This document shows positions 1 to 64,000 of a stretch of 64,000 nucleotides of DNA, one piece after another. The DNA is from Rhizomicrobium sp. (lineage in GTDB: Bacteria > Pseudomonadota > Alphaproteobacteria > Micropepsales > Micropepsaceae). The stretch covers positions 669,241 through 733,240 of the forward strand of contig JBBCHM010000002.1 in the NCBI GenBank assembly GCA_037200045.1, given 5' to 3'. How positions within the stretch are numbered: position 1 is the stretch's first letter; each line of letters begins with the position of its first letter. The notes below the pieces were generated by a model. That model saw nothing but the letters and a program-made list of their open reading frames with translations, was not told the DNA's origin and made no database searches. The translations under genes were made by a program, and so were the position numbers.

Positions 1-308
1 TCAGCCGCCTCGGTTCCGAAGAACAGCTTGAGCAGCGCCCCATTGACCGTCTGCGCGACCGGCAACGCCGACGCGGCGGCGCAACTGCGCACGACCAGAT
101 AGAACCCCGCGGGCTGAAACAGGACGAGCTCGTCGGGCACAAGCCGCATGACATGCTGCTCGCACATCAGCCTCAGGCGCGCCGGCCCGACCTGGCCGCG
201 GCGATGCAGAACGAGACCGAGGTCGAACCAGTACACCGCCTTGCCCGCAAGCGCGGCGACATCGAACTCTCCGTCCACGACGCAGACATTTTCGCTCGGC
301 ACCGGCAT
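1..308 (-). CDS. Hypothetical protein, truncated by the left window edge
   Basis: Manual translation from ATG at 308 (MPVPSENVCVVDGEFDVAALAGKAVYWFDLG...) stays open to position 1; not in the ORF track because it has no stop in the window. Confidence 0.5.
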   Translation of the reverse strand, partial: MPVPSENVCVVDGEFDVAALAGKAVYWFDLGLVLHRRGQVGPARLRLMCEQHVMRLVPDELVLFQPAGFYLVVRSCAAASALPVAQTVNGALLKLFFGTEAA

Positions 309-321
309 GACGACGCTCCCG

Positions 322-654
322 TCAATGCGAGGACGGCGGGGGGATCGCCGGACCCAGACCCGCAGCGTCCCCCCTCTCGTCCCCCACCGAATTCCTCGCG
401 ACGATGGAAGACGCGCGACTGGCTTGCAGGTCGGCCTTGACGGCGCGGAGCTTGTCGAACACCAGCGCCTGCAGATCGCCCGAACCGGTGGCGGCCTGGC
501 AGTCGGTTTCGCTGCCGCCCATCTTGCGGCAAGCCTGGACGAGACCGTTCGGGTCTAGGGCGGGCATGACACTGGCGCGGCCGAGGCCGAGATCCGGCGC
601 ATGCGGCAGCAGCACCGCGATGACCGCGAGCGCGAGGGCGGCACGGGCGAACAT
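322..654 (-). CDS. Hypothetical secreted protein
   Basis: 110 aa ORF with signal-peptide-like N-terminus (MFARAALALAVIAVLLP); abuts the 654..1025 ORF. Confidence 0.55.
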   Translation of the reverse strand: MFARAALALAVIAVLLPHAPDLGLGRASVMPALDPNGLVQACRKMGGSETDCQAATGSGDLQALVFDKLRAVKADLQASRASSIVARNSVGDERGDAAGLGPAIPPPSSH

Positions 655-1025
655 CAGGCGCTCCGCCGCGCGGCGCCGGCGGAGACCGGCGCGTCTTCGA
701 TGATCTCACCGAGCACCAGGTCGAAGACGCGACGGTCCATCGCCAGGCGCAATTCGCGCGTCATGTCGGGCGAAGCGACGATGACGAGACCTTCATAGCA
801 ACCCTGGATCGCGCCTTCGATCAGGTGGCACATGATCTGCCGCGCCAGCGTGGCGCCGGGGCGGCGCGCGTGGAGCAGGTTGACGACCTTGGTGTTCCTT
901 TCGACCACGGGGCGGGGCGGCGTCGCGAGCGTCTCGAGGACGCGGGAGGTTCCCTCCGTGTTGGCGAGAATGCGGGCGCCGCTCGCGTCCGTCGCAACCA
1001 CTACCCAGATTTCGTTGTTGGACAT
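654..1025 (-). CDS. Host-attachment protein / baeRF12-like protein
   Basis: WVVVATDASGARIL N-terminus and LVIVASPDMTRELR...LGEI C-terminus resemble the host-attachment (eRF1-like) family. Confidence 0.55.
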   Translation of the reverse strand: MSNNEIWVVVATDASGARILANTEGTSRVLETLATPPRPVVERNTKVVNLLHARRPGATLARQIMCHLIEGAIQGCYEGLVIVASPDMTRELRLAMDRRVFDLVLGEIIEDAPVSAGAARRSA

Positions 1026-1129
1026 GACCGCTGCTCTTGATCAGTTTCGTCCCGATCATGATCGCGGCCGGCGCAACAATATATCCGGATCGTGTGCGTA
1101 CGCAGATTGTGCGTACGGCCGGCCGCCCG

Positions 1130-1510
1130 TTAAGCGGCCTCCGACACGGCCTGTTCAACGAGATCGGCGAGCTCCAGGCCATCGATCGGCTTGTGCAGCA
1201 TCCGAAAGCCGCCGGCCGCCAGCACGCGCTGCTCTAGCGCGGCGTCGCCGCGCCCGGTGATGATGATGACCGGAAGCCGGCTGCCGCGCCGGCGCAGGGT
1301 CTCGAGCAATTCCAGGCCCGTCATTCCCGGCATGTCGTAGTCCGCGACGATGCAGCCGGACCGGTCGGATTCGAATTTGTCCAGGAATTCCAAGGCAGAC
1401 GCGTAGGTCCGCACCGTCAATCCGATCGCTTCCAGAAACGCCCCGGTCGAATCGCGGACGGACCTGTTGTCGTCGACGAGCCATGTGGTGCCGGCAGCCG
1501 GCTTGGACAC
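1130..1510 (-). CDS. Stand-alone response regulator receiver (FixJ/FixT-like)
   Basis: LVDD, ADYDMPGMTG, IITG and HKP receiver motifs, no output domain; GTG start at 1510 preferred (ORF track start 1564). Confidence 0.85.
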   Translation of the reverse strand: MSKPAAGTTWLVDDNRSVRDSTGAFLEAIGLTVRTYASALEFLDKFESDRSGCIVADYDMPGMTGLELLETLRRRGSRLPVIIITGRGDAALEQRVLAAGGFRMLHKPIDGLELADLVEQAVSEAA

Positions 1511-1584
1511 GAAAATACGCCTCCGATACGCACCCAACGGCGAAAAACGTAGCCGTCGTGCCAATACGGGAATATGCGTAGTTT

Positions 1585-2214
1585 CTACTTACGAAGCGCC
1601 GCCTGCGCGCTTTCGGCGGCGCGGGCGATGCGCACCAGGTCCGCCAGGCTGGAAATCCGCATCTTGTCCTGGATGCGCGAGCGGTGGACCTCCACCGTGC
1701 GGGGTGAGATGCCCAGGGCATGCGCCACGAGCTTGTTGGAGCGCCCGGTCGCGAGCTGGTGGAATATCTCCTGTTCGCGCTCGGTCAGAAGCGCGATCAA
1801 GGCTTCGGCTTCCTGTGCGGAAGCCGCAAGCTCCCGCGCCTGGCGCCCGTTCTCCAGCGCGCGCGATACGGCGCCGAGGAGCGCCTCGTCGTCGAACGGC
1901 TTCTCGATGAGGTCGGAGGCACCGGCCTTGAGCACCTTGACCGCGAGCGGCACGTCGGCATGGCCGGTCACGATGATGACGGCGACGCGCACCGCGCGCC
2001 TTGTCAGTTCTTCCTGCAGCTCCAGACCGCTCATTTGCGGCATGCGCACATCGGCGATGACGCAGTCGCCGGGCCCGGGTTGCGCCTGGCCGAGAAAATC
2101 CACCGCGGACGAGAAATCCTCGACCTTGAGGCCGGCGGATTCCAGCAGCGCGCGTATGGAGCCGCGCACGCGGTCATGGTCGTCGACGATGAAGACGGTC
2201 GGCTCAGGCTGCAT
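1585..2214 (-). CDS. fixJ: FixJ-family response regulator (REC + LuxR HTH)
   Basis: VFIVDD, DVRMPQMSGLE, KPFDDE, LTEREQEI...ISPRTVEVHR. Confidence 0.88.
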   Translation of the reverse strand: MQPEPTVFIVDDHDRVRGSIRALLESAGLKVEDFSSAVDFLGQAQPGPGDCVIADVRMPQMSGLELQEELTRRAVRVAVIIVTGHADVPLAVKVLKAGASDLIEKPFDDEALLGAVSRALENGRQARELAASAQEAEALIALLTEREQEIFHQLATGRSNKLVAHALGISPRTVEVHRSRIQDKMRISSLADLVRIARAAESAQAALRK

Positions 2215-3847
2215 TCTGCTTCTCTACCGGATCGGCGACAGGCAAGCGGAAACCGAAGGTGGCGCCGCCGCGTTCATTGCCTTCTCCCCAAATCTTCCCG
2301 TCATGCGCTTCGACGATCGACTGGCAGATCGTCAAGCCGACGCCCATGCCGTTCTCCTTCGTCGTGACGAAAGGCTGGAACAGCCTGGCCATCACGTCGG
2401 GCGCGATGCCGGGGCCGGTATCCGACACGGTGACGCAAACATGTCCCGGTCCGTCCATCGCGGTCGCGACGATCAGGTCGCGCCGCTCGCTGTTCGACAT
2501 CGCATCGACGGCGTTGCGCACCAGGTTGAGGATCACCTGCTGTATCTGGATCCTGTCGACGTAGATCGGGGGCAGGCCCGAAAGCAGTTGCGTCCGCAGC
2601 ATCGCCTTGACCTCGGCGCTGCCCGCGGCGCCGAGCACCACGGTTTCCTCGACAAGGCGGTTCAGATCGTCGACCGCGCGGTTGGTTTTCCGCTTCTCGA
2701 TGAATTCGCGCAGCGTACGCATGATGCCGCCGGCAAGCTTGGTCTCGTTCGCCGCCTTGTCGAGGAAATCGCGCGCCCGCGCGACCTCGGGCAGGTCGAG
2801 CCCGCCGACCGTCCGATGCGCCGCCCGGATATAGTTCATCGCCGCGGTGAGCGGCTGGCTGAGTTCGTGGGCGATGGTCGAGGCCAGCATCCCCATCGTG
2901 TTCCAGCGCGACAGATGGATCAGCTCTTCCTGGAGGCCGAGCAGCTTCTTCTGCGTCTGCTTCTGCTCGGTGATGTCACGCACGACCTGCGAGGCACCGA
3001 TGATCTCGTGGTTCTCCTCGCGGATCGGCGAGAGCGTCAGCGCCACGGTGACATCGGTGCCGTCCTTGGCGCGGCGCAGCGTCTCGAAATCGTGGATCTT
3101 CTCGCCGGCGCGAAGCCGCGCCCAAAGCGCATCCTGCTCGGCCTTCAGGTCCGGCGGCAGGATCATGTCGACGTGGCGACCCACGATCTCGGTCTTGTCA
3201 TAACCGAACATCTCCTGGGCGGCCCGGTTCCAGGACTTGACCTCGCCGTCCATGAGGAAGGTGATGACCGGATCGATCGAGTTCTCGACCAGAAGCGCGA
3301 AGAAATAGGTGTAGCGGCGCAGCGCCCTGATCTGTTCCATCTGGTCGGCGAGTTTGGCATTGGCATCGCGCAGACGATCGATGACGAGCTGCTGCTCGCG
3401 CGCCATAGCGATATGGGTCGTCTCCGATTTGCGCATGCGCATCAGTTCGGTGACGTCCTCGACGCAATGCAGGATCGACTGGACCGCGCCGCCGGAGTCC
3501 AGAACGGGCGTGTTGATCGGATTCCAGTAGCGTTCCTCGAACCCGCCGCCTTCGGAATCGGGTTTGCGGATGTCGTATTTCTGGATGCTCATCACGTCCG
3601 GCCGGCGCAAATCCAGAACGCGCTGAAGCGAAAGGCGCAGCTTGGCGACGCCATCCGCAGCCGGGTCGTTCGGGTTGTCCGGAAAGACCTCGAACAGGTT
3701 TCGCCCGATGATTTCCTCGCGACGGGTCATCGTGGCGCGGCAATAGGCGTCGTTCACCGCGCGGATCGTGAATGCCGGGTCGAGAACGAGATAGAGGCCG
3801 GGGGCCTGGGTGAAGAGAGCGCCGAAATCCTGCCGGTCCGCGGCCAT
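2204..3847 (-). CDS. PAS-PAS sensor histidine kinase (FixL/NodV-like HisKA + HATPase)
   Basis: Two PAS domains, H-box AHELSQPL, N-box NLVRNAVDA, DTGPG and GMGVGL; start 3847 has an RBS (ORF track start 3880). Confidence 0.9.
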   Translation of the reverse strand: MAADRQDFGALFTQAPGLYLVLDPAFTIRAVNDAYCRATMTRREEIIGRNLFEVFPDNPNDPAADGVAKLRLSLQRVLDLRRPDVMSIQKYDIRKPDSEGGGFEERYWNPINTPVLDSGGAVQSILHCVEDVTELMRMRKSETTHIAMAREQQLVIDRLRDANAKLADQMEQIRALRRYTYFFALLVENSIDPVITFLMDGEVKSWNRAAQEMFGYDKTEIVGRHVDMILPPDLKAEQDALWARLRAGEKIHDFETLRRAKDGTDVTVALTLSPIREENHEIIGASQVVRDITEQKQTQKKLLGLQEELIHLSRWNTMGMLASTIAHELSQPLTAAMNYIRAAHRTVGGLDLPEVARARDFLDKAANETKLAGGIMRTLREFIEKRKTNRAVDDLNRLVEETVVLGAAGSAEVKAMLRTQLLSGLPPIYVDRIQIQQVILNLVRNAVDAMSNSERRDLIVATAMDGPGHVCVTVSDTGPGIAPDVMARLFQPFVTTKENGMGVGLTICQSIVEAHDGKIWGEGNERGGATFGFRLPVADPVEKQNAA

Positions 3848-4170
3848 CGGACCTTCAACTCCACTTGATGATGAAGTCATGCGCGATTGCTCGGCATCGA
3901 TTCGATGCGAATATTAACGCGATTTATTGAGCGACAATTAAATTTTGGTTGTGATTTGCGTTTACATGCCCGCGCATCGCCCCGTCCGACCACGCAACCG
4001 GGCCTTATCTCGGATGGATTAGAGAAAAACCGGATTGTCCGCAGGGACGTTCGCCCGGCACGAAAAGTTGTCGTTAAATTAGAATGCACGCCGAAATAGT
4101 GGTCACACCGAGGTGCGTACCAACATTGCTGGCAAGCGCGTCGAGCCAAGCGCGGCGATCGACAGCTACT

Positions 4171-4602
4171 TCAATCGTCCATGCTGTGGGGATCGACCTC
4201 GCGTATCGGCAGATCCCAGTGGTTCAGGGTCAGTTCCCACCGCCTCTGCTCCTCGCGCTCCAGCGTCGTTTTATCGGGAAAGAGCTGACGTTGAACTTCC
4301 CGCTCATGCGTGGAGGCATTGTAGTCGGGATATGTGATGACGATCCGGTAGTCCCAACGCGAATCCTCGCTGGTGTGCAGACCCGGCCGGTCGACGATGT
4401 AGTTCGTGACATAGCCGAGCTGCTTTTCGCGATCGAGAATGGCGATCTGGTATTTCTGGAAGATCTTCCACCATTCGGCCTGGTGTCCGTATTGGATCCG
4501 GTAGACCCATTCCACCTGGTACGGCTTGGCGTCCTGAGCGCGCCCCGTGGCCGTGAGCGCCAGCAGGGCGACGCAAGCGGTCATCAGCGTTCTTCGATAC
4601 AT
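4171..4602 (-). CDS. Conserved-looking hypothetical periplasmic protein
   Basis: AAGGAGG RBS upstream of ATG 4602; signal peptide MYRRTLMTACVALLALTATGRAQD; aromatic-rich mature part (EDSRWDYRIVITY). Confidence 0.75.
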   Translation of the reverse strand: MYRRTLMTACVALLALTATGRAQDAKPYQVEWVYRIQYGHQAEWWKIFQKYQIAILDREKQLGYVTNYIVDRPGLHTSEDSRWDYRIVITYPDYNASTHEREVQRQLFPDKTTLEREEQRRWELTLNHWDLPIREVDPHSMDD

Positions 4603-4658
4603 GGATACCTGCCTCCTTGAAGAGCATCGATTGGCGCCGCTTGCGGGCCGCGCCATGC

Positions 4659-7013
4659 CTATTCCACATGCGCGTCGAATGTGACGCCGAACGACCTGGG
4701 ATCGCCGAGCACGCCGACGGCCGGCGTGATGGCCGACGCGGCGCCGACGCCGATGAGGTAGCGCTGGTCGGCGAGATTCTTGGACCAGAACAGCAGGGAG
4801 TATTTCCCGTCGGTCGTGCGCACGCCGATGCCGAAATTTGTCAGCCCATAGGCATCCTGCCACCCATAGCTCGAATAGGAATTGTAGACCGAGACCTTGG
4901 AGTGGAACGTCTGATTCAGATAGGTGAAGCCGGTGAAATCGTCGTCCAGCGGCACTTCGTAGTTGATGTTGAGCTGGGCGTTCCACAGCGGCGCGCCGGG
5001 AAGCTGCCTGCCGGAGAGGTCCACGGACTTCGTGATATTGGTGAGTTCGATCGGCGCCGGCGCGTCGACATAGGAAACATAGGTCGCGTTGTTGTAGGCG
5101 CCGCTAAGCGAGATCGTCAGGTTGTCGAGCGGCGCATAGGTCGTCTCCAGCTCGATGCCGCGCTGGCGCACGCGTGCGGCGTTGGTGAGATAGATCCGGG
5201 TCGTGGGTCCGGTGGTCACGGCGGCCGACGCCTGATAGTCGGAGATGTTGTTCCAGTAGAGGTCGAAGTTGGCGATCAGCCGCCCATCGAGCCAAGTCGT
5301 CTTGACGCCTGCCTCGTAGTCCGTCGCGCGTTCCGGCTTGATGATGACGGGGATGCCCGGCGCCGCGGTGGTGTTGACCGCGCCCGACTTCTCGCCATGG
5401 CTGACGGAAAAATAGGCGAAGATGTTGTCGTCGATCTTGTAGGACGGATTGATCAGCCAGGAGACGGAACCGAAATCCTTCTTATCGGCCACGACGAACG
5501 GCCCACCGAACGAGGCGAGCACGGCCGTGCGGTAAGGCGCCAGAGTCGGCGGCAGCGTCGCGCCACCGAAGGAAGAGGCATTGTCCGAGCCCGCCTTGTG
5601 CTCCCAGGTGTAGCGCAGGCCACCGGTGATCGTGGCGGCTTCGGTAATGTGCCAGGTGCCCTGGGCGAAGCCGGCATAGCTGTCGGTCGTGGCGCGGCCG
5701 GACTGGTCGTACTCCACGCCATTGAGGACCGCGGACGGCGCCGTCCGGCTGCCGAGCAGGGCCTCGGATGCGTCCGCGAAGAAGATGTCGCGATCGTTGC
5801 TGAGCACGCGCTCGTGCAACGCGTAGAAGCCGCCCTGATATTCGAAGGTCTGGCCGGTGGGCGAGGCGACGCGCAATTCCTGCGAATATTGCGAAACGTC
5901 GACATCGTAGCCGCCGCGCAGGATCGGGAATGGCGAATAATCGGAGTCGTTGTAGGGCCGGAAGCGCAGGCTGCGGAACGCGGTGATCGAGGTGATTGTG
6001 TGATCGCCGACGTCCAAATCGAACTGGTTGGAGATGCCGTTGACCGAGGAGTGCGTGATCCCCTGCGTGTCCATGTTGGCACCATGCGTCAGATCGAAGC
6101 TCGGCGTATAGCCGAATATGCCCTTGAGGATCGCCGACCAGCCGGCGCGCGGCACGCCGTTGGCGTAGTTCGGATCGGCGACCGGCGGGGTGTAATTGTT
6201 GAGCTCGTCGGTCTGGTTGTGCTCGATGATGAGACGGTCGCGGAAATTGCTGGTCGGCGTGAAGAGGAGCTGGCCGCGCACCGACCACCGGTCGGTGTTG
6301 AGCAGGTGGTCGTCATTGTAGTTGTTCTTGATCCAGCCATTCCCCTTGTCGCCGGAGACGGTGAGCCGGAAAGCCAGTTCGTCGTCGACGATGGGGCCCG
6401 TCACGTTGGCGCGGATCTGCTCCCTGTCATGGTTGCCGTAGGTGAGCGCGACGTCGGCGCCGTAATCGAAGCTCGGCTCCTGGGTCGTGATGACGACGGC
6501 GCCGATGGTGGTGTTCTTGCCCAGCAGCGTGCCCTGCGGCCCGCGCAGGACCTCGACATGGTCTAGATCGACGAAGTCGAACCAGCTGAAGCCGACATGG
6601 GTGAACACAACGTTGTCGACGATCAGACCGACGCCGGATTCGACGCCGTCGAAATTGGCGTTGCCGCCGAGGCCGCGGATCGAAAACTGCGACACGCGCG
6701 TGTTCTGCTGCACGGCGGAGAAGTTCGGGACCTTGTCCGCGTAGTCGGCGATGCGGTCCGCATGTTCGAGCTTCAGATTGCTGCCCGCGATCAGGGAAAT
6801 CGGCAGCGGGACGTCCTGGTTGTTCTCCGCGCGATGCCGGCCGGTCACGACGATCGATTCGATGGTTTCGGGCGGCGCGCCCGCATCGGCCACCGCGATC
6901 GGTCCCGCCGCGCTCCCATTGGCGTTCGCGGCATATGCCCCGGAGGTCACCAAAAGAGCGCTGCCAGCCAGCAGCGCCAGTCGGATGGACGAGAATCTTG
7001 CACCGGAATGCAT
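4659..7013 (-). CDS. TonB-dependent receptor, probably for organosulfur uptake
   Basis: Signal peptide, TonB box ESIVVTG, plug motif VEVLRGPQGTLLGKNTTIGAV, barrel motif ELRVAS; start MHSGARF at 7013. Confidence 0.92.
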   Translation of the reverse strand: MHSGARFSSIRLALLAGSALLVTSGAYAANANGSAAGPIAVADAGAPPETIESIVVTGRHRAENNQDVPLPISLIAGSNLKLEHADRIADYADKVPNFSAVQQNTRVSQFSIRGLGGNANFDGVESGVGLIVDNVVFTHVGFSWFDFVDLDHVEVLRGPQGTLLGKNTTIGAVVITTQEPSFDYGADVALTYGNHDREQIRANVTGPIVDDELAFRLTVSGDKGNGWIKNNYNDDHLLNTDRWSVRGQLLFTPTSNFRDRLIIEHNQTDELNNYTPPVADPNYANGVPRAGWSAILKGIFGYTPSFDLTHGANMDTQGITHSSVNGISNQFDLDVGDHTITSITAFRSLRFRPYNDSDYSPFPILRGGYDVDVSQYSQELRVASPTGQTFEYQGGFYALHERVLSNDRDIFFADASEALLGSRTAPSAVLNGVEYDQSGRATTDSYAGFAQGTWHITEAATITGGLRYTWEHKAGSDNASSFGGATLPPTLAPYRTAVLASFGGPFVVADKKDFGSVSWLINPSYKIDDNIFAYFSVSHGEKSGAVNTTAAPGIPVIIKPERATDYEAGVKTTWLDGRLIANFDLYWNNISDYQASAAVTTGPTTRIYLTNAARVRQRGIELETTYAPLDNLTISLSGAYNNATYVSYVDAPAPIELTNITKSVDLSGRQLPGAPLWNAQLNINYEVPLDDDFTGFTYLNQTFHSKVSVYNSYSSYGWQDAYGLTNFGIGVRTTDGKYSLLFWSKNLADQRYLIGVGAASAITPAVGVLGDPRSFGVTFDAHVE

Positions 7014-7091
7014 CGCACCGGTCGGATGGAATGAAAACACGCGATTTACCCCTACTCTGACTGCCACACAGCACCACGCATGTGCCACTTA

Positions 7092-7115
7092 AAGTCTATC
7101 AACTTAGTATTGTAT
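7092..7115. promoter_or_regulatory. Putative sulfur-regulon operator, site 1 (AAGTCTATCAACTTAGTATTGTAT)
   Basis: Upstream of the TonB receptor; aligns with the 8863-8888 (reverse strand) and 11559-11583 sites as WAKTCTAY-N7-RTAKWGTAT. Confidence 0.55.
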
Positions 7116-7311
7116 GGATAGGAGCAAGCCCGCAGGCGGTCAATAGGATTGTTCCCATCGGGCGAATTCGCGGGAGCGTCAGGTAAAAGTGCCACAGGCG
7201 ATATGCGCGTGCTGCCCCAGCGTCACGCGCCGACGCCGGACGCGTTCAAGCTCGTTACAATAGCAATTCACTATATATGAGATGTAATTACGGCACGGAG
7301 AACTCGGCCGC

Positions 7312-8757
7312 CTAAATCCCCGCGCCCAGATCGACGAACTCGTCGGCGAGCAACGACCATTGCGGCGGCCGTCCGGCCTGCGTCACGGCAAGCTTCTGAA
7401 CCAGCCGCTCGATCTGGGTGTTGATTTCCGGGATCGCCGTGATCTCCCACCACGCCGGCCGTGTCAGGGGGCCGAGCGCGAAAAGCCAGCGGGAGATATT
7501 GCCGCGTGAATCGAGAACGGCGCTGTCGTCGGTCTCGATGCCGAGACCAAGAGCGTCCGGCAACACAAGGTGTTTGCGGACAAGGTCCGCGAGCAAGGGA
7601 TGCGCGATGGCGGACACATCGCCGCGCGGTCCGGTGCAGTTGAACATACGGGCGGCCCGGAAATGTTCTTGTCCCGCTCCCGGCGTCCCGAACGCGACGT
7701 CGATACCGTCCGGAAACGGCTCGGCGCGACGAATGCGTCCCGCCGCGATGCGAAGCTGGCCGCTTGCCGTCAGATCCCGCAGCCGGCTTGCGACGCGCGG
7801 CGCCATGCGATGGCGAACCGATGTCCAGAGCGTCCGCAGATGCCGGAAGAACTGCAGGCGCTCGGCGCCCGACCAGCCGTGCCAGATTCGCGCGGTCGCG
7901 GGACGCACGGCATCGATCACGCGCTGCCACGGCACGGCTTGCGCTTCGGCCTGCGCAATCGCGGCCCTGACACTGCGCAGCGCCTGCAACGGCGAGACAT
8001 GCCCCGCGTCCATGAACGGTGCCCAGAATCCGCCCGCGGCGTGCGTCGCGGGCACGACGCCATGGCGCGACAGAGCCAGCAGCGGTCCACGGTGGCCGCC
8101 CTCGACCAGCTTCAAGACAACGTCGACCATGGTGAGACCCGTGCCGACCAGCAGCACCGGCGCGGAAGGATCGATGCCGTCGAGCGCGTCCGCCGCCCAG
8201 GGATCGTTCGCCACGGACACATCCGACATCAGTCCGGGAATGGCCAGCGGACTCGCGGGAAGGTTGCCGGTCGCCAATACGATGCTGTCGGCCTTGACCG
8301 TCCGGCCATCGTCCAGGACCACGGCCGGCGTCGGCGAGTCCTCCAACCGGACGGCCTCGGCATGGACGACCTTCAGGCGGGACCGGCCGGCCGCGGCCTT
8401 GCGCGTCAGTGCTTCGAGATAGGCGCCGAATGCGTCCCGCACGACGAAGGCCGACGTAAGATCGCCACCGCTTTCGGCGAGAGCGGCCGTCAGATCGAAG
8501 GACTGGTCCTTCAGCCAGTCCGCAAAGCCCGGTTCCAACCCGATCTCGGCGCGGCTGACCGGGACATTCAACAGGTGGAACGGCGCACAGGCGCCATAGG
8601 CCAGCCCGCGCCCGAGGGCTCGGCGCCGTTCGATGAGGACGATGTCCGCATCCGGCAGACCGCGCAGGGCCTTGAGCGCAAACACCGCCCCGCTGAAACC
8701 GCCGCCCACCACGGCAATCGTTATGCGCGTCGTCGTGGACATATCCTGCACCGTCAT
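7312..8757 (-). CDS. FAD/NAD(P)-binding protein (YdhS-like) with CysE-like C-terminal tail
   Basis: VVGGGFSG, GRGLAY, HLLNVP, LVGTGLTMVD, FNCTGP, LFALGPLTR motifs; ends DEFVDLGAGI-stop. Confidence 0.85.
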   Translation of the reverse strand: MTVQDMSTTTRITIAVVGGGFSGAVFALKALRGLPDADIVLIERRRALGRGLAYGACAPFHLLNVPVSRAEIGLEPGFADWLKDQSFDLTAALAESGGDLTSAFVVRDAFGAYLEALTRKAAAGRSRLKVVHAEAVRLEDSPTPAVVLDDGRTVKADSIVLATGNLPASPLAIPGLMSDVSVANDPWAADALDGIDPSAPVLLVGTGLTMVDVVLKLVEGGHRGPLLALSRHGVVPATHAAGGFWAPFMDAGHVSPLQALRSVRAAIAQAEAQAVPWQRVIDAVRPATARIWHGWSGAERLQFFRHLRTLWTSVRHRMAPRVASRLRDLTASGQLRIAAGRIRRAEPFPDGIDVAFGTPGAGQEHFRAARMFNCTGPRGDVSAIAHPLLADLVRKHLVLPDALGLGIETDDSAVLDSRGNISRWLFALGPLTRPAWWEITAIPEINTQIERLVQKLAVTQAGRPPQWSLLADEFVDLGAGI

Positions 8758-8862
8758 TCCTGTCTCTCAAACACCGGCCGCTGGCCGGTCCCGCAGCACG
8801 CATGCGAAACCCCGGCTTCGGAAATGCATGACGGGTCTGCGCCGTTTGAAGCCATCGACAAG

Positions 8863-8888
8863 ATATACTATATCGTCCTTGTAGACTT
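8863..8888. promoter_or_regulatory. Putative sulfur-regulon operator, site 2
   Basis: ATATACTATATCGTCCTTGTAGACTT in the divergent region between the flavoprotein and the LLM monooxygenase; its reverse complement matches site 1. Confidence 0.55.
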
Positions 8889-9104
8889 AAAGCGCCCCAT
8901 GTCGCTCGCAGCCTCTTCCTTCGCCTCCGACCGCCGCTGGCCGGCCGCACCTTTGTGCCGGCCGACGGACGGATCAAGTCCGAACTGGCGACAACCGCGC
9001 GATCCGACAATGACGGGCTTTTCTGCGATGCGGGCGACACTACTTACAGAACTGGGTGTCCACACACAGGGCGGCATCGCGCCCCGGAAGAAAGAGAGCC
9101 TCCC

Positions 9105-10451
9105 ATGAGCAGTTCGCGGCAGTTGAAGCTTGGCGCCTTCATGCGACCCGTCGGGATCCACACCGCCTGGTGGCTCTATCCGGGCGCCTATCCGGACGCC
9201 AATTTCAACCTGAAGCATCTGGTGCGGTTCACGCAGAAGCTGGAACAGGGCAAATTCGACGCCTTCTTCATGGCCGATCACCTGGCGGTGCTGAACATGC
9301 CGATGTCGGCGCTGAAGCGTAGCGCCACGGTGACCTCGTTCGATCCGCTGACCCTGTTGCCGGCGCTGGCAATGGTGACGGAGCGCATCGGCCTCGTCGC
9401 CACCGCGTCGACGACCTATAACGAGCCCTATCACGTCGCGCGCAAATTCGCCTCGCTCGACCACATCAGCGGCGGGCGCGCGGGATGGAACCTCGTCACC
9501 TCCGGCAACCCGACGGAGGCGTGGAATTTCGGACGGGAGGAGCATTGGGAGCACGACACCCGCTATCGCCGGGCGCGCGAGTTCTTCGATGTCGTGACCG
9601 GGCTATGGGATAGCTGGGCGGACGACGCCTTCATCCGCGACACCGAGAACGCGGTCTATTTCGATCCCGACAAGCTGCACGTCCTCGACCACAAGGGCGA
9701 GTTCCTGAAGGTGCGTGGTCCGCTCAACGTCGCCCGGCCGATCCAGGGCTGGCCAGTGATCGTGCAGGCCGGTGCGTCGGAGGCCGGCAAGCAGATCGCC
9801 GCCGAAACCGCCGAAGTGATCTTCGCCGCCGGCGGAAGGCTGGCCGACGCACAGCGCTTCTATGCCGATGTGAAAGGCCGCCTCGACAGGCTCGGCCGGC
9901 CGCGCGACCATTTGAAAGTTCTGCCGGGCGCGCTGGTTGTTGTCGGAGATTCGGATGCGGAGGCGCGACGCAAGCAGGAATTGCTGGACAGCCTCGTCCA
10001 TCCGGACAGCGGCTTGCCGAACCTGTCGATGCGGCTGGGGACGGACGTCTCCGGTTTCGACCTTGACGGGCCGTTGCCGACGGACCTCCCCGAGACCAAT
10101 GCCAGCCAGAGCGGTCGCCAGGCGCTGATCGACCGCGCGCGGCGGGACAACCTGACCATCCGCCAGCTGGCGCGGATCGTCGGCGCCTATGGCGGGCTTG
10201 CCTTCGTCGGCACGGCGAAGACAATCGCCGACAAGATGGAAGAGTGGCTTTTCAGCGACGCCTGCGACGGGTTCAACATCATGTTCCCCACCGTGCCGCA
10301 GGGCCTGGACGAGTTCGTGGACCAGGTCGTGCCGGAGCTTCAGCGCCGCGGCATCTTCCGGCGCGAATATGAAGGCACCACGCTGCGCGAGAATCTGGGC
10401 TTGCCCCGGCCGGAGAACCGTTTCTTCGCCAAGACGGCCGCCCCGGCGTGA
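9105..10451 (+). CDS. LLM-class flavin-dependent monooxygenase (NtaA/DmoA/SoxA family)
   Basis: KFDAFFMAD, FDPLTLL, TASTTYNEPYHVARKFASLDHISGGRAGWNLVTS, QAGAS motifs; start MSSSRQLKLG at 9105. Confidence 0.92.
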   Translation: MSSSRQLKLGAFMRPVGIHTAWWLYPGAYPDANFNLKHLVRFTQKLEQGKFDAFFMADHLAVLNMPMSALKRSATVTSFDPLTLLPALAMVTERIGLVATASTTYNEPYHVARKFASLDHISGGRAGWNLVTSGNPTEAWNFGREEHWEHDTRYRRAREFFDVVTGLWDSWADDAFIRDTENAVYFDPDKLHVLDHKGEFLKVRGPLNVARPIQGWPVIVQAGASEAGKQIAAETAEVIFAAGGRLADAQRFYADVKGRLDRLGRPRDHLKVLPGALVVVGDSDAEARRKQELLDSLVHPDSGLPNLSMRLGTDVSGFDLDGPLPTDLPETNASQSGRQALIDRARRDNLTIRQLARIVGAYGGLAFVGTAKTIADKMEEWLFSDACDGFNIMFPTVPQGLDEFVDQVVPELQRRGIFRREYEGTTLRENLGLPRPENRFFAKTAAPA

Positions 10452-11545
10452 CGGCCGGCGGGGACGGCCTGACGCGGCGCGCATGGCTCGGTGCGGTGGC
10501 GGCCGGGAGCGTGGCGCTGTCGAGCGCGGTCGAAGCCGCGCCGCCGGTGCATGCGCGCCTGTCGTTGAACGAGAACCCGTTCGGCCCATCGCCGCTCGCG
10601 CGCCGCGCGATCCTGAAGCAGCTTGACGAGGCCGACCGCTATGTCGGCGGCGAGGCGCGCGCCCTGGAAGAACAGATCGCGGCGATCGAAGGGGTGTCCG
10701 CCGACCAGATCATCCTAGGCGAAATCCTCGACGCGCTGGGCCTGCAGCTCGCGCTGGACGGCGGTCCCGGCGGTGAGTTCGTCTATTCCGAGCCCGGCTA
10801 TACCGCGCTGGTCGATGCCGTGGCGCCAGGCGGCGGCGCGGTCGTCGGCGTGCCGCTGAACGATCGGCTGGAGAACGACCTGCCCGCCGTCGCGGCGCGC
10901 ATAACGCCGCGGACGCGCGCGATCTATCTCGTCAATCCGCACAATCCGAGCGGCACGGTCAGCGAGACCGCCGCGTTCAAGGCTTTCCTGCGCGCGGCCG
11001 CCGCGAAGACGACGGTCATCGTGGACGAAGCCTATCTCGAATTCGAGCCGGACTTCGCGGAGCGCACCGCCGTCACGCTGACGCGCGGGGGCGCGAATGT
11101 GATGGTCTTCCGCACCTTCGCGAAAATCTATGGCCTGGCGGGGTTGTCCATCGGCTATGCCGTAGCGCCGAAACCGCTCGCGGCTTCGCTGAAGAAGAAA
11201 GGGCTCGGCGCGCCGCACGAACTTAATCGTCTCGCGCTGGCGGCGGCGTCGGCCAGCCTGCGCGATAGCGGCTGTATCCCCGCGATTCGCGCCAAAGTGG
11301 TGGCCGAGCGCCAGGCCTGGAATACGCTGCTCGACGGCCTGGGTGTCCGCCGCAGCGACTCGCGCGGCAATTTCGTCTTCTTCGAGACGCGCCAGCCCCA
11401 TGAGACCTTTGCCGCCGCCCTGCTGGCCGAGGGCATCGAGATCGCCCGGGCCTTCCCGCCGCTCGACCGCTGGGCCCGCATTTCCATCGGCCTGCCCGAC
11501 GAGAACGCGCGCGCCCGTGCCGCAGTGCGCAAGCTGCTCGGCTGA
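10448..11545 (+). CDS. HisC-like PLP aminotransferase with twin-arginine signal peptide
   Basis: LSLNENPFGPSP, NPHNPSG, VDEAY, RTFAKIYGLAG; N-terminal LTRRAWLG + hydrophobic stretch + VEA; GTGA overlap with the LLM stop. Confidence 0.88.
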   Translation: MTAGGDGLTRRAWLGAVAAGSVALSSAVEAAPPVHARLSLNENPFGPSPLARRAILKQLDEADRYVGGEARALEEQIAAIEGVSADQIILGEILDALGLQLALDGGPGGEFVYSEPGYTALVDAVAPGGGAVVGVPLNDRLENDLPAVAARITPRTRAIYLVNPHNPSGTVSETAAFKAFLRAAAAKTTVIVDEAYLEFEPDFAERTAVTLTRGGANVMVFRTFAKIYGLAGLSIGYAVAPKPLAASLKKKGLGAPHELNRLALAAASASLRDSGCIPAIRAKVVAERQAWNTLLDGLGVRRSDSRGNFVFFETRQPHETFAAALLAEGIEIARAFPPLDRWARISIGLPDENARARAAVRKLLG

Positions 11546-11558
11546 GCAGTTGACTGGA

Positions 11559-11583
11559 CATACTCTATCATTCTGATAGAATA
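11559..11583. promoter_or_regulatory. Putative sulfur-regulon operator, site 3 (inverted repeat TCTATCA-TTC-TGATAGA)
   Basis: Perfect 7-3-7 inverted repeat at 11564-11580 in the AT-rich gap before cysE. Confidence 0.65.
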
Positions 11584-11644
11584 TCAGTAGATGTTGCTGA
11601 GGGCCGCGCCGCGGCCGGCGATGCCGGCCCGCGGACATCACGTC

Positions 11645-12604
11645 ATGAGAGATTCTTCGAAAGTCGCGCTTCGCGAGGAACCCTCCGGATCGTCCGGCGG
11701 CGCCCCGGGCGCGGACGGCGCGGCGAGCCCGCTGAATCTGGACACCGTCGTGGCCGAGCTGCGCCGATCGCGCGAGGTGACGCACAATATTCGCGAGGGC
11801 GGCATCGCCCGTCGGCTTCCGTCCAGCACGGCCATTGCCGGGATCGTCGAAGGACTGTCGGCCGCCCTCTTTCCCACTCATTACGGCCAGCCGGAGCTGA
11901 GCGGCGAGCGGATCGACGGGTTCGTCCGCGGCATGCTGGAAGACACGCTGGTGGCGCTGGAAGAACAGATCCGCCGCGCCCTTCCGCTCGGCGGCGACAC
12001 GGCGGAGCGCGACGCCGCAGATCGCGTGGCGCGCGACATTACGACCGCTTTCGCGGCACGGCTTCCTGCGATCCGCGCCCTGCTCGTGGCCGATCTGCAA
12101 GCGGCCTATGAGGGCGATCCCGCCGCGACGACGGTGACCGAAATCCTGCTCGGCTATCCCGGCATGGTGGCCGTCATCCATTACCGACTGGCGCGCGCGC
12201 TGCATCTACTTGGCGCGACGCTGATCGCCCGGCTGATTTCCAACATCGCCCATTCGCGGACCGGCATCGACATCCATCCGGGCGCCGAGCTCGGCACGAG
12301 CTTCTTCATCGATCACGGCACCGGCGTGGTGATCGGCGAAACCGCCGTCATCGGCGACCGCGTGCGGCTCTACCAGGCCGTGACGCTGGGCGCCAAGCGG
12401 TTTCCCGTCGATCGCGACGGCATTCTGGTGAAGGGCATCGCGCGCCATCCGATCGTGGAAGACGACGTCGTGATCTATGCCGGCGCCACGATCCTTGGCC
12501 GCATCACCATCGGTCGCGGCTCGACCATCGGCGGCAATGTCTGGCTGACGCAAAGCGTGCCGCCGGGAAGCAACATCACACAGGCGCAGACCCGCGATGC
12601 TTGA
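11645..12604 (+). CDS. cysE: Serine O-acetyltransferase (EpsC/SrpH-type)
   Basis: AAYEGDPAA, YPGMVAVIHYRLA, TGIDIHPGA, IDHGTGVVIGETAVIG, YQAVTLGA, RHP hexapeptide region; start 11645 preferred. Confidence 0.9.
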   Translation: MRDSSKVALREEPSGSSGGAPGADGAASPLNLDTVVAELRRSREVTHNIREGGIARRLPSSTAIAGIVEGLSAALFPTHYGQPELSGERIDGFVRGMLEDTLVALEEQIRRALPLGGDTAERDAADRVARDITTAFAARLPAIRALLVADLQAAYEGDPAATTVTEILLGYPGMVAVIHYRLARALHLLGATLIARLISNIAHSRTGIDIHPGAELGTSFFIDHGTGVVIGETAVIGDRVRLYQAVTLGAKRFPVDRDGILVKGIARHPIVEDDVVIYAGATILGRITIGRGSTIGGNVWLTQSVPPGSNITQAQTRDA

Positions 12605-13571
12605 GACCCTGTCCCGTCGCGGCCTGCTTCACGGCGGCGCGGCGCTTGCGCTGACGGCCGTGCCGCTCGCCAGCTGCGGCCGGAACACCGCCGCGCGGGC
12701 CGACACCGTCCGCATCGGGTACCAGAAGGACGGCGTACTCGTCATCGCCAAGCAGCAGAAGCGGCTGGAGCAACACCTCGCCGCGTCGGGGATCGGCAAG
12801 GTCGAATGGGCCGAATTTCCGTCCGGTCCGCCGCTTCTCGAGGCGCTCGCGGCCGGCGGCATCGATTTTGGCGCGACCGGCGACACGCCGCCGATCTTCG
12901 CCCAGGCGTCCGGCACCGACCTCGTCTACGTCGCCGCCGTCCCCGTGCGGGGTCGGAGTTCGGCGATCCTGCTTCCACCCAGCTCGAAAATCTCCCGCAT
13001 CGCGGATTTGAAGGGCGGCAGAGTCGCCTTCACGCGTGGTTCCAGCGCGCATTACTTCGCCGTCTCGGCGCTGCATTCGGCGGGCCTGACTCTGTCCGAC
13101 GTTACGCCGATCTATCTTGCGCCGTCCGATGCAAGGGCGGCCTTCGTGCGCGGCAGTCTCGATGCCTGGTTTATCTGGGACCCCTATTATGCCGATGCGG
13201 AGCGCAACGCCGGCGCGCGGGTCCTATCGAACGCCGAGCCCTTCGTCCACAGCGCCTCGTTCTTCCTGGCGTCAAGGGCCTTCGCCGAACGCAATCCCGG
13301 CGTGGTCCGCGCCATCCTTGACGAGCTGTGCACGGTCGGACAATGGATCGCCGCCAATCGGGCCGCAGCCAGCGAACTGGTCTCGAAGATCAATGGCCTC
13401 GACCTCGCAATCGTCAGCGCGGCGTTCGCGCGGGCGGATTTCGGGATCGTGCCGCTCGACGCCGGAATCATCGCCCGCCAGCAGGACGTGGCGGACGATT
13501 TCGCCCGCCTGGGCATTATTCCACATCCCGTGAAGGTGGCCGACGCCGTGGCGCATCTCGACTGGAAATGA
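12597..13571 (+). CDS. ssuA: Aliphatic sulfonate ABC substrate-binding protein
   Basis: [44 protein letters not shown]; SRR Tat motif and LASC lipobox. Confidence 0.88.
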
Positions 13572-13596
13572 ACCTCTCATCGAAAGCGAACATCCC

Positions 13597-14730
13597 ATGA
13601 CCCAAGACAAGAAACTCAATTTCTTCTGGTTCCTGCCGAGCGCCGGCGACGGCAGCTATCTCGGCTCCGAGGAACTGCGCCGGCCGGCGGATTTCGGCTA
13701 TATGCGCGACATCGCGCTGGCCGCCGACCGCCTGGGTTATGGCGGCGTGCTGCTTCCGACCGGCCATGGCTGCTTCGACGGCTGGACGCTGGCGTCGGCG
13801 CTGGCGCCGCTCACCGAACGGCTCAAATTCCTCGTCGCCCTGCGGCCCGGAATCCTGACGCCGGCGCTCGCCGCAAGGCAGGCCGCCGCGCTGGACCAGA
13901 TTTCCGACGGAAGGCTGCTGCTCAATGTGGTGACCGGCGGCAATCCGACGGAGCTTGCTTATGACGGCCTGTTCCTCGGGCATGACGAGCGCTATGAGCA
14001 GACCGCCGAGTTTCTCACGCTCTGGCGGCGCATCATGGCGGGCGCCCCGATCGATTTCCACGGCAAATACCTTTCGGCGAAGGGCGGCACGCCGCTCGTC
14101 TTCCCGCCGGTGCAGAGGCCGTATCCGCCGATCTATTTCGGCGGCTCATCGCCCGCCGGTGTCGCGGTCGCGGCCGAGCATGCCGATCTCTATCTCACCT
14201 GGGGCGAACCGCCCGCGCAGGTCGCGGAGAAATTCAAGGAAGTGCGCGAGGCCGCGGCAAGGGCCGGCCGCAAAATCCGCTTCGGCATCCGCTTGCACTT
14301 CGTGGTGCGCGAAACCGAAGCCGAAGCCTGGGACACGGCCAATCGCCTCATCAGCCGGCTAACGCCCGAGATCATCGCGACCGCGCAGGCGCGCATCGCC
14401 AAGCGCGTCGAGCAATCGGAAGGCCAGCGCCGCATGGTGGAACTGCACGGCGGCGGCAAGACGGACAAGCTGGAGATCAGTCCCAATCTGTGGGCCGGCA
14501 TCGGGCTGGTGCGCGAAGGCGCGGCGACGGCGCTGGTCGGCGATCCGAAGACGGTCGCCGAACGCCTCCGCGAATACCAGGCCCTGGGCGTCGATACGGT
14601 GATCGGATCGGCCTATCCGCATCTGGAGGAAGCCTATCGCGTCGCGGAGCTGTTGTTTCCGGCCCTCGGTCTTGGCGCCGGTGCCTCCACCATATTCTCA
14701 AGCGATACCAGGGCGCGCGCGGCGGGTTGA
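13597..14730 (+). CDS. ssuD: FMNH2-dependent alkanesulfonate monooxygenase
   Basis: [67 protein letters not shown]. Confidence 0.9.
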
Positions 14731-14737
14731 GAGGCAC

Positions 14738-15523
14738 CTAGCGCGGTGCCACCATGACCTGCACGATTCCGCCGGCGGATATGACGGAACAGTCGACGCG
14801 CCACACCCGCGCGATCCGTTCGGTGGTCAGCACGTCCTGCGGCGCGCCTTCCGCCTCGACGCGGCTATGCGCCAGCACGATCAACCGGTCGGCATAGGCC
14901 GCGGCGAGATTGAGGTCGTGCAGGATCGCCAATACGCCGGCGCCTGCCCGCGCGATGTCGCGCGCCTTGGCGAGAATCGCGTGCTGGTGAAACAGATCGA
15001 GGCTCGATGTCGGCTCGTCGAGCAGCAGGAAACGAGCCCGGCCGTCGGTCAGCGGATCCCACAATTGTGCCAGCGTGCGCGCATAGTGCGTACGATGTAG
15101 TTCGCCGCCGGACAAGGTCCGGCAATCGCGCGCCGCGAACGCGGCCGTCTCGGTGGCAGCCATCGCACCATGCACCGCAGCGCGGTCGGCATCGCGGTTG
15201 GCGCGGCCGCGATGAGGATGACGGCCGAGCTCCACCACGTCCCAGGCGCGGAACGAGAAGGCGAGTTCGGGCGATTGCGGCAGGACGGCGCGCTGCAATG
15301 CGAGGTCCTCGGGCCGCCAGGACGACAAGGCCTTGCCGTTGAGCGTGACGTGTCCCGCTTCCGGCACGATGTCGCCGGAGAGGACTTTCAGAAGCGTCGA
15401 TTTGCCGGCGCCGTTGGGTCCGACGACGGCGGTCACCGTGCCCGGTGGCACCTCGATGGTGACACCGTCGAGAATGCGGCGTGCGCCGGCTCGCACGACA
15501 ATGTCCTGTCCGCGCAGGCTCAT
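14738..15523 (-). CDS. hmuV: Heme ABC transporter ATP-binding protein
   Basis: GPNGAGKST, LSGGE, LAQLW, LLLDEPTSSLD, LHDLNLAAAYAD. Confidence 0.92.
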   Translation of the reverse strand: MSLRGQDIVVRAGARRILDGVTIEVPPGTVTAVVGPNGAGKSTLLKVLSGDIVPEAGHVTLNGKALSSWRPEDLALQRAVLPQSPELAFSFRAWDVVELGRHPHRGRANRDADRAAVHGAMAATETAAFAARDCRTLSGGELHRTHYARTLAQLWDPLTDGRARFLLLDEPTSSLDLFHQHAILAKARDIARAGAGVLAILHDLNLAAAYADRLIVLAHSRVEAEGAPQDVLTTERIARVWRVDCSVISAGGIVQVMVAPR

Positions 15524-16602
15524 GGCGCGGCCTCGCCCAGGCGGCGGCGCAACAGCCAGATGAAGAACGGCGCGCCGAGCGCGCTGGTCACGACGCCGAT
15601 GGGAAGCTCGGCCGGCATGACGAGCAGCCGCGCCGCGACGTCGGCGAGCACGACCAGCAAAGCGCCCAGCAAAGCCGAACCGGGCAGGACGAAGCGATGC
15701 GCCGAGCCGCCCATCAGGCGCAGCAGATGCGGCGCCGCCAGGCCGACGAAGCCGACGATGCCGGTCAGCGCCACGCCGGCACCCACGCCCAGCGCCGTCA
15801 ACAGGATGGTGACGCGGCGGATGGTTTCGACGGATAGACCGAGATGGCCGGCGGCGCTTTCGCCCAGTGCCAGCACGTCATAGCTGCGCAGCAACGGCCC
15901 GAACGCGGCGAGTGCCGCCGCCATCAGGAGCAGCACCGGCCAGATCTGATCCCAGGTCGCGCCGCCGAGGCCGCCCAGGAGCCAGAACGTCAGGGCGCGC
16001 AATTGGGCGTCGCTGCCCAGATAGGTCAGATAGCCGACGATCGCGGTTGTCAGCGCGTTCACGGCAAGGCCCGCGAGCAGCAAGGTCGCTACATCCGTGC
16101 GAGAACGCGAACGGCCGATCGCATAGACCAGGGCCGTCGCCAGAAGCGCGGTGGCAAAGGCCGCCATGGGCAGCGCAAAGGCGCCGTGCATCCATAGCGG
16201 CGCGCTGGCGCCCAGGACGATCCAGCCGACCGCGCCGCAGGCCGCGCCGCCCGACACGCCGATCAGGCCGGGATCGGCCAGCGGATTGCGGAACAGCGCC
16301 TGCAGCGCGGCGCCCGAGACTCCGAGCGTCGCACCGACGCCGAGGCCGAGCGCGACACGCGGCAGGCGGATACTAAAGAGTGCGGCGTTTTCGACGGACG
16401 AGACCGGTATTCCGATGTCGATCCCAAGACGGCCAAGCAGCGCGGCCACGACATGGGAGAAGGGAATCGACAGCGCGCCGACCGTGGCGGCGAGCAGGCA
16501 GGCCGCCGCCAGCGCGCCCGCCAGTCCCGCCAATATAATGTGTCGGCGCAACCGCAGCGGATCACGGACCGGATCGAAAGTACTTTCCGCGACAACCGCC
16601 AT
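15520..16602 (-). CDS. hmuU: Heme ABC transporter permease (FecCD family)
   Basis: IRLPRV, LFRNPLADPGLIG, FWLLGGLG, ELPIGVVTSALGAPFF. Confidence 0.92.
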   Translation of the reverse strand: MAVVAESTFDPVRDPLRLRRHIILAGLAGALAAACLLAATVGALSIPFSHVVAALLGRLGIDIGIPVSSVENAALFSIRLPRVALGLGVGATLGVSGAALQALFRNPLADPGLIGVSGGAACGAVGWIVLGASAPLWMHGAFALPMAAFATALLATALVYAIGRSRSRTDVATLLLAGLAVNALTTAIVGYLTYLGSDAQLRALTFWLLGGLGGATWDQIWPVLLLMAAALAAFGPLLRSYDVLALGESAAGHLGLSVETIRRVTILLTALGVGAGVALTGIVGFVGLAAPHLLRLMGGSAHRFVLPGSALLGALLVVLADVAARLLVMPAELPIGVVTSALGAPFFIWLLRRRLGEAAP

Positions 16603-16607
16603 GGCGA

Positions 16608-17465
16608 TCAGTGCAGCGTCGCGATTGCAGGCGCGTGCAGCGCCGCCGCCAACGCCGCAAGCGCATCGGGCGTGCGCGGCCCAAAGCCCAGCAACAGCAG
16701 CGCATCCATCGCGACGATGCGTCCCGACTGGCCGGCGGGCGTCATCGCGATCTCCGGGCGGGCGCGCAGCGACTCGATGCCGCCCAGCATGCGCACGGCG
16801 TGATCGGCGACGATGATGACATCGGGCTTGAGGTCGATGGCCGCTTCCGGCGTGAGCGGCTTATAGCCGCTGAAGCCGGAAGCGACATTCTGCGCCCCCG
16901 CGAGCGTCAGCATCACATCGGCCGCGGTGTCGCGGCCGGCCGCCATGGCGCCACCGGGCCCCTGCGCCATCAGGAAGACCGCGCGCGGATGGTCGCGGAA
17001 AGCCGCGAGCCGGACCTTCACGCCGGCAAGCGCGGTTCGATATCTGTCTTGCAAAGCTTTGCCGCGGTCTGCGACGCCCAGCGCCTCGGCGATAATCGCG
17101 ATCTTCGCCGGCACGGCGTCCGCGCTATGGGCGTTCGGCACATGGACGATTGGGATGCCCGTGGTGCCGAGTTGCGTCATCGCCGCCGGCGGCCCCGCAT
17201 CCTCCGACGCGAGAATGAGATCAGGCTTGCAGGAGAGCACGCCCTCGGCCGCGAGCGTGCGCAGGTAACCGACCTGCGGCAGCTTGGTGGCCGCCGCCGG
17301 ATAGAGCGAGGTCTGGTCGTCGCAGACGATGCGGCCCTGCTGCCCGAGCGCGAAGACGATCTCGGTCACGTCGCCACCCAGCGTCACGATGCGCCCGGCG
17401 GGCGCCGCCGAAGACGGCGCCGCCACGAGCCACAAAGCGGCCGCAAGGCCGATCGCACGCTTCAT
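16608..17465 (-). CDS. hmuT: Heme ABC transporter periplasmic binding protein
   Basis: Signal peptide; VTLGGDVTEIVFALG, DQTSLYP, QVGYLR (heme-ligand Tyr), GFGPRT; ATG 17465 overlaps the hmuS stop. Confidence 0.92.
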   Translation of the reverse strand: MKRAIGLAAALWLVAAPSSAAPAGRIVTLGGDVTEIVFALGQQGRIVCDDQTSLYPAAATKLPQVGYLRTLAAEGVLSCKPDLILASEDAGPPAAMTQLGTTGIPIVHVPNAHSADAVPAKIAIIAEALGVADRGKALQDRYRTALAGVKVRLAAFRDHPRAVFLMAQGPGGAMAAGRDTAADVMLTLAGAQNVASGFSGYKPLTPEAAIDLKPDVIIVADHAVRMLGGIESLRARPEIAMTPAGQSGRIVAMDALLLLGFGPRTPDALAALAAALHAPAIATLH

Positions 17466-18544
17466 GGAGATACCGGAATGGCGGAGAGGATCGCGCGCCA
17501 CGCTGCAAGTTCCGGCTTGCCGGGCTTGCGGGCCCCGAACAATTGCGTGAAGCAGAAGCCATCCTTGTCGAACAGTTCGAGCGAAGTGACATCGCCGTCC
17601 CGCGTCGGTTTGCGCACGACCCAGGCGGAGGCGATCGCGTCCTCGCGCAGATGCAGGTTGAAGGTCGGATCGAGCACGTTGAACCACGGCCCCATGCGCT
17701 TGAGATTGGTCACCGTGCCGGTATGGATCTGGATGCAGCCGGGATTGCCGACGAACACCATGATCGGCGTCGAAGTATCGTGCGCGGCTTCGAGGACGCG
17801 GGCGAGCGCATCGGGCACGACGGCCCGCGCAAACGAGGAGCCGGCGAGCCGCAAAGCCTGCAGGCGCCCGACTTCGAGGCCCCGCAGCATGCCGAAGAAC
17901 TCATGGGTGTCTTCCAGCGCCGACCATTCGCGGCGCAGGCGTTCGACATCGATCTCGGTATCGGCGCGGTCGCCTTTCGACGCCGGCACGTCCGCGATTT
18001 CGAGCACCGGCGACTGGTCCGCCGCCCGCCAGCTTTCGATCAGCCGGTCGAAGGCCGCGATGTCCGTTGCCGGCTTCTGATAGATCTTGTGAACCGCCGC
18101 GCCATCGGCATCGAAGATCTGCAGCGAGCGGCGCGGGCCGTCGTCGGTCTCATCGATCACCGCGAAGGTGTGGTGCCAGCGCGACGGGAAGATGCGCAGG
18201 TCGATCTGCTCGCCCAACACCAGCCCATGCATCGCATTGATGGTGACGTCCAGATAGGGACCGATCTTCTCGTGCACGCAATGCTCGTTGCGGGTCAGCG
18301 CCATCACCGGGCCGAGGGCGGGGATGTCCTTGACGATGTTCGCCCCGTCGGTGCGAAGACGCGTCGCGCTCGTGCCGACAAGGCTCGCGATCAACTCGCC
18401 TTCACTGACGCGCAGGCGCAGGGCGGCGTCACGCGAACGGAGTTTTCCGCCGGTCCGCTCGTTGAGCTCGTTCCAGGCACTGCGTAGGGTCGCCCCCCAC
18501 AGACGTTTGCCCTTCGTGGGTGCGGCAATTGCGGCGTCGCTCAT
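17462..18544 (-). CDS. hmuS: Hemin-degrading/trafficking factor HemS/ChuS/HmuS
   Basis: RSRDAALRLRVSEGEL, RNEHCVHEK, IDLRIF, DTHEFFGML, MVFVGNPGCIQIH; duplicated HemS domain. Confidence 0.93.
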   Translation of the reverse strand: MSDAAIAAPTKGKRLWGATLRSAWNELNERTGGKLRSRDAALRLRVSEGELIASLVGTSATRLRTDGANIVKDIPALGPVMALTRNEHCVHEKIGPYLDVTINAMHGLVLGEQIDLRIFPSRWHHTFAVIDETDDGPRRSLQIFDADGAAVHKIYQKPATDIAAFDRLIESWRAADQSPVLEIADVPASKGDRADTEIDVERLRREWSALEDTHEFFGMLRGLEVGRLQALRLAGSSFARAVVPDALARVLEAAHDTSTPIMVFVGNPGCIQIHTGTVTNLKRMGPWFNVLDPTFNLHLREDAIASAWVVRKPTRDGDVTSLELFDKDGFCFTQLFGARKPGKPELAAWRAILSAIPVSP

Positions 18545-18568
18545 TCGGTCCTCCGATAACGATCTGTA

Positions 18569-18629
18569 TTGCAATTGACTCGCAATTGCAAAAATGGTGC
18601 ATTGAGATTGCACCTGCGAGTCATTCGCA
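18569..18629. promoter_or_regulatory. Fur-alpha-type iron boxes in the hmuS/hmuR divergent promoter
   Basis: TGCGAGTCATTCGCA at 18615-18629 (TGCGA-N5-TCGCA) and TTGCAATTGACTCGCAA at 18569-18585; resemble the alphaproteobacterial Fur box as recalled. Confidence 0.65.
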
Positions 18630-18655
18630 GTCAAGCCAGATTGAGGGGCTCTTTA

Positions 18656-20773
18656 ATGCGTAATTTTCGCCGTTTGCTTTTGACGTCCGTTTGTTTTCTG
18701 ACCGGCGCGGGAGCGGCCTGGGCCGATGGCGCCGCGCCGCTGCAGGTGGCGTCGGTCGAAACCGTAACGGTGACGGGAACGCGCAATCCGACAGCGGTCG
18801 CGACCTTTCCCGGCATGGTGGATGTGCGCGATTACAACGAGATCCAGGCGGACATCCCGTCGACCGTGTCGGACCTGTTTTACGGGATGCCGAACGTCCA
18901 GTTCGTCGGCGGTCCGCGGCGCACCGGCGAGAGCCCCAGTATTCGCGGCCTGGGCGGCCAGGACGTGTTGGTACTGGTCGATGGCGTTCGCCAAAGCTGG
19001 ACGTCCGGCCATGACGGCCAGTTCTTCCTCGATCCGTCGCTGCTCGCCGGCGTCGATGTCGTGCGCGGCCCCAATTCGTCGCTCTATGGTTCCGGGGCGC
19101 TGGGCGGCGTGATCGCGTTTCGCACGGTCGACGCCTCGGACCTGCTCGGCGCGGGCCTGACCGCCGGCGTCCGCGTGGCGCTCGGCTATCAGGGCGTCGA
19201 CGACGAGTTCCTGCGCATGGCGACGGGCTTCACCCATATCGGCGATCTCGACGTCATCGGCAGCATCGGCGAACGCAGTTCCGGCAACATCAAGCTCGGC
19301 TCCGGCGCTTCGCTCGCCGCGGACGACGACGTCGTCACCGGTTTCGGCAAGATCGGCTACGATTTCGGCGATGGGCTGAGCGTCAAGGTATCCTATCAGG
19401 GCTATCAGGACGACGCGGTCGAACCCGACGACGGCCAGGGCGTTTCGACTGGGGCGCCGATCGACAAGCGCGTCACCAATCAGCAGGTCTCCGGCGAAAT
19501 CGACTGGAAGCCCTCCGGCACCGACCTCGTCGATCTGCACCTGACGCCTTATCACGTCGAAGGCAGGGTCCTCGAAATCGATCCGGCGACGGGCGATCGC
19601 GCGGTACAGGACATCAAGACCGACGGTTTCAGCGCCGACAACCGCATTCCCTTCGCCTTCGCCAACGTTTCCGGCCTCTTCACCTTCGGCGGCGAGTGGT
19701 ATCAGGACAGCCAAGTCGGCACCGACAGCGCCGGGGTCGGCGGCGTGCGCTCCGGCGTGCCGAACGGCAAGGACGAGTTCTGGGGCGCCTTCGCGCAGAT
19801 CGAAGCCACTGTCGATCATCCGCTGGGCGCGCCCGGCAAGCTGACGCTGATCCCGGCCGTGCGTTACGATTCGTTCAGTTCCTCCTCCACGGGCAATCCC
19901 GACCTCAACAAGAGCGCGACCTCGCCCAAGCTTGCCGCAACCTACGCGCCGGTCGACTGGTTCTTCATCTTCGGCAATGTCGGCGAGGCGTTCCGCGCGC
20001 CGGGAATCAACGAACTCTATCTGAGCGGTATTCACTTCGAAGTGCCGCACCCGATTCTGCCCGGCGTTTCGGTGGCGAACACGTTCCAGCCCAATCCCAA
20101 TCTCAAGCCGGAGACGTCGAGATATTGGGAGGCCGGCGCCGGCGTGTTATTCAACGATGTCGTCACAGCGGGCGACACGCTGCGCGGCAAGGCCTCGTAC
20201 TGGAATCAGAACGTCGACGACTTCATCGATCTCAGCGTTTTCACGCCGCCGACCTTCTACAGCATGGGTTGCTTCACGCCGCCGACCTTCCTGGCCGGCT
20301 GCAATGTCGGCCAGACGACTTCGGTCAATGTCGATGCGAGTCTGCACGGCGCCGAGGTGGAAGCGATCTACGACGCGCCGCGTTGGGCGCTGCAGGCCGA
20401 CTACGGCACGATCAGCGGCAAGGAACGCGGCACGCCTTTCGCGCTGAACTCGCTGATGCCCGATATCGTCTCGCTGATCGCGACGCTCAAAATTCCGGAA
20501 GTGGACAGCGCCTTGAACCTGCGCGTGCAAAACGCGGGCTCGTTCCACAAGAGCTACGATCCGGCCAGCAACGATCCGCCGACCGACGACCGCAAGGGCT
20601 ACACGCTGCTGGACCTCTATGCGAGTTGGCAGCCCAAGGGCAGGCTGCAGGGGTTCAGGGTCGACGCGGGTATCGACAATCTGTCGGACGCCGATTACGC
20701 GCCCTATGCCCAGGGCGTGAGCGCGGCGGGACGCAACATCAAGATCCTCGCCAGCTATAGCTACACATGGTGA
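18656..20773 (+). CDS. hmuR: TonB-dependent heme/hemoglobin receptor
   Basis: ETVTVTGTR, GHDGQFFLDP plug (His), VVRGPNSSLYGSGALGG, FRAP and NPNLKPE motifs, C-terminal YSYTW. Confidence 0.93.
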   Translation: MRNFRRLLLTSVCFLTGAGAAWADGAAPLQVASVETVTVTGTRNPTAVATFPGMVDVRDYNEIQADIPSTVSDLFYGMPNVQFVGGPRRTGESPSIRGLGGQDVLVLVDGVRQSWTSGHDGQFFLDPSLLAGVDVVRGPNSSLYGSGALGGVIAFRTVDASDLLGAGLTAGVRVALGYQGVDDEFLRMATGFTHIGDLDVIGSIGERSSGNIKLGSGASLAADDDVVTGFGKIGYDFGDGLSVKVSYQGYQDDAVEPDDGQGVSTGAPIDKRVTNQQVSGEIDWKPSGTDLVDLHLTPYHVEGRVLEIDPATGDRAVQDIKTDGFSADNRIPFAFANVSGLFTFGGEWYQDSQVGTDSAGVGGVRSGVPNGKDEFWGAFAQIEATVDHPLGAPGKLTLIPAVRYDSFSSSSTGNPDLNKSATSPKLAATYAPVDWFFIFGNVGEAFRAPGINELYLSGIHFEVPHPILPGVSVANTFQPNPNLKPETSRYWEAGAGVLFNDVVTAGDTLRGKASYWNQNVDDFIDLSVFTPPTFYSMGCFTPPTFLAGCNVGQTTSVNVDASLHGAEVEAIYDAPRWALQADYGTISGKERGTPFALNSLMPDIVSLIATLKIPEVDSALNLRVQNAGSFHKSYDPASNDPPTDDRKGYTLLDLYASWQPKGRLQGFRVDAGIDNLSDADYAPYAQGVSAAGRNIKILASYSYTW

Positions 20774-20805
20774 TTCCGACAAACCATTCGGATAAAGGGT
20801 CCGTC

Positions 20806-21273
20806 ATGCTTGCGCCCGCACTGGGGGAGGCCGAAGGCGATCATGCGGAACATGTGATGGTCTTCGCCTGGCGCATGCTGGTCGCCGGACGGGCGCGATG
20901 CCCGGTGCTGCGGGACGAACTCGCCGCCGCGGCCGGGGCGCAGGCGATGGATGTTCTGTCGGCGTTGAGCGTTTTTCTGACGACCCTCGGCAATGGCAGC
21001 CGGCATAGGCTCTGCGTCGGACCTCCGAGGTGCAGTCACCGCACCACAGACGAGCAGGCGATGCTGGCGCTTATTGCCGCGGCGCAAGACGGCGACGAAG
21101 AGCGCGTGGCCGCGCATCTGCGCTGGCTGGTCGTGCCCGACCAGCGGGACGCGGTTTCACGGAGCGTGCAGGCGCTTGCCGAGCTTGCCGACCGAGCCAG
21201 CCTTCACATCCCCGCGCCCGTTCGCCAGCATATCCAAGGCGGCCGGCGCCTTGAAGTTCTGGACCGAAGCTGA
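20806..21273 (+). CDS. Hypothetical protein downstream of hmuR
   Basis: 155 aa ORF co-oriented with hmuR, containing LCVGPPRCSHRTTDE. Confidence 0.6.
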   Translation: MLAPALGEAEGDHAEHVMVFAWRMLVAGRARCPVLRDELAAAAGAQAMDVLSALSVFLTTLGNGSRHRLCVGPPRCSHRTTDEQAMLALIAAAQDGDEERVAAHLRWLVVPDQRDAVSRSVQALAELADRASLHIPAPVRQHIQGGRRLEVLDRS

Positions 21274-21342
21274 CTGGACGTAGCGGCTGTCGCGCTGGGG
21301 GCCCGTGCTCCGGGATACGCGCGAAAACCGGACTCCAAAGCT

Positions 21343-21804
21343 TCATTCGGAATAGAGGACGCTCACCAGAACCCAGGGCGTCAATCTATCCGGCGCGAGG
21401 ATCCGCGCGAACACGGCTTCTCGTGCCTCTTTGACAAGGCCGTGTTGGAGTTCCTGGACGCCAAGGATGAACGGTTCGCCCGTGTCGAGCACCGAGGCGA
21501 CAATGGCGGCCATGTTTTCCTGATGTGGCCCGTCATGGGGATGCGCATGGATTGCCGAATATCGAAGCGATGTCACTTCCTGGCCGAAAGGACGTCGCAA
21601 TCCAGATCCGGCGACTCGGATGCGGAAATTGCCGTCGCTGGCGGGCTCGATGACCATGATGGAATGCAGGAGAGACGAAATCTCGCGAGACGGCAGATCC
21701 CGGCCGACAACCGGCCCTCCGGCCGCCTCGCATTTGCGGATGAACGCCAGAAGGCTGCGGTTGGAAGCATGCGCAGGCTCCGACACGCGCCCATAGCGAA
21801 ACAC
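21343..21804 (-). CDS. PAS_5-like domain protein
   Basis: RDLPSREISSLLHSIMVIEP...FRIRVAGSGLRRPFGQEVT resembles PAS_5; start uncertain (GTG 21804 chosen, frame open to 22104). Confidence 0.6.
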   Translation of the reverse strand: MFRYGRVSEPAHASNRSLLAFIRKCEAAGGPVVGRDLPSREISSLLHSIMVIEPASDGNFRIRVAGSGLRRPFGQEVTSLRYSAIHAHPHDGPHQENMAAIVASVLDTGEPFILGVQELQHGLVKEAREAVFARILAPDRLTPWVLVSVLYSE

Positions 21805-21940
21805 ATGGCCCCGCCCTTCAGGGCCATGTACCTCCCAACACGTCGCCGCGGGTTTCAAATCTCCTCCGTTCGACCTGTCCGTCCTTCCCGACTGTGCCGA
21901 TCCGTTCTCCGTGGTGCGCGTCACGGCGGAAATGGACGGT

Positions 21941-22318
21941 CTATGGGCGACCGGATACCAAGGTCGCCGTGCATGAATTGCCGAACGGGTCGGTGATCGG
22001 CCAGCTATCGCCGACCTTGCGGGCTTCGGACGAATAGCAAACCGGCTTTTCGCCGGCGCCCGGCGGCGGATTGGTCTGATTGAAGCAGACCGCCGTTCCA
22101 TCATCGGCCCAGCGGCCGGTGCTGGACGGATGGCCGGTGGGGATCACCGTGAAGCCGCCATTCGAATCCACTAGGACCTTCGTGACGTCGCCATTGGCGT
22201 ATTTGCACAGGACCGTGTTTCCGAAGTGGCCGGACATGTCGCCGGCCGTCGCGGCGGATGCCAGGCACGTCGATATCGCCACCGCCGTCATCAGGCCGAC
22301 CGGCCGAAGATTTCTCAT
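21941..22318 (-). CDS. Small secreted protein with four Cys
   Basis: Signal peptide MRNLRPVGLMTAVAISTCLASAATA; FGNTV...GDSW motif; RBS AAAGGG; follows the TonB receptor. Confidence 0.7.
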   Translation of the reverse strand: MRNLRPVGLMTAVAISTCLASAATAGDMSGHFGNTVLCKYANGDVTKVLVDSNGGFTVIPTGHPSSTGRWADDGTAVCFNQTNPPPGAGEKPVCYSSEARKVGDSWPITDPFGNSCTATLVSGRP

Positions 22319-22332
22319 CTGCGTCCCTTTCT

Positions 22333-24651
22333 TCAATAGCGATAGGTCAGAGACCCGCCGAACCAGCGCGGGCGATCGAGCGTGTCGACGGCGGCGCCGA
22401 CCTGGCCGACGAAATCCACGCGCGTCGCGATGATCGTCTCGTCAGTGAAGTTGTTGACGAACGCGGCCGCCGTCCACTTGCCGCCGGGCAGATCGTAGTT
22501 GATCCGCGCGTCGAACCGGTGATAGGCGGGGATACGCTCGTCCGGATAGTCGATCGCGCTGATCGAACGCCTGCCGACATAGACTCCGTTGAGCTGTAGC
22601 GAGAGTTCGTCGTCGCCCTGCACCTCGAAGCCGTAACGCACCTCGCCGTTGAAGCTCCACCTCGGCGCGTCGGGCATCTGGAAATTTCCGCTGCCGCCGC
22701 TGGGGAACGGCACATTGTATTGCAGCGTGTCGAGATAGGTGCCCGCCCCCATGAGGGTGAGATCCGGCAACGGCCGCAAGGTGAGCGCGAGCTCCGCGCC
22801 CCTGACGCGAGCGTCGACATTGAGCACACGCAAGCCGCCGTCCGTGCTCGCCGCGAAGGATTGGTAGTCCTTATAGTCGTAGTAGAAGAACGACGTATCC
22901 ACGGTCAGAAGCCGGTCGTCGGTCGTCGCCTTGGCGCCGATCTCGTAGTTGATCAGCGTTTCCGGCTTAAACTCCACGGCCGAGGCGGGATAGAATTCGG
23001 CGCCGCCCGAATTGAAGCCGCCGCTCTTGGTGCCGCGGGTGACGCCGCCATAGACCATGATGTTGTCGGTGGGCTCGTACTTCATGACGGCGCGGCCGGA
23101 CCAGTCGGCGTGGCTGAAGCTGCCGTCATAGGTGCGGTTGAAAGCAATAGCGCCCGGGAACACGGCCGTGCCGAGGATGTCGCAGAGATTCGGCGGCGCC
23201 ATCGGATTGGACGTGCAGGTCGAAACGTTGTGGAGGGACTTGTTGTCGTTGATGCCGCGCAAGCCGAGACTGAGCGTCAACTTGTCCGTCAGGCCGATAT
23301 CGGCCTGGCCGAACAGGGCATAGCTCTCGGTGTGCTGGCGGTAGTCGGCGGGCAGCCGCACGCCGAAGCCGGGATGGTTGTACAGATCGGTGACGACCAG
23401 GATGTGGTGGTCGATATTGAGATAATAGGCTCCCGCGACCCAGGTGAGCCACGAATTGGCGCCGCTCAGCCGCAGTTCCTGCGAGAACTGGTTGGAGTCC
23501 TTGTCGTGGATCTCGTAGTTGAACAGCGTCGGCGGCGCGGCGTCCTCGTCGACCAGGAAGTCGTTGTTGAGATGCTGATAGTCGGTGACCGACGTCAGCG
23601 TAACGTCGTCGCTGATGTCCCACTGGCCGGTGCCGGTCAGGCCGCCATAGGTCTGGTTGTAGCGCGCCTCCGGGCTGACGGCGGTGTGGAAAGGATCAGG
23701 CTGCGTGACGAAGCAATTGCCGCCTTGCCACGCGCCGGCCGGCGTCGGCACCAGTCCGTGCGTGACGCCGGCGCAGAACGCGGCATAGTCGGCGGCGCTG
23801 GTTGGATGGCGCACCAGGCCGCTGGGCTCCTGGACGAAGGGGGTCGGCGCGACGCTGACGCTCGGGCTCGGCAGGAAGCGCCAGATGTGCGCGGATACGG
23901 TGTAGTGAAAGTCGGAAGTCGGCTCCCACAGGAACTGCAGCCGAGCGGCCAGGCTATTCTCCGCGTCGAGCGACGGACCGATGCTGTTCTTGATGTAGCC
24001 GTCGTCCCGGTCATAAGCGATGGAAAACCGCGCGCTCAACGTGTCGCTGAGCGCCCCACCGACGGCGCCTTGCACATTGACCTCGTTGTAGCTGCCATAT
24101 TCCACCATCGCAGTGGCGTCGAAGGTCTGGGACGGCTGACGCGTGACGATGTTGATGAGGCCGCCGGTGGCGTTGCGCCCGAACAGCGTTCCCTGCGGAC
24201 CCTTGAGCACTTCGATGCGGTCCACGTCGAAGATCGGCTGCGCCACCGCCGGGATGAAGCTCACATAGGCCTGGTCGACGAACACCGCGACCGCGCCTTC
24301 GTTCTGCACGTTGATGTCGCGTTGTCCGACGCCGCGCAGGCTGAGCGCGGAGACCGCGGGATTGCCGGGCTCGGTCACGCGAAAGCTCGGCACATAGGCC
24401 GTCAGGTCCTGGACGTTGCGGATATCGAGCGTCGCGATCCTGTTGGCGCCGAGCGCGGTGATGTTGATCGGAACCTTCTGGACGTCTTCGGCGCGTTTTT
24501 CGGCGGTGACGACCACCGTCTCGATAGCCTCGGCGCCGGACGGCGACCCGCTTGCCGAAGCATCCGCGAGCGCGGCGTTCGATTGCGCCACCGAAACGGC
24601 CGAGCCGAGCGCGAGCGCCATCCACACAGCGGTGCTGTTGCGAAAATTCAT
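22333..24651 (-). CDS. TonB-dependent receptor (aromatic catabolic cluster)
   Basis: ETVVVTAEKR, IEVLKGPQGTLFGRNATGG, SQELRL, C-terminal LTYRY. Confidence 0.93.
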   Translation of the reverse strand: MNFRNSTAVWMALALGSAVSVAQSNAALADASASGSPSGAEAIETVVVTAEKRAEDVQKVPINITALGANRIATLDIRNVQDLTAYVPSFRVTEPGNPAVSALSLRGVGQRDINVQNEGAVAVFVDQAYVSFIPAVAQPIFDVDRIEVLKGPQGTLFGRNATGGLINIVTRQPSQTFDATAMVEYGSYNEVNVQGAVGGALSDTLSARFSIAYDRDDGYIKNSIGPSLDAENSLAARLQFLWEPTSDFHYTVSAHIWRFLPSPSVSVAPTPFVQEPSGLVRHPTSAADYAAFCAGVTHGLVPTPAGAWQGGNCFVTQPDPFHTAVSPEARYNQTYGGLTGTGQWDISDDVTLTSVTDYQHLNNDFLVDEDAAPPTLFNYEIHDKDSNQFSQELRLSGANSWLTWVAGAYYLNIDHHILVVTDLYNHPGFGVRLPADYRQHTESYALFGQADIGLTDKLTLSLGLRGINDNKSLHNVSTCTSNPMAPPNLCDILGTAVFPGAIAFNRTYDGSFSHADWSGRAVMKYEPTDNIMVYGGVTRGTKSGGFNSGGAEFYPASAVEFKPETLINYEIGAKATTDDRLLTVDTSFFYYDYKDYQSFAASTDGGLRVLNVDARVRGAELALTLRPLPDLTLMGAGTYLDTLQYNVPFPSGGSGNFQMPDAPRWSFNGEVRYGFEVQGDDELSLQLNGVYVGRRSISAIDYPDERIPAYHRFDARINYDLPGGKWTAAAFVNNFTDETIIATRVDFVGQVGAAVDTLDRPRWFGGSLTYRY

Positions 24652-24774
24652 GGTGAAATCCCTCCCCTTCTCGCTCGCTACGGGCGAGCACCGATTATTT
24701 TTTTTGTTTTGGCGTCTTGGTTCGTCTCTCCTGGACGACCTCCTCCGAGTCCCGTTTCCCGTGAAAATTGCTGC

Positions 24775-25701
24775 TCAGGCGATTTCGTAGTTCTTGCCGA
24801 AATCCGGCGGCGGCGGCCCGTCAGCGGACCACAGGAACATCCCGTCCTTCTTGGTCCAGTCCACGGGCTTCCACTCGGTGTCCTTCCCGACCCGGTCCAT
24901 GTCGAAGAAGTATTCGGCCATCCCATTCCAGGGATCGCGGAAGTAGTGGAAATAGTTGGAGCCGACGCCGTGGCGGCCAGGGCCCCAGGCGTGGCGATAC
25001 CCCTTCCCCAGAATCCGTTTCGCGGCGATTTCGGTTTCGTCGATCGATGCCAGTTCGAAGCTGGCGTGATGGAATCCGGGCGCCGGCGAGTTCAGCAGGC
25101 CGAGCACATGATGATCGCTGTCGCCCGTGGTGCGCAGGAAGGCGGCGTAGGCGTCGACGATGGTGTCGCTCACCTGCATGCCGAGCACGTCGGAATAGAA
25201 GCGCAGTTGTCGCGTCACGTCCGGCGTGAAGAGGATAAGATGCCCCAGCCGGCGCGGCCTGGCGGCAATGTCTGGCCGCGGGCATCCGCGCCGGCCGATC
25301 CGGCTGACCGAACCGGGCCAGTTGATGTCGGGCACGGGTTCGCCGTGCGGCAGAGCCGGTTCGGCGACATGGACATTGACGAGGTTGCCGTCGGCATCGT
25401 GAAACCAGAGTCCATCCGGCGCATCCCGGTGAGGCGGATCGAGCCGCGCGATATCGCGCGCCTTCAGATTGCGATCGATCTGCGCCAACCCGCTCGCATC
25501 GGCGCCGAACGAAATGTGATGGAATTTGCGGTCGCGCCCGGTTTCAATCAGCACGACTTCGTCGTGATCGCGGCCGTCGCAGCGAAAACCGATCCGGTCG
25601 CCCTGCCCCTCGCGCGCGTTGAGGCCGAACGTCGTGTAGAACTCCATGCCGGCGCGCAAATCCGGTACGCCGAGCGCAAGGTATCGTAGTGCGTTGATCA
25701 T
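24775..25701 (-). CDS. VOC-fold (type I) extradiol dioxygenase-like protein
   Basis: Two VOC domains; LGHLIL, DHHVL, FHHASFE, GPGRHGVGSNYFHYFRDPWNGMAEY retain the His/His/Glu metal ligands; RBS GGAGG. Confidence 0.85.
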   Translation of the reverse strand: MINALRYLALGVPDLRAGMEFYTTFGLNAREGQGDRIGFRCDGRDHDEVVLIETGRDRKFHHISFGADASGLAQIDRNLKARDIARLDPPHRDAPDGLWFHDADGNLVNVHVAEPALPHGEPVPDINWPGSVSRIGRRGCPRPDIAARPRRLGHLILFTPDVTRQLRFYSDVLGMQVSDTIVDAYAAFLRTTGDSDHHVLGLLNSPAPGFHHASFELASIDETEIAAKRILGKGYRHAWGPGRHGVGSNYFHYFRDPWNGMAEYFFDMDRVGKDTEWKPVDWTKKDGMFLWSADGPPPPDFGKNYEIA

Positions 25702-26687
25702 TGGCCTCCTCCCATCGAAGCTTTGAGATCGTGGACCCGGCGGTCCGCGACGGCCGGCACCGCCGCGGCAATGCCCATGCCGGCATTCCATGCTGCAATA
25801 TCGCGATAGAACAGGGTTTTCGAATGGTAAGGGCCGGACGCGCCGAGCGCCGCATAGGCGGCAATCCAGGAGCGGACTTCGTGTCCGCCGCAACCGGCTG
25901 TGCGCGTGAGTTCCTCGTCGGTGACGCGATCGAGCAGATCGAGTTCGCCGCGCGCCAATCCGTCCATGAACGAGCGGTCCCAGTCGGGATTGAGGGGCAG
26001 CGCGGCGCCTTCGCCTTTCATGAGCTTGCGCGCCGTTTCAAAATTCTGCTGCTCGCGCGCGCGCCGGGCCTCGATTGGAAGATTGCGCCCCGCGATCAGC
26101 ATCTCCGCGACCTTGGGCGATGCATTCGCCATTTTCGGGATCGGCGGATCGTGCGACAGCCCACCGGACCCCAGCAGCAGCACGCGCAAATCGAGCGCCG
26201 CCGCCCAGGTTCCTATGGCCTCTCCCAGCCTGCGGACGCGACGGAAGGACGGAAGCGGCGGTCCTGCGCAGTTGATGTGGACCGGCAGCACCGGGTAGCT
26301 GTCGACGCGTCCGGTCAGCAGCACCAGCAATTGGGCGAAGCCGTGATCGGCCTGCATGCGATAGGACATGGCGATGTCGACATCGTCGGCCAGCACCGAC
26401 CGGACGCAATCCACGGCCAGCGCCTCCGGCACGTCGAAGTCGCCGGCGCCGATATCGTAGTCGCCGATCGCCGTGGCCCGTATGCCGATCGTGAACGGCG
26501 GCAGCATGTCGTAGAAGAAGCCCTTGAAATGGTCGGGTGCGAAGATGATGACCAGTTGCGGGTCATAGGCGCGAACCTGGTCCGCGAGAGTGGAGAAGTG
26601 CGCGCGCACCTCGCGGTCGACGAGCGGGTCGGCGGCGACGTGGTCCATCAGCGGCGTGTGCGAGGCGCAGATGAGGCGCACGGTCAT
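25698..26687 (-). CDS. mhpB: 3-carboxyethylcatechol 2,3-dioxygenase (LigB fold)
   Basis: CASHTPL, FAPDHFKGFFYDMLPPF, ADHG, GSGGLSHDPP, LNPDWD, GGHEVRSWIAA. Confidence 0.88.
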   Translation of the reverse strand: MTVRLICASHTPLMDHVAADPLVDREVRAHFSTLADQVRAYDPQLVIIFAPDHFKGFFYDMLPPFTIGIRATAIGDYDIGAGDFDVPEALAVDCVRSVLADDVDIAMSYRMQADHGFAQLLVLLTGRVDSYPVLPVHINCAGPPLPSFRRVRRLGEAIGTWAAALDLRVLLLGSGGLSHDPPIPKMANASPKVAEMLIAGRNLPIEARRAREQQNFETARKLMKGEGAALPLNPDWDRSFMDGLARGELDLLDRVTDEELTRTAGCGGHEVRSWIAAYAALGASGPYHSKTLFYRDIAAWNAGMGIAAAVPAVADRRVHDLKASMGGGQ

Positions 26688-27589
26688 TATCGGTCTCCGG
26701 CCGCGGCGGCGCGGATGCGCGGGACCGAACCCGCATGTTCCGCAAGAAAATCGAGATGGAGCGCGTTGAATTCTTCGGCCTTCTCCCATTGCGGCCAGTG
26801 CGCGCAATCGCTCATGACGACCAGGCGCGAATCGGGGATGGCGGCGACGAAACGCTCCCCGGTCGCGACCGGCGCGGTGGGATCGTGCTCCGTCCAGATC
26901 ACCAGCGTCGGCGCGCCGATGCGCGTGAGGCCTTCGTCGGTGAGCACATTGCGCATGCGGATCTCCATGTCCTGGAGACACAGAATGTGTTCCATCGCGC
27001 GCAGGAACCCCGGCTGGGTGTAGATGCGATGGCGCAGCTCGACCAGATCATCGGTCACGCGCGATGGATCGTTCATCAGCCATTCGAGACGGGCGCGCAC
27101 CGTTTGGGGACTCGCCTCGGCCACTGCCTTCATGGTGACGGTGTAGACCCGCTTCATGACCACCGGATCGGTGTTGAGGCCGCCGGCGGTGTTGAGCGTC
27201 AGCGAGGCCACGCGCTCGGGATGGTCGATGGCGAATTGCGCGACGATCCAACCGCCCAGCGACTCGCCGTGAAGATGGGCGCGTTCGATGCCGAGCGCAT
27301 CGCAGAAATCGAGCAGATGACGGACATAGTGCGGAATCTCATAGTCGTGATCGGGCTTGTCCGAGAAGCCATGGCCGACCATATCGAGCGCGACGGTGCG
27401 GAACCGCTCGGCATGCGGCAGCAGATTGCGCGTGAAGGATTCGAGATGGCCGCCGGTGCCGTGCACGAACACCACGGCTTCGGACGAAGCCGTGTCGCCG
27501 GCCTCGATATAGCGGGTGCGGATACCGCCGGCATTCACGAAGCCCAGCCGGATCGCTCCGTTCGCGATCTCAGGCCACAGATAGGCCAT
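26687..27589 (-). CDS. mhpC: Meta-cleavage product hydrolase (alpha/beta hydrolase)
   Basis: HGTGGH, DMVGHG, GESLGG nucleophile elbow, HWPQWE; TAATG coupling to mhpB. Confidence 0.85.
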   Translation of the reverse strand: MAYLWPEIANGAIRLGFVNAGGIRTRYIEAGDTASSEAVVFVHGTGGHLESFTRNLLPHAERFRTVALDMVGHGFSDKPDHDYEIPHYVRHLLDFCDALGIERAHLHGESLGGWIVAQFAIDHPERVASLTLNTAGGLNTDPVVMKRVYTVTMKAVAEASPQTVRARLEWLMNDPSRVTDDLVELRHRIYTQPGFLRAMEHILCLQDMEIRMRNVLTDEGLTRIGAPTLVIWTEHDPTAPVATGERFVAAIPDSRLVVMSDCAHWPQWEKAEEFNALHLDFLAEHAGSVPRIRAAAAGDR

Positions 27590-27619
27590 AGCGCCCTCCC
27601 CGAGCGTCCACTTTGATGT

Positions 27620-27663
27620 ATACTAGCATGTAAGATGGAGATGTAAATACTAGCATGCAAGAT
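27620..27663. promoter_or_regulatory. Tandem 17-bp repeats ATACTAGCATGYAAGAT, putative GntR operator
   Basis: Copies at 27620-27636 and 27647-27663 in the mhpC/gntR divergent promoter; third copy at 30388-30404. Confidence 0.65.
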
Positions 27664-28389
27664 ATTGGCGGCACGGCTTCGAACCCTTTAGAAGCGTTGG
27701 CGGAAACCGCCACCGCTCGCAGACGCAATGCGGGTGCGAGAAGGACGCCGGAATTGAGCAAGAACAACCGGATCTACGATCTGGTCATCGACCGTCTCGT
27801 CAACGCGGGCTACGCTTTCGGCGACCGCTTGCTGGTGAAAGAACTGGCGACGGAGACGGGCGCCAGCCGCCAGCCGATCATGGCCGCGCTCAACCGGCTG
27901 AGCGCCGACGGCTTCGTCCGCATCATCCCGCAGGTCGGCTGCCAGGTGATCGATCCCAGCCGCGACGAGATCGCGGACTTCTTCCTGATGTTCCAGCGCA
28001 TGGAGGGCCTTCTGGCGGAGCTCGCCGCGACAAGGCGCACCGAGGAGCAGCTGCGCGAACTGGTCCGGACGCAGGAACGCCTCGTGGCCATCGAGCGCAC
28101 CGCGGATGCCCACGCCCATGCCGCCCTCAATCGCGTGTTCCATCACCTGCTGCACATCATGGCGCGCTCGCCGCTGCTGGACGAGAAGCAGCGCGCCAAC
28201 TTCAACATGAGCGACTTCTTCATCACCCATTCAGCGGGGTTTGGCGCCTTCATGTCCGATGCGGTGCGCGAGCATGAACAGATCATCGATGCGATCACCA
28301 AGCGGCAGCCGGAGCGAGCGCGCTTGGTGGCGGAGGGCCATATCGCGGCCGTCGCCAGCGCGGTGCTGTCGGGCCTGAAGGACCGCTAA
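27655..28389 (+). CDS. GntR/FCD family transcriptional regulator
   Basis: HTH LAT...SRQPIMAALNRLSADG and FCD NRVFHH...EHEQII; start uncertain. Confidence 0.88.
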   Translation: MQDIGGTASNPLEALAETATARRRNAGARRTPELSKNNRIYDLVIDRLVNAGYAFGDRLLVKELATETGASRQPIMAALNRLSADGFVRIIPQVGCQVIDPSRDEIADFFLMFQRMEGLLAELAATRRTEEQLRELVRTQERLVAIERTADAHAHAALNRVFHHLLHIMARSPLLDEKQRANFNMSDFFITHSAGFGAFMSDAVREHEQIIDAITKRQPERARLVAEGHIAAVASAVLSGLKDR

Positions 28390-28409
28390 CCCGTCAAGCA
28401 ATCACCGGC

Positions 28410-30269
28410 CTACGCGACAGGCTCCTTCAGCGGCGACGACGTACGGCCGGACTGGACGGAGGCATCCCCGTAAGTGACGACCGTGTCGGCCGCGAAGCCG
28501 CCGGCGCGCCATTCGCCGATCACGCGCTCATATTCCAACGGGCCGGCGCCATAGGTCCCGCCGACGAAGGTCGGCTTGTCCCGGAACTCGCCCTCGTTGT
28601 TCAGGAAGCCCGGCGTGCACTCTTCGTAGAAATGCGTCATGTCGTGGTGCTTGGCTTGCAGTTCCGCCAGCCAGCGCTGCTCGGCCTCGGGCGTGACCTC
28701 CATGGTCCTGACGCCGCTCTCCAGGCAGCGCGCGATGAGATCGGTCGCGTGGACCGCCTGCATCGACAGCGTGTGCGTGAAGTTGAACGCCGTGGTTCCC
28801 TGCGCGGTGCCGCCGACGATATGGAAATTGGGAAATCCGGCGATCTGCGTGCCGTGCACCGAGCGCACGCCATGCGCCCATTTCGTGTCGAGCGTCACAC
28901 CGTTTCGGCCGATCAATGTGTAGCCGCCCACCTTGTGCGGCGGCGCGCCGACGTCGAAGCCGGTCGCGAAAACGATGCATTCGACGGCGTATTCACGGCC
29001 ATTGAAGACCACGCCCGCTTCGGTGATCGCATCGACGCCATGCCCATCCGTATCGACGAGCGTGATGTTTTCCCGGTTGAAGGCCTGCAGGAAATCGTCG
29101 CTGAACAGGGGCCGCTTGCAGAGATAATTGTACCAGGGCTTCACGGCTTCGGCGATTCTGGGATCCTTGACGATCTCGGACACGCGTTGCCGGATCTCTT
29201 CCATCTTTTCGTAGTCGACGCGCTGCATCAGCTCGGGCGGCGGGACTTGCGATCCCGTTTCGTGCTGTTCGGCCATCAGGGCGCCGAAGCGCTTCCAGAA
29301 ATCCGTCCAACGGTCGCCGACCATGTCTTCGCTCTGCGGCAGGCCGGAGATGAGCGCCAGGAAATTGTTCATGCGCTGTTGCTGCCAGCCGGGCGGCTGG
29401 CTCTTGAACCAGTCCCGATCGGTCGGCGCGTTGTCGCGCACATCGATGGCGGACGGCGTGCGCTGGAACACGAACAGATGGCCGGCATGCGGCGCTAACC
29501 TGGGCACGATCTGCACCGCCGTGGCCCCGGTGCCGATCACCGCGACGCGCTCGGTGGACAGCTTCGTCTGCCCGCCGCTGGCGTCGCCGCCGGTATAGCG
29601 ATAGTCCCAGCGACTGCTGTGGAACAGCTTGCCCTTGAACGACTTGATCCCGGGAATGCCCGGCAATTTCACTTTCGCCAGCGGGCCCTGGCTCACCGTA
29701 ACGAAACGGGCGCGCAGCACATCGCCGCGATCGGTCTTGATATGCCAACGCGCCGACGCCTCGTCCCAGGCGATGGTGAGGACCTTGGTCTGGAACAGGG
29801 CCTGCTCGTAGAGGCCGTAGTGCCGGCCGATCGCCTGGCAATGCTCGAAAATCTCCCCGCCCGCCACGTATTTCTCGCGCGGGATCGTTCCGACTTCCTC
29901 GAGCAACGGCATATAGACATAGGATTCGATGTCACAGCGCACGCCGGGATAGCGATTCCAATACCAGGTGCCGCCGAAGTCGCTGGCCTGCTCGATGATA
30001 CGGAACGAGTTGACGCCCAGATCGCGAAGCTTTGCCGCGGTCAGAAGGCCACCGAGGCCGCCGCCGACAATCGCGACATCGACATCCTCGACGACGGCGT
30101 CGCGCACAAGCGGCGTGTCGATATAGGGGTCCGCAACGAAGCCTTCGAACTCGCCGGTGGCTTCGATGTATTGGCTTTGGCCGTCGCGCCGCAGCCGCTT
30201 GTCGCGTTCGTCGAGATATTTCCGATGCAGCGCCTCGTAAGACGCAGGCTTCCCCCCGGCATCCGTCAT
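28410..30269 (-). CDS. Type I Baeyer-Villiger monooxygenase (CPDMO-like long form)
   Basis: GGGLGG, GGTWYWNRYPG, fingerprint FKGKLFHSSRWD, GTGATA, ATGF; start MTDAGG at 30269. Confidence 0.92.
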   Translation of the reverse strand: MTDAGGKPASYEALHRKYLDERDKRLRRDGQSQYIEATGEFEGFVADPYIDTPLVRDAVVEDVDVAIVGGGLGGLLTAAKLRDLGVNSFRIIEQASDFGGTWYWNRYPGVRCDIESYVYMPLLEEVGTIPREKYVAGGEIFEHCQAIGRHYGLYEQALFQTKVLTIAWDEASARWHIKTDRGDVLRARFVTVSQGPLAKVKLPGIPGIKSFKGKLFHSSRWDYRYTGGDASGGQTKLSTERVAVIGTGATAVQIVPRLAPHAGHLFVFQRTPSAIDVRDNAPTDRDWFKSQPPGWQQQRMNNFLALISGLPQSEDMVGDRWTDFWKRFGALMAEQHETGSQVPPPELMQRVDYEKMEEIRQRVSEIVKDPRIAEAVKPWYNYLCKRPLFSDDFLQAFNRENITLVDTDGHGVDAITEAGVVFNGREYAVECIVFATGFDVGAPPHKVGGYTLIGRNGVTLDTKWAHGVRSVHGTQIAGFPNFHIVGGTAQGTTAFNFTHTLSMQAVHATDLIARCLESGVRTMEVTPEAEQRWLAELQAKHHDMTHFYEECTPGFLNNEGEFRDKPTFVGGTYGAGPLEYERVIGEWRAGGFAADTVVTYGDASVQSGRTSSPLKEPVA

Positions 30270-30387
30270 CGCAATCGCCTCCCAGTCGCCGTTTCTGTTC
30301 GTCCAGACACTCTTCGGGTCTGTGGCGCCTGCCCGCCCGGGTCGAGAAAAGGGCTTGAGCAAACGTCGCACCGATCATATAGATTAT

Positions 30388-30404
30388 ATGCTAGCATGCA
30401 AGAT
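30388..30404. promoter_or_regulatory. Third copy of the GntR operator motif (ATGCTAGCATGCAAGAT)
   Basis: In the BVMO/mhpD divergent region; 16/17 match to the 27647 copy. Confidence 0.65.
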
Positions 30405-30449
30405 GGTCGAACACGGAACGAACGGCCGCCGCTTAAGGGCGGACAAGAC

Positions 30450-31268
30450 ATGGGGACGGAAATGGCAGCGGGCACCAAGACGGCAACCGCCGGTATCGAT
30501 CACGCGGCCATAGCGGCGCGCCTGCGCGAGGCCTATGCCGGCCGGCCGCTGGCACCGATCCGCGACGCCCTCGCCGGCGCGACGGCCGACGACGCCTATG
30601 CAATCCAGTCCGAAAATACCCGCTTCTGGCTCCGCGAAGGGCGCAAGCGGGTCGGGGCCAAGATCGGTCTCACCGCGAAATCGGTACAGGCGCAATTGGG
30701 CGTCGACCAACCGGATTTCGGCGCGCTGTTCGCCGACATGCAGGTTGAGGATGGCGGCACGGTGGCGGCGGGCCGGCTGATCCAGCCGAAAGTGGAGGCG
30801 GAGATCGCCTTCGTGCTTGGCCACACGCCGGATCCGGCGGCCGATGATCTGTCCGCACTGGCGGACGCAGTCGCCCATGCGCTGCCGGCCATCGAGATCG
30901 TCGACAGCCGCATCGAGAATTGGAATATCGGCCTGATCGACACCATCGCCGACAATGCGTCGTCGGGCCTGTTCGTGCTTGGCACGACGCCCGCGGCGCT
31001 GCGCAATATCGACCTGCAACTCTGCGGCATGGTGCTGGAAAAGAACGGCGAGCCGACATCGTTCGGCGCCGGCGCCGCCTGTCTCGGAAATCCGCTGATT
31101 GCGCTGCGATGGCTCGCCCGCAGGATGGCCAGCCTGGGAAGTCCCCTTGCGAAAGGCGACATCGTGCTCGCTGGCGCGCTTGGTCCGATGATCGCGGCCG
31201 CGCCGGGGGACACCTTCACGGCATCGATCGCCGGACTCGGCTCGGTCCATGTGCAATTCGGGCGCTGA
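30450..31268 (+). CDS. mhpD: 2-keto-4-pentenoate hydratase
   Basis: [41 protein letters not shown]. Confidence 0.92.
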
Positions 31269-31272
31269 GAAT

Positions 31273-32205
31273 ATGAAGAAAAAAACCGCCATCATCGGCT
31301 CCGGCAATATCGGCACCGACCTGATGATCAAGATCCTGCGGCATTCCAAGGTGCTGGAGATGGCCGCGATGGTGGGCATCGATCCCCAATCGGATGGGCT
31401 TGCGCGCGCCGACCGGCTCGGCATCGCGACCACGCATGACGGGATGGAAGGGTTGATGGCGCTGCCCGTCTGGCCGGACATCGAGATCGTGTTCGACGCG
31501 ACCTCGGCCGGCGCGCATTCGCTCCACGCCGCGCTGGTCCGCGAGGCCGGCAAGACGATGATCGATCTCACGCCGGCCGCCATCGGTCCCTATGTGATCC
31601 CGGTCGTCAACGGCGATATCCATCTCGACGCGCCCAATGTGAACATGGTGACCTGCGGCGGACAGGCGACCATTCCGATCGTGGCGGCGGTGTCGTCGGT
31701 CGCGACCGTGCACTATGCCGAGATCGTCGCGTCCATCGCGTCGAAAAGCGCCGGTCCCGGAACTCGCGCGAACATCGACGAGTTCACCGAGACGACGGCG
31801 CGCGGCATCGAGCAAGTTGGAGGCGCCGCCAAAGGCAAGGCGATCATCATCCTGAACCCCGCCGAGCCGCCGCTCCTGATGCGCGACACGGTCTATACCT
31901 TGTCGTCCGGCGCCGAGGAGGCGACGATCGCGGCTGCGATCCTAGCCATGGTGGCGAAGGTGCAAAGCTATGTGCCGGGCTATCGCCTCAAGCAGGCCCT
32001 GCAGTTCGAGCGGTTCGGTTCGAACAATCCGATCCGGTTTCCGGGCCAGGGAACGTTCGAGGGGATCAAGACCACGGCCTTCATCGAGGTGGAGGGCGCG
32101 GCCGACTATCTCCCGGCCTATGCCGGCAATCTCGACATCATGACCTCCGCCGCGCTTCGGACCGCCGAACAGATCGCCGAGCGGCGGCGCAAGGAAGCGG
32201 CGTGA
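31273..32205 (+). CDS. mhpF: Acetaldehyde dehydrogenase (acylating)
   Basis: [51 protein letters not shown]. Confidence 0.95.
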
Positions 32206-33242
32206 TGGCGTTCGATCCGACAACGACCAAGCTCTACATCCAGGACGTGACGCTGCGCGACGGCATGCATGCGATCCGTCATCGCTACGGCCTCAGCCAT
32301 GTCCGCGCCATCGCGGCGGCGCTCGACGGCGCCGGTGTCGACGCCATCGAGATCGCGCATGGCGACGGGCTCGAAGGCTCGTCCTTCAACTATGGCCTGG
32401 GGGCGCACACCGACTGGGAATGGATCGAAGCCGTGGCCGATTGCGTCGAGCGCGCCGTCGTCACCACGCTGCTGCTGCCCGGCATCGGCACGGTGCACGA
32501 CCTCAAACAGGCCTACCGGCTGGGGGCGCGCTCGGTGCGGATCGCAACGCACTGCACCGAGGCGGACGTTGCCCGGCAGCATATCGCCGCCGCGCGCGAT
32601 CTCGGCATGGACACGGCCGGCTTTTTGATGATGAGCCACATGATCGAGCCCGACCGGCTGGCGGCGCAGGCCAAGCTGATGGAAAGCTATGGCGCGACCT
32701 GTGTCTATGTGACGGATTCGGGCGGCGCGCTCGACATGGACGGCGTGCGCGAAAGGCTGGAAGCCTATGATCGCGTGCTGGAGCCGCGGACGGCGCGCGG
32801 GATCCACGCGCATCATAATCTCAGCCTCGGCGTGGCGAATTCCCTGGTGGCGGTACAGGCGGGCGCCATCCGTATCGATGCCAGCCTGACCGGCATGGGT
32901 GCCGGGGCGGGCAACGCGCCGCTGGAGGTCTTCATCGCCGCCGCCGACCGCAAGGGCTGGCGGCATGGCTGCGATCTCTACAAGCTGATGGACGCCGCCG
33001 AGGATCTCGTGCGGCCGTTGCAGGACCGGCCGGTCCGGGTGGACCGCGAGACGCTCAGTCTCGGCTATGCCGGCGTGTATTCCTCCTTCCTGCGCCATGC
33101 CGAAAAGGCCAGCGCCGACCACGGCATCGACACGCGCGAGATATTGGTCGAGCTTGGCCGCCGTCGCATGGTCGGAGGGCAAGAGGATATGATCGTCGAC
33201 GTCGCGCTCGACCTGCTGGCCGCGCGCGGCGCGACGTCTTAG
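32202..33242 (+). CDS. mhpE: 4-hydroxy-2-oxovalerate aldolase (DmpG-type)
   Basis: [44 protein letters not shown]. Confidence 0.95.
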
Positions 33243-33255
33243 CGGAGGCTGTGGC

Positions 33256-34002
33256 ATGGATCTGGGTATCGCGGGACGCAAGGCTATCGTGTGCGCGGCC
33301 AGTCACGGCCTTGGCAAGGCCTGCGCCACCGCGCTGGCGCGCGAAGGCGTCGACGTGCTGATCAACGGTCGCGACCCGGATGCGCTCGAAGCGGCCGCCG
33401 ACGCGATCCGGCGGCAGGCGCCGAATGTCTCGGTCCTCACGGTGGCCGGAAGCGTCACCGACCCCGATTGTCGCGCGGCCATGCTGAGCGCCGTCCCGGA
33501 TCCGGACATCCTGGTGAACAATGCCGGCGGGCCGCCGCCCGGCGATTTCCGCAACTGGAGCCGCGAGACCTGGATCGCCGCCCTCGACGCCAACATGCTG
33601 AGCGCGATCGAGCTGATCCGCCTTTCGCTCGACGGCATGGCGGAACGCGGCTTCGGCCGCATCGTCAATATCACCTCATCCACCGTCCGCGTCCCCATCC
33701 CGGTGCTGGGGCTGTCGAATGCGGCGCGCGCCGGCCTGACGAATTTCGTGTTCGGTCTGGTGCCCCAGGTCTCGGCCAAGGGGATCACGATCAACAATCT
33801 CCTGCCCGGCCCCTTCGACACCAACCGCCTGCGCAATTCGAAGGAGATCACGCGTCATCTCACCAGCAATCCCGTCGCGGGACGGGTCGGCGATCCCGAC
33901 GAACTCGGCGCGGTCTGCGCATTTCTGTGCAGCAGGCATGCCGGCTATCTGACCGGCCAGAACATCCTGATCGACGGCGGTCTCTATCCGGGAAGTTTTT
34001 AG
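33256..34002 (+). CDS. SDR family oxidoreductase
   Basis: CAASHGLGKA, NNAGGPPPG, SNAARAG, GYLTGQNILIDGG. Confidence 0.88.
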   Translation: MDLGIAGRKAIVCAASHGLGKACATALAREGVDVLINGRDPDALEAAADAIRRQAPNVSVLTVAGSVTDPDCRAAMLSAVPDPDILVNNAGGPPPGDFRNWSRETWIAALDANMLSAIELIRLSLDGMAERGFGRIVNITSSTVRVPIPVLGLSNAARAGLTNFVFGLVPQVSAKGITINNLLPGPFDTNRLRNSKEITRHLTSNPVAGRVGDPDELGAVCAFLCSRHAGYLTGQNILIDGGLYPGSF

Positions 34003-34026
34003 GCCATCCCGTCGCGGCGCGTGAGG

Positions 34027-35631
34027 CTATTCGTCGGATTGTTGATTGGCGATGTCGGCATCCCGAAGATCGAGCTCATGCTCGATTCGACGCCGCGCTT
34101 CGTCTTTCAGCCCGCCGCTCCGATAGAGTTCGTTGACGAACGCCCGCTCGGCGGCAATCAATTGAAACTCGATATCGTCGTGAAGTTCGGAAAGCCTCTG
34201 CTTGATTTCATCGCGACCGCTTCTCTGATCGATCTGATTCAGCCGGTCGCGGTTGAGGACACGGAGCGGCTCGACGACGTCGTCCGAGAGCTGCCGCTCC
34301 ATGGCGATATCCTCGAGCCGGGCCATCGCCGCCTCGACGGCCCGCCGCCGGGCGGCAAATTCCTCGGTCCGATTGGCCTGTAATTCCTGCGCGCCGGCGC
34401 GGGCGAGGCCAAGGCCGCGCATCACCGCCGGCAACAGCAGGCCCTGCCCGACCAGCGTGACCAGGATGACCGAGAATGTCAGGAAAAGTATGAGGTCGCG
34501 ATGCGGAAACGGCGTCCCGTTCTCGATCGCGATGGGGATGGCGAGCGCGGCCGCCAGCGAAACGATGCCGCGAATGCCGGTGAACGCCAGCGCGAACGGC
34601 CATTGCCATGGCGGCGAAGGATCCTTCCGCGCGATTGCGGGGATCAGCCATCGCGGCAGGTAGGTAGCTGGATACATCCATACGAATCGCGAGACGATCA
34701 CCACCGCGCTGACGATGACGGCGGAAAAAACCAGTTCGGAAATCGAATAGCCGCGGATGCCCTCCAGCAGGGCGCGCGCCTGAAGGCCGGTGATGAGGAA
34801 CACCATGCCTTCGATCAGGTATATGAAAAAACTCCAGAAGAAGACGCCCTGCAGGCGCGTCGCCGCGCTGATCATCCGAAGCCCGTTCCAGCTGATGTAA
34901 AGCCCGGCCGTCACCGTCGCGAGCACGCCCGAACCGCCCAACATTTCTGGCGGCCAATAGGCGAGGAAGGGCGTGAGGACGGAAAGCAGGATCTCTATGC
35001 GCGGCTCCGCGACCCAGCCGCGCAATCGCAGCATTGCCCAGCCGATGGCGATGCCCCAGAGAATCTCGCCGACGACGATGGCGGCGAACGCCCCTGCGGC
35101 GTGACCAAGGGAAAACGAACCCGTGCTGACCGCGACGACCGCGAAGCGATACAGGATCAGCGCCGTGGCATCGTTTGCCAGTCCCTCGCCTTCAAGAATG
35201 ACCGCGAGGCGCCTGGGAAGCTGCATGCGGCGGACGATCGAAAGCGGCGCCACGGCGTCCGGCGGCGAAACGATGGCGCCCAGGGTAAAGCCCACAGGCC
35301 ATGGAAGGCCGAGAAAGGCGTGCGTCGCCCAGGCAACCGCGCCCGTGGTGAACACGACGCAGCCCACCGCGAGGAGCGATATGGGCCGAAGATTGAAGCG
35401 AAATTCGCGCCAGCTCATCGCGACGGCCGACGAATAGATCACCGGCGGCAGCACCAGAAGCAGCACCAGTTCGGGCGCCAGCTGCAGCGGGGGCAATCCG
35501 GGTATCAGCGCCAGCACGACGCCCGTCAGGACAAGAAGTATGGATGGCGGGATTTTCAGGCGCGACGCCGCGAACGCAGCCCCGGCGATCACGAAAAGCA
35601 GGGAAATCAAAATCTGGAGCGTCGAGGTCAT
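34027..35631 (-). CDS. Na+/H+ antiporter, CPA1 family
   Basis: LVLPPVIY, SPPDAVA, ILEGEGLANDATAL, TGIRGIVSLAAAL; many TM segments. Confidence 0.92.
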   Translation of the reverse strand: MTSTLQILISLLFVIAGAAFAASRLKIPPSILLVLTGVVLALIPGLPPLQLAPELVLLLVLPPVIYSSAVAMSWREFRFNLRPISLLAVGCVVFTTGAVAWATHAFLGLPWPVGFTLGAIVSPPDAVAPLSIVRRMQLPRRLAVILEGEGLANDATALILYRFAVVAVSTGSFSLGHAAGAFAAIVVGEILWGIAIGWAMLRLRGWVAEPRIEILLSVLTPFLAYWPPEMLGGSGVLATVTAGLYISWNGLRMISAATRLQGVFFWSFFIYLIEGMVFLITGLQARALLEGIRGYSISELVFSAVIVSAVVIVSRFVWMYPATYLPRWLIPAIARKDPSPPWQWPFALAFTGIRGIVSLAAALAIPIAIENGTPFPHRDLILFLTFSVILVTLVGQGLLLPAVMRGLGLARAGAQELQANRTEEFAARRRAVEAAMARLEDIAMERQLSDDVVEPLRVLNRDRLNQIDQRSGRDEIKQRLSELHDDIEFQLIAAERAFVNELYRSGGLKDEARRRIEHELDLRDADIANQQSDE

Positions 35632-35997
35632 GGGCGGATCTTGGCCGAATGGCGCTGGCGAGGTTGGACCGGTCAGCCGATGCTAAGGCATCCGGGACGC
35701 ATCCGTTAAGCGGGATCGTCCGGCCGGATTTCACATAGCGCACAGGCACCTGCCATCCGGGCGCGCCGGCATTTCACGAGAGCCCACGGGCTCTCAGGTT
35801 GCCGCTCGTCGAGTCCGGAAAGAAGCCGATCTTGCGGCACCCCGCCATGGAAGCCGGCAAATCAAACCGGCCGGTGAAGTCTTCGACCACCGGTGCGATC
35901 GTCATCCACGGTTAGTCTCGTGCCAACTCGACCGCGGTGCCGGCCAGCGCATCCCCGCTGATGTGTCACGCGTCCAGGAACGGCGCGGTGCGCGCGA

Positions 35998-36747
35998 TCA
36001 AAGCTTCGAGCCACCGTCGACGCGCAGCGTGTCGCCGCTGACCCAGCGGGCGGCGTCGGAAGCGAGAAAGGCGATGGCGTCGGCGATGTCGGCGGGTTGG
36101 GCGACGCGCTTGAGGGCTTGTATCCCGAAGACGATCTCCCGCCCGGCCTCGGTGCCGGCGAAGCTTGACATGTCGGTCTCCACCACGCCGGGCGCCACCG
36201 CATTGACCCGCACGCCGCGCTCGCCCAGGGCCGCGGCGAAGTGCTTCACCAGCGTGTCGATGGCCCCTTTGGTGGCCGCGTAGGCCGAGAGCGTTCCGAC
36301 ATTGGCATGGGCGGCCAGCGAAGAGAGCAGGACCACGCTGGAACCGTTGCCCAGGACCGGCATCAACTGCTGGACCAGGAAGAAGGGCGCGCGAACGTTG
36401 ACGGCGAACAGGTTGTCGAAATCCTCGACTGTGTAGTCTTCGATCGGAGCGGACTTGGCGACGCCCGCATTGGCGACCAGGATGTCGAGACGATCGCCGA
36501 CGATGCGGCGCACCTCCGCCGCCAGTTTGTGCGCTCCGTCCGCGGCGGCCAGATCGGCCGCTAGAGCCTGAGCGCGGCCGCCGGCGTCGCGAATCTCGCC
36601 GACGACCGCGTTCGCTTCGGCGGCATTCCTGCCGTAGTGGACGAGCACCTGCGCTCCGGCCTTGGCGAGGGCCAGAGCGGTGGCGCGGCCGATGCCGCGG
36701 GAGGCGCCGGTAACAAGAGCGGTCTTGCCGGAGAGGGTATTGGTCAT
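35998..36747 (-). CDS. SDR family oxidoreductase
   Basis: TGASRGIG, NAG, YAATK, VNAVAPG. Confidence 0.92.
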   Translation of the reverse strand: MTNTLSGKTALVTGASRGIGRATALALAKAGAQVLVHYGRNAAEANAVVGEIRDAGGRAQALAADLAAADGAHKLAAEVRRIVGDRLDILVANAGVAKSAPIEDYTVEDFDNLFAVNVRAPFFLVQQLMPVLGNGSSVVLLSSLAAHANVGTLSAYAATKGAIDTLVKHFAAALGERGVRVNAVAPGVVETDMSSFAGTEAGREIVFGIQALKRVAQPADIADAIAFLASDAARWVSGDTLRVDGGSKL

Positions 36748-36796
36748 GGCTTGGGTCCTTTCACATTGACGGGTTCAGGCACTTGGTTCGCATCGG

Positions 36797-37540
36797 TCAG
36801 GCGTTGGTGCCGCCATCGATGGTCAGGCTCGCGCCGGTGATGTACGAAGCCTCGGGACCGGCGATGAACGACACCATCGCCGCGATATCGTCGACACTGC
36901 CGTAACGTTTGAGCGCCGTATTGGCCTTCTGGGGGATCGCCCATTCGCTCGCGGCGGGATTCAAATCCGTATCGATCGGGCCGGGCTGGACATTGTTGAC
37001 CGTGATGCCGCGGTCGCCGACCTCCCGGCACAACCCCTGTGTAAACATTTTGATCGCGCCCTTCGTGGCCGCGTAAGCCGCAAGCCCGGGGGTCATCATG
37101 CGTTCGCCCACGCAAGAGCCAATCATGATGACGCGGCCGCCGTCCTTCATGTGCTTCAACGCTTCCTGTGTCGCGATGAAGGTGCCGCGGACGTTGAGAT
37201 CGATAACGCGATCCAGTTCCTCCAGCGTCGCCTCCTCGAACCTTTTCGGAATGGCCGTGCCGGCGTTGTTCACAAGCACGTCGAAACCGCCGAAGGTAGC
37301 AACTGTCTTTTCAAACGCGGCCTTAACGGCTTTGGCGTCGACGGCATACGCCTGGATCGCGATCGCTGTTCCGCCGGTGCGCCTGATGGCCTCGACGACC
37401 GACGCCGCGGCATCGGCGCCTTTCGTGTAAGTGATGGCGACCTTGGCTCCGTCGGCGGCAAGACGCCTGGCGATGGCCGCCCCGATGCCGCGCGAGCCGC
37501 CGGTGACGAGCGCAATCTTGCCTTCGAGCTTCTTCGACAC
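36797..37540 (-). CDS. SDR family oxidoreductase (BdcA/YjgI-like)
   Basis: TGGSRGIG, NNAG, YAATK, VQPGPIDTDLNP; GTG start with AAGGAGG RBS. Confidence 0.92.
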   Translation of the reverse strand: MSKKLEGKIALVTGGSRGIGAAIARRLAADGAKVAITYTKGADAAASVVEAIRRTGGTAIAIQAYAVDAKAVKAAFEKTVATFGGFDVLVNNAGTAIPKRFEEATLEELDRVIDLNVRGTFIATQEALKHMKDGGRVIMIGSCVGERMMTPGLAAYAATKGAIKMFTQGLCREVGDRGITVNNVQPGPIDTDLNPAASEWAIPQKANTALKRYGSVDDIAAMVSFIAGPEASYITGASLTIDGGTNA

Positions 37541-37760
37541 TTTTTCCTCCTTAAGGCGACGCGCCGCCGGTTTGGACTCTTGCCGAGCGGCTGTCCGGAA
37601 AAATTGCAGCGAACCTGCGTGATTTGGATTTTCCGATCACCGACCGAGCAAGCGAAAACGGCCGCCGTCTCGAACGGCGCCGGCGCCTTGCCGACCGAAT
37701 GAAATGTCATGACACTCACGCGGGCGCCCGGCATTGGCGCATCGAAGGTGCAATTCGCCG

Positions 37761-40700
37761 ATGGGCTTCTGCCTGAAAGTAATCGTCTTGGGATGGCTGC
37801 TCTGGGTCGCCGCCGTCGCCGATTGCCGGGCGCTCGACAACACGCGCGCCATCGATCAGTTCCAGCACATGGCCTGGTCGACAGGTGACGGCGCGCCGCC
37901 CGATATCTGGGCACTCGCGCAAGGCCCCGATGGCTTCCTCTGGCTGGGCACGGGCGCCGGGCTTTATCGCTTCGACGGTGTTACGTTCGAACGCATCCAG
38001 CCGGCGGATAACGGTCAGTTCCCGTCGATGGACATCACCTCTGTCGCCACGCGGTCCGCGGGCGATGTTTGGATCGGCTATTACGCCGGCGGGGTGAGCC
38101 GGCTCAGGGACGGACACCTGACGAATTTCACCGTCCAGCAAGGCTTCCCCGCGGGACGGGTCTTCGGGATCGCGATCGAGGCGTCCAGCGTGGTCTGGGC
38201 GGCGGCCAAGCAGGGTTTGGCGCGCTATGACGGAAGGCGGTGGCAGACCGTCGGCAGCGACTGGAATTTTCCGCCTGGTGGCGCCCAGTACCTGATGATT
38301 TCGCATGACGGAACGCTTTGGGTGACGACGGACAAATCGATCCTTTGCCTGAGACCGCATGCGCGGCGCTTCCAGACCGTGCTGGAGCCTGCCCTGGCGC
38401 GGGCCCGGCCGGTCGAGACCCTCGACGGAACGATCTGGATCTCCGAACAGTCCGCCGGCATCTTCGCGCTCACGGGACCGGGCGGGCGGCTGCTCGATCG
38501 GCCGTCACCCGTCCCCGCAGGATCGGGGCGAGACATCCTGCGCGCGAAATCGCTCCTCTTCGACCGGGATGGCGTCCTTTGGGCCAGCGATGCCGATCGC
38601 GGCGGCATCTTCCGGGTCGTGCATCCCTCGGCACATGCCGGCGCGCTGCAGCGGGCCGATATCAGCGATGTCTTCAATCAGAAAAGCGGATTGACGGCGG
38701 ATATCGCCGTGCCGCTTCTTGAAGATTCGGAGCGCGATATCTGGGTCGGCACAAATCTGGGCTTGGACAGGTTCCGCGACATCGCCTTCACGCCGATCAA
38801 GCAGATACCGGATCCGCTGGGTTCGGGCTATGCCTTCGGCCGCGAACCGGACGGGTCGATCCTGATCGCCAGCGGCGTGGGGCTGTTTCATGCGAGAAGC
38901 ACGCAGGCCATTGACCGCGGAATCACACTCCCGCTCATCGTTGGCAGCGTCGTCGTGGACCCGAAAGGCCCAATCTGGCTGGCTGGCCTCAACCGCGATT
39001 TCAAATCCCGGCTCGTCGCGCGCCTCGACGGCGATCGGCTGACGCCCGTTCCGTTGCCCGGCACGATCCCGGCCGACAGCACCGAAGTGCTGACCGAAGA
39101 TTCCAACGGCAGCCTTCTCGTCGCGTTCCGTCCCTATGGCATCATGCGGTACAAGGACGGCGCATGGTCGCCGCTGCAGGCGCGGCCTACCTTGCCGTCT
39201 CAAGGCTACGGCAAAGTGCTGCGCGACCGTCGGGGCCGCCTTTGGATCGGCTATTCGACCGGCGTTGCCGCGCTCGTCGACCACGGTACGGCGCGATTCT
39301 TTTCCGCCCGCGACGGACTGTCGGTGGGAACCATCACGACCATCGACGATGTGGATGGTGCCGTCTGGATCGGCGGCGAAGAGGGGCTGGCGCGATTCGA
39401 CGGCGAGCGGTTCGAAACGATCGGCGCCAAACGGATTGCGCCGTTCCGGGGCATCACGGGCATCGTGGTCTCCGGCGACGATGCGGTATGGCTGAACGGC
39501 ATTTTCGGCATCGTGCGCGTGAACCGGCACGACTTTCTAAGGGCGTTGCGCGATCGGGATTACCAGCTTCCCTGGCGCCAGTTTGACTACCGCGACGGTG
39601 TCGTCGGGGCGGCCCAACAGGGCATCGCGCATACGGCGTTGGCGGGCGCGGACGGCACGCTCTGGTTCATCACCAACCACGGCATCGTGACCGCCGATCC
39701 GCGCCGCCTGCGTCTGAACACAAAGCCGCCGCCCGTCTCGATCCTTGGCCTCGTCGCCGACGACAGGGCGTTTCCGCTTGCCGGAGCGGCCCTGCCGCCG
39801 GGAACGGGTGATATCCGTATCGACTATGCCGGCGTCAGCCTGCCGGTGCCGGAGCGTGTTCGTTTCCGCTACATGCTGGAGGGGCTGGACAGGGACTGGA
39901 CCGATGCGGGCGCGCGTCGGCAGGCGTTTTTCACCAATCTTTCGCCGGGCGATTACCGCTTCCGGGTCATCGCCGCGAACGATGACGGCGTCTGGAATAC
40001 GACCGGTGCCGCGCTTTCCTTCACCGTGCAGCCGGCCTTCTACCAGACGAAGACTTTCTACGCGCTCTGCGGGGTGCTTCTGCTGTGCGCGCTCTGGCTT
40101 CTCTATACGTTGCGTCTCAGGCAGGTGACGGCGCGACTGACGGGCATGCTCGAGGAGCGGCTCCGGGAGCGCGAACGCATCGCGCGCGAGCTCCACGACA
40201 CGCTGCTGCAAGGCGTGCATGGCCTGATCCTGGAATTTCAGGCCATCGCAAACCGCATCCCCGCGCAGGAGCCGATGCATCAACAGATGGAGGGCGTGCT
40301 CGAACGCGCGGACAATGTCCTTATCGAAGGCCGCGAAAGCGTCCACGATCTGCGCGTGGCCGGCGAAAATCGGGATCTCGCGAACGATCTGAAGGACGCC
40401 GCGGCCGAGCTGTCGCCCTCGGGAACGCCCGATTGCAGGATTTTGCAGCGCAGCCAGCCCCGCCGCCTGCATCCGGTCATCCACGAGGAAATCCTAAAGA
40501 TCGGCCGCGAGGCGCTCATCAATGCCTGCCGGCACGCGAATGCAGCCGCTATCGAGGTCGAACTGTCCTATCGGCGCGGACGATTCCGGTTGTGCGTGCG
40601 CGACGACGGCGCCGGCATCGCGGACGAGGTGCTGGTGCGCGGCGGGCGGGAGGGCCATTATGGCCTCAAGGGGATGCGCGAGCGCGCGGAACGGATACAG

Positions 40701-40835
40701 TCCGTCCTCACGATCACCACCGCGCTCTCGATCGGGACGGAGATCGAATTGGTCGTTCCGGCCCGAATCGCTTATGCGCGACCGGTGCGCGCGGCGGCTT
40801 GGCCGTCGCCGCTGAGACGTGTTCTGGGACTCTGA
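37761..40835 (+). CDS. Membrane sensor histidine kinase (beta-propeller repeats + Y_Y_Y + HisKA_3/HATPase)
   Basis: Repeated xDxxGxLWxG units, YRFRVIAANDDGVWN, a TM segment, RERIARELHDTLLQG, EALINACRH, DDGAG, GHYGLKGM. Confidence 0.92.
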   Translation: MGFCLKVIVLGWLLWVAAVADCRALDNTRAIDQFQHMAWSTGDGAPPDIWALAQGPDGFLWLGTGAGLYRFDGVTFERIQPADNGQFPSMDITSVATRSAGDVWIGYYAGGVSRLRDGHLTNFTVQQGFPAGRVFGIAIEASSVVWAAAKQGLARYDGRRWQTVGSDWNFPPGGAQYLMISHDGTLWVTTDKSILCLRPHARRFQTVLEPALARARPVETLDGTIWISEQSAGIFALTGPGGRLLDRPSPVPAGSGRDILRAKSLLFDRDGVLWASDADRGGIFRVVHPSAHAGALQRADISDVFNQKSGLTADIAVPLLEDSERDIWVGTNLGLDRFRDIAFTPIKQIPDPLGSGYAFGREPDGSILIASGVGLFHARSTQAIDRGITLPLIVGSVVVDPKGPIWLAGLNRDFKSRLVARLDGDRLTPVPLPGTIPADSTEVLTEDSNGSLLVAFRPYGIMRYKDGAWSPLQARPTLPSQGYGKVLRDRRGRLWIGYSTGVAALVDHGTARFFSARDGLSVGTITTIDDVDGAVWIGGEEGLARFDGERFETIGAKRIAPFRGITGIVVSGDDAVWLNGIFGIVRVNRHDFLRALRDRDYQLPWRQFDYRDGVVGAAQQGIAHTALAGADGTLWFITNHGIVTADPRRLRLNTKPPPVSILGLVADDRAFPLAGAALPPGTGDIRIDYAGVSLPVPERVRFRYMLEGLDRDWTDAGARRQAFFTNLSPGDYRFRVIAANDDGVWNTTGAALSFTVQPAFYQTKTFYALCGVLLLCALWLLYTLRLRQVTARLTGMLEERLRERERIARELHDTLLQGVHGLILEFQAIANRIPAQEPMHQQMEGVLERADNVLIEGRESVHDLRVAGENRDLANDLKDAAAELSPSGTPDCRILQRSQPRRLHPVIHEEILKIGREALINACRHANAAAIEVELSYRRGRFRLCVRDDGAGIADEVLVRGGREGHYGLKGMRERAERIQSVLTITTALSIGTEIELVVPARIAYARPVRAAAWPSPLRRVLGL

Positions 40836-40838
40836 GCC

Positions 40839-41477
40839 ATGTCCACACCGCAATCGACCGAACCCATCCGCCTCCTCGTGGTCGACGATCATCCGATGCT
40901 GCGCCAAGGCATCGCGAGCCTGCTTCAGTCGGAACCGGACCTCGCCCTGGCCGGCGAGGCGGCGACGGGCGGCGAAGCGATCGAGCTGTTCCGCGCGCTA
41001 CGGCCCGACGTCACCCTGATGGATATCCAATTGCCGGACATGGACGGCACCGAAGCCATCCGTCGCATCCGGGAGGAATTTCCCGCGGCGCGCCTGCTCG
41101 TGCTCACCACCTATTCCGGCGATGTGCAGGTTCTGCGCGCGCTCAAATCGGGCGCTGCCGGCTATCTTCTGAAGAGCGCGCTGCGCAAGGATCTGCTCGA
41201 CGCCATTCGGACGGTCCATGCGGGGGGACGCAGGCTGCCGCCCGATATCGCGATGAAGATCGCCGAGCATGCCGGCGACGATGCCCTCAGCGGCCGCGAA
41301 GTCGAGATCCTGCGCCTCGTGGCGACGGGGCGGACCAACAAGCAGATTGCCGAAAAGCTGTCGATCGCCGAAGAAACGGTGAAGACCCATATCAAGAGCA
41401 TCCTATCCAAGCTCGGCGTCACCGACCGGACGCAGGCCGTCACCACCGCTCTGAAGCGCGGCATCATCGAGCTCTGA
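40839..41477 (+). CDS. NarL/LuxR family response regulator
   Basis: VVDDHPMLRQG, MDIQLP, LTTY, LSGREVEIL, ETVKTH. Confidence 0.93.
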   Translation: MSTPQSTEPIRLLVVDDHPMLRQGIASLLQSEPDLALAGEAATGGEAIELFRALRPDVTLMDIQLPDMDGTEAIRRIREEFPAARLLVLTTYSGDVQVLRALKSGAAGYLLKSALRKDLLDAIRTVHAGGRRLPPDIAMKIAEHAGDDALSGREVEILRLVATGRTNKQIAEKLSIAEETVKTHIKSILSKLGVTDRTQAVTTALKRGIIEL

Positions 41478-41594
41478 TCCAAGCCCCCCGCGGCAAATGC
41501 CTCCCCCGAACGAGGGAGCGCGTGCTCGCTTGAACTGGTCTTTGGCCGCCGGACGGCTTCTGCGAACGTGCCGTCGTTCCTGCAGGAGGCGGTC

Positions 41595-42587
41595 ATGCAC
41601 GCGGCAATCCCGATATCGACGCGAACTTCGTTTCCGAGGCCCGTGGGCGGCGTGATGCCAGGCGAACGGCCGCAGTGCCGAACGATCCCCGCCGGCAATA
41701 TCCGCTCGCGCCGGACATGGGGCGGAGTGGCCGCCGAACTGGTCGATGTGCGGCCGGACGGGGCGTGGAAGGAGCCGTTCGCCGCCGGCACGCTTCGCGT
41801 CACGGCCGTGCTCGGCTTTGTCGGTCGTTCGATCGAGATGCGCCTCGCGCCCGACAGGCCCGGCCGCGGCGGCCGGGCCGGACGAGGCCAGTTGAACATC
41901 CTGCCGCCCGATATCCCGGCCTGGGAACATGCGAGCGACGTCTTGCATCTGCGCCGGCTCGCTTTGCATTTCGACGTGGCGACGCTTGGAGCGCTGGCGG
42001 GCCGGCCGCCGTCTTTCGCGGCATCGCCGGCCCTGCTCATGTTCGAGGATTCCCGCATCCGCGACCTCGCCGGCCTGCTGGCCGGCGAGTGCGAGACCGC
42101 CCTTCCGCTCGGCGATCTGTATGCGGAATGCGTCGTCGCGGCGCTTACCTCCGCTGTTCAAGCGCACCTCGGGGCGCCCACGCCGACGAATAGTGGCGGC
42201 GGCCTGACGCCGAGGAATCTCAAACGGATCGAAGAATTCGTCGAGGCGTTCCTGCCCAGGCAAATTCGGCTCGGTGAGCTCGCGGCTTTGACCGGCTTTT
42301 CGGAGTCGCACTTTTATCGCGCTTTCAAGGTGTCGACGGGATCGTCGCCGCACCGTTGGCTGCAGGAGCGGCGGGTCCGCCGCGCCCAGGCTCTCATACT
42401 CGGCTCGGCGTTGCCGTTGGCACAGATCGCGCTGGAGACCGGATTCGTGGATCAGGGTCATCTGACGCGGGTCTTCAAAAGCGTGACGGGCGCGACCCCG
42501 GCGGCGTGGCGCCGGGAGAATCTGGGCCGCGCCGCGCCGGCGCCAGCCGACCGATCTTGGGAAGCCGCGCAAAACATTCCGGGTTGA
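41595..42587 (+). CDS. AraC family transcriptional regulator
   Basis: C-terminal LAALTGFSESHFYRAFK...GFVDQGHLTRVFK; AGGAGG RBS before ATG 41595. Confidence 0.9.
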   Translation: MHAAIPISTRTSFPRPVGGVMPGERPQCRTIPAGNIRSRRTWGGVAAELVDVRPDGAWKEPFAAGTLRVTAVLGFVGRSIEMRLAPDRPGRGGRAGRGQLNILPPDIPAWEHASDVLHLRRLALHFDVATLGALAGRPPSFAASPALLMFEDSRIRDLAGLLAGECETALPLGDLYAECVVAALTSAVQAHLGAPTPTNSGGGLTPRNLKRIEEFVEAFLPRQIRLGELAALTGFSESHFYRAFKVSTGSSPHRWLQERRVRRAQALILGSALPLAQIALETGFVDQGHLTRVFKSVTGATPAAWRRENLGRAAPAPADRSWEAAQNIPG

Positions 42588-42629
42588 AGACAATCGTCAG
42601 GAACAACCGCGAGCGCGGCCGCCGAACAT

Positions 42630-43799
42630 ATGGGAATCCGAGGCATCGTTCGTCTGCAGTGGCTGCTCGGCACGGCCTGCGCCGTGCTGATCGCAAATCT
42701 CTATTATGCGCAGCCCTTGACGGGCGTGATCGGCGCGGCGCTTGGATTGCCGCAACAGAGTGTTGGTCTGATCGTCACGCTGCCGCTCGCCGGCTATGGC
42801 ACGGGATTGCTGTTGCTGGTGCCGCTCGCGGATCTGCTCGAGAACCGGCGTCTGGTGCTGGCTTTGGTCGGCGGCGAAGCGGTCTGCGTCCTGCTGCTCG
42901 GGCTCCTATCGAGCGCCGGACAGTTTCTCGGCACGGCCTTCCTCGCCGGCGCCATGGCGTCGGCCGTCCAGATCCTCGTACCCTATGTGACCTATGCCAC
43001 GCCCGAGGCGACACGCGGCCAGGCGGTCGGCAAGGTGGTGAGCGGCGTCATGCTCGGCATCATGCTGGCACGGCCGTTGTCGAGCTTTGCGTCCAACTTG
43101 GGCTCGTGGCGGGCGATCTTCCAGATCTCGGCCGCGCTGCTCGCATTGCTCTTTATCGCTTTGTGGTTCGCGTTGCCGCCGCGCCGGCCGACGTCCGAAG
43201 GACGCTATGGCGCCTTGCTGCTTTCGATGGGCCGCATCTTCGTGACGACCCCCGTCCTGCGCCGCCGTGCCTTCTATCAGGCTCTCATGTTTGGCGCGTT
43301 CAGCGTCTTCTGGACGGCCGTGCCCTTATGGCTGACGGGTTCCCAGTTCAACCTATCGCAGCGCGGCATCGCCCTGGTCGCGCTTGCTGGCGTCGCGGGC
43401 GCGGTGGCACCGCCTCTTGCCGGCCGCTTGGCCGATAAAGGATTCACGCGGAGCGGCACCATGGGAGCGATGCTCCTGGCCGTTGCGTCGTTCCTTGCGA
43501 CGGGGCTGGCGCGCGGCGGTTCGACGGCGGGCGTCGTTCTCGTGACGCTGTGTGCCATGGCCCTTGATTTCGCGGTCTCGGCCAACCTGGTCTTTGGACA
43601 GCGCGCGATCTACGCGCTGGCGGCGGACCAGCGCAGCCGGATCAACAGCCTGTTCATGACCACCTTCTTCATCGGCGGCGCCATCGGATCAGCCGCGAGC
43701 GGCTGGTGCTATTTCCGTTTCGGTTGGGCCGGCATCATCATGATGGGAAGCGCGCTGCCGGCCTTGGGCCTCGGCTACCTCAGCATCGAGCGGAGATGA
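42630..43799 (+). CDS. MFS transporter (YnfM-like)
   Basis: ANLYYAQP, LLLLVPLADLLENRR, GIMLARP, SRINSLFMTTFFIGGA. Confidence 0.88.
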   Translation: MGIRGIVRLQWLLGTACAVLIANLYYAQPLTGVIGAALGLPQQSVGLIVTLPLAGYGTGLLLLVPLADLLENRRLVLALVGGEAVCVLLLGLLSSAGQFLGTAFLAGAMASAVQILVPYVTYATPEATRGQAVGKVVSGVMLGIMLARPLSSFASNLGSWRAIFQISAALLALLFIALWFALPPRRPTSEGRYGALLLSMGRIFVTTPVLRRRAFYQALMFGAFSVFWTAVPLWLTGSQFNLSQRGIALVALAGVAGAVAPPLAGRLADKGFTRSGTMGAMLLAVASFLATGLARGGSTAGVVLVTLCAMALDFAVSANLVFGQRAIYALAADQRSRINSLFMTTFFIGGAIGSAASGWCYFRFGWAGIIMMGSALPALGLGYLSIERR

Positions 43800-43859
43800 A
43801 AGCGCTTCGATGTGGCCAAAGCACCCTCGGCAACGGGATGGCGGCGCAAGGGTGCGCGC

Positions 43860-45134
43860 TCAGTGTTGCGACGCCGCCACGGTCGCCGGACCGGGCTCGG
43901 TCGCGGCCGGCGTGGGCATGAACACACGCACGATGGAGGCTATCGCGAGCAAAACGCCGGCAATCAGGAAGGCGCCGTGAATGCCGAATTGAGCGCTGAT
44001 CGGGGCAATGACCGCCGGATTGAGGAAGTCTGCCACCGAGACGATGACGAACACCAGGCCCACGGCACGGCCCCGCACGGCGGGCGCGGCCTTTTCCAGA
44101 ATGAGATGGCCGGTGAACGGCGTTGTCATGCCGCAGCCGAATCCGAAAACCAGGCAGGCGGCGGCGACGATCGGGATGTGCGTGACCGTGCCGGCGACGA
44201 TGAAGCCGAGCGACATCAGGCCGGTGAAAAGCACCACGATCCATTTGCGGCCGAGAAAGGCAAAGATCCAGCCGAACAGCATGCCTGCCGACATGCTGCC
44301 GATCGAGCCCAGCGAGATCATGAACGAGCGCGTCGTCGGTTCGCTGACCCCATCGGCCGCCAGCAGGAACGGAACCTGGATCGCCGACATCATCACGGCG
44401 ACATAGAGCACGAGGATCAGGAGATAGAGCGGTATCAGCGGTGTCAGGCCGCCTTTCTCTTTCGCCTGGGATGCACCGACCAGCGCCTGGTTGCCGCGCA
44501 CGGTCAGCGCGACGCACAGAAGGAACACCAGCGGCAGCAGATAGATGTAGAACGGCGCGCGCCATCCGTCGGCATGGGCGAGCGCCCCGGACAGATTGAT
44601 CGCGCTGACGCTGACGATGCCCGACACCGCGCCCGTATAGCCGAGCAGCTTGGCGCGGAGGCCGCCATCCGCCCACTCGGAAAGCAGCATCATCACGCAG
44701 GTCGAATGGGTCGCCACCACCAGGCCCAGCAGAAGGCGCGAGATCAGAAGAGGCCACATGTCGCTGAGATAGAGGCCGGCGGACCCGGTCACGACATAGA
44801 TGGCGAGGCCGCCCAGCATAACCCGCCTGAGGCCCAGCCGCTCCAGCAGGAATCCCGAGAGGGCGCCGCCGATGATCGTGCCAAGGCCCGGCATCGCCAT
44901 CATCATCTGCGCCACGAAGGGCCCGCGGGTGCCGCCGCCGAAATTCTCCGCCAGCGTCGGCAAGATCGGGGCGAGCGCCGCGAAGACCAGCGTGGCGCAG
45001 GGCGAGCTGGACAGCAACAGCACATAGGCCAGAATGCGAAGAGTGGGATTGGACGGCATGCCGATGCTGGCCTCGCGCGGCGCCTTCGGCGCCACTTCGG
45101 CGGCAAGGACTTCCTCTTCGCTTTCCAGCGTCAT
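43860..45134 (-). CDS. MFS transporter
   Basis: About 12 hydrophobic segments, GFLLERLGLRR motif A, WRAPFYIY. Confidence 0.87.
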   Translation of the reverse strand: MTLESEEEVLAAEVAPKAPREASIGMPSNPTLRILAYVLLLSSSPCATLVFAALAPILPTLAENFGGGTRGPFVAQMMMAMPGLGTIIGGALSGFLLERLGLRRVMLGGLAIYVVTGSAGLYLSDMWPLLISRLLLGLVVATHSTCVMMLLSEWADGGLRAKLLGYTGAVSGIVSVSAINLSGALAHADGWRAPFYIYLLPLVFLLCVALTVRGNQALVGASQAKEKGGLTPLIPLYLLILVLYVAVMMSAIQVPFLLAADGVSEPTTRSFMISLGSIGSMSAGMLFGWIFAFLGRKWIVVLFTGLMSLGFIVAGTVTHIPIVAAACLVFGFGCGMTTPFTGHLILEKAAPAVRGRAVGLVFVIVSVADFLNPAVIAPISAQFGIHGAFLIAGVLLAIASIVRVFMPTPAATEPGPATVAASQH

Positions 45135-45219
45135 GCCTCATCCTTCATCGGTACGCGCCCGGACCATAGAAAGCATGGTCCGGGCGGCTTCGTCAGGCGA
45201 TCAGTGCGACCGCTCGCCG

Positions 45220-47538
<2,319 letters not shown>

Positions 47539-47612
47539 TCGCTCCTCCGGTATTTTTTAACGCCCCTTCCCGAGCGCCTCAGCCATCGGCTGAATTTGGT
47601 CATACTGTAGGT

Positions 47613-47623
47613 CTGTCGGACAA
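47613..47623. promoter_or_regulatory. FadR-type operator copy 1 (CTGTCGGACAA)
   Basis: TGTC-N-GACA palindrome upstream of the TonB receptor. Confidence 0.6.
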
Positions 47624-47670
47624 TTCCGTCTAGACGCGAGTGTCGGCCCGCCTCAGAAAGACGCCAGCCG

Positions 47671-49164
47671 TTACTTTTCTGCCGCTATCCGTTCCGCGGC
47701 GAGGATCCCGAAGGTCGACGCCTCCGACCAACCGCCGGCCACGCCAAGACGCGGCCCGCCCTGGAGGCCGCCCATCGCGCCGCCCGCCGCATAGAGGCCT
47801 GGGATCGGACGGTCCGTCATGTCGACAATCTGGGCGTCCGGGGTCACCGCCAGGCCGCCCATCGCAAACGTGATCCCGGCTATGACGGGCATGGCGAAAT
47901 AGGGCGGGACACTGAGGGCACGGCCGCCCGGACTGCGGGGCGGGGCGAGGAGCGCCGCGCCCGAAGCCGCGCCGTCGTTCTTGCGCGCCGGACCTTCGAA
48001 GACCTCCTCTCCCGGAACGCCGGTGACCTCATAGAGCGAGGCACGTGCGGCGGGGCCGGCCGCGCTCGCCCAATAGGCGTTCACGGCTTCGACATTGCGC
48101 ACGACGGCGTCGCGCGGAAGACCGGCCTTCTCCGCCAGCTCGCCGATCGTGCCGGCCTCTAACAGCGTCGCCGCCAGTTCGACGAACAACGGGTTGGCGG
48201 GGACATCGCCATAGCGGCCTTCGCGCTCCCACATGCTCGAATCGAAGATCGCCCAGCAATTGTCGGGCGTGCGGCTCCGCGCGATCGCGTTGGCGACGCG
48301 TTCGCCCTTCGCGCTTTCGTCGACGAAGCGTTCGCCATGGCCGTCGACGAGCAGGCCGGTATAGATCAGAGCGCCCGGCGCGGGCAGCGGCCACAGCCGG
48401 TCGTCGGTCAGCGCGTCGCGCGACAGCGCATAGCCGTAGAACCACTCCATGTTCACGCATTTCGCGCCCAGCGAAAGGCCGATGCGCAGCGCATCGCCGG
48501 TATCGTTGGGCGATCCGCGCAGCTTGTAGTGCGGCGTGATGTATTTCGCGACGAGTTCGGGATTGCCCTGAAAGCCGCCATCGCAAAGCAGAAGATTGCG
48601 GCCGCGGACAAAGCTGTCGGATGTCGCGGTGCGCACGCGCACCGCATAGCCGCCGTCGATCCGCTCGGCCGCCACCGCGCGATGGCCGATGCGATGATCC
48701 CCGCCCGCGGCGACGAAGGCGGCATGCATCTTCGAAAGCAGGATGTCCGGCCCCTTGTCGCGCCAGCCCCGCCCGACGGTGGAGTCGCGTTGGGGCAGCA
48801 GCACGTTCTGCATCGCCTCCTCGGCCGGATTGAGCACGCCGAACGGCGCGCCTTCCTCGGCCAGGAAACGATAGGCCCGGCGCACATTGTTCGCCCAGGC
48901 GCGCACGACATCGGCGCGCGCGTGCCCGCCGGTTTCGTCCATCACCTTGTTGTAGAGTTCGTCAGGCGTGCGGATCTTGGGATCCCACATCGCGGCGTGA
49001 AACCACCCACCGGAAATGCGTCCATTGCCAAAACCCGGCGCGCTGTCGTGGCGCTCGAGCACGATGGCGCGGAGCCCGAGCTGCTGTGCGCGGCGCGCGG
49101 CGCAAAGCCCCGCCACGCCGCTGCCGACAATCACGACGTCGGCGATATCGCCCGCGCCGCTCAT
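47671..49164 (-). CDS. FAD-dependent oxidoreductase (FAD_binding_2: flavocytochrome c / KstD / TcuA superfamily)
   Basis: IVGSGVAG, LLCDGGFQGN, TGDA, LLVDGHGERFVDE, ITFAMGGL, GLYAAG. Confidence 0.88.
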   Translation of the reverse strand: MSGAGDIADVVIVGSGVAGLCAARRAQQLGLRAIVLERHDSAPGFGNGRISGGWFHAAMWDPKIRTPDELYNKVMDETGGHARADVVRAWANNVRRAYRFLAEEGAPFGVLNPAEEAMQNVLLPQRDSTVGRGWRDKGPDILLSKMHAAFVAAGGDHRIGHRAVAAERIDGGYAVRVRTATSDSFVRGRNLLLCDGGFQGNPELVAKYITPHYKLRGSPNDTGDALRIGLSLGAKCVNMEWFYGYALSRDALTDDRLWPLPAPGALIYTGLLVDGHGERFVDESAKGERVANAIARSRTPDNCWAIFDSSMWEREGRYGDVPANPLFVELAATLLEAGTIGELAEKAGLPRDAVVRNVEAVNAYWASAAGPAARASLYEVTGVPGEEVFEGPARKNDGAASGAALLAPPRSPGGRALSVPPYFAMPVIAGITFAMGGLAVTPDAQIVDMTDRPIPGLYAAGGAMGGLQGGPRLGVAGGWSEASTFGILAAERIAAEK

Positions 49165-50036
49165 GGCGCTTCGACACCCGGCACGGAAACTTCGACGATG
49201 TCGATCTGGCCGCTTGAATTAACTTCGGCGTCCTTGCGGCGGTCCGAACCGATGTACCGCAGATTGTCGATCAGTTCGAAGCCGGTGGTCGCGAGATACA
49301 GCGTCGTCCCGTTGGGGCCGCCGAGCGCGGGCGCCAGCGTATCGCGCCCCGGATTGGGAATCTCGTCGAGCAGTCTTCCATCCGCGCCCAGGCGATAGGC
49401 GCCGACATTGCCGCCGCCGCACCATACCGCGCCTTCGGCGTCGAGGCAGATGCCGTCGATGACAAAGCCCGGTCGTTCCGCCATCGTTTCGCGGTTCGTC
49501 AAGGAGCCGTCGGACTTGATGCGAAAGCGCGTGAGGCGGCCGATGCGCGCTTCCGCGACGATCAGGTGCTCGCCATCCGGCGTGACCGCCGAACCGTTCG
49601 GCGCGACCATGTCTTCGGCCACGACCCGGCAGGTGCCGTCCGGCATCGCAAGAATGACATTATCCGTCGCCGAACCCGTGGCTCCGCCGTTGCGGCCGCC
49701 GACATAGGCGCGCCCTTCTTTGTCCACCACCATGTCGTTGATGAACGACGCGCAGTGCGGCGAAAGATCGGCATGGGTCCACAGCTTGCCGTCCTTGAAC
49801 GCCAGGAGCTTGCGGTCAAGCATCGCGGAAATCAGCAGCGTACCGTCGGCGAGAAAGCCCAGTCCGGACGGCCGGTCGTCGATCCCGACGACCTTGCTGA
49901 GTTTGCCGTCCGCAGTGAGATGCATCACGGCATGGCCGTGAATGTCGGAGAACCACAGCGCGCCATGGCGCCAGCGCGGCCCTTCCGGAAAGCTGATCCC
50001 GTCGGCGAGTGTGCGAAGCCCAGTCTTGCCCGTCAT
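49161..50036 (-). CDS. SMP-30/gluconolactonase/LRE family protein
   Basis: FPEGPRW, WFSDI, PSGLGF, NDMVVD, PNG, DGICLDAEGAVW. Confidence 0.9.
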   Translation of the reverse strand: MTGKTGLRTLADGISFPEGPRWRHGALWFSDIHGHAVMHLTADGKLSKVVGIDDRPSGLGFLADGTLLISAMLDRKLLAFKDGKLWTHADLSPHCASFINDMVVDKEGRAYVGGRNGGATGSATDNVILAMPDGTCRVVAEDMVAPNGSAVTPDGEHLIVAEARIGRLTRFRIKSDGSLTNRETMAERPGFVIDGICLDAEGAVWCGGGNVGAYRLGADGRLLDEIPNPGRDTLAPALGGPNGTTLYLATTGFELIDNLRYIGSDRRKDAEVNSSGQIDIVEVSVPGVEAP

Positions 50037-50074
50037 AGCTGTTCCTCCCTGTGCTTGTTTTGAAGGAGGCTATA

Positions 50075-50089
50075 AACTGTCGGACAGTT
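50075..50089. promoter_or_regulatory. FadR-type operator copy 2 (AACTGTCGGACAGTT)
   Basis: Perfect 7-1-7 palindrome between the SDR and lactonase genes. Confidence 0.7.
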
Positions 50090-50101
50090 GGTCAATCCGC
50101 C

Positions 50102-50881
50102 TTAGCCGGCGGTATAGCCACCATCTACATATAGCGTCTGGCCGGTCATAAAGGCCGAGGCGGGCGAGGCCAGGAACACCAGCGCCCCCAAAAGGTCGCC
50201 CACTTCGCCCAACCGGCCGACGGCGATCCGGCGCTTGATACCGTCATACAAGTCGGGCTGCAGCCGGATCAGATCGCGGTTGAGGTCGGTCACGATGACC
50301 GTCGCCCCCAGCGTGTTGACCGTGATGCCGTCCCCGGCCACCTCGAAGGCCAGGGAGGCGCCAAAATTCGCCAGCGCCGCCTTGCTCGCGCAATAGGGCG
50401 TGCGGTTGGCCATGCCGCGGCCGGACAGAACCGAGCCCATATTGATGACGCGGCCATACTTGTTCCGGGCCATCACCGGCACGAAGGCGCGCGCGCACAG
50501 GAACGCGCCGGTCACGTTGACATCGACGATGCGGCGCCATTCCTCCACCGAAAGTTCGGTCATCAGCTTCGGCGCGGTGACGCCGGCATTGTTGAAGAGA
50601 ATGTCGGCCCGGCCGAACCCCGCCTGCACCTTCTCCGCGACCAGGTTCACGGCCGCCTCGTCGGTCACATCGGCTTCCACGATAACGGCGCGCCGGCCTG
50701 CGCCCGTCACGGCTTGCGCAGCGCGTTCCAATTTTGCGCGGTCGCGGGCTACGAGCGCCACGTCGGCGCCGGCCTGGGCAAAGGCGCGCGCGGCGGCCGA
50801 GCCGATACCGCCGCCGGCACCCGTCACGACGGCAACCCGACCGTCGAGCCGGAAACTGTCGAGGATCGAGGTCTCGGACAT
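50102..50881 (-). CDS. SDR family oxidoreductase
   Basis: TGAGGGIG, NNAG, YCASK, MTGQTLYVDGG. Confidence 0.92.
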   Translation of the reverse strand: MSETSILDSFRLDGRVAVVTGAGGGIGSAAARAFAQAGADVALVARDRAKLERAAQAVTGAGRRAVIVEADVTDEAAVNLVAEKVQAGFGRADILFNNAGVTAPKLMTELSVEEWRRIVDVNVTGAFLCARAFVPVMARNKYGRVINMGSVLSGRGMANRTPYCASKAALANFGASLAFEVAGDGITVNTLGATVIVTDLNRDLIRLQPDLYDGIKRRIAVGRLGEVGDLLGALVFLASPASAFMTGQTLYVDGGYTAG

Positions 50882-50885
50882 CGGC

Positions 50886-51065
50886 CTAGTCCTTCTTCAA
50901 GTCGAGCGGCATATGAAGCTCGATGAGCGCGCGAATGCGCTCGCGCAGATGTTCGTACTGGCCGGCAAGCAGGCCGTCGTCGCATCGGCACAGATGCTCG
51001 GCCTTTTCCAGCATGGCGCGCAAAATCGTCAGGTCATCGGCGCTCTTTTGTTGCGCGTGCACCAT
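50886..51065 (-). CDS. 59-aa small hypothetical protein (not in ORF track)
   Basis: GGAG RBS; MVHAQQKSADDLTILRAMLEKAEHLCRCDDGLLAGQYEHLRERIRALIELHMPLDLKKD-stop; fills the gap between the ligase and SDR genes. Confidence 0.65.
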   Translation of the reverse strand: MVHAQQKSADDLTILRAMLEKAEHLCRCDDGLLAGQYEHLRERIRALIELHMPLDLKKD

Positions 51066-51076
51066 GCGCGTACTCC

Positions 51077-52459
51077 TTACAATTTGTAGCCCTGCTGGCG
51101 TTCGTCGCTCCAGCGCCTCGCCTTATAAGCGAATTCCGGCAGTTCCGAGCGCGCCACTTCGCGCAGGGTCATCCACACATTGGTGCGCTGCTTGATCGCG
51201 GCGCGAATCTCCTCGAGCCGTTCCGCGCCGCCCGCGGCGAAAGCGATGAGCACCTCGACATCGGTCTTGCCGTCCGGGGTCGTGAACACGCGGCCGGCAT
51301 ATTCGACAACCTCGGGAAACGCGAAAACCGCGGCGTCGACCGCGCTCGGCCACACGTTGTTTCCGCGGATCTTCAACATGTCGTCGAAGCGGCCGATCGT
51401 GCCGCATTCGATGGCGTTCCAGCAGAGCCCGCCGCCGGCATCGCGGTAAGAAACAAAGCGTGCCGCATCGCCGGTCCGGAAGCGGATGACCGGCGTGCCT
51501 TCGATCGACAGATTGGTGACGACCATCTCGCCGGCCTCGCCGGACGCGACGGGACGCATGGTCTGCGGATCGACGACCTCGGTCAGGGTTTCCCATTCGA
51601 ACATCCGCATCAATCCGCGGGCACCGCCGCGCGTGACGGCGCCGCGATCGAGCGTCGATGCGGAGAACCCGGCGCATTGCGTGCTGCCATAGCCTTCCTG
51701 CAGACCGCAGCCCCAATGTTCTTCGATCTTCTGCGCCCACTCGACCGGGTAACCTTCCGCCGCGATGAACAGGCCATGCATGTCCGGAAACGCCTCGCGC
51801 GGGACAATGCCACGGCGCAGCAGCGCGTCGGTCAGGGTGTGAAGATAGTTGGTGGACGCGTAGATGAAATTCAGACCGCCCAGCCGCAGCATCAGATCGA
51901 TCTTGGCATCGGTCGACATATTGCCGCCGGGATGAAAGCCGGTCGCCCCGATGATGCGCAGCCCTTCGCCCGGCCCCCAGCCGCCCGTGGTCATCCCGCC
52001 GGCCGGCACGCAGTTCAGCACGGTGTCGCCCCGGCGCAGACCCGCCAGGTGCCAGGCGAGCGCATGCAGATAGCCCAGCATGTGCACGTCGCGCTGGCTG
52101 CGGCCATAAATCTCCTGCCCCTGCCCGGAAGTGCCGCCCGTCAGATTGACGAGGGCAACATCCGTGCGCGGAATGCCGAGCCGCGTGCCGAAAGGCGGCG
52201 CGGCCTGCTGGTCGGCCAGGAAATCGGCCTTCGACGATGTCGGAAAGCGCTGCGCAAACGCTTCGAGCGTTTCGATATCGTCCGGACGCAGCCCGACGGA
52301 CTGCATCTTCTGTCGGTAATAGGCGCTCGAATCGTAAAGGCGCGCGACCTGGCGGCGCACCTTCACCAATTGAAGGCCTTCAAGCTCGTCGCGCGACAGC
52401 GCGGCGAGCCTGGCCAGATACGGCGAATCCTCATATGGATTTTTCATGCCCGTGCGCAC
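51077..52459 (-). CDS. Phenylacetate-CoA ligase (PaaK)-family acyl-CoA ligase
   Basis: FPTSSKAD, LTGGTSG, QEGYGSTQ, PVIRFRTGD, GRFDDMLKIRGNNVWP. Confidence 0.88.
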   Translation of the reverse strand: MRTGMKNPYEDSPYLARLAALSRDELEGLQLVKVRRQVARLYDSSAYYRQKMQSVGLRPDDIETLEAFAQRFPTSSKADFLADQQAAPPFGTRLGIPRTDVALVNLTGGTSGQGQEIYGRSQRDVHMLGYLHALAWHLAGLRRGDTVLNCVPAGGMTTGGWGPGEGLRIIGATGFHPGGNMSTDAKIDLMLRLGGLNFIYASTNYLHTLTDALLRRGIVPREAFPDMHGLFIAAEGYPVEWAQKIEEHWGCGLQEGYGSTQCAGFSASTLDRGAVTRGGARGLMRMFEWETLTEVVDPQTMRPVASGEAGEMVVTNLSIEGTPVIRFRTGDAARFVSYRDAGGGLCWNAIECGTIGRFDDMLKIRGNNVWPSAVDAAVFAFPEVVEYAGRVFTTPDGKTDVEVLIAFAAGGAERLEEIRAAIKQRTNVWMTLREVARSELPEFAYKARRWSDERQQGYKL

Positions 52460-52477
52460 GCTGTCCTCACCGTCGAC

Positions 52478-52891
52478 CTAGGAAGATGCCGGCACGAAGA
52501 GCGGGAGCGTCACGCTGTCCGTCACGTCGCGGAATATCACGCGTACCGGCGTCTCCGCCCGAACGTCCGACGGATCGCACTCGACGATGTTCGATACGAT
52601 CCGCACGCCTTCATCCAGCTCGATGATCGCGACGACATACGGCACGTCGGACGCATAGACATCTTTCGGCACCGGGTGGCGCACGACGATCCAGCTGAAA
52701 ACCTTGCCACGCCCGGACGCTTCCAGCCAGCGTACGGCGTCCGAACGGCAATGCGAGCAGAACGTCGTGGGGGGAAAGCGATTGCGGCCGCAATTGCCGC
52801 ATTGCTGGATCAGCAATTTGTGTCGTCGCGTCCCTTCCCAGAAGGGCGCGCTCTCGGGATCGGGGACCGGCAACGGCTTGGCATATGTCAT
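52478..52891 (-). CDS. DUF35 Zn-ribbon/OB-fold protein
   Basis: PFWEG, CGNCG...CSHC, GKVFSW, PYVVAIIELDEG. Confidence 0.92.
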   Translation of the reverse strand: MTYAKPLPVPDPESAPFWEGTRRHKLLIQQCGNCGRNRFPPTTFCSHCRSDAVRWLEASGRGKVFSWIVVRHPVPKDVYASDVPYVVAIIELDEGVRIVSNIVECDPSDVRAETPVRVIFRDVTDSVTLPLFVPASS

Positions 52892-52894
52892 GGA

Positions 52895-54052
52895 TCAATT
52901 CCGCAAAATCATCGCGCTGCCGCAGGTCATCGCGCCGGCGGTGGTAAGGCCGATCCTGGCATCGGGCACCTGGCGAGGCCCAGCCTCGCCGCGCAATTGC
53001 TGCACCGCCTCGATGACGTGGTTCAGACCGTGAATATAGCCTTCCGACAGCAATCCGCCGGCGGTGTTGAGCGGAAGCTCGCCGCCGCGCGCGATGCGGC
53101 CGCCCTGCACATAGGCGCCGCCTTCGCCTTCCTTGCAGAAGCCGAGGCCTTCCAGCGCCATGATCACGCTGTAGGTGAAACAGTCGTAGATCTCGGCGAA
53201 ATCGACGTCGCGCTGCGTGACGCCGGCGCTGCGCCACAGATCGTCGGCGATGTATTTGGCGAAGTTGTGGGATTGATCGGGCCAGCGGATCGCATCGAAC
53301 AGATCCTCGCCCTGGTCCGGCCCGCCGCCATAGGCACCGCCCATGATGTAGACCGGCTTCTTCTTCATGTCGCGCGCGCGTTCCGTGCCGGTGATCAGCA
53401 CGGCGCAGGCGCCGTCGGTTTCCAGGCAGATATCGAGCATGCGGAACGGCTCGACGATCATGCGCGAGTCGAGATAGTCGGCCATGGTGATCGGTTGGCG
53501 CTGCATGGCGCGCGGATTGCGCGTTGCGTTTTCCCGAAAAGTGACCGCGATCTCGCCGAGCTGTTCGGGCGCCGTGCCATATTTGATGATGTGCCGGCGG
53601 CACCACATCGCCATGGCCTGCGGATAGGTGATCCAGCCGAAGGGCGCGGTGTATTGCGTGATTCCATGCGCGGAAAGATCGCGACCACCGCCCAGCCGGA
53701 AGCCGGAACGTCCGTTCATCGCGCGAAAGCACAGCACGTTGCGGGCAAGTCCGGCTTCGATCGCCGCCGTCGCGGCCAGGGTGATGAGATTGGCGGCGTT
53801 GCCGCCGCTCAGATAGTCGACGGCATAGCCGGCATTATCGAGGCCGAGTTCGGTGGCAACCGCCATCGCCGGCGCGGAATCGTTGAAGTGGAAGCTGATG
53901 ACGCCGTCGATGTCGGCCGCTTCAAGGCCGGCGTCGGCGATCGCCTTCAGGCACGCTTCGGACGCCAGGCTGCGGACGGTGCGTCCCGACTTCTTGGAGA
54001 AATCCGTCCAGCCGATTCCTGCGATCGCGTATTTGTCGCGTAGGCTCCACAT
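52895..54052 (-). CDS. Ltp2-like (SCP-x thiolase-fold) aldolase
   Basis: AIAGIGWTDFSKKSGR, CLETDG, IYDCFT, NTAGGLLSEGYIHG; no thiolase nucleophile Cys (DYLSGGNAA). Confidence 0.87.
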   Translation of the reverse strand: MWSLRDKYAIAGIGWTDFSKKSGRTVRSLASEACLKAIADAGLEAADIDGVISFHFNDSAPAMAVATELGLDNAGYAVDYLSGGNAANLITLAATAAIEAGLARNVLCFRAMNGRSGFRLGGGRDLSAHGITQYTAPFGWITYPQAMAMWCRRHIIKYGTAPEQLGEIAVTFRENATRNPRAMQRQPITMADYLDSRMIVEPFRMLDICLETDGACAVLITGTERARDMKKKPVYIMGGAYGGGPDQGEDLFDAIRWPDQSHNFAKYIADDLWRSAGVTQRDVDFAEIYDCFTYSVIMALEGLGFCKEGEGGAYVQGGRIARGGELPLNTAGGLLSEGYIHGLNHVIEAVQQLRGEAGPRQVPDARIGLTTAGAMTCGSAMILRN

Positions 54053-54055
54053 GGC

Positions 54056-54847
54056 TCAACCCTTGTCGTAATCCGGTTTGCGTTTTTCCTTGAAGGCGAT
54101 CAGACCTTCGGCCGCGTCGGGATGCGTCGTCGCATAATCATGGACGATCCTGATCTCCTGCTTCAGTCCCGATGCCTGATCCGTCTTCAGCGTCAGATTG
54201 GCGAGCCGTTTCGCGGTCGCCATGCCCGTGCGGCTCTTTTCAAGCAACCCGTCCACCAGCGCATCCACGCCGCCGTCGAGTTCGGCCGCTGGAAATACGC
54301 GGCACAGCAGGCCGATGCGATGGGCTTCCGCCGCCGGCAGCAATTCGCCCGTCAGCATGAGATATTTGGCCATCTGCAAGCCGACCGCGCGCGGCAGGCG
54401 CTGCGATCCGCCGGCGCCGGGCAATTGGCCGAAATTGAGATGTCCGTCGCCGATGGAAGCCGTGTCGGCCGCCACGGCCAGATCGCAGGCGAGCAAGAGT
54501 TCAAGGCCGCCGGCGACACACACACCATTGATGGCGGCAATGTAGATCTTTGGCGAAGCCTCGATCGTGTCGAGAAGATCGTGGAATTTCGACAGGAAGT
54601 CTTGGAAACGTTCTGGGGATTTGTAGAGTCCCAAATAGCCTTCCAGATCTCCGCCCGCCGAAAAGCTTCGGCCACTTCCCGTGATCACGACGACGCCAAT
54701 GTCGTTCCGCGCCTCGATTTCCGAAACTGCGGCACGCAACTTCCCAATAGTTGCCCAATCAAGAGGATTCAGCTTGGAAGGTCTGTTCAGGGTGACCCGG
54801 GCACGGCCTGGTGCAAAAGAGATAAGGACTTCGTTTTCCGTGCTCAC
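54056..54847 (-). CDS. Enoyl-CoA hydratase/isomerase family protein
   Basis: TLNRPSKLN, FSAGGDL, AAINGVCVAGGLE, LPGAGG; GTG 54847 chosen (ORF track start 54919). Confidence 0.9.
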   Translation of the reverse strand: MSTENEVLISFAPGRARVTLNRPSKLNPLDWATIGKLRAAVSEIEARNDIGVVVITGSGRSFSAGGDLEGYLGLYKSPERFQDFLSKFHDLLDTIEASPKIYIAAINGVCVAGGLELLLACDLAVAADTASIGDGHLNFGQLPGAGGSQRLPRAVGLQMAKYLMLTGELLPAAEAHRIGLLCRVFPAAELDGGVDALVDGLLEKSRTGMATAKRLANLTLKTDQASGLKQEIRIVHDYATTHPDAAEGLIAFKEKRKPDYDKG

Positions 54848-54873
54848 CAGCTCATCCGCTGCCGTATTGTCCG

Positions 54874-54887
54874 TTTGTCCGACAGTT
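54874..54887. promoter_or_regulatory. FadR-type operator copy 3 (TTTGTCCGACAGTT)
   Basis: In the crotonase/fadR divergent promoter; reverse complement AACTGTCGGACAAA matches copy 2. Confidence 0.7.
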
Positions 54888-54942
54888 GCATTGTAAGCAG
54901 CGCAGGGGATATCCATCAAGGGAAATCTGAGAGATTCCGCTC

Positions 54943-55722
54943 ATGGCAGTAATCGAGACCAAGCAGGAAAGTGGGCTGGTGCCACTGGAACGGGCGCCGA
55001 CCTATCGCTTGGTTCATGACGCCATCGAACGCGAGATCCTGGCGGGGCGCCTGAAGATCGGCGATCCGTTGCCGGCGGAATTGCAGTTGGCCGAGCGTTT
55101 CAAGGTTAACCGCTCCACGGTGCGCGAGGGCATCCGCCTTCTTGAGAAAAGCGGGTTGGTGGAGCGCAAGGGCGGAAAGCGCCCCCGGATCGCCGCGCCG
55201 CGCTATCGCGACCTGGCCTCGGCCGCGAGCCGCGCGCTGATCCTGCATGCCGTTACCTTTCGCGAATTGTGGGAGGCCTCGATGGTCATCGAGCCGTCGA
55301 CGGCGGAATTCGCGGCGCGAAACATCACCGAGGCCGACATTGCGAAGCTTTCGGCCAACATCGCCGAGATGGAGGAGAGCGTCGAGCGTCTGGAAACCGG
55401 GCTGGAAGACAAGCCGGACGGGTTCGTGGACCTGGACCGGAAATTTCACGAATTGCTGGTCAACGCGACCGGCAATCGCGTCCTGATCCTGGCGCATGAG
55501 CCTGTCACCACCCTGTTCATTCCGGCCGGACGTCTCATACTTCCGCGCCTGAAGACCTATCGCCGCGTGCTCGACGCGCATCGGCATATTTTCGACTTCC
55601 TCAAGAAGCGCGATCCCGAAGGCGCGGGCAAATGGATGCACCGGCATATGGACGATTTCCGCCGTGGCTACGAATTGACCGGGCTGGATTTCGATACGCC
55701 GCTCGAGATGGTCAACGTCTGA
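54943..55722 (+). CDS. FadR/GntR family transcriptional regulator
   Basis: GDPLPAELQLAERFKVNRSTVREGI HTH; FCD with DRKFHELL...ATGN. Confidence 0.92.
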   Translation: MAVIETKQESGLVPLERAPTYRLVHDAIEREILAGRLKIGDPLPAELQLAERFKVNRSTVREGIRLLEKSGLVERKGGKRPRIAAPRYRDLASAASRALILHAVTFRELWEASMVIEPSTAEFAARNITEADIAKLSANIAEMEESVERLETGLEDKPDGFVDLDRKFHELLVNATGNRVLILAHEPVTTLFIPAGRLILPRLKTYRRVLDAHRHIFDFLKKRDPEGAGKWMHRHMDDFRRGYELTGLDFDTPLEMVNV

Positions 55723-55728
55723 TCCGGC

Positions 55729-56655
55729 TCAGCCCCGCCAGCCTTCCAGCGTCGCGATATCGAGCGCGTCGATCGCGGCGCGCACTTGTTTCTGCTGCGC
55801 CGCCGGAAGCTCGGCGCGCGGTTTGCGCGGATAGCCGCCGGGCAGGCCGAGATCTATGAGCGCGCCCTTGGTCGCCCGGATCCCGCCATTGGCATAGATG
55901 AGTCCGTGCAGCCGCACGATCTTTCCGTAGGCGCGCATGACGCCCTCCAAATCGTTGGCGGCATAGGCGCGGACCAGCGACATGCACAGATGCGGCGCCA
56001 GATTGCCTTCCGAGCACAGATAGCCCTGCCCGCCGAGCGCCCAGCCGACCAAGGCCTGAACCGGCCCGCCGACAAAAACGCCCACGCGCCCGCGCGTAGC
56101 GTCGACGATGTCGGCGAGATAGCGCAGATCCTGATGGCTGCAATTGACCTCGATGATGTGCGGATAGGTCTCGAGCAGACGCGAAATGGTTTCCACCGGC
56201 ACGCGGTAGCCGACCGACTGGTGGGTGGAGATCACGACGGGAAGATCGGTCGATTCCAGCGCTTCGGTCAGATAGCTGGCGACCTCCTCCTGCAAAGGCG
56301 GGTGGCCGTGGCCCACGTCGAGCGAATAGATTTGCGCGGCATCGACGCCGGCGGCTTTGCAGAGCGCCAGGAATTCCACCATCTGACGGGGCGTGCGGGG
56401 CTCCACGCCCATCGCGCGCACGGGCACCTTGCCCTTCAATTCCTCCACGCCGATGTCCAATAGGCGGCGGGTCTCCGCCGGGGTCAACGTGTAGCCCTCG
56501 CCGCTGCCGCTCCCACCGATATAGACGCCGATTCCGGCGGCGGCCAACCGGCGCAGATGCCCGCGGAAGCCGGCTTCATCGATATGGCCGTCCCGGTCGA
56601 ACGGCGTGATGGAAATCACGAAAGCGGCAGGCGGTCGCGCGGTGGTGTTCGACAT
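55729..56655 (-). CDS. DapA/DHDPS-fold protein lacking canonical catalytic residues
   Basis: ITPFDRDGHID, GSGSGEG, KGKVPV, G.PRKP fold motifs; HIIEVNCS where DapA has NIxGIKES. Confidence 0.85.
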   Translation of the reverse strand: MSNTTARPPAAFVISITPFDRDGHIDEAGFRGHLRRLAAAGIGVYIGGSGSGEGYTLTPAETRRLLDIGVEELKGKVPVRAMGVEPRTPRQMVEFLALCKAAGVDAAQIYSLDVGHGHPPLQEEVASYLTEALESTDLPVVISTHQSVGYRVPVETISRLLETYPHIIEVNCSHQDLRYLADIVDATRGRVGVFVGGPVQALVGWALGGQGYLCSEGNLAPHLCMSLVRAYAANDLEGVMRAYGKIVRLHGLIYANGGIRATKGALIDLGLPGGYPRKPRAELPAAQQKQVRAAIDALDIATLEGWRG

Positions 56656-56729
56656 CCGATTTCCCTCTCTGGCTCTTTTCTGCGGAATTCCGGGATTTGT
56701 GTCCTCCCGTGCACAATCATTTTGACCGA

Positions 56730-56740
56730 CTGTCAGACAG
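56730..56740. promoter_or_regulatory. FadR-type operator copy 4 (CTGTCAGACAG)
   Basis: Perfect 5-1-5 palindrome in the dapA-like/OYE divergent promoter. Confidence 0.7.
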
Positions 56741-56769
56741 AATGCTAGTGCTTTTGCCGGAGCCGGCAC

Positions 56770-58734
56770 ATGACCACGACCTCACTTCTCAATTCTCCGA
56801 TCCGCATCGGGGCGATGACCGCCCCCAACCGGATCATGATGGCGACGCACGGGCCGCGCCTGCCGCAGGCACGCTACCTAGGCTATCTGGAGGCCCGGGC
56901 GGCGGGTGGGGTCGGTCTCTTCGGCTTCAACGTCGGGGCGCTGGGGATTTCGCCGTTTCCCTTCGGACCGGGGCGGACAGCGCCGCCCTTTGCCGCCGAG
57001 CCCGACGCCGTCCCACCACACCCCCGCACGGCCGAGGGCCGCACTTTCTATGACGGCCAGATCGGCACCTACCGCGTGTGGAGCGACGCCGTTCATCGCC
57101 ATGGCGCCAAGTCGATCGGCCAGCTCTATCATCCGGGCGCTGCCCGCCATGCCGACAACTATCAGCCGGCCGTCGGACCGTCGGCGGTTGCCGACGAACT
57201 CGAGGGCAATGTTCCGCGCGCCCTCACCCGCAAGGATATCGCCGATCTGACTCAGGCCTATGCCTTGGGAGCGCGGCGGGCGCTGGAGGCGCGCTGCGAC
57301 GGGCTGGAACTACATGCCGCGCACGGATACCTGCTGCACGAATTTCTGTCGCCGCTCTTCAACCAGCGCGACGACATCTATGGCGGCACGCTGGAGAACC
57401 GGCTCCGGCTCGTTCTGGAGATCCTGGCCGCGGTCCGCGACGCCATCGACGACGCCTGCCCCGTCGGCCTGCGATTGACAGGGCCCGACAATGCCGAGGG
57501 CGGCCTCAGCCTCGAAGATATCGTCCATGTCGCGACGCGCGCGACGCAATCGGGCGCCGCCTATATCAGCATTTCCGCCGGGACCTATGCCGGCCTTCTG
57601 GGCGGGAAGAACCTGCCCTATGTCGCACCTGGCTTCGTGAGGTCGCCGCCGAACGTCGCCGCAGCCGCCGCCGTCCGGCGCGCCGTTGCCGTTCCGGTCA
57701 TCGTCACCGGCCGTATCGTCGATCTCGCCATTGCCGAAGACATCGTGCGGTCCGAAGCAGCCGACGTTGTCGGCATCGTGCGCGGGCTGATCGCCGAGCC
57801 GCGCCTGGCCGCCAAGCATTTCCAGAAGTCCGACGAGCTTCCGACCCCGTGCATCGCCTGCAATGAATGCCACACCGGACAGATGGTGGCGTGCCCCACC
57901 AATCCGTCGATCGGCTGGGAGGTACTCGGCATGCCGAAGGCGGCCGAAAAAGCGCTGCGCGTGCTGGTGATCGGCGCGGGCCCCGCCGGTATCCAATGCG
58001 CGTTGACCGCCGCCGAACGGGGACACCCTGTCGAACTCGTCGAACGCGACGGCGAGATCGGCGGGCTGACCGCGCTTCTGGCGCGAAGCACCGAACAGGC
58101 GGATTACGCAGCCTATCTGCGCTATGCCACCACGATGCTCGGCCGGCGCGGCGTCAACCTTCGGCTGAACACTGAAGCGGATGCCGCGCTGATCGTGCAG
58201 CTCTCGCCGGATGTCGTGGTGCTGGCGACAGGCGCCGTGCGTGCATCCCGGCCGGGATATACCGATCCGGTGGCTGCGATGAACACGCCCGCCCTATCGG
58301 GCCGCCATGTCGTGGTCGACGGCGGCGTCGGCAAGCACCTTCCCCCGCTCATCTGCGCCAACCGGCTGGCCGAAATGGGATGCCGCGTCACGCTGGTCAC
58401 CCAATCCGCGGCACCGGGCGAAAAAGTCGAGGCGGCTAGCCGCATCGCGCTTCTGGCGTCGCTGAGCGCGCGAGGCGTCGCCATCGTTCCCGGCACACGC
58501 GCGGGCGCGTTCGAAAATCGGGCGCTGAGCCTTCGGAACGTCTGGACAGGCGCGACGACGAACCTTGCCGACATCGATGCCGTCGTCTGTGCCGACAATC
58601 GCTTTCCCGGCGCGGCGCTCGAGAGGGCGGTGCGCGACCTTGGACTTCCGGTCCATGTCATCGGCGACGCGCTGGCGCCGCGGCGCATGCTGCATGCCTC
58701 GCTGGACGGTGCGCGGCTGGGCAACACCCTATGA
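56770..58734 (+). CDS. Large OYE-family NADH:flavin oxidoreductase (FMN barrel + Fe-S + FAD)
   Basis: PNRIMM, ELHAAHGYLLHEFLSP, NQRDDIYGG, CIACNEC...CPTNP, VIGAGPAG, GDA. Confidence 0.9.
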   Translation: MTTTSLLNSPIRIGAMTAPNRIMMATHGPRLPQARYLGYLEARAAGGVGLFGFNVGALGISPFPFGPGRTAPPFAAEPDAVPPHPRTAEGRTFYDGQIGTYRVWSDAVHRHGAKSIGQLYHPGAARHADNYQPAVGPSAVADELEGNVPRALTRKDIADLTQAYALGARRALEARCDGLELHAAHGYLLHEFLSPLFNQRDDIYGGTLENRLRLVLEILAAVRDAIDDACPVGLRLTGPDNAEGGLSLEDIVHVATRATQSGAAYISISAGTYAGLLGGKNLPYVAPGFVRSPPNVAAAAAVRRAVAVPVIVTGRIVDLAIAEDIVRSEAADVVGIVRGLIAEPRLAAKHFQKSDELPTPCIACNECHTGQMVACPTNPSIGWEVLGMPKAAEKALRVLVIGAGPAGIQCALTAAERGHPVELVERDGEIGGLTALLARSTEQADYAAYLRYATTMLGRRGVNLRLNTEADAALIVQLSPDVVVLATGAVRASRPGYTDPVAAMNTPALSGRHVVVDGGVGKHLPPLICANRLAEMGCRVTLVTQSAAPGEKVEAASRIALLASLSARGVAIVPGTRAGAFENRALSLRNVWTGATTNLADIDAVVCADNRFPGAALERAVRDLGLPVHVIGDALAPRRMLHASLDGARLGNTL

Positions 58735-58743
58735 GCGAAATGC

Positions 58744-59619
58744 ATGATCGATAAACAAATCGGGTTGTCCGCCTTCGTCGCGAGTCTTCGCGACGGCATG
58801 ACGATCGGCATCGGTGGCTGGGCGACCCGCCGCAAGCCCATGACGCTGGTGCGCGCCATCGCGCGCTCCGGCCTGAAGGACCTGACGGTCGTTTCCTATG
58901 GCGGTCCGGACGTGGGCATCCTGGCGGCGGAGGGCAAGATCCGGAAGCTCGTTTTCGGATTCGTATCGCTGGATCACATCCCGCTCGATCCGCATTTCCG
59001 CGCCGCGCGCCAGGCCGGCGCCTTCGAGATTCTGGAACTGGACGAAGGCATGGTGCATTGGGGCCTGAGGGCCGCGGCCATGCATCTGCCGTTTCTGCCA
59101 TCCCGCAGCGGCCTCGCGACCGACATTGCCAACCAGCCGGAATTGAAGACGATCCGCAGCCCCTATGCCGACGGCGAGCTTCTGCTGGCCATGCCGGCGC
59201 TGAGGCTCGATGCGGCGCTCATCCATGTGCATCGCGCGGACCGGCACGGAAATGCGCTGATCCTGGGTCCCGACCCGTTCTTCGACGAATTGATGGCGAG
59301 GGCGGCGGAGCGCACCTACATCTCCACCGAGCGCCTGGTGAGCACCGAAGATCTCGCCATCGCCGAAAACGCCCGTTTCAACCCGTTCGAACGCAGCGTC
59401 GTGCAGGGCGTGATCCTGGCACCTTTCGGCGCGCATCCCACGGTCGCCACACCGGACTACGGCATCGACATGGCGCATCTGAAGGAATACGCCGCAAGCG
59501 CGGCGCCCGGCGCCTGGCAGGAATATCGCGCGCGATTCATCGCCGTCGAGCCCGAACGATATCTCGCCAGCGTCGGCGGCGCCGAGAATCTCGGCGCCTT
59601 GCCGGCGCCCATCTATTGA
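58744..59619 (+). CDS. ipdA: CoA-transferase-like subunit alpha, steroid C/D-ring hydrolase (IpdA/ScdL1)
   Basis: GIGGWATRRKPM, YGGPDVG, FVSLD, DEGMVHWGLRAAA, GAHPT. Confidence 0.88.
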   Translation: MIDKQIGLSAFVASLRDGMTIGIGGWATRRKPMTLVRAIARSGLKDLTVVSYGGPDVGILAAEGKIRKLVFGFVSLDHIPLDPHFRAARQAGAFEILELDEGMVHWGLRAAAMHLPFLPSRSGLATDIANQPELKTIRSPYADGELLLAMPALRLDAALIHVHRADRHGNALILGPDPFFDELMARAAERTYISTERLVSTEDLAIAENARFNPFERSVVQGVILAPFGAHPTVATPDYGIDMAHLKEYAASAAPGAWQEYRARFIAVEPERYLASVGGAENLGALPAPIY

Positions 59620-59627
59620 GCCCCGCC

Positions 59628-60437
59628 ATGACTTACGGCTACGCCCTCGCCGACCTTTGCATCTGCGCCGCGGCCGAAGCCTGGCGCCACGATGGCGAAG
59701 TTCTGGCGACCGGCATCACACCCATCCCGCGCCTCGCCGCGGGACTGGCAAAGCTCACCTTCAACGACGCGCTGCTGATGACCGACAGCGAAGCGTTTTT
59801 CGTGTCGGAGCCGGTGCCGCTCGGCCCGCGAAACGGCTATCAGCCGAAATTCGAAGGCTGGGCCTCCTACGCGCGCACCTTCGATTTGCTGTGGGGCGGC
59901 AAACGCCACGCCTTCGTCCTGCCGACGCAGATCGACCGCTTCGGCCAGGCGAACATCAGCGTTGTCGGCGATCATGCCAGGCCCAAGACGGCGCTGCTCG
60001 GTTCGCGCGGCTATCCCGGCAATTCGGTGCATCATCCCAACAGCTATTTCCTCCCGACGCACAACAAGCGCGCCTTCGTGGCGGGCGAAGTCGATTTCGT
60101 GTCGGCCGCCGGTTACAACCCCGCCCGATGGCCGGACGGGAAAAAACCGCCCGAGCTCGATCTGCGGCTGATCGTCAGCAATCTCGCGGTGCTCGATTTC
60201 GAGGGCCCCGACCATGCGATCCGCGTGCGTTCGCTGCACCCCGGCGTTTCGTTCGAAGACGTGCAGGACAAAACCGGCTTTGCGCTGGAAAAGGCGCCCG
60301 GCCTCGCGCAGACGCCGGCACCCACGCCCGCCCAGCTCGATCTCATCCGCACCAGACTCGATCCTCTCGGGTTGCGGCTCGGCGTGTTCAAGGACGACAG
60401 CGACGGCGCGTTCGTCGCGACCAAGGAGCCGGCATGA
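59628..60437 (+). CDS. ipdB: CoA-transferase-like subunit beta (IpdB/ScdL2)
   Basis: ADLCICAAAEAWRHDGEVL, LMTDSEA, QIDRFGQANIS, LGSRGYPGN, SLHPGV. Confidence 0.88.
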   Translation: MTYGYALADLCICAAAEAWRHDGEVLATGITPIPRLAAGLAKLTFNDALLMTDSEAFFVSEPVPLGPRNGYQPKFEGWASYARTFDLLWGGKRHAFVLPTQIDRFGQANISVVGDHARPKTALLGSRGYPGNSVHHPNSYFLPTHNKRAFVAGEVDFVSAAGYNPARWPDGKKPPELDLRLIVSNLAVLDFEGPDHAIRVRSLHPGVSFEDVQDKTGFALEKAPGLAQTPAPTPAQLDLIRTRLDPLGLRLGVFKDDSDGAFVATKEPA

Positions 60438-61321
60438 GCGATCTCATCGAACCGAAAAAGACCGATGTCGTCTACGAAACGGACGCGCCGGTCATCTATG
60501 TCGCGGAAGGCCCGATCGCGTGGATCACGATGAACCGCGAGCGGTATCACAACGTCCAGAACTCGCAGATGACCTACGCCCTCGACGCCGCCTTCCGGCG
60601 GGCTGTGGACGATGACGCGATCAAGGTGATCGTGCTGGGCGGCGCCGGAAAGCATTTCTCCGCCGGGCATGACATCGGCACGCCGGGCCGCGATCTGCAT
60701 CACAGCTTCGAGCGCCGCCACCTGCTCTACGATCACGTCAACAAGCCCGGCGCCGAACTTCTCTACACGCGCGAGCAGGAAGTCTATCTCGGCATGTGCC
60801 GGCGCTGGCGCGACCTGCCCAAGCCGACCATCGCCATGGTGCAAGGCGCCTGTATCGCGGGCGCGCTCATGCTGGCCTGGGTGTGCGACTTCATCGTCGC
60901 GTCCGACGATGCCTTCTTCCAGGATCCGGTGGTGCGGATGGGAATCCCCGGCGTGGAATATTTCGCGCATGCCTTCGAGCTGCCGCCGCGCATTGCCAAG
61001 GAGTTCCTGCTCCTGGGCGAGCGGATGTCCGCCGAACGCGCCGCGCAATTCGGCATGGTCAACCGGGTGGTTCCACGCGCCGCGCTCAAGGACGAAGTCG
61101 GCGCCATGGCGGCGAAACTCGCCGCGCAGCCGCGCCTGGGCGTGTGGCTGAGCAAGCAGGCGATCAATCACGTGGAGGAATTGCGCGGCAAGCGCACGGC
61201 GATGGACGCCGTCTTTCACATGCACCATTTCGCGCACGCCCAGAACGACCTGGTGAGCGGCGACAGCCTGGCGGGACTGGACGGCAAGTCCATGGCGCAG
61301 GCGAACAAGACGCAGGGATAA
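60434..61321 (+). CDS. echA13: Enoyl-CoA hydratase (EchA13/ScdN-like)
   Basis: NVQNSQMTYALD, FSAGHDIG, REQEVYLGMCRRWR, MGIPGVEYFAH. Confidence 0.82.
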   Translation: MSDLIEPKKTDVVYETDAPVIYVAEGPIAWITMNRERYHNVQNSQMTYALDAAFRRAVDDDAIKVIVLGGAGKHFSAGHDIGTPGRDLHHSFERRHLLYDHVNKPGAELLYTREQEVYLGMCRRWRDLPKPTIAMVQGACIAGALMLAWVCDFIVASDDAFFQDPVVRMGIPGVEYFAHAFELPPRIAKEFLLLGERMSAERAAQFGMVNRVVPRAALKDEVGAMAAKLAAQPRLGVWLSKQAINHVEELRGKRTAMDAVFHMHHFAHAQNDLVSGDSLAGLDGKSMAQANKTQG

Positions 61322-61338
61322 CGCGGTTGGGCAATGCC

Positions 61339-62406
61339 TTGACGACACCGCTGACGCGCCTCCTGGGCTGCCGCTATCCCGTCATCCAGACGGCGATGGG
61401 CTGGGTCGCGACACCCCGGCTCGTGGCCGCAGCCTGTGAAGCCGGCGCGTTCGGCTTTCTTGCCGGCGCGGTGATGACCGCGCGCGAACTGGAAGCCGCC
61501 ATCGCGGAGGTCCGCGAAAAGACGCAAGCGCCTTTCGGCGTGAACTTTCACATGTTCCAGCCCGAGGCGGCCGCGATCGTGGATATCGTCATCGCCCATC
61601 GCGTCCGTGCGGTGAGCTTCGGTCGCGGGCCGGATGCCACGGCGATCGCCCGGTTCCGCAAGGCCGGCATCCTCTGCGTTCCCACCGTCGGCGCGCTGAA
61701 ACATGCGCGCAAAATGGAGGAGCTCGGCGTGGACATGCTTGTCGTGCAAGGCGGCGAAGGTGGCGGCCATACCGGCGGCGTGGCGACAACCGTGCTGCTG
61801 CCCCAGGTGCTCGATGCGGTTGCCGTCCCCGTGGTCGCGGCGGGCGGCTTCGCGGATGGCCGCGGCCTTGCGGCCGCGCTCGCCTATGGCGCGGTGGGAA
61901 TCGCCATGGGCACGCGCTTCCTTCTGACGCAGGAAAGTCCCGTGCCTGCGGCCACCAAACAGCGCTACCTAGCAGCCGACGCTGGCGACATCGTGGTTTC
62001 GACCAAGCTGGACGGCCTGCCCCAGCGGATGATCCGCAACCGCGTTCTGGCTCGCATCGACCGATCCGGGCGCTGGTCCATGTGGCTGCGCGGCTTGCGG
62101 GCGGCCGTTGCGATGAAGCGGCAAACAGGCGCGAGCTGGCCTAAGTTGTTCAGCGCCGCCCGCAAAATGAGAAGAAGCGGCGGCCTCGGCTTGGCCCAAG
62201 CGATGATGGCGGGCACCGCGCCGACGCTGATACGCAAAGCCATCGTCGAAGGCGAACCCGAGAACGGCATCCTGCCCAGCGGGCAGATCGCCGGCCTGAT
62301 CGACGAGATCCCTACCTGCCACGACCTGGTGGATCGCATCGCAGAAGAAGCCCGGCAATGCATCGCGGCACTGGCGCCGTACGCAGCCGCAGCAGCACAA
62401 GCGTGA
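61339..62406 (+). CDS. ipdC: Nitronate monooxygenase-family enoyl-CoA reductase (IpdC/ScdK-like)
   Basis: YPVIQTAMGWV, QGGEGGGHTG, AAGGFADGRG, MGTRFL; TTG start at 61327 or 61339. Confidence 0.82.
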   Translation: MTTPLTRLLGCRYPVIQTAMGWVATPRLVAAACEAGAFGFLAGAVMTARELEAAIAEVREKTQAPFGVNFHMFQPEAAAIVDIVIAHRVRAVSFGRGPDATAIARFRKAGILCVPTVGALKHARKMEELGVDMLVVQGGEGGGHTGGVATTVLLPQVLDAVAVPVVAAGGFADGRGLAAALAYGAVGIAMGTRFLLTQESPVPAATKQRYLAADAGDIVVSTKLDGLPQRMIRNRVLARIDRSGRWSMWLRGLRAAVAMKRQTGASWPKLFSAARKMRRSGGLGLAQAMMAGTAPTLIRKAIVEGEPENGILPSGQIAGLIDEIPTCHDLVDRIAEEARQCIAALAPYAAAAAQA

Positions 62407-62413
62407 GGACGTC

Positions 62414-63163
62414 ATGCCCATCGCCACCGAGATTCACGGTCGCATCGCCGAGATCATCCTGGACCATCCCCCCGTCAATGCGCTCGATTCGACGCTGTGG
62501 AACGCGTTTCCCGGCCACGTCCGCGAGCTTGGGGCTCGCGAAGATATTCACTGCGTCCTGATCTACGGCCGGGGACGCGGCTTCTGCGCCGGGGTCGATA
62601 TCAAGGAGATGCAGGCGCATCCCGAGCGCATCACGCTTCTCAACCGCGGCAATTATCTGAGCTTCAAGGCCGTGCGCGAATGTCCGGTTCCGGTCGTCGT
62701 TGCCGCGCACGGCTTCGTCATGGGCAGCGGCATCGGCCTGTGCGGCGCGAGCGACACGATCATCGCATCCGACGATTGCCATTTCGCGCTGCCCGAAATC
62801 GACCGCGGCGCCATGGGTGGTGCTTCGCACCTGTTGCGCATGCTGCCGCTGCACAAGGTCCGCGCTGCCTTCTTCACCGGCGGCCGCATTACGGCGCAGG
62901 AAGCCTGGCGGCTGGGCGCGATCGAGAAGATCGTGCCGAAGGCTGAGCTGGTCGAAGAGGCGCGGGCCTTCTGCGGGGTCATCGCCGGCAAGAGCCGAAC
63001 GGCGCTGGTGCTGGCCAAGCAGGCGCTCAACGGCATCGAAGCGCGCGATGTCGACCGCGACTACCGCTTCGAACAGGGCTTCACGCTGGAAATGTACATG
63101 CACGCGGACAGCCAGAAATCCCGCGACGCCTTCGTCAGCAAGGGCGACAAGGCCGAATTTTGA
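62414..63163 (+). CDS. echA20: Enoyl-CoA hydratase (EchA20/ScdY-like)
   Basis: PPVNAL, FCAGVDIKE, LPEIDRG, YRFEQGFT. Confidence 0.85.
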   Translation: MPIATEIHGRIAEIILDHPPVNALDSTLWNAFPGHVRELGAREDIHCVLIYGRGRGFCAGVDIKEMQAHPERITLLNRGNYLSFKAVRECPVPVVVAAHGFVMGSGIGLCGASDTIIASDDCHFALPEIDRGAMGGASHLLRMLPLHKVRAAFFTGGRITAQEAWRLGAIEKIVPKAELVEEARAFCGVIAGKSRTALVLAKQALNGIEARDVDRDYRFEQGFTLEMYMHADSQKSRDAFVSKGDKAEF

Positions 63164-63173
63164 GGCGCATGCG

Positions 63174-64000
63174 ATGGACCTGACTTACACCTTCGAGCAA
63201 AAGGCATTCCGCGCCGAGGCTCGCACGTGGCTGGAGGAGAACGTTCCGGCCGAACCGCTTGCCTCCTTCGACACGCCGGCAGGATTCGAAGCGCATCGTA
63301 GCTGGGAACGGCGCCTGCATGCCGGCGGTTTCGGCACGGTCACGTGGCCCAAGGAATATGGCGGCCGCGGTCTCAACCTCATCGAGTGGCTGATCTTCGA
63401 GGAAGAATACTATCGCGCGCAGGCACCGGGCCGGGTGAACCAGAACGGCATTTTTTTGCTCGCGCCGACCATGATGGAGTTCGGCACGCCGGAGCAGAAA
63501 GCGCGGTTCCTGCCCGCCATGGCGCGAGGCGACGAGATCTGGGCGCAGGCCTGGTCCGAGCCGCAGGCCGGCAGCGATCTGGCCGCCGTGCGCGCCAGCG
63601 CCACGCGCGACGGCGACGTCTACGTCCTCAACGGCCATAAGATCTGGTCGTCGCGCGCCGTCTTTGCCGATTGGGCGTTTGGCCTGTTCCGCACCGATCC
63701 GTCCTCGCAGCGGCACAAGGAGCTTTCCCTGATCCTCTTCCCGCTGCATGCGCCGGGCGTACGGGTGCAGCCCATCCGGCAGATCGGGGGCGAGCCGGGC
63801 TTTGCCGAGATTTTCCTCGACGATGTTCGGATACCGGCTCAGAACCGGTTGGGCGACGAAGGCGCAGGCTGGAAGGTCTGCATGGCAACGGCGGGCTTCG
63901 AGCGCGGCCTCATGCTACGCAGCCCCGGCCGGTTTCAGGCAACGGCGAAGCGCCTGGTGGAACTGTGGCGCCGCCGATCGCACACGCCGGACCCCGCCAT
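63174..64000 (+). CDS. fadE31: Acyl-CoA dehydrogenase (FadE31/ScdM1-like), truncated by the right edge
   Basis: Manual translation MDLTYTFEQKAFRAE..., RVNQNGIFLLAPT, WAQAWSEPQAGSDLA, GHKIWSSRA, FERGLMLRSPGRF. Confidence 0.85.
   Translation, partial: MDLTYTFEQKAFRAEARTWLEENVPAEPLASFDTPAGFEAHRSWERRLHAGGFGTVTWPKEYGGRGLNLIEWLIFEEEYYRAQAPGRVNQNGIFLLAPTMMEFGTPEQKARFLPAMARGDEIWAQAWSEPQAGSDLAAVRASATRDGDVYVLNGHKIWSSRAVFADWAFGLFRTDPSSQRHKELSLILFPLHAPGVRVQPIRQIGGEPGFAEIFLDDVRIPAQNRLGDEGAGWKVCMATAGFERGLMLRSPGRFQATAKRLVELWRRRSHTPDPA

Follow-up and report, generated by a model that had tools for sequence, protein, structure and literature searches.

A gene in the window (the whole 64 kb stretch of DNA analysed) encodes a DHDPS/NAL-fold protein without the family's catalytic residues, and alignment of its relatives shows that such Lys-less proteins form a large, deep DHDPS/NAL clade lacking both the Schiff-base Lys and the Thr-Tyr-Tyr relay. 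The superfamily is a textbook example of proteins united by a single mechanism, in which a Lys forms a Schiff base with pyruvate. Since the fold has lost these residues and the clade is large and found in clusters for the breakdown of ring compounds, the protein probably carries out chemistry other than DapA's. Our main reading, to which we assign a probability of roughly 45%, is that it is an active non-Schiff-base enzyme, metal- or acid/base-assisted, that would act in alicyclic acyl-CoA catabolism from a regulator-controlled promoter.

The gene and the segments aligned with the family's catalytic motifs are located as follows.

55729..56655, minus strand: DHDPS/NAL-fold gene without the Schiff-base Lys (308 aa; the stop codon is counted in)
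56137..56160, minus strand: HIIEVNCS, residues 166-173, strand beta6, with N171 in the Schiff-base Lys column
56218..56235, minus strand: VISTHQ, residues 141-146, end of beta5, with S143 at the Tyr133 position
56497..56517, minus strand: GGSGSGE, residues 47-53, replacing (S/V)VGTTGE, with G50/S51 at Thr44/Thr45 and E53 kept

The ATG lies at 56655-56653 and the stop codon at 55731-55729 (minus strand), and an independent gene call on an identical metagenome contig placed the start at the same ATG. A Shine-Dalgarno sequence, GAGGG, is found 7 nt 5' of the start. The sample of origin was a wood decay metagenome. A word search of one metatranscriptome of this sample gave no transcript match for the gene, and a sigma-70 promoter scan over 55500-56900 gave no match.

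The full-length, 308-aa DapA-fold frame of the original prediction was confirmed by three lines of analysis. Pfam model PF00701 matched with an E-value of 5.2e-30 and 104.6 bits against a cutoff of 22.1, covering profile positions 7-288 of 289. The AF2 model had a pLDDT of 92.3, and Foldseek aligned it to the DapA structure 4i7u with a TM of 0.86 at 22-24% identity, all top matches being DHDPS/NAL. The full-length profile match and the (beta/alpha)8 barrel with a C-terminal helical domain, the same architecture as in DHDPS/DapA (4i7u, 2pcq, 6xgs; PF00701), place the protein in the DHDPS/NAL superfamily. It is not DapA proper, as the DapA equivalog model of NCBIfam (TIGR00674) scored 75.1 bits against a curated cutoff of 206.15. 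Other NAL-superfamily HMMs were weak as well (KdgD, 67 bits; NanA, 38-47 bits) and far under their curated cutoffs. No NCBIfam model exceeded its cutoff for this protein, and PF00701 was the only Pfam match. Searches by sequence, profile and Foldseek found no solved structure of any clade member.

The three motifs that had been picked out as deviant (HIIEVNCS, VISTHQ and GSGSGE) proved real and lie at the coordinates listed above in both HMMER and MAFFT alignments. Against solved DHDPS structures, HMMER placed 'iievNcshqdl' over 'vlgiKdssgdl' and 'ivgvKdatgkl' with high posterior; in the pairwise alignments, 'vvISThq' lay over 'vIYNipPR' and 'ggSGSGEg' over 'vGTTGEs'. MAFFT alignment to E. coli DapA, whose residue numbering was checked, paired N171 with K161, S143 with Y133, G50/S51 with T44/T45, H116/G117 with Y106/Y107, and S147 with R138. 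Both methods thus put N171, encoded by AAT (minus strand, 56143-56145) within V-N-C, where E. coli DapA has its Schiff-base Lys (K161, end of beta6). The proton-relay triad Tyr133/Thr(Ser)44/Tyr107' is replaced by S143, G50 and G117. The G-x-[ST]-T-G-E motif reads S-G-S-G-E, only S51 and E53 being retained, and S147 occupies the column of Arg138, the residue for aspartate-semialdehyde binding. The reported absence of the Schiff-base Lys and the relay Tyr was upheld, and with Asn in the Lys column the canonical Schiff base would be unusable in this full-length protein, as had been proposed. The catalytic loss affects the whole set, beyond the Lys and one Tyr.

Compared with DapA, the window protein lacks K161, Y133, T44, Y107 and R138, retains T17 (T11 in DapA), G52-E53 (G46-E47), E61 (E55), N218 (N208), K263 (K253), R277 (R268) and P279 (P270), and adds a three-residue insertion after beta4 together with E85, D113, H116, H145 and E216. 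N-acetylneuraminate lyase, the KDG aldolases (YagE/YjhH), HOGA and KdgD share its fold, but all of them use a beta6 Lys Schiff base where the window protein has Asn. A full-text literature search for Lys-less DHDPS-like proteins found none, so the group is apparently undescribed; the nearest report concerned the 'DHDPS' proteins 3E96 (B. clausii) and 3D0C (O. iheyensis), which lack the catalytic triad but keep the Schiff-base Lys (bioRxiv 10.1101/505230). In 3E96, a His (H117) takes the Tyr107 position (bioRxiv 10.1101/505230), in the beta4 loop where the window protein has H116, and both relays are degenerate; 3E96 and 3D0C nevertheless differ from the window protein in retaining the Lys. Neither is nearer to the clade than true DapA is (profile E-values of 1.5e-20 and 4.5e-28, respectively).

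The extent of the clade was assessed with 225 full-length relatives (29-61% identity), comprising 118 close homologs and 107 distant representatives (29-54% identity). The K161 column contained a Lys in none of the 225. Its residue was N in 116 of the 118 close homologs and N, H, Q, T, R or A among the representatives; four distant representatives had a Lys one column further on. S143 was present in all 118 close homologs and 75 of the 107 representatives. At least 148 clusters at 50% identity scored E<1e-30. The window protein itself combines the absence of a beta6 Lys with E85, D/E113, H116, S143, Y150, E216 and R260, the residues that characterise the Lys-less clade. Distant members carried generic names and came mostly from Chloroflexota and Dehalococcoidia MAGs, and relatives in plasmid records were named only 'dihydrodipicolinate synthase family protein'. 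Cultured strains with a homolog include Novosphingobium sp. EMRT-2 (WP_136958034.1), Novosphingobium sp. MD-1, Croceicoccus estronivorus MH-B5 and Hyphococcus sp. DH-69. The only domain fusions among clade members were a tandem duplication of DHDPS (P0239), some apparent frameshift fusions and a match to a B12-binding domain that stayed below threshold.

These comparisons also bear on whether the gene is a decaying or recently inactivated dapA-like allele, a possibility raised together with that of Lys-bearing homologs when the missing residues were first noticed. Nothing beyond those missing residues speaks for it. The reading frame is unbroken and preceded by a good Shine-Dalgarno sequence, and its GC3 of 0.77 is typical among genes of the window. 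There were 60 invariant columns among 42 sequences with 50-59% identity to the window protein, which shares them. Of the 104 columns in which its subfamily is >=90% conserved, the protein deviates in six, each time conservatively, and keeps the other 98. The same substitutions recur in hundreds of relatives from two phyla. With the conserved columns kept and no Lys in any of the 225 relatives, we regard a decaying allele as refuted and next to impossible. Conservation on this scale supports the view that selection has kept the gene.

The Asn of the N-C-(S/T) motif held up as a conserved feature of the close homologs, with the frequencies given above, whereas the adjoining Cys did not. Cys172 is shared by the window protein and 89 of the 118 close homologs, the other close homologs having S, V, T, L or G, and occurs in just 18 of the 107 representatives, where V, I, L or A prevails. 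Its side chain should also point away from the barrel lumen, judging by strand alternation. A Cys-dependent enzyme acting through Cys172, which the original prediction had suggested, was therefore rejected: the mechanism fails because this column varies among C, S, V, T, L, G, I and A, and we consider it extremely unlikely.

A Schiff-base enzyme using a different, spatially compensating Lys would have its best candidate in K263, which was conserved in 117 of the 118 close homologs and 98 of the 107 representatives; the shifted Lys of the four distant representatives could be read in the same direction. However, K263 corresponds to DapA K253 and so is present also in canonical enzymes that need K161, and the AF2 model puts it on a C-terminal-domain helix (259-268). 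Conservation is poor for the other Lys residues (K74, K76, K100, K245, K278 and K289), none of which lies at a strand C-terminus, and the relay residues Tyr133, Thr44 and Tyr107 are gone too. K263 being the sole conserved Lys, the alignments point to no clade-specific Lys that could take over, and such a replacement is very unlikely.

What the clade has instead is its own set of conserved polar residues (E85, D113, H116, S143, H145, Y150, E216 and R260), several of which fall in the following segments.

56401..56403, minus strand: E85, clade-specific acidic residue after beta3 (DapA G78 column), in 118/118 close homologs and 81/107 representatives
56308..56319, minus strand: D113-V-G-H116, three-residue insertion after beta4, H116/G117 replacing Tyr106/Tyr107
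56002..56010, minus strand: E216-G-N218, after beta8; E216 is clade-specific (DapA T206), N218 family-wide (DapA N208)
55867..55878, minus strand: R260-A-T-K263; R260 is conserved in the clade, K263 equals DapA K253

H145, within VISTHQ, was found in all 118 close homologs and 60 of the 107 representatives. E85, D/E113 and H116 were kept or lost jointly in 85 of the 107 representatives (all three present in 69, none in 16). In the AF2 model, the polar set falls in or just after strands beta3 (79-81), beta4 (106-109), beta5 (140-144), beta6 (167-172) and beta8 (211-213), and the model thereby shows it at the C-terminal ends of the barrel strands, the predicted catalytic face. TIM-barrel enzymes place their active sites there, and this modelled position of a conserved, clade-specific E/D/H/H/E set favours an enzyme over a pseudoenzyme. 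In DapA, the residues aligned with E85 and H116 (G78 and Y106) are close to the allosteric site at the dimer interface, and the two may therefore line a cleft of that interface instead of the catalytic pocket.

Several observations fit a pseudoenzyme instead, in which the DHDPS scaffold would serve as a ligand-binding or structural partner. The canonical catalytic residues are all gone, and the Lys column varies (N/H/Q/T/R/A) across the wider clade with no position strictly invariant there, a pattern that might be that of a binding protein. Clade-specific conserved residues also occur on helices alpha1 and alpha4 (D26, R31, H33, R36, E124 and Y128) and could form an interface. The candidate partner comes from the genomic context of the homologs, described below after that of the window gene.

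The gene sits in a catabolic cluster, outside a lysine-biosynthesis context, with these neighbours.

51077..54919, minus strand: operon of enoyl-CoA hydratase, thiolase-like, DUF35 (ChsH2-type OB/zinc ribbon) and PaaK-like CoA ligase genes
54943..55722, plus strand: GntR/FCD (FadR-subfamily) regulator, convergent with the Lys-less gene, 6 bp between the stops
56730..56740, no strand: perfect palindrome CTGTCAGACAG with a GT-N3-AC core, candidate GntR/FCD operator
56770..58734, plus strand: OYE/FMN + FAD oxidoreductase (FadH/BaiCD-like), opening the divergent operon
58744..62406, plus strand: ipdA-like, ipdB-like, echA20-like and ipdC-like (NMO) genes of the same divergent operon

The product of the ipdA-like gene matched the IpdA structures 6co6, 6coj and 6con with an E-value of 2.6e-81. 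The palindrome CTGTCAGACAG lies within the 114-bp divergent promoter region between the Lys-less gene and the OYE-ipdAB operon, and the pattern CTGTCnGACAG is found in three further promoter regions near the regulator gene. It was spotted by eye as a 5-1-5 palindrome and then counted by a DNA pattern search; its four sites with <=1 mismatch lie between 47.6 and 56.7 kb, each in a promoter region. The chance expectation is 1.6 sites per window, and the count alone is weak because 9 of 100 shuffles reached four sites. Automatic detection of inverted repeats between the genes returned nothing, its seed of 6 being too long for a 5-1-5 palindrome, and a look at the regions preceding the homologs of other loci did not turn up the palindrome. 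FadR-type control by the adjacent regulator, which is not upstream of the Lys-less gene, is plausible as an in silico prediction from this arrangement.

Among 80 genome loci with a homolog, some from related MAGs and hence not independent of one another, 66 had an Amidohydro_2 gene within 10 kb; in 26 of these it lay within about 110 bp upstream, 21 of them on the same strand. The best solved relatives of this amidohydrolase-fold partner were PtmU3 (E 1.8e-35) and DitZ (E 1.8e-29), which are diiron hydroxylases (PMC13154177). AROs of the PtmU3/DitZ type are recognised by the motifs D-x-H and D-x-P-H-x-[DE]; the partners in the homolog loci have D-T-H and D-Y-P-H with a Ser at the final acidic position, and so agree with this definition only in part. 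A co-directional cassette of enoyl-CoA hydratase, DUF35, thiolase, Amidohydro_2, GntR and DHDPS-like genes was seen in four loci (L039, L040, L042 and L058), and another (L009) repeats the left module of the window plus the amidohydrolase-fold partner. The enoyl-CoA hydratase/DUF35/thiolase-like module with a PtmU3/DitZ-like partner, a putative diiron hydroxylase, stands beside homologs in two phyla (in Actinomycetota and Alphaproteobacteria). An FCD regulator adjoins homologs in 21 of the 80 loci and also in L092 and L005, and the OYE/FMN + FAD oxidoreductase family does so in L004, L007/L019, L027 and L074.

The Lys-less protein could thus be a subunit or substrate-delivery partner of a PtmU3/DitZ-like oxygenase, by analogy with AibH1, the inactive partner of AibH2. 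In two phyla and several gene arrangements, the amidohydrolase-fold gene lies tightly next to the homolog, often in one operon, which fits this role; high-potential AROs have no known partner protein in their neighbourhoods, and the paper describing them makes no mention of DHDPS or aldolase neighbours (PMC13154177). Against it, some copies of the gene have no such partner: tblastn found no Amidohydro_2 gene in the window, none was among the gene calls of contig L089 in the few kb past the right end of the window, and in sphingomonad loci the homolog stands, without the partner, beside an FCD regulator, an SDR and a luciferase-like monooxygenase. Taken with the ionisable set modelled at the strand C-termini, this makes a pseudoenzyme somewhat unlikely.

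In the non-Schiff-base enzyme that we prefer, a divalent metal and/or acid-base pairs of Glu, Asp and His would most likely polarise a carbonyl or carboxylate substrate, with the residual G-S-G-E loop and R260 perhaps holding the carboxylate. Enolate chemistry of a class-II-aldolase-like or epimerase-like kind could follow, that is, a retro-aldol reaction, a hydration/dehydration or an isomerisation. The substrate would likely be an oxygenated compound formed as alicyclic (steroid- or terpenoid-like) acids are broken down, and the adjacent GntR/FCD repressor probably controls expression. The lack of the amidohydrolase-fold partner around the window copy counts against this reading too. Class II pyruvate aldolases (HpaI/HpcH, BphI/DmpG/HsaF) and metal-dependent TIM-barrel epimerases stabilise the enolate through a divalent metal that Glu, Asp and His coordinate, and HsaF-type enzymes occur in steroid catabolism. 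These TIM barrels work without a Lys enamine; the proposed likeness is one of mechanism only, with no sequence relationship detected. Genes for Ltp2/ChsH2-DUF35 retro-aldolase systems and for PtmU3/DitZ recur in the genomic neighbourhood of the clade; the proteins have different folds and are not its homologs.

A bolder version, which we think doubtful, is that a class I aldolase scaffold was re-tooled clade-wide into a Schiff-base-independent, metal-stabilised-enolate enzyme acting downstream of PtmU3/DitZ-type hydroxylases and thiolase-like/DUF35 retro-aldolases. It would then help to dismantle ring carbons beyond ordinary beta-oxidation during steroid or diterpenoid breakdown in wood-decay and soil bacteria. 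If true, a single fold would have switched its mechanism from class I to class II, and the enzyme would supply a step missing from the steroid/diterpenoid pathways.

A selected clade without the Lys and the relay would mean either new chemistry on the DHDPS scaffold or a widespread pseudoenzyme. The members found in this analysis are all annotated as 'dihydrodipicolinate synthase family protein' or '4-hydroxy-tetrahydrodipicolinate synthase', names that mislead metabolic reconstruction, for example when lysine-biosynthesis genes in MAGs are counted. The recurrent link of the clade to PtmU3/DitZ-like proteins, ipdAB and thiolase-DUF35 modules points to an unassigned step in bacterial steroid or resin acid breakdown, for which the clade is a concrete, testable candidate.

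The DHDPS-like gene is a single open reading frame on the minus strand, running from an ATG at 56655 to a stop codon at 55729–55731 and encoding 308 aa. Its start was called identically on an identical metagenome contig, and a Shine–Dalgarno motif (GAGGG) lies 7 nt upstream. GC3 was 0.77, typical for genes of this 65% GC window. PF00701 (DHDPS) was the sole Pfam match to the protein, covering it end to end (E 5.2e-30), and Foldseek confirmed the DHDPS/NAL fold (TM 0.86); the AF2 model had a pLDDT of 92.3 and a pTM of 0.90. The protein scored far under every cutoff of the NCBIfam equivalogs DapA, HpaI-like, KdgD, NanA, and KDG aldolase.

The original prediction described a DapA-fold protein without the Schiff-base Lys and the relay Tyr, and the three motifs behind it were recovered in HMMER alignments to solved DHDPS structures. 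The Lys position is occupied by N171 (codon AAT, 56143–56145), the Tyr133 position by S143, and the GTTGE position by SGSGE. In an alignment with E. coli DapA, whose sequence fits the numbering of T44, T45, Y107, Y133, R138, and K161, H116 and G117 fall at Tyr106 and Tyr107, and S147 at Arg138. Every canonical catalytic residue is absent from the window protein. E. coli DHDPS K161 mutants reportedly show small residual activity, so the Lys requirement assumed in the prediction is not absolute even in DapA; the window protein differs from these mutants in that the relay is gone as well as the Lys.

A word-indexed search found 1350 relatives (best 55–61% identity). When 1.84 billion cluster representatives were scanned exhaustively with HMMER, 148 clusters reached E < 1e-30 and 1008 reached E < 1e-10. 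We aligned 225 full-length relatives: 118 close homologs and 107 representatives at 29–54% identity. Lys was found in the K161 column of none of the 225. This column was Asn in 116/118 close homologs and N (53), H, Q, T, R, or A among the representatives, and the Tyr133 column was Ser in all 118 close homologs and 75/107 representatives. The alternative of a decaying allele whose homologs keep the Lys does not hold: 60 columns were invariant among 42 sequences at 50–59% identity to the window protein, and of 104 columns with at least 90% conservation the window protein matched 98, its six deviations all being conservative. These retained columns indicate that a Lys-less protein is under purifying selection. 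The window protein is an intact, selected member of a DHDPS-fold clade lacking both Lys and relay. One relative, P0239, is a tandem DHDPS–DHDPS fusion of 594 aa.

Takeover of catalysis by another Lys or by the adjacent Cys is also unlikely. The only conserved Lys, K263 (117/118 close homologs, 98/107 representatives), corresponds to DapA K253 and lies on a C-terminal-domain helix; it is therefore not a clade-specific replacement. Lys was present one column after the N171 column in four distant representatives (P0202, P0203 (Gordonia asplenii WP_170196162.1), P0251, and P0265; 31–35% identity), all sharing E85 and three having H116; these could represent an intermediate or sister group that kept the Lys, unless the alignment is off by one column. 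Cys172, previously suggested as a nucleophile, is not conserved: 89/118 close homologs and 18/107 representatives share it, and V, I, L, or A takes its place elsewhere.

Instead, the catalytic face carries a new group of conserved polar residues specific to the clade: E85, D113 (Asp or Glu), H116, S143, H145, Y150, E216, and R260. In the AF2 model, these residues lie within or a few residues after beta3 (79–81), beta4 (106–109), beta5 (140–144), and beta8 (211–213), with R260, like K263, on helix 259–268 in the C-terminal domain. E85, D/E113, and H116 were jointly present in 69/107 and jointly absent in 16/107 representatives, a count that ignores phylogeny; such joint retention and loss would be expected of a functional unit. 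As modelled, the Glu/Asp/His/His/Glu set is compatible with a divalent-metal site or acid–base pairs. The polar set could instead line an interface cleft, since the DapA counterparts of E85 and H116, G78 and Y106, adjoin the allosteric site at the dimer interface. The main rival to an enzymatic role is non-catalytic binding or scaffolding, which we consider rather improbable; the strand-end face holding these residues is where TIM-barrel enzymes act.

The source of the window is a wood decay metagenome. The DHDPS-like gene is embedded in an acyl-CoA ring-catabolic cluster whose gene content points to catabolism of steroid C/D rings (HIP-type) or of related alicyclic acyl-CoA compounds.

Genes of the cluster (window coordinates, strand, product)
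43860–45134, −, MFS transporter
45220–47538, −, TonB receptor
47671–49164, −, KstD-like flavoprotein
49161–50036, −, SMP-30-like lactonase
50102–50881, −, SDR
51077–52459, −, PaaK-like CoA ligase
52478–52891, −, DUF35/ChsH2-type OB protein
52895–54052, −, thiolase-like protein
54056–54919, −, enoyl-CoA hydratase
54943–55722, +, GntR/FCD regulator
56770–58734, +, OYE+FAD oxidoreductase, divergent from the DHDPS-like gene
right of the OYE gene, +, IpdA ortholog (E 2.6e-81 to IpdAB structures 6co6/6coj/6con)
right-hand divergent operon, +, beta subunit of IpdA (ipdB)
right-hand divergent operon, +, EchA20-like hydratase
right-hand divergent operon, +, NMO/IpdC-like gene, and another hydratase (ECH)
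past the window's right end, two acyl-CoA dehydrogenases and an AMP ligase (gene calls on L089, the contig extending the window)

The right-hand operon spans 56770–63163 and beyond (L089 1–9886). The GntR/FCD gene ends 6 bp from the DHDPS-like stop, making the pair convergent; 40 nt beyond the GntR stop, within the 3' end of the DHDPS-like gene, is a GC hairpin (55764–55783, +) that resembles a terminator and has a T-rich tail. Upstream of the transporter genes, 37734–41477 encodes a LuxR-type response regulator and a hybrid sensor kinase carrying Reg_prop/Y_Y_Y domains, and an AraC-type regulator is found at 41568–42587. The window holds three TonB-dependent receptor genes (4659–7088, 22333–24651, and 45220–47538), the last encoding a protein 39% identical to a receptor from a Sphingomonadaceae MAG (L007), whose gene there adjoins a DHDPS-like homolog.

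A perfect palindrome, CTGTCAGACAG, with the GT-N3-AC core typical of GntR operators, lies in the 114 bp separating the DHDPS-like and OYE genes. Allowing at most one mismatch, CTGTCnGACAG occurs at four sites in the window.

CTGTCnGACAG sites
47613–47623, upstream of the TonB receptor gene
50077–50087, perfect, upstream of the lactonase-like gene
54875–54885, ECH/GntR divergent region, overlapping the annotated hydratase 5' end
56730–56740, perfect, DHDPS-like/OYE divergent region

The count alone is weak (1.6 sites expected; 9/100 shuffles reach four). However, each site falls in a different promoter region of a single cluster, which suggests a regulon including the DHDPS-like gene, with the palindrome as candidate operator. 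We also collected 80 homolog loci from genomes of GTDB species, most of them belonging to Acidimicrobiia, other Actinomycetota, or Alphaproteobacteria; FCD regulators adjoin homologs in 21/80, and also in loci L005 and L092. Because of these neighbours and the four promoter sites, the FadR-type (GntR/FCD) control originally proposed is plausible, and the gene is probably co-regulated with the cluster. The annotated start of the overlapping enoyl-CoA hydratase leaves ~33 residues ahead of the ECH domain, and the true start may lie further downstream.

The commonest neighbour of the homologs was an Amidohydro_2 gene, found within 10 kb in 66/80 loci and within ~110 bp upstream in 26/80 (21 of these 26 on the same strand). 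The best solved relatives of this partner were PtmU3 (E 1.8e-35) and DitZ (E 1.8e-29), "amidohydrolase-related dinuclear oxygenases" that act on diterpenoid substrates by hydroxylating C–H bonds (PMC13154177). Although the D-x-H and D-x-P-H motifs are present in the partner, Ser replaces the last acidic residue, so its sequence only partly matches that group. Co-directional ECH–DUF35–thiolase–Amidohydro_2–GntR–DHDPS-like arrays occur in Actinomycetota (L039, L040, L042, and L058), echA20–ipdB–ipdA ... Amidohydro_2 ... DHDPS-like in L014, L055, and L067, and OYE–DHDPS-like–Amidohydro_2 in L074. Locus L009 has the window's SDR–ligase–DUF35–thiolase–ECH module at 66–79% identity plus the partner. 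In sphingomonad loci, the DHDPS-like gene is instead accompanied by genes for an SDR, a luciferase-like monooxygenase, and an FCD regulator. No Amidohydro_2 gene was found within the window or among the gene calls on L089.

Another recurrent arrangement, in Alphaproteobacteria, is Amidohydro_2–amidase–MFS–DHDPS-like–aminotransferase. A conserved operon of this kind (L010/L001 6150–12800, L011, L012, L018, L019, L048, and L090) encodes a PtmU3-like Amidohydro_2 protein, an amidase, an MFS transporter, the Lys-less DHDPS-like protein, an AptA-like omega-aminotransferase, and a 4HBT thioesterase, suggesting a second, nitrogen-compound context for the family. An actinomycetotal locus (L004 7805–13714) has two DHDPS-like paralogs interleaved with three Amidohydro_2 genes.

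We put the probability of an active, Schiff-base-independent enzyme at a little under one half. In such an enzyme, metal or acid–base residues would stabilise an enolate or polarise a carbonyl in a retro-aldol, (de)hydration, or isomerisation reaction. The substrate would be an oxygenated carboxylate or thioester intermediate, made in most relatives by the neighbouring hydroxylase.

DapA, NAL, and the KDG aldolases are the closest known families, and the window protein lacks their defining catalytic features. 3E96 and 3D0C also lack the triad but, unlike the window protein, retain the Schiff-base Lys (bioRxiv 10.1101/505230). For the Lys-less clade, no curated model, solved structure, or paper was found in NCBIfam, by Foldseek and sequence and profile searches of structures, or in the searchable literature, and database names of relatives are generic or wrong (e.g., "4-hydroxy-tetrahydrodipicolinate synthase"). 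The function is a proposal. Specialists would not expect catalytic residues to be lost and replaced throughout a clade, or such a clade to be linked to diiron hydroxylase and retro-aldolase modules; both points are testable.
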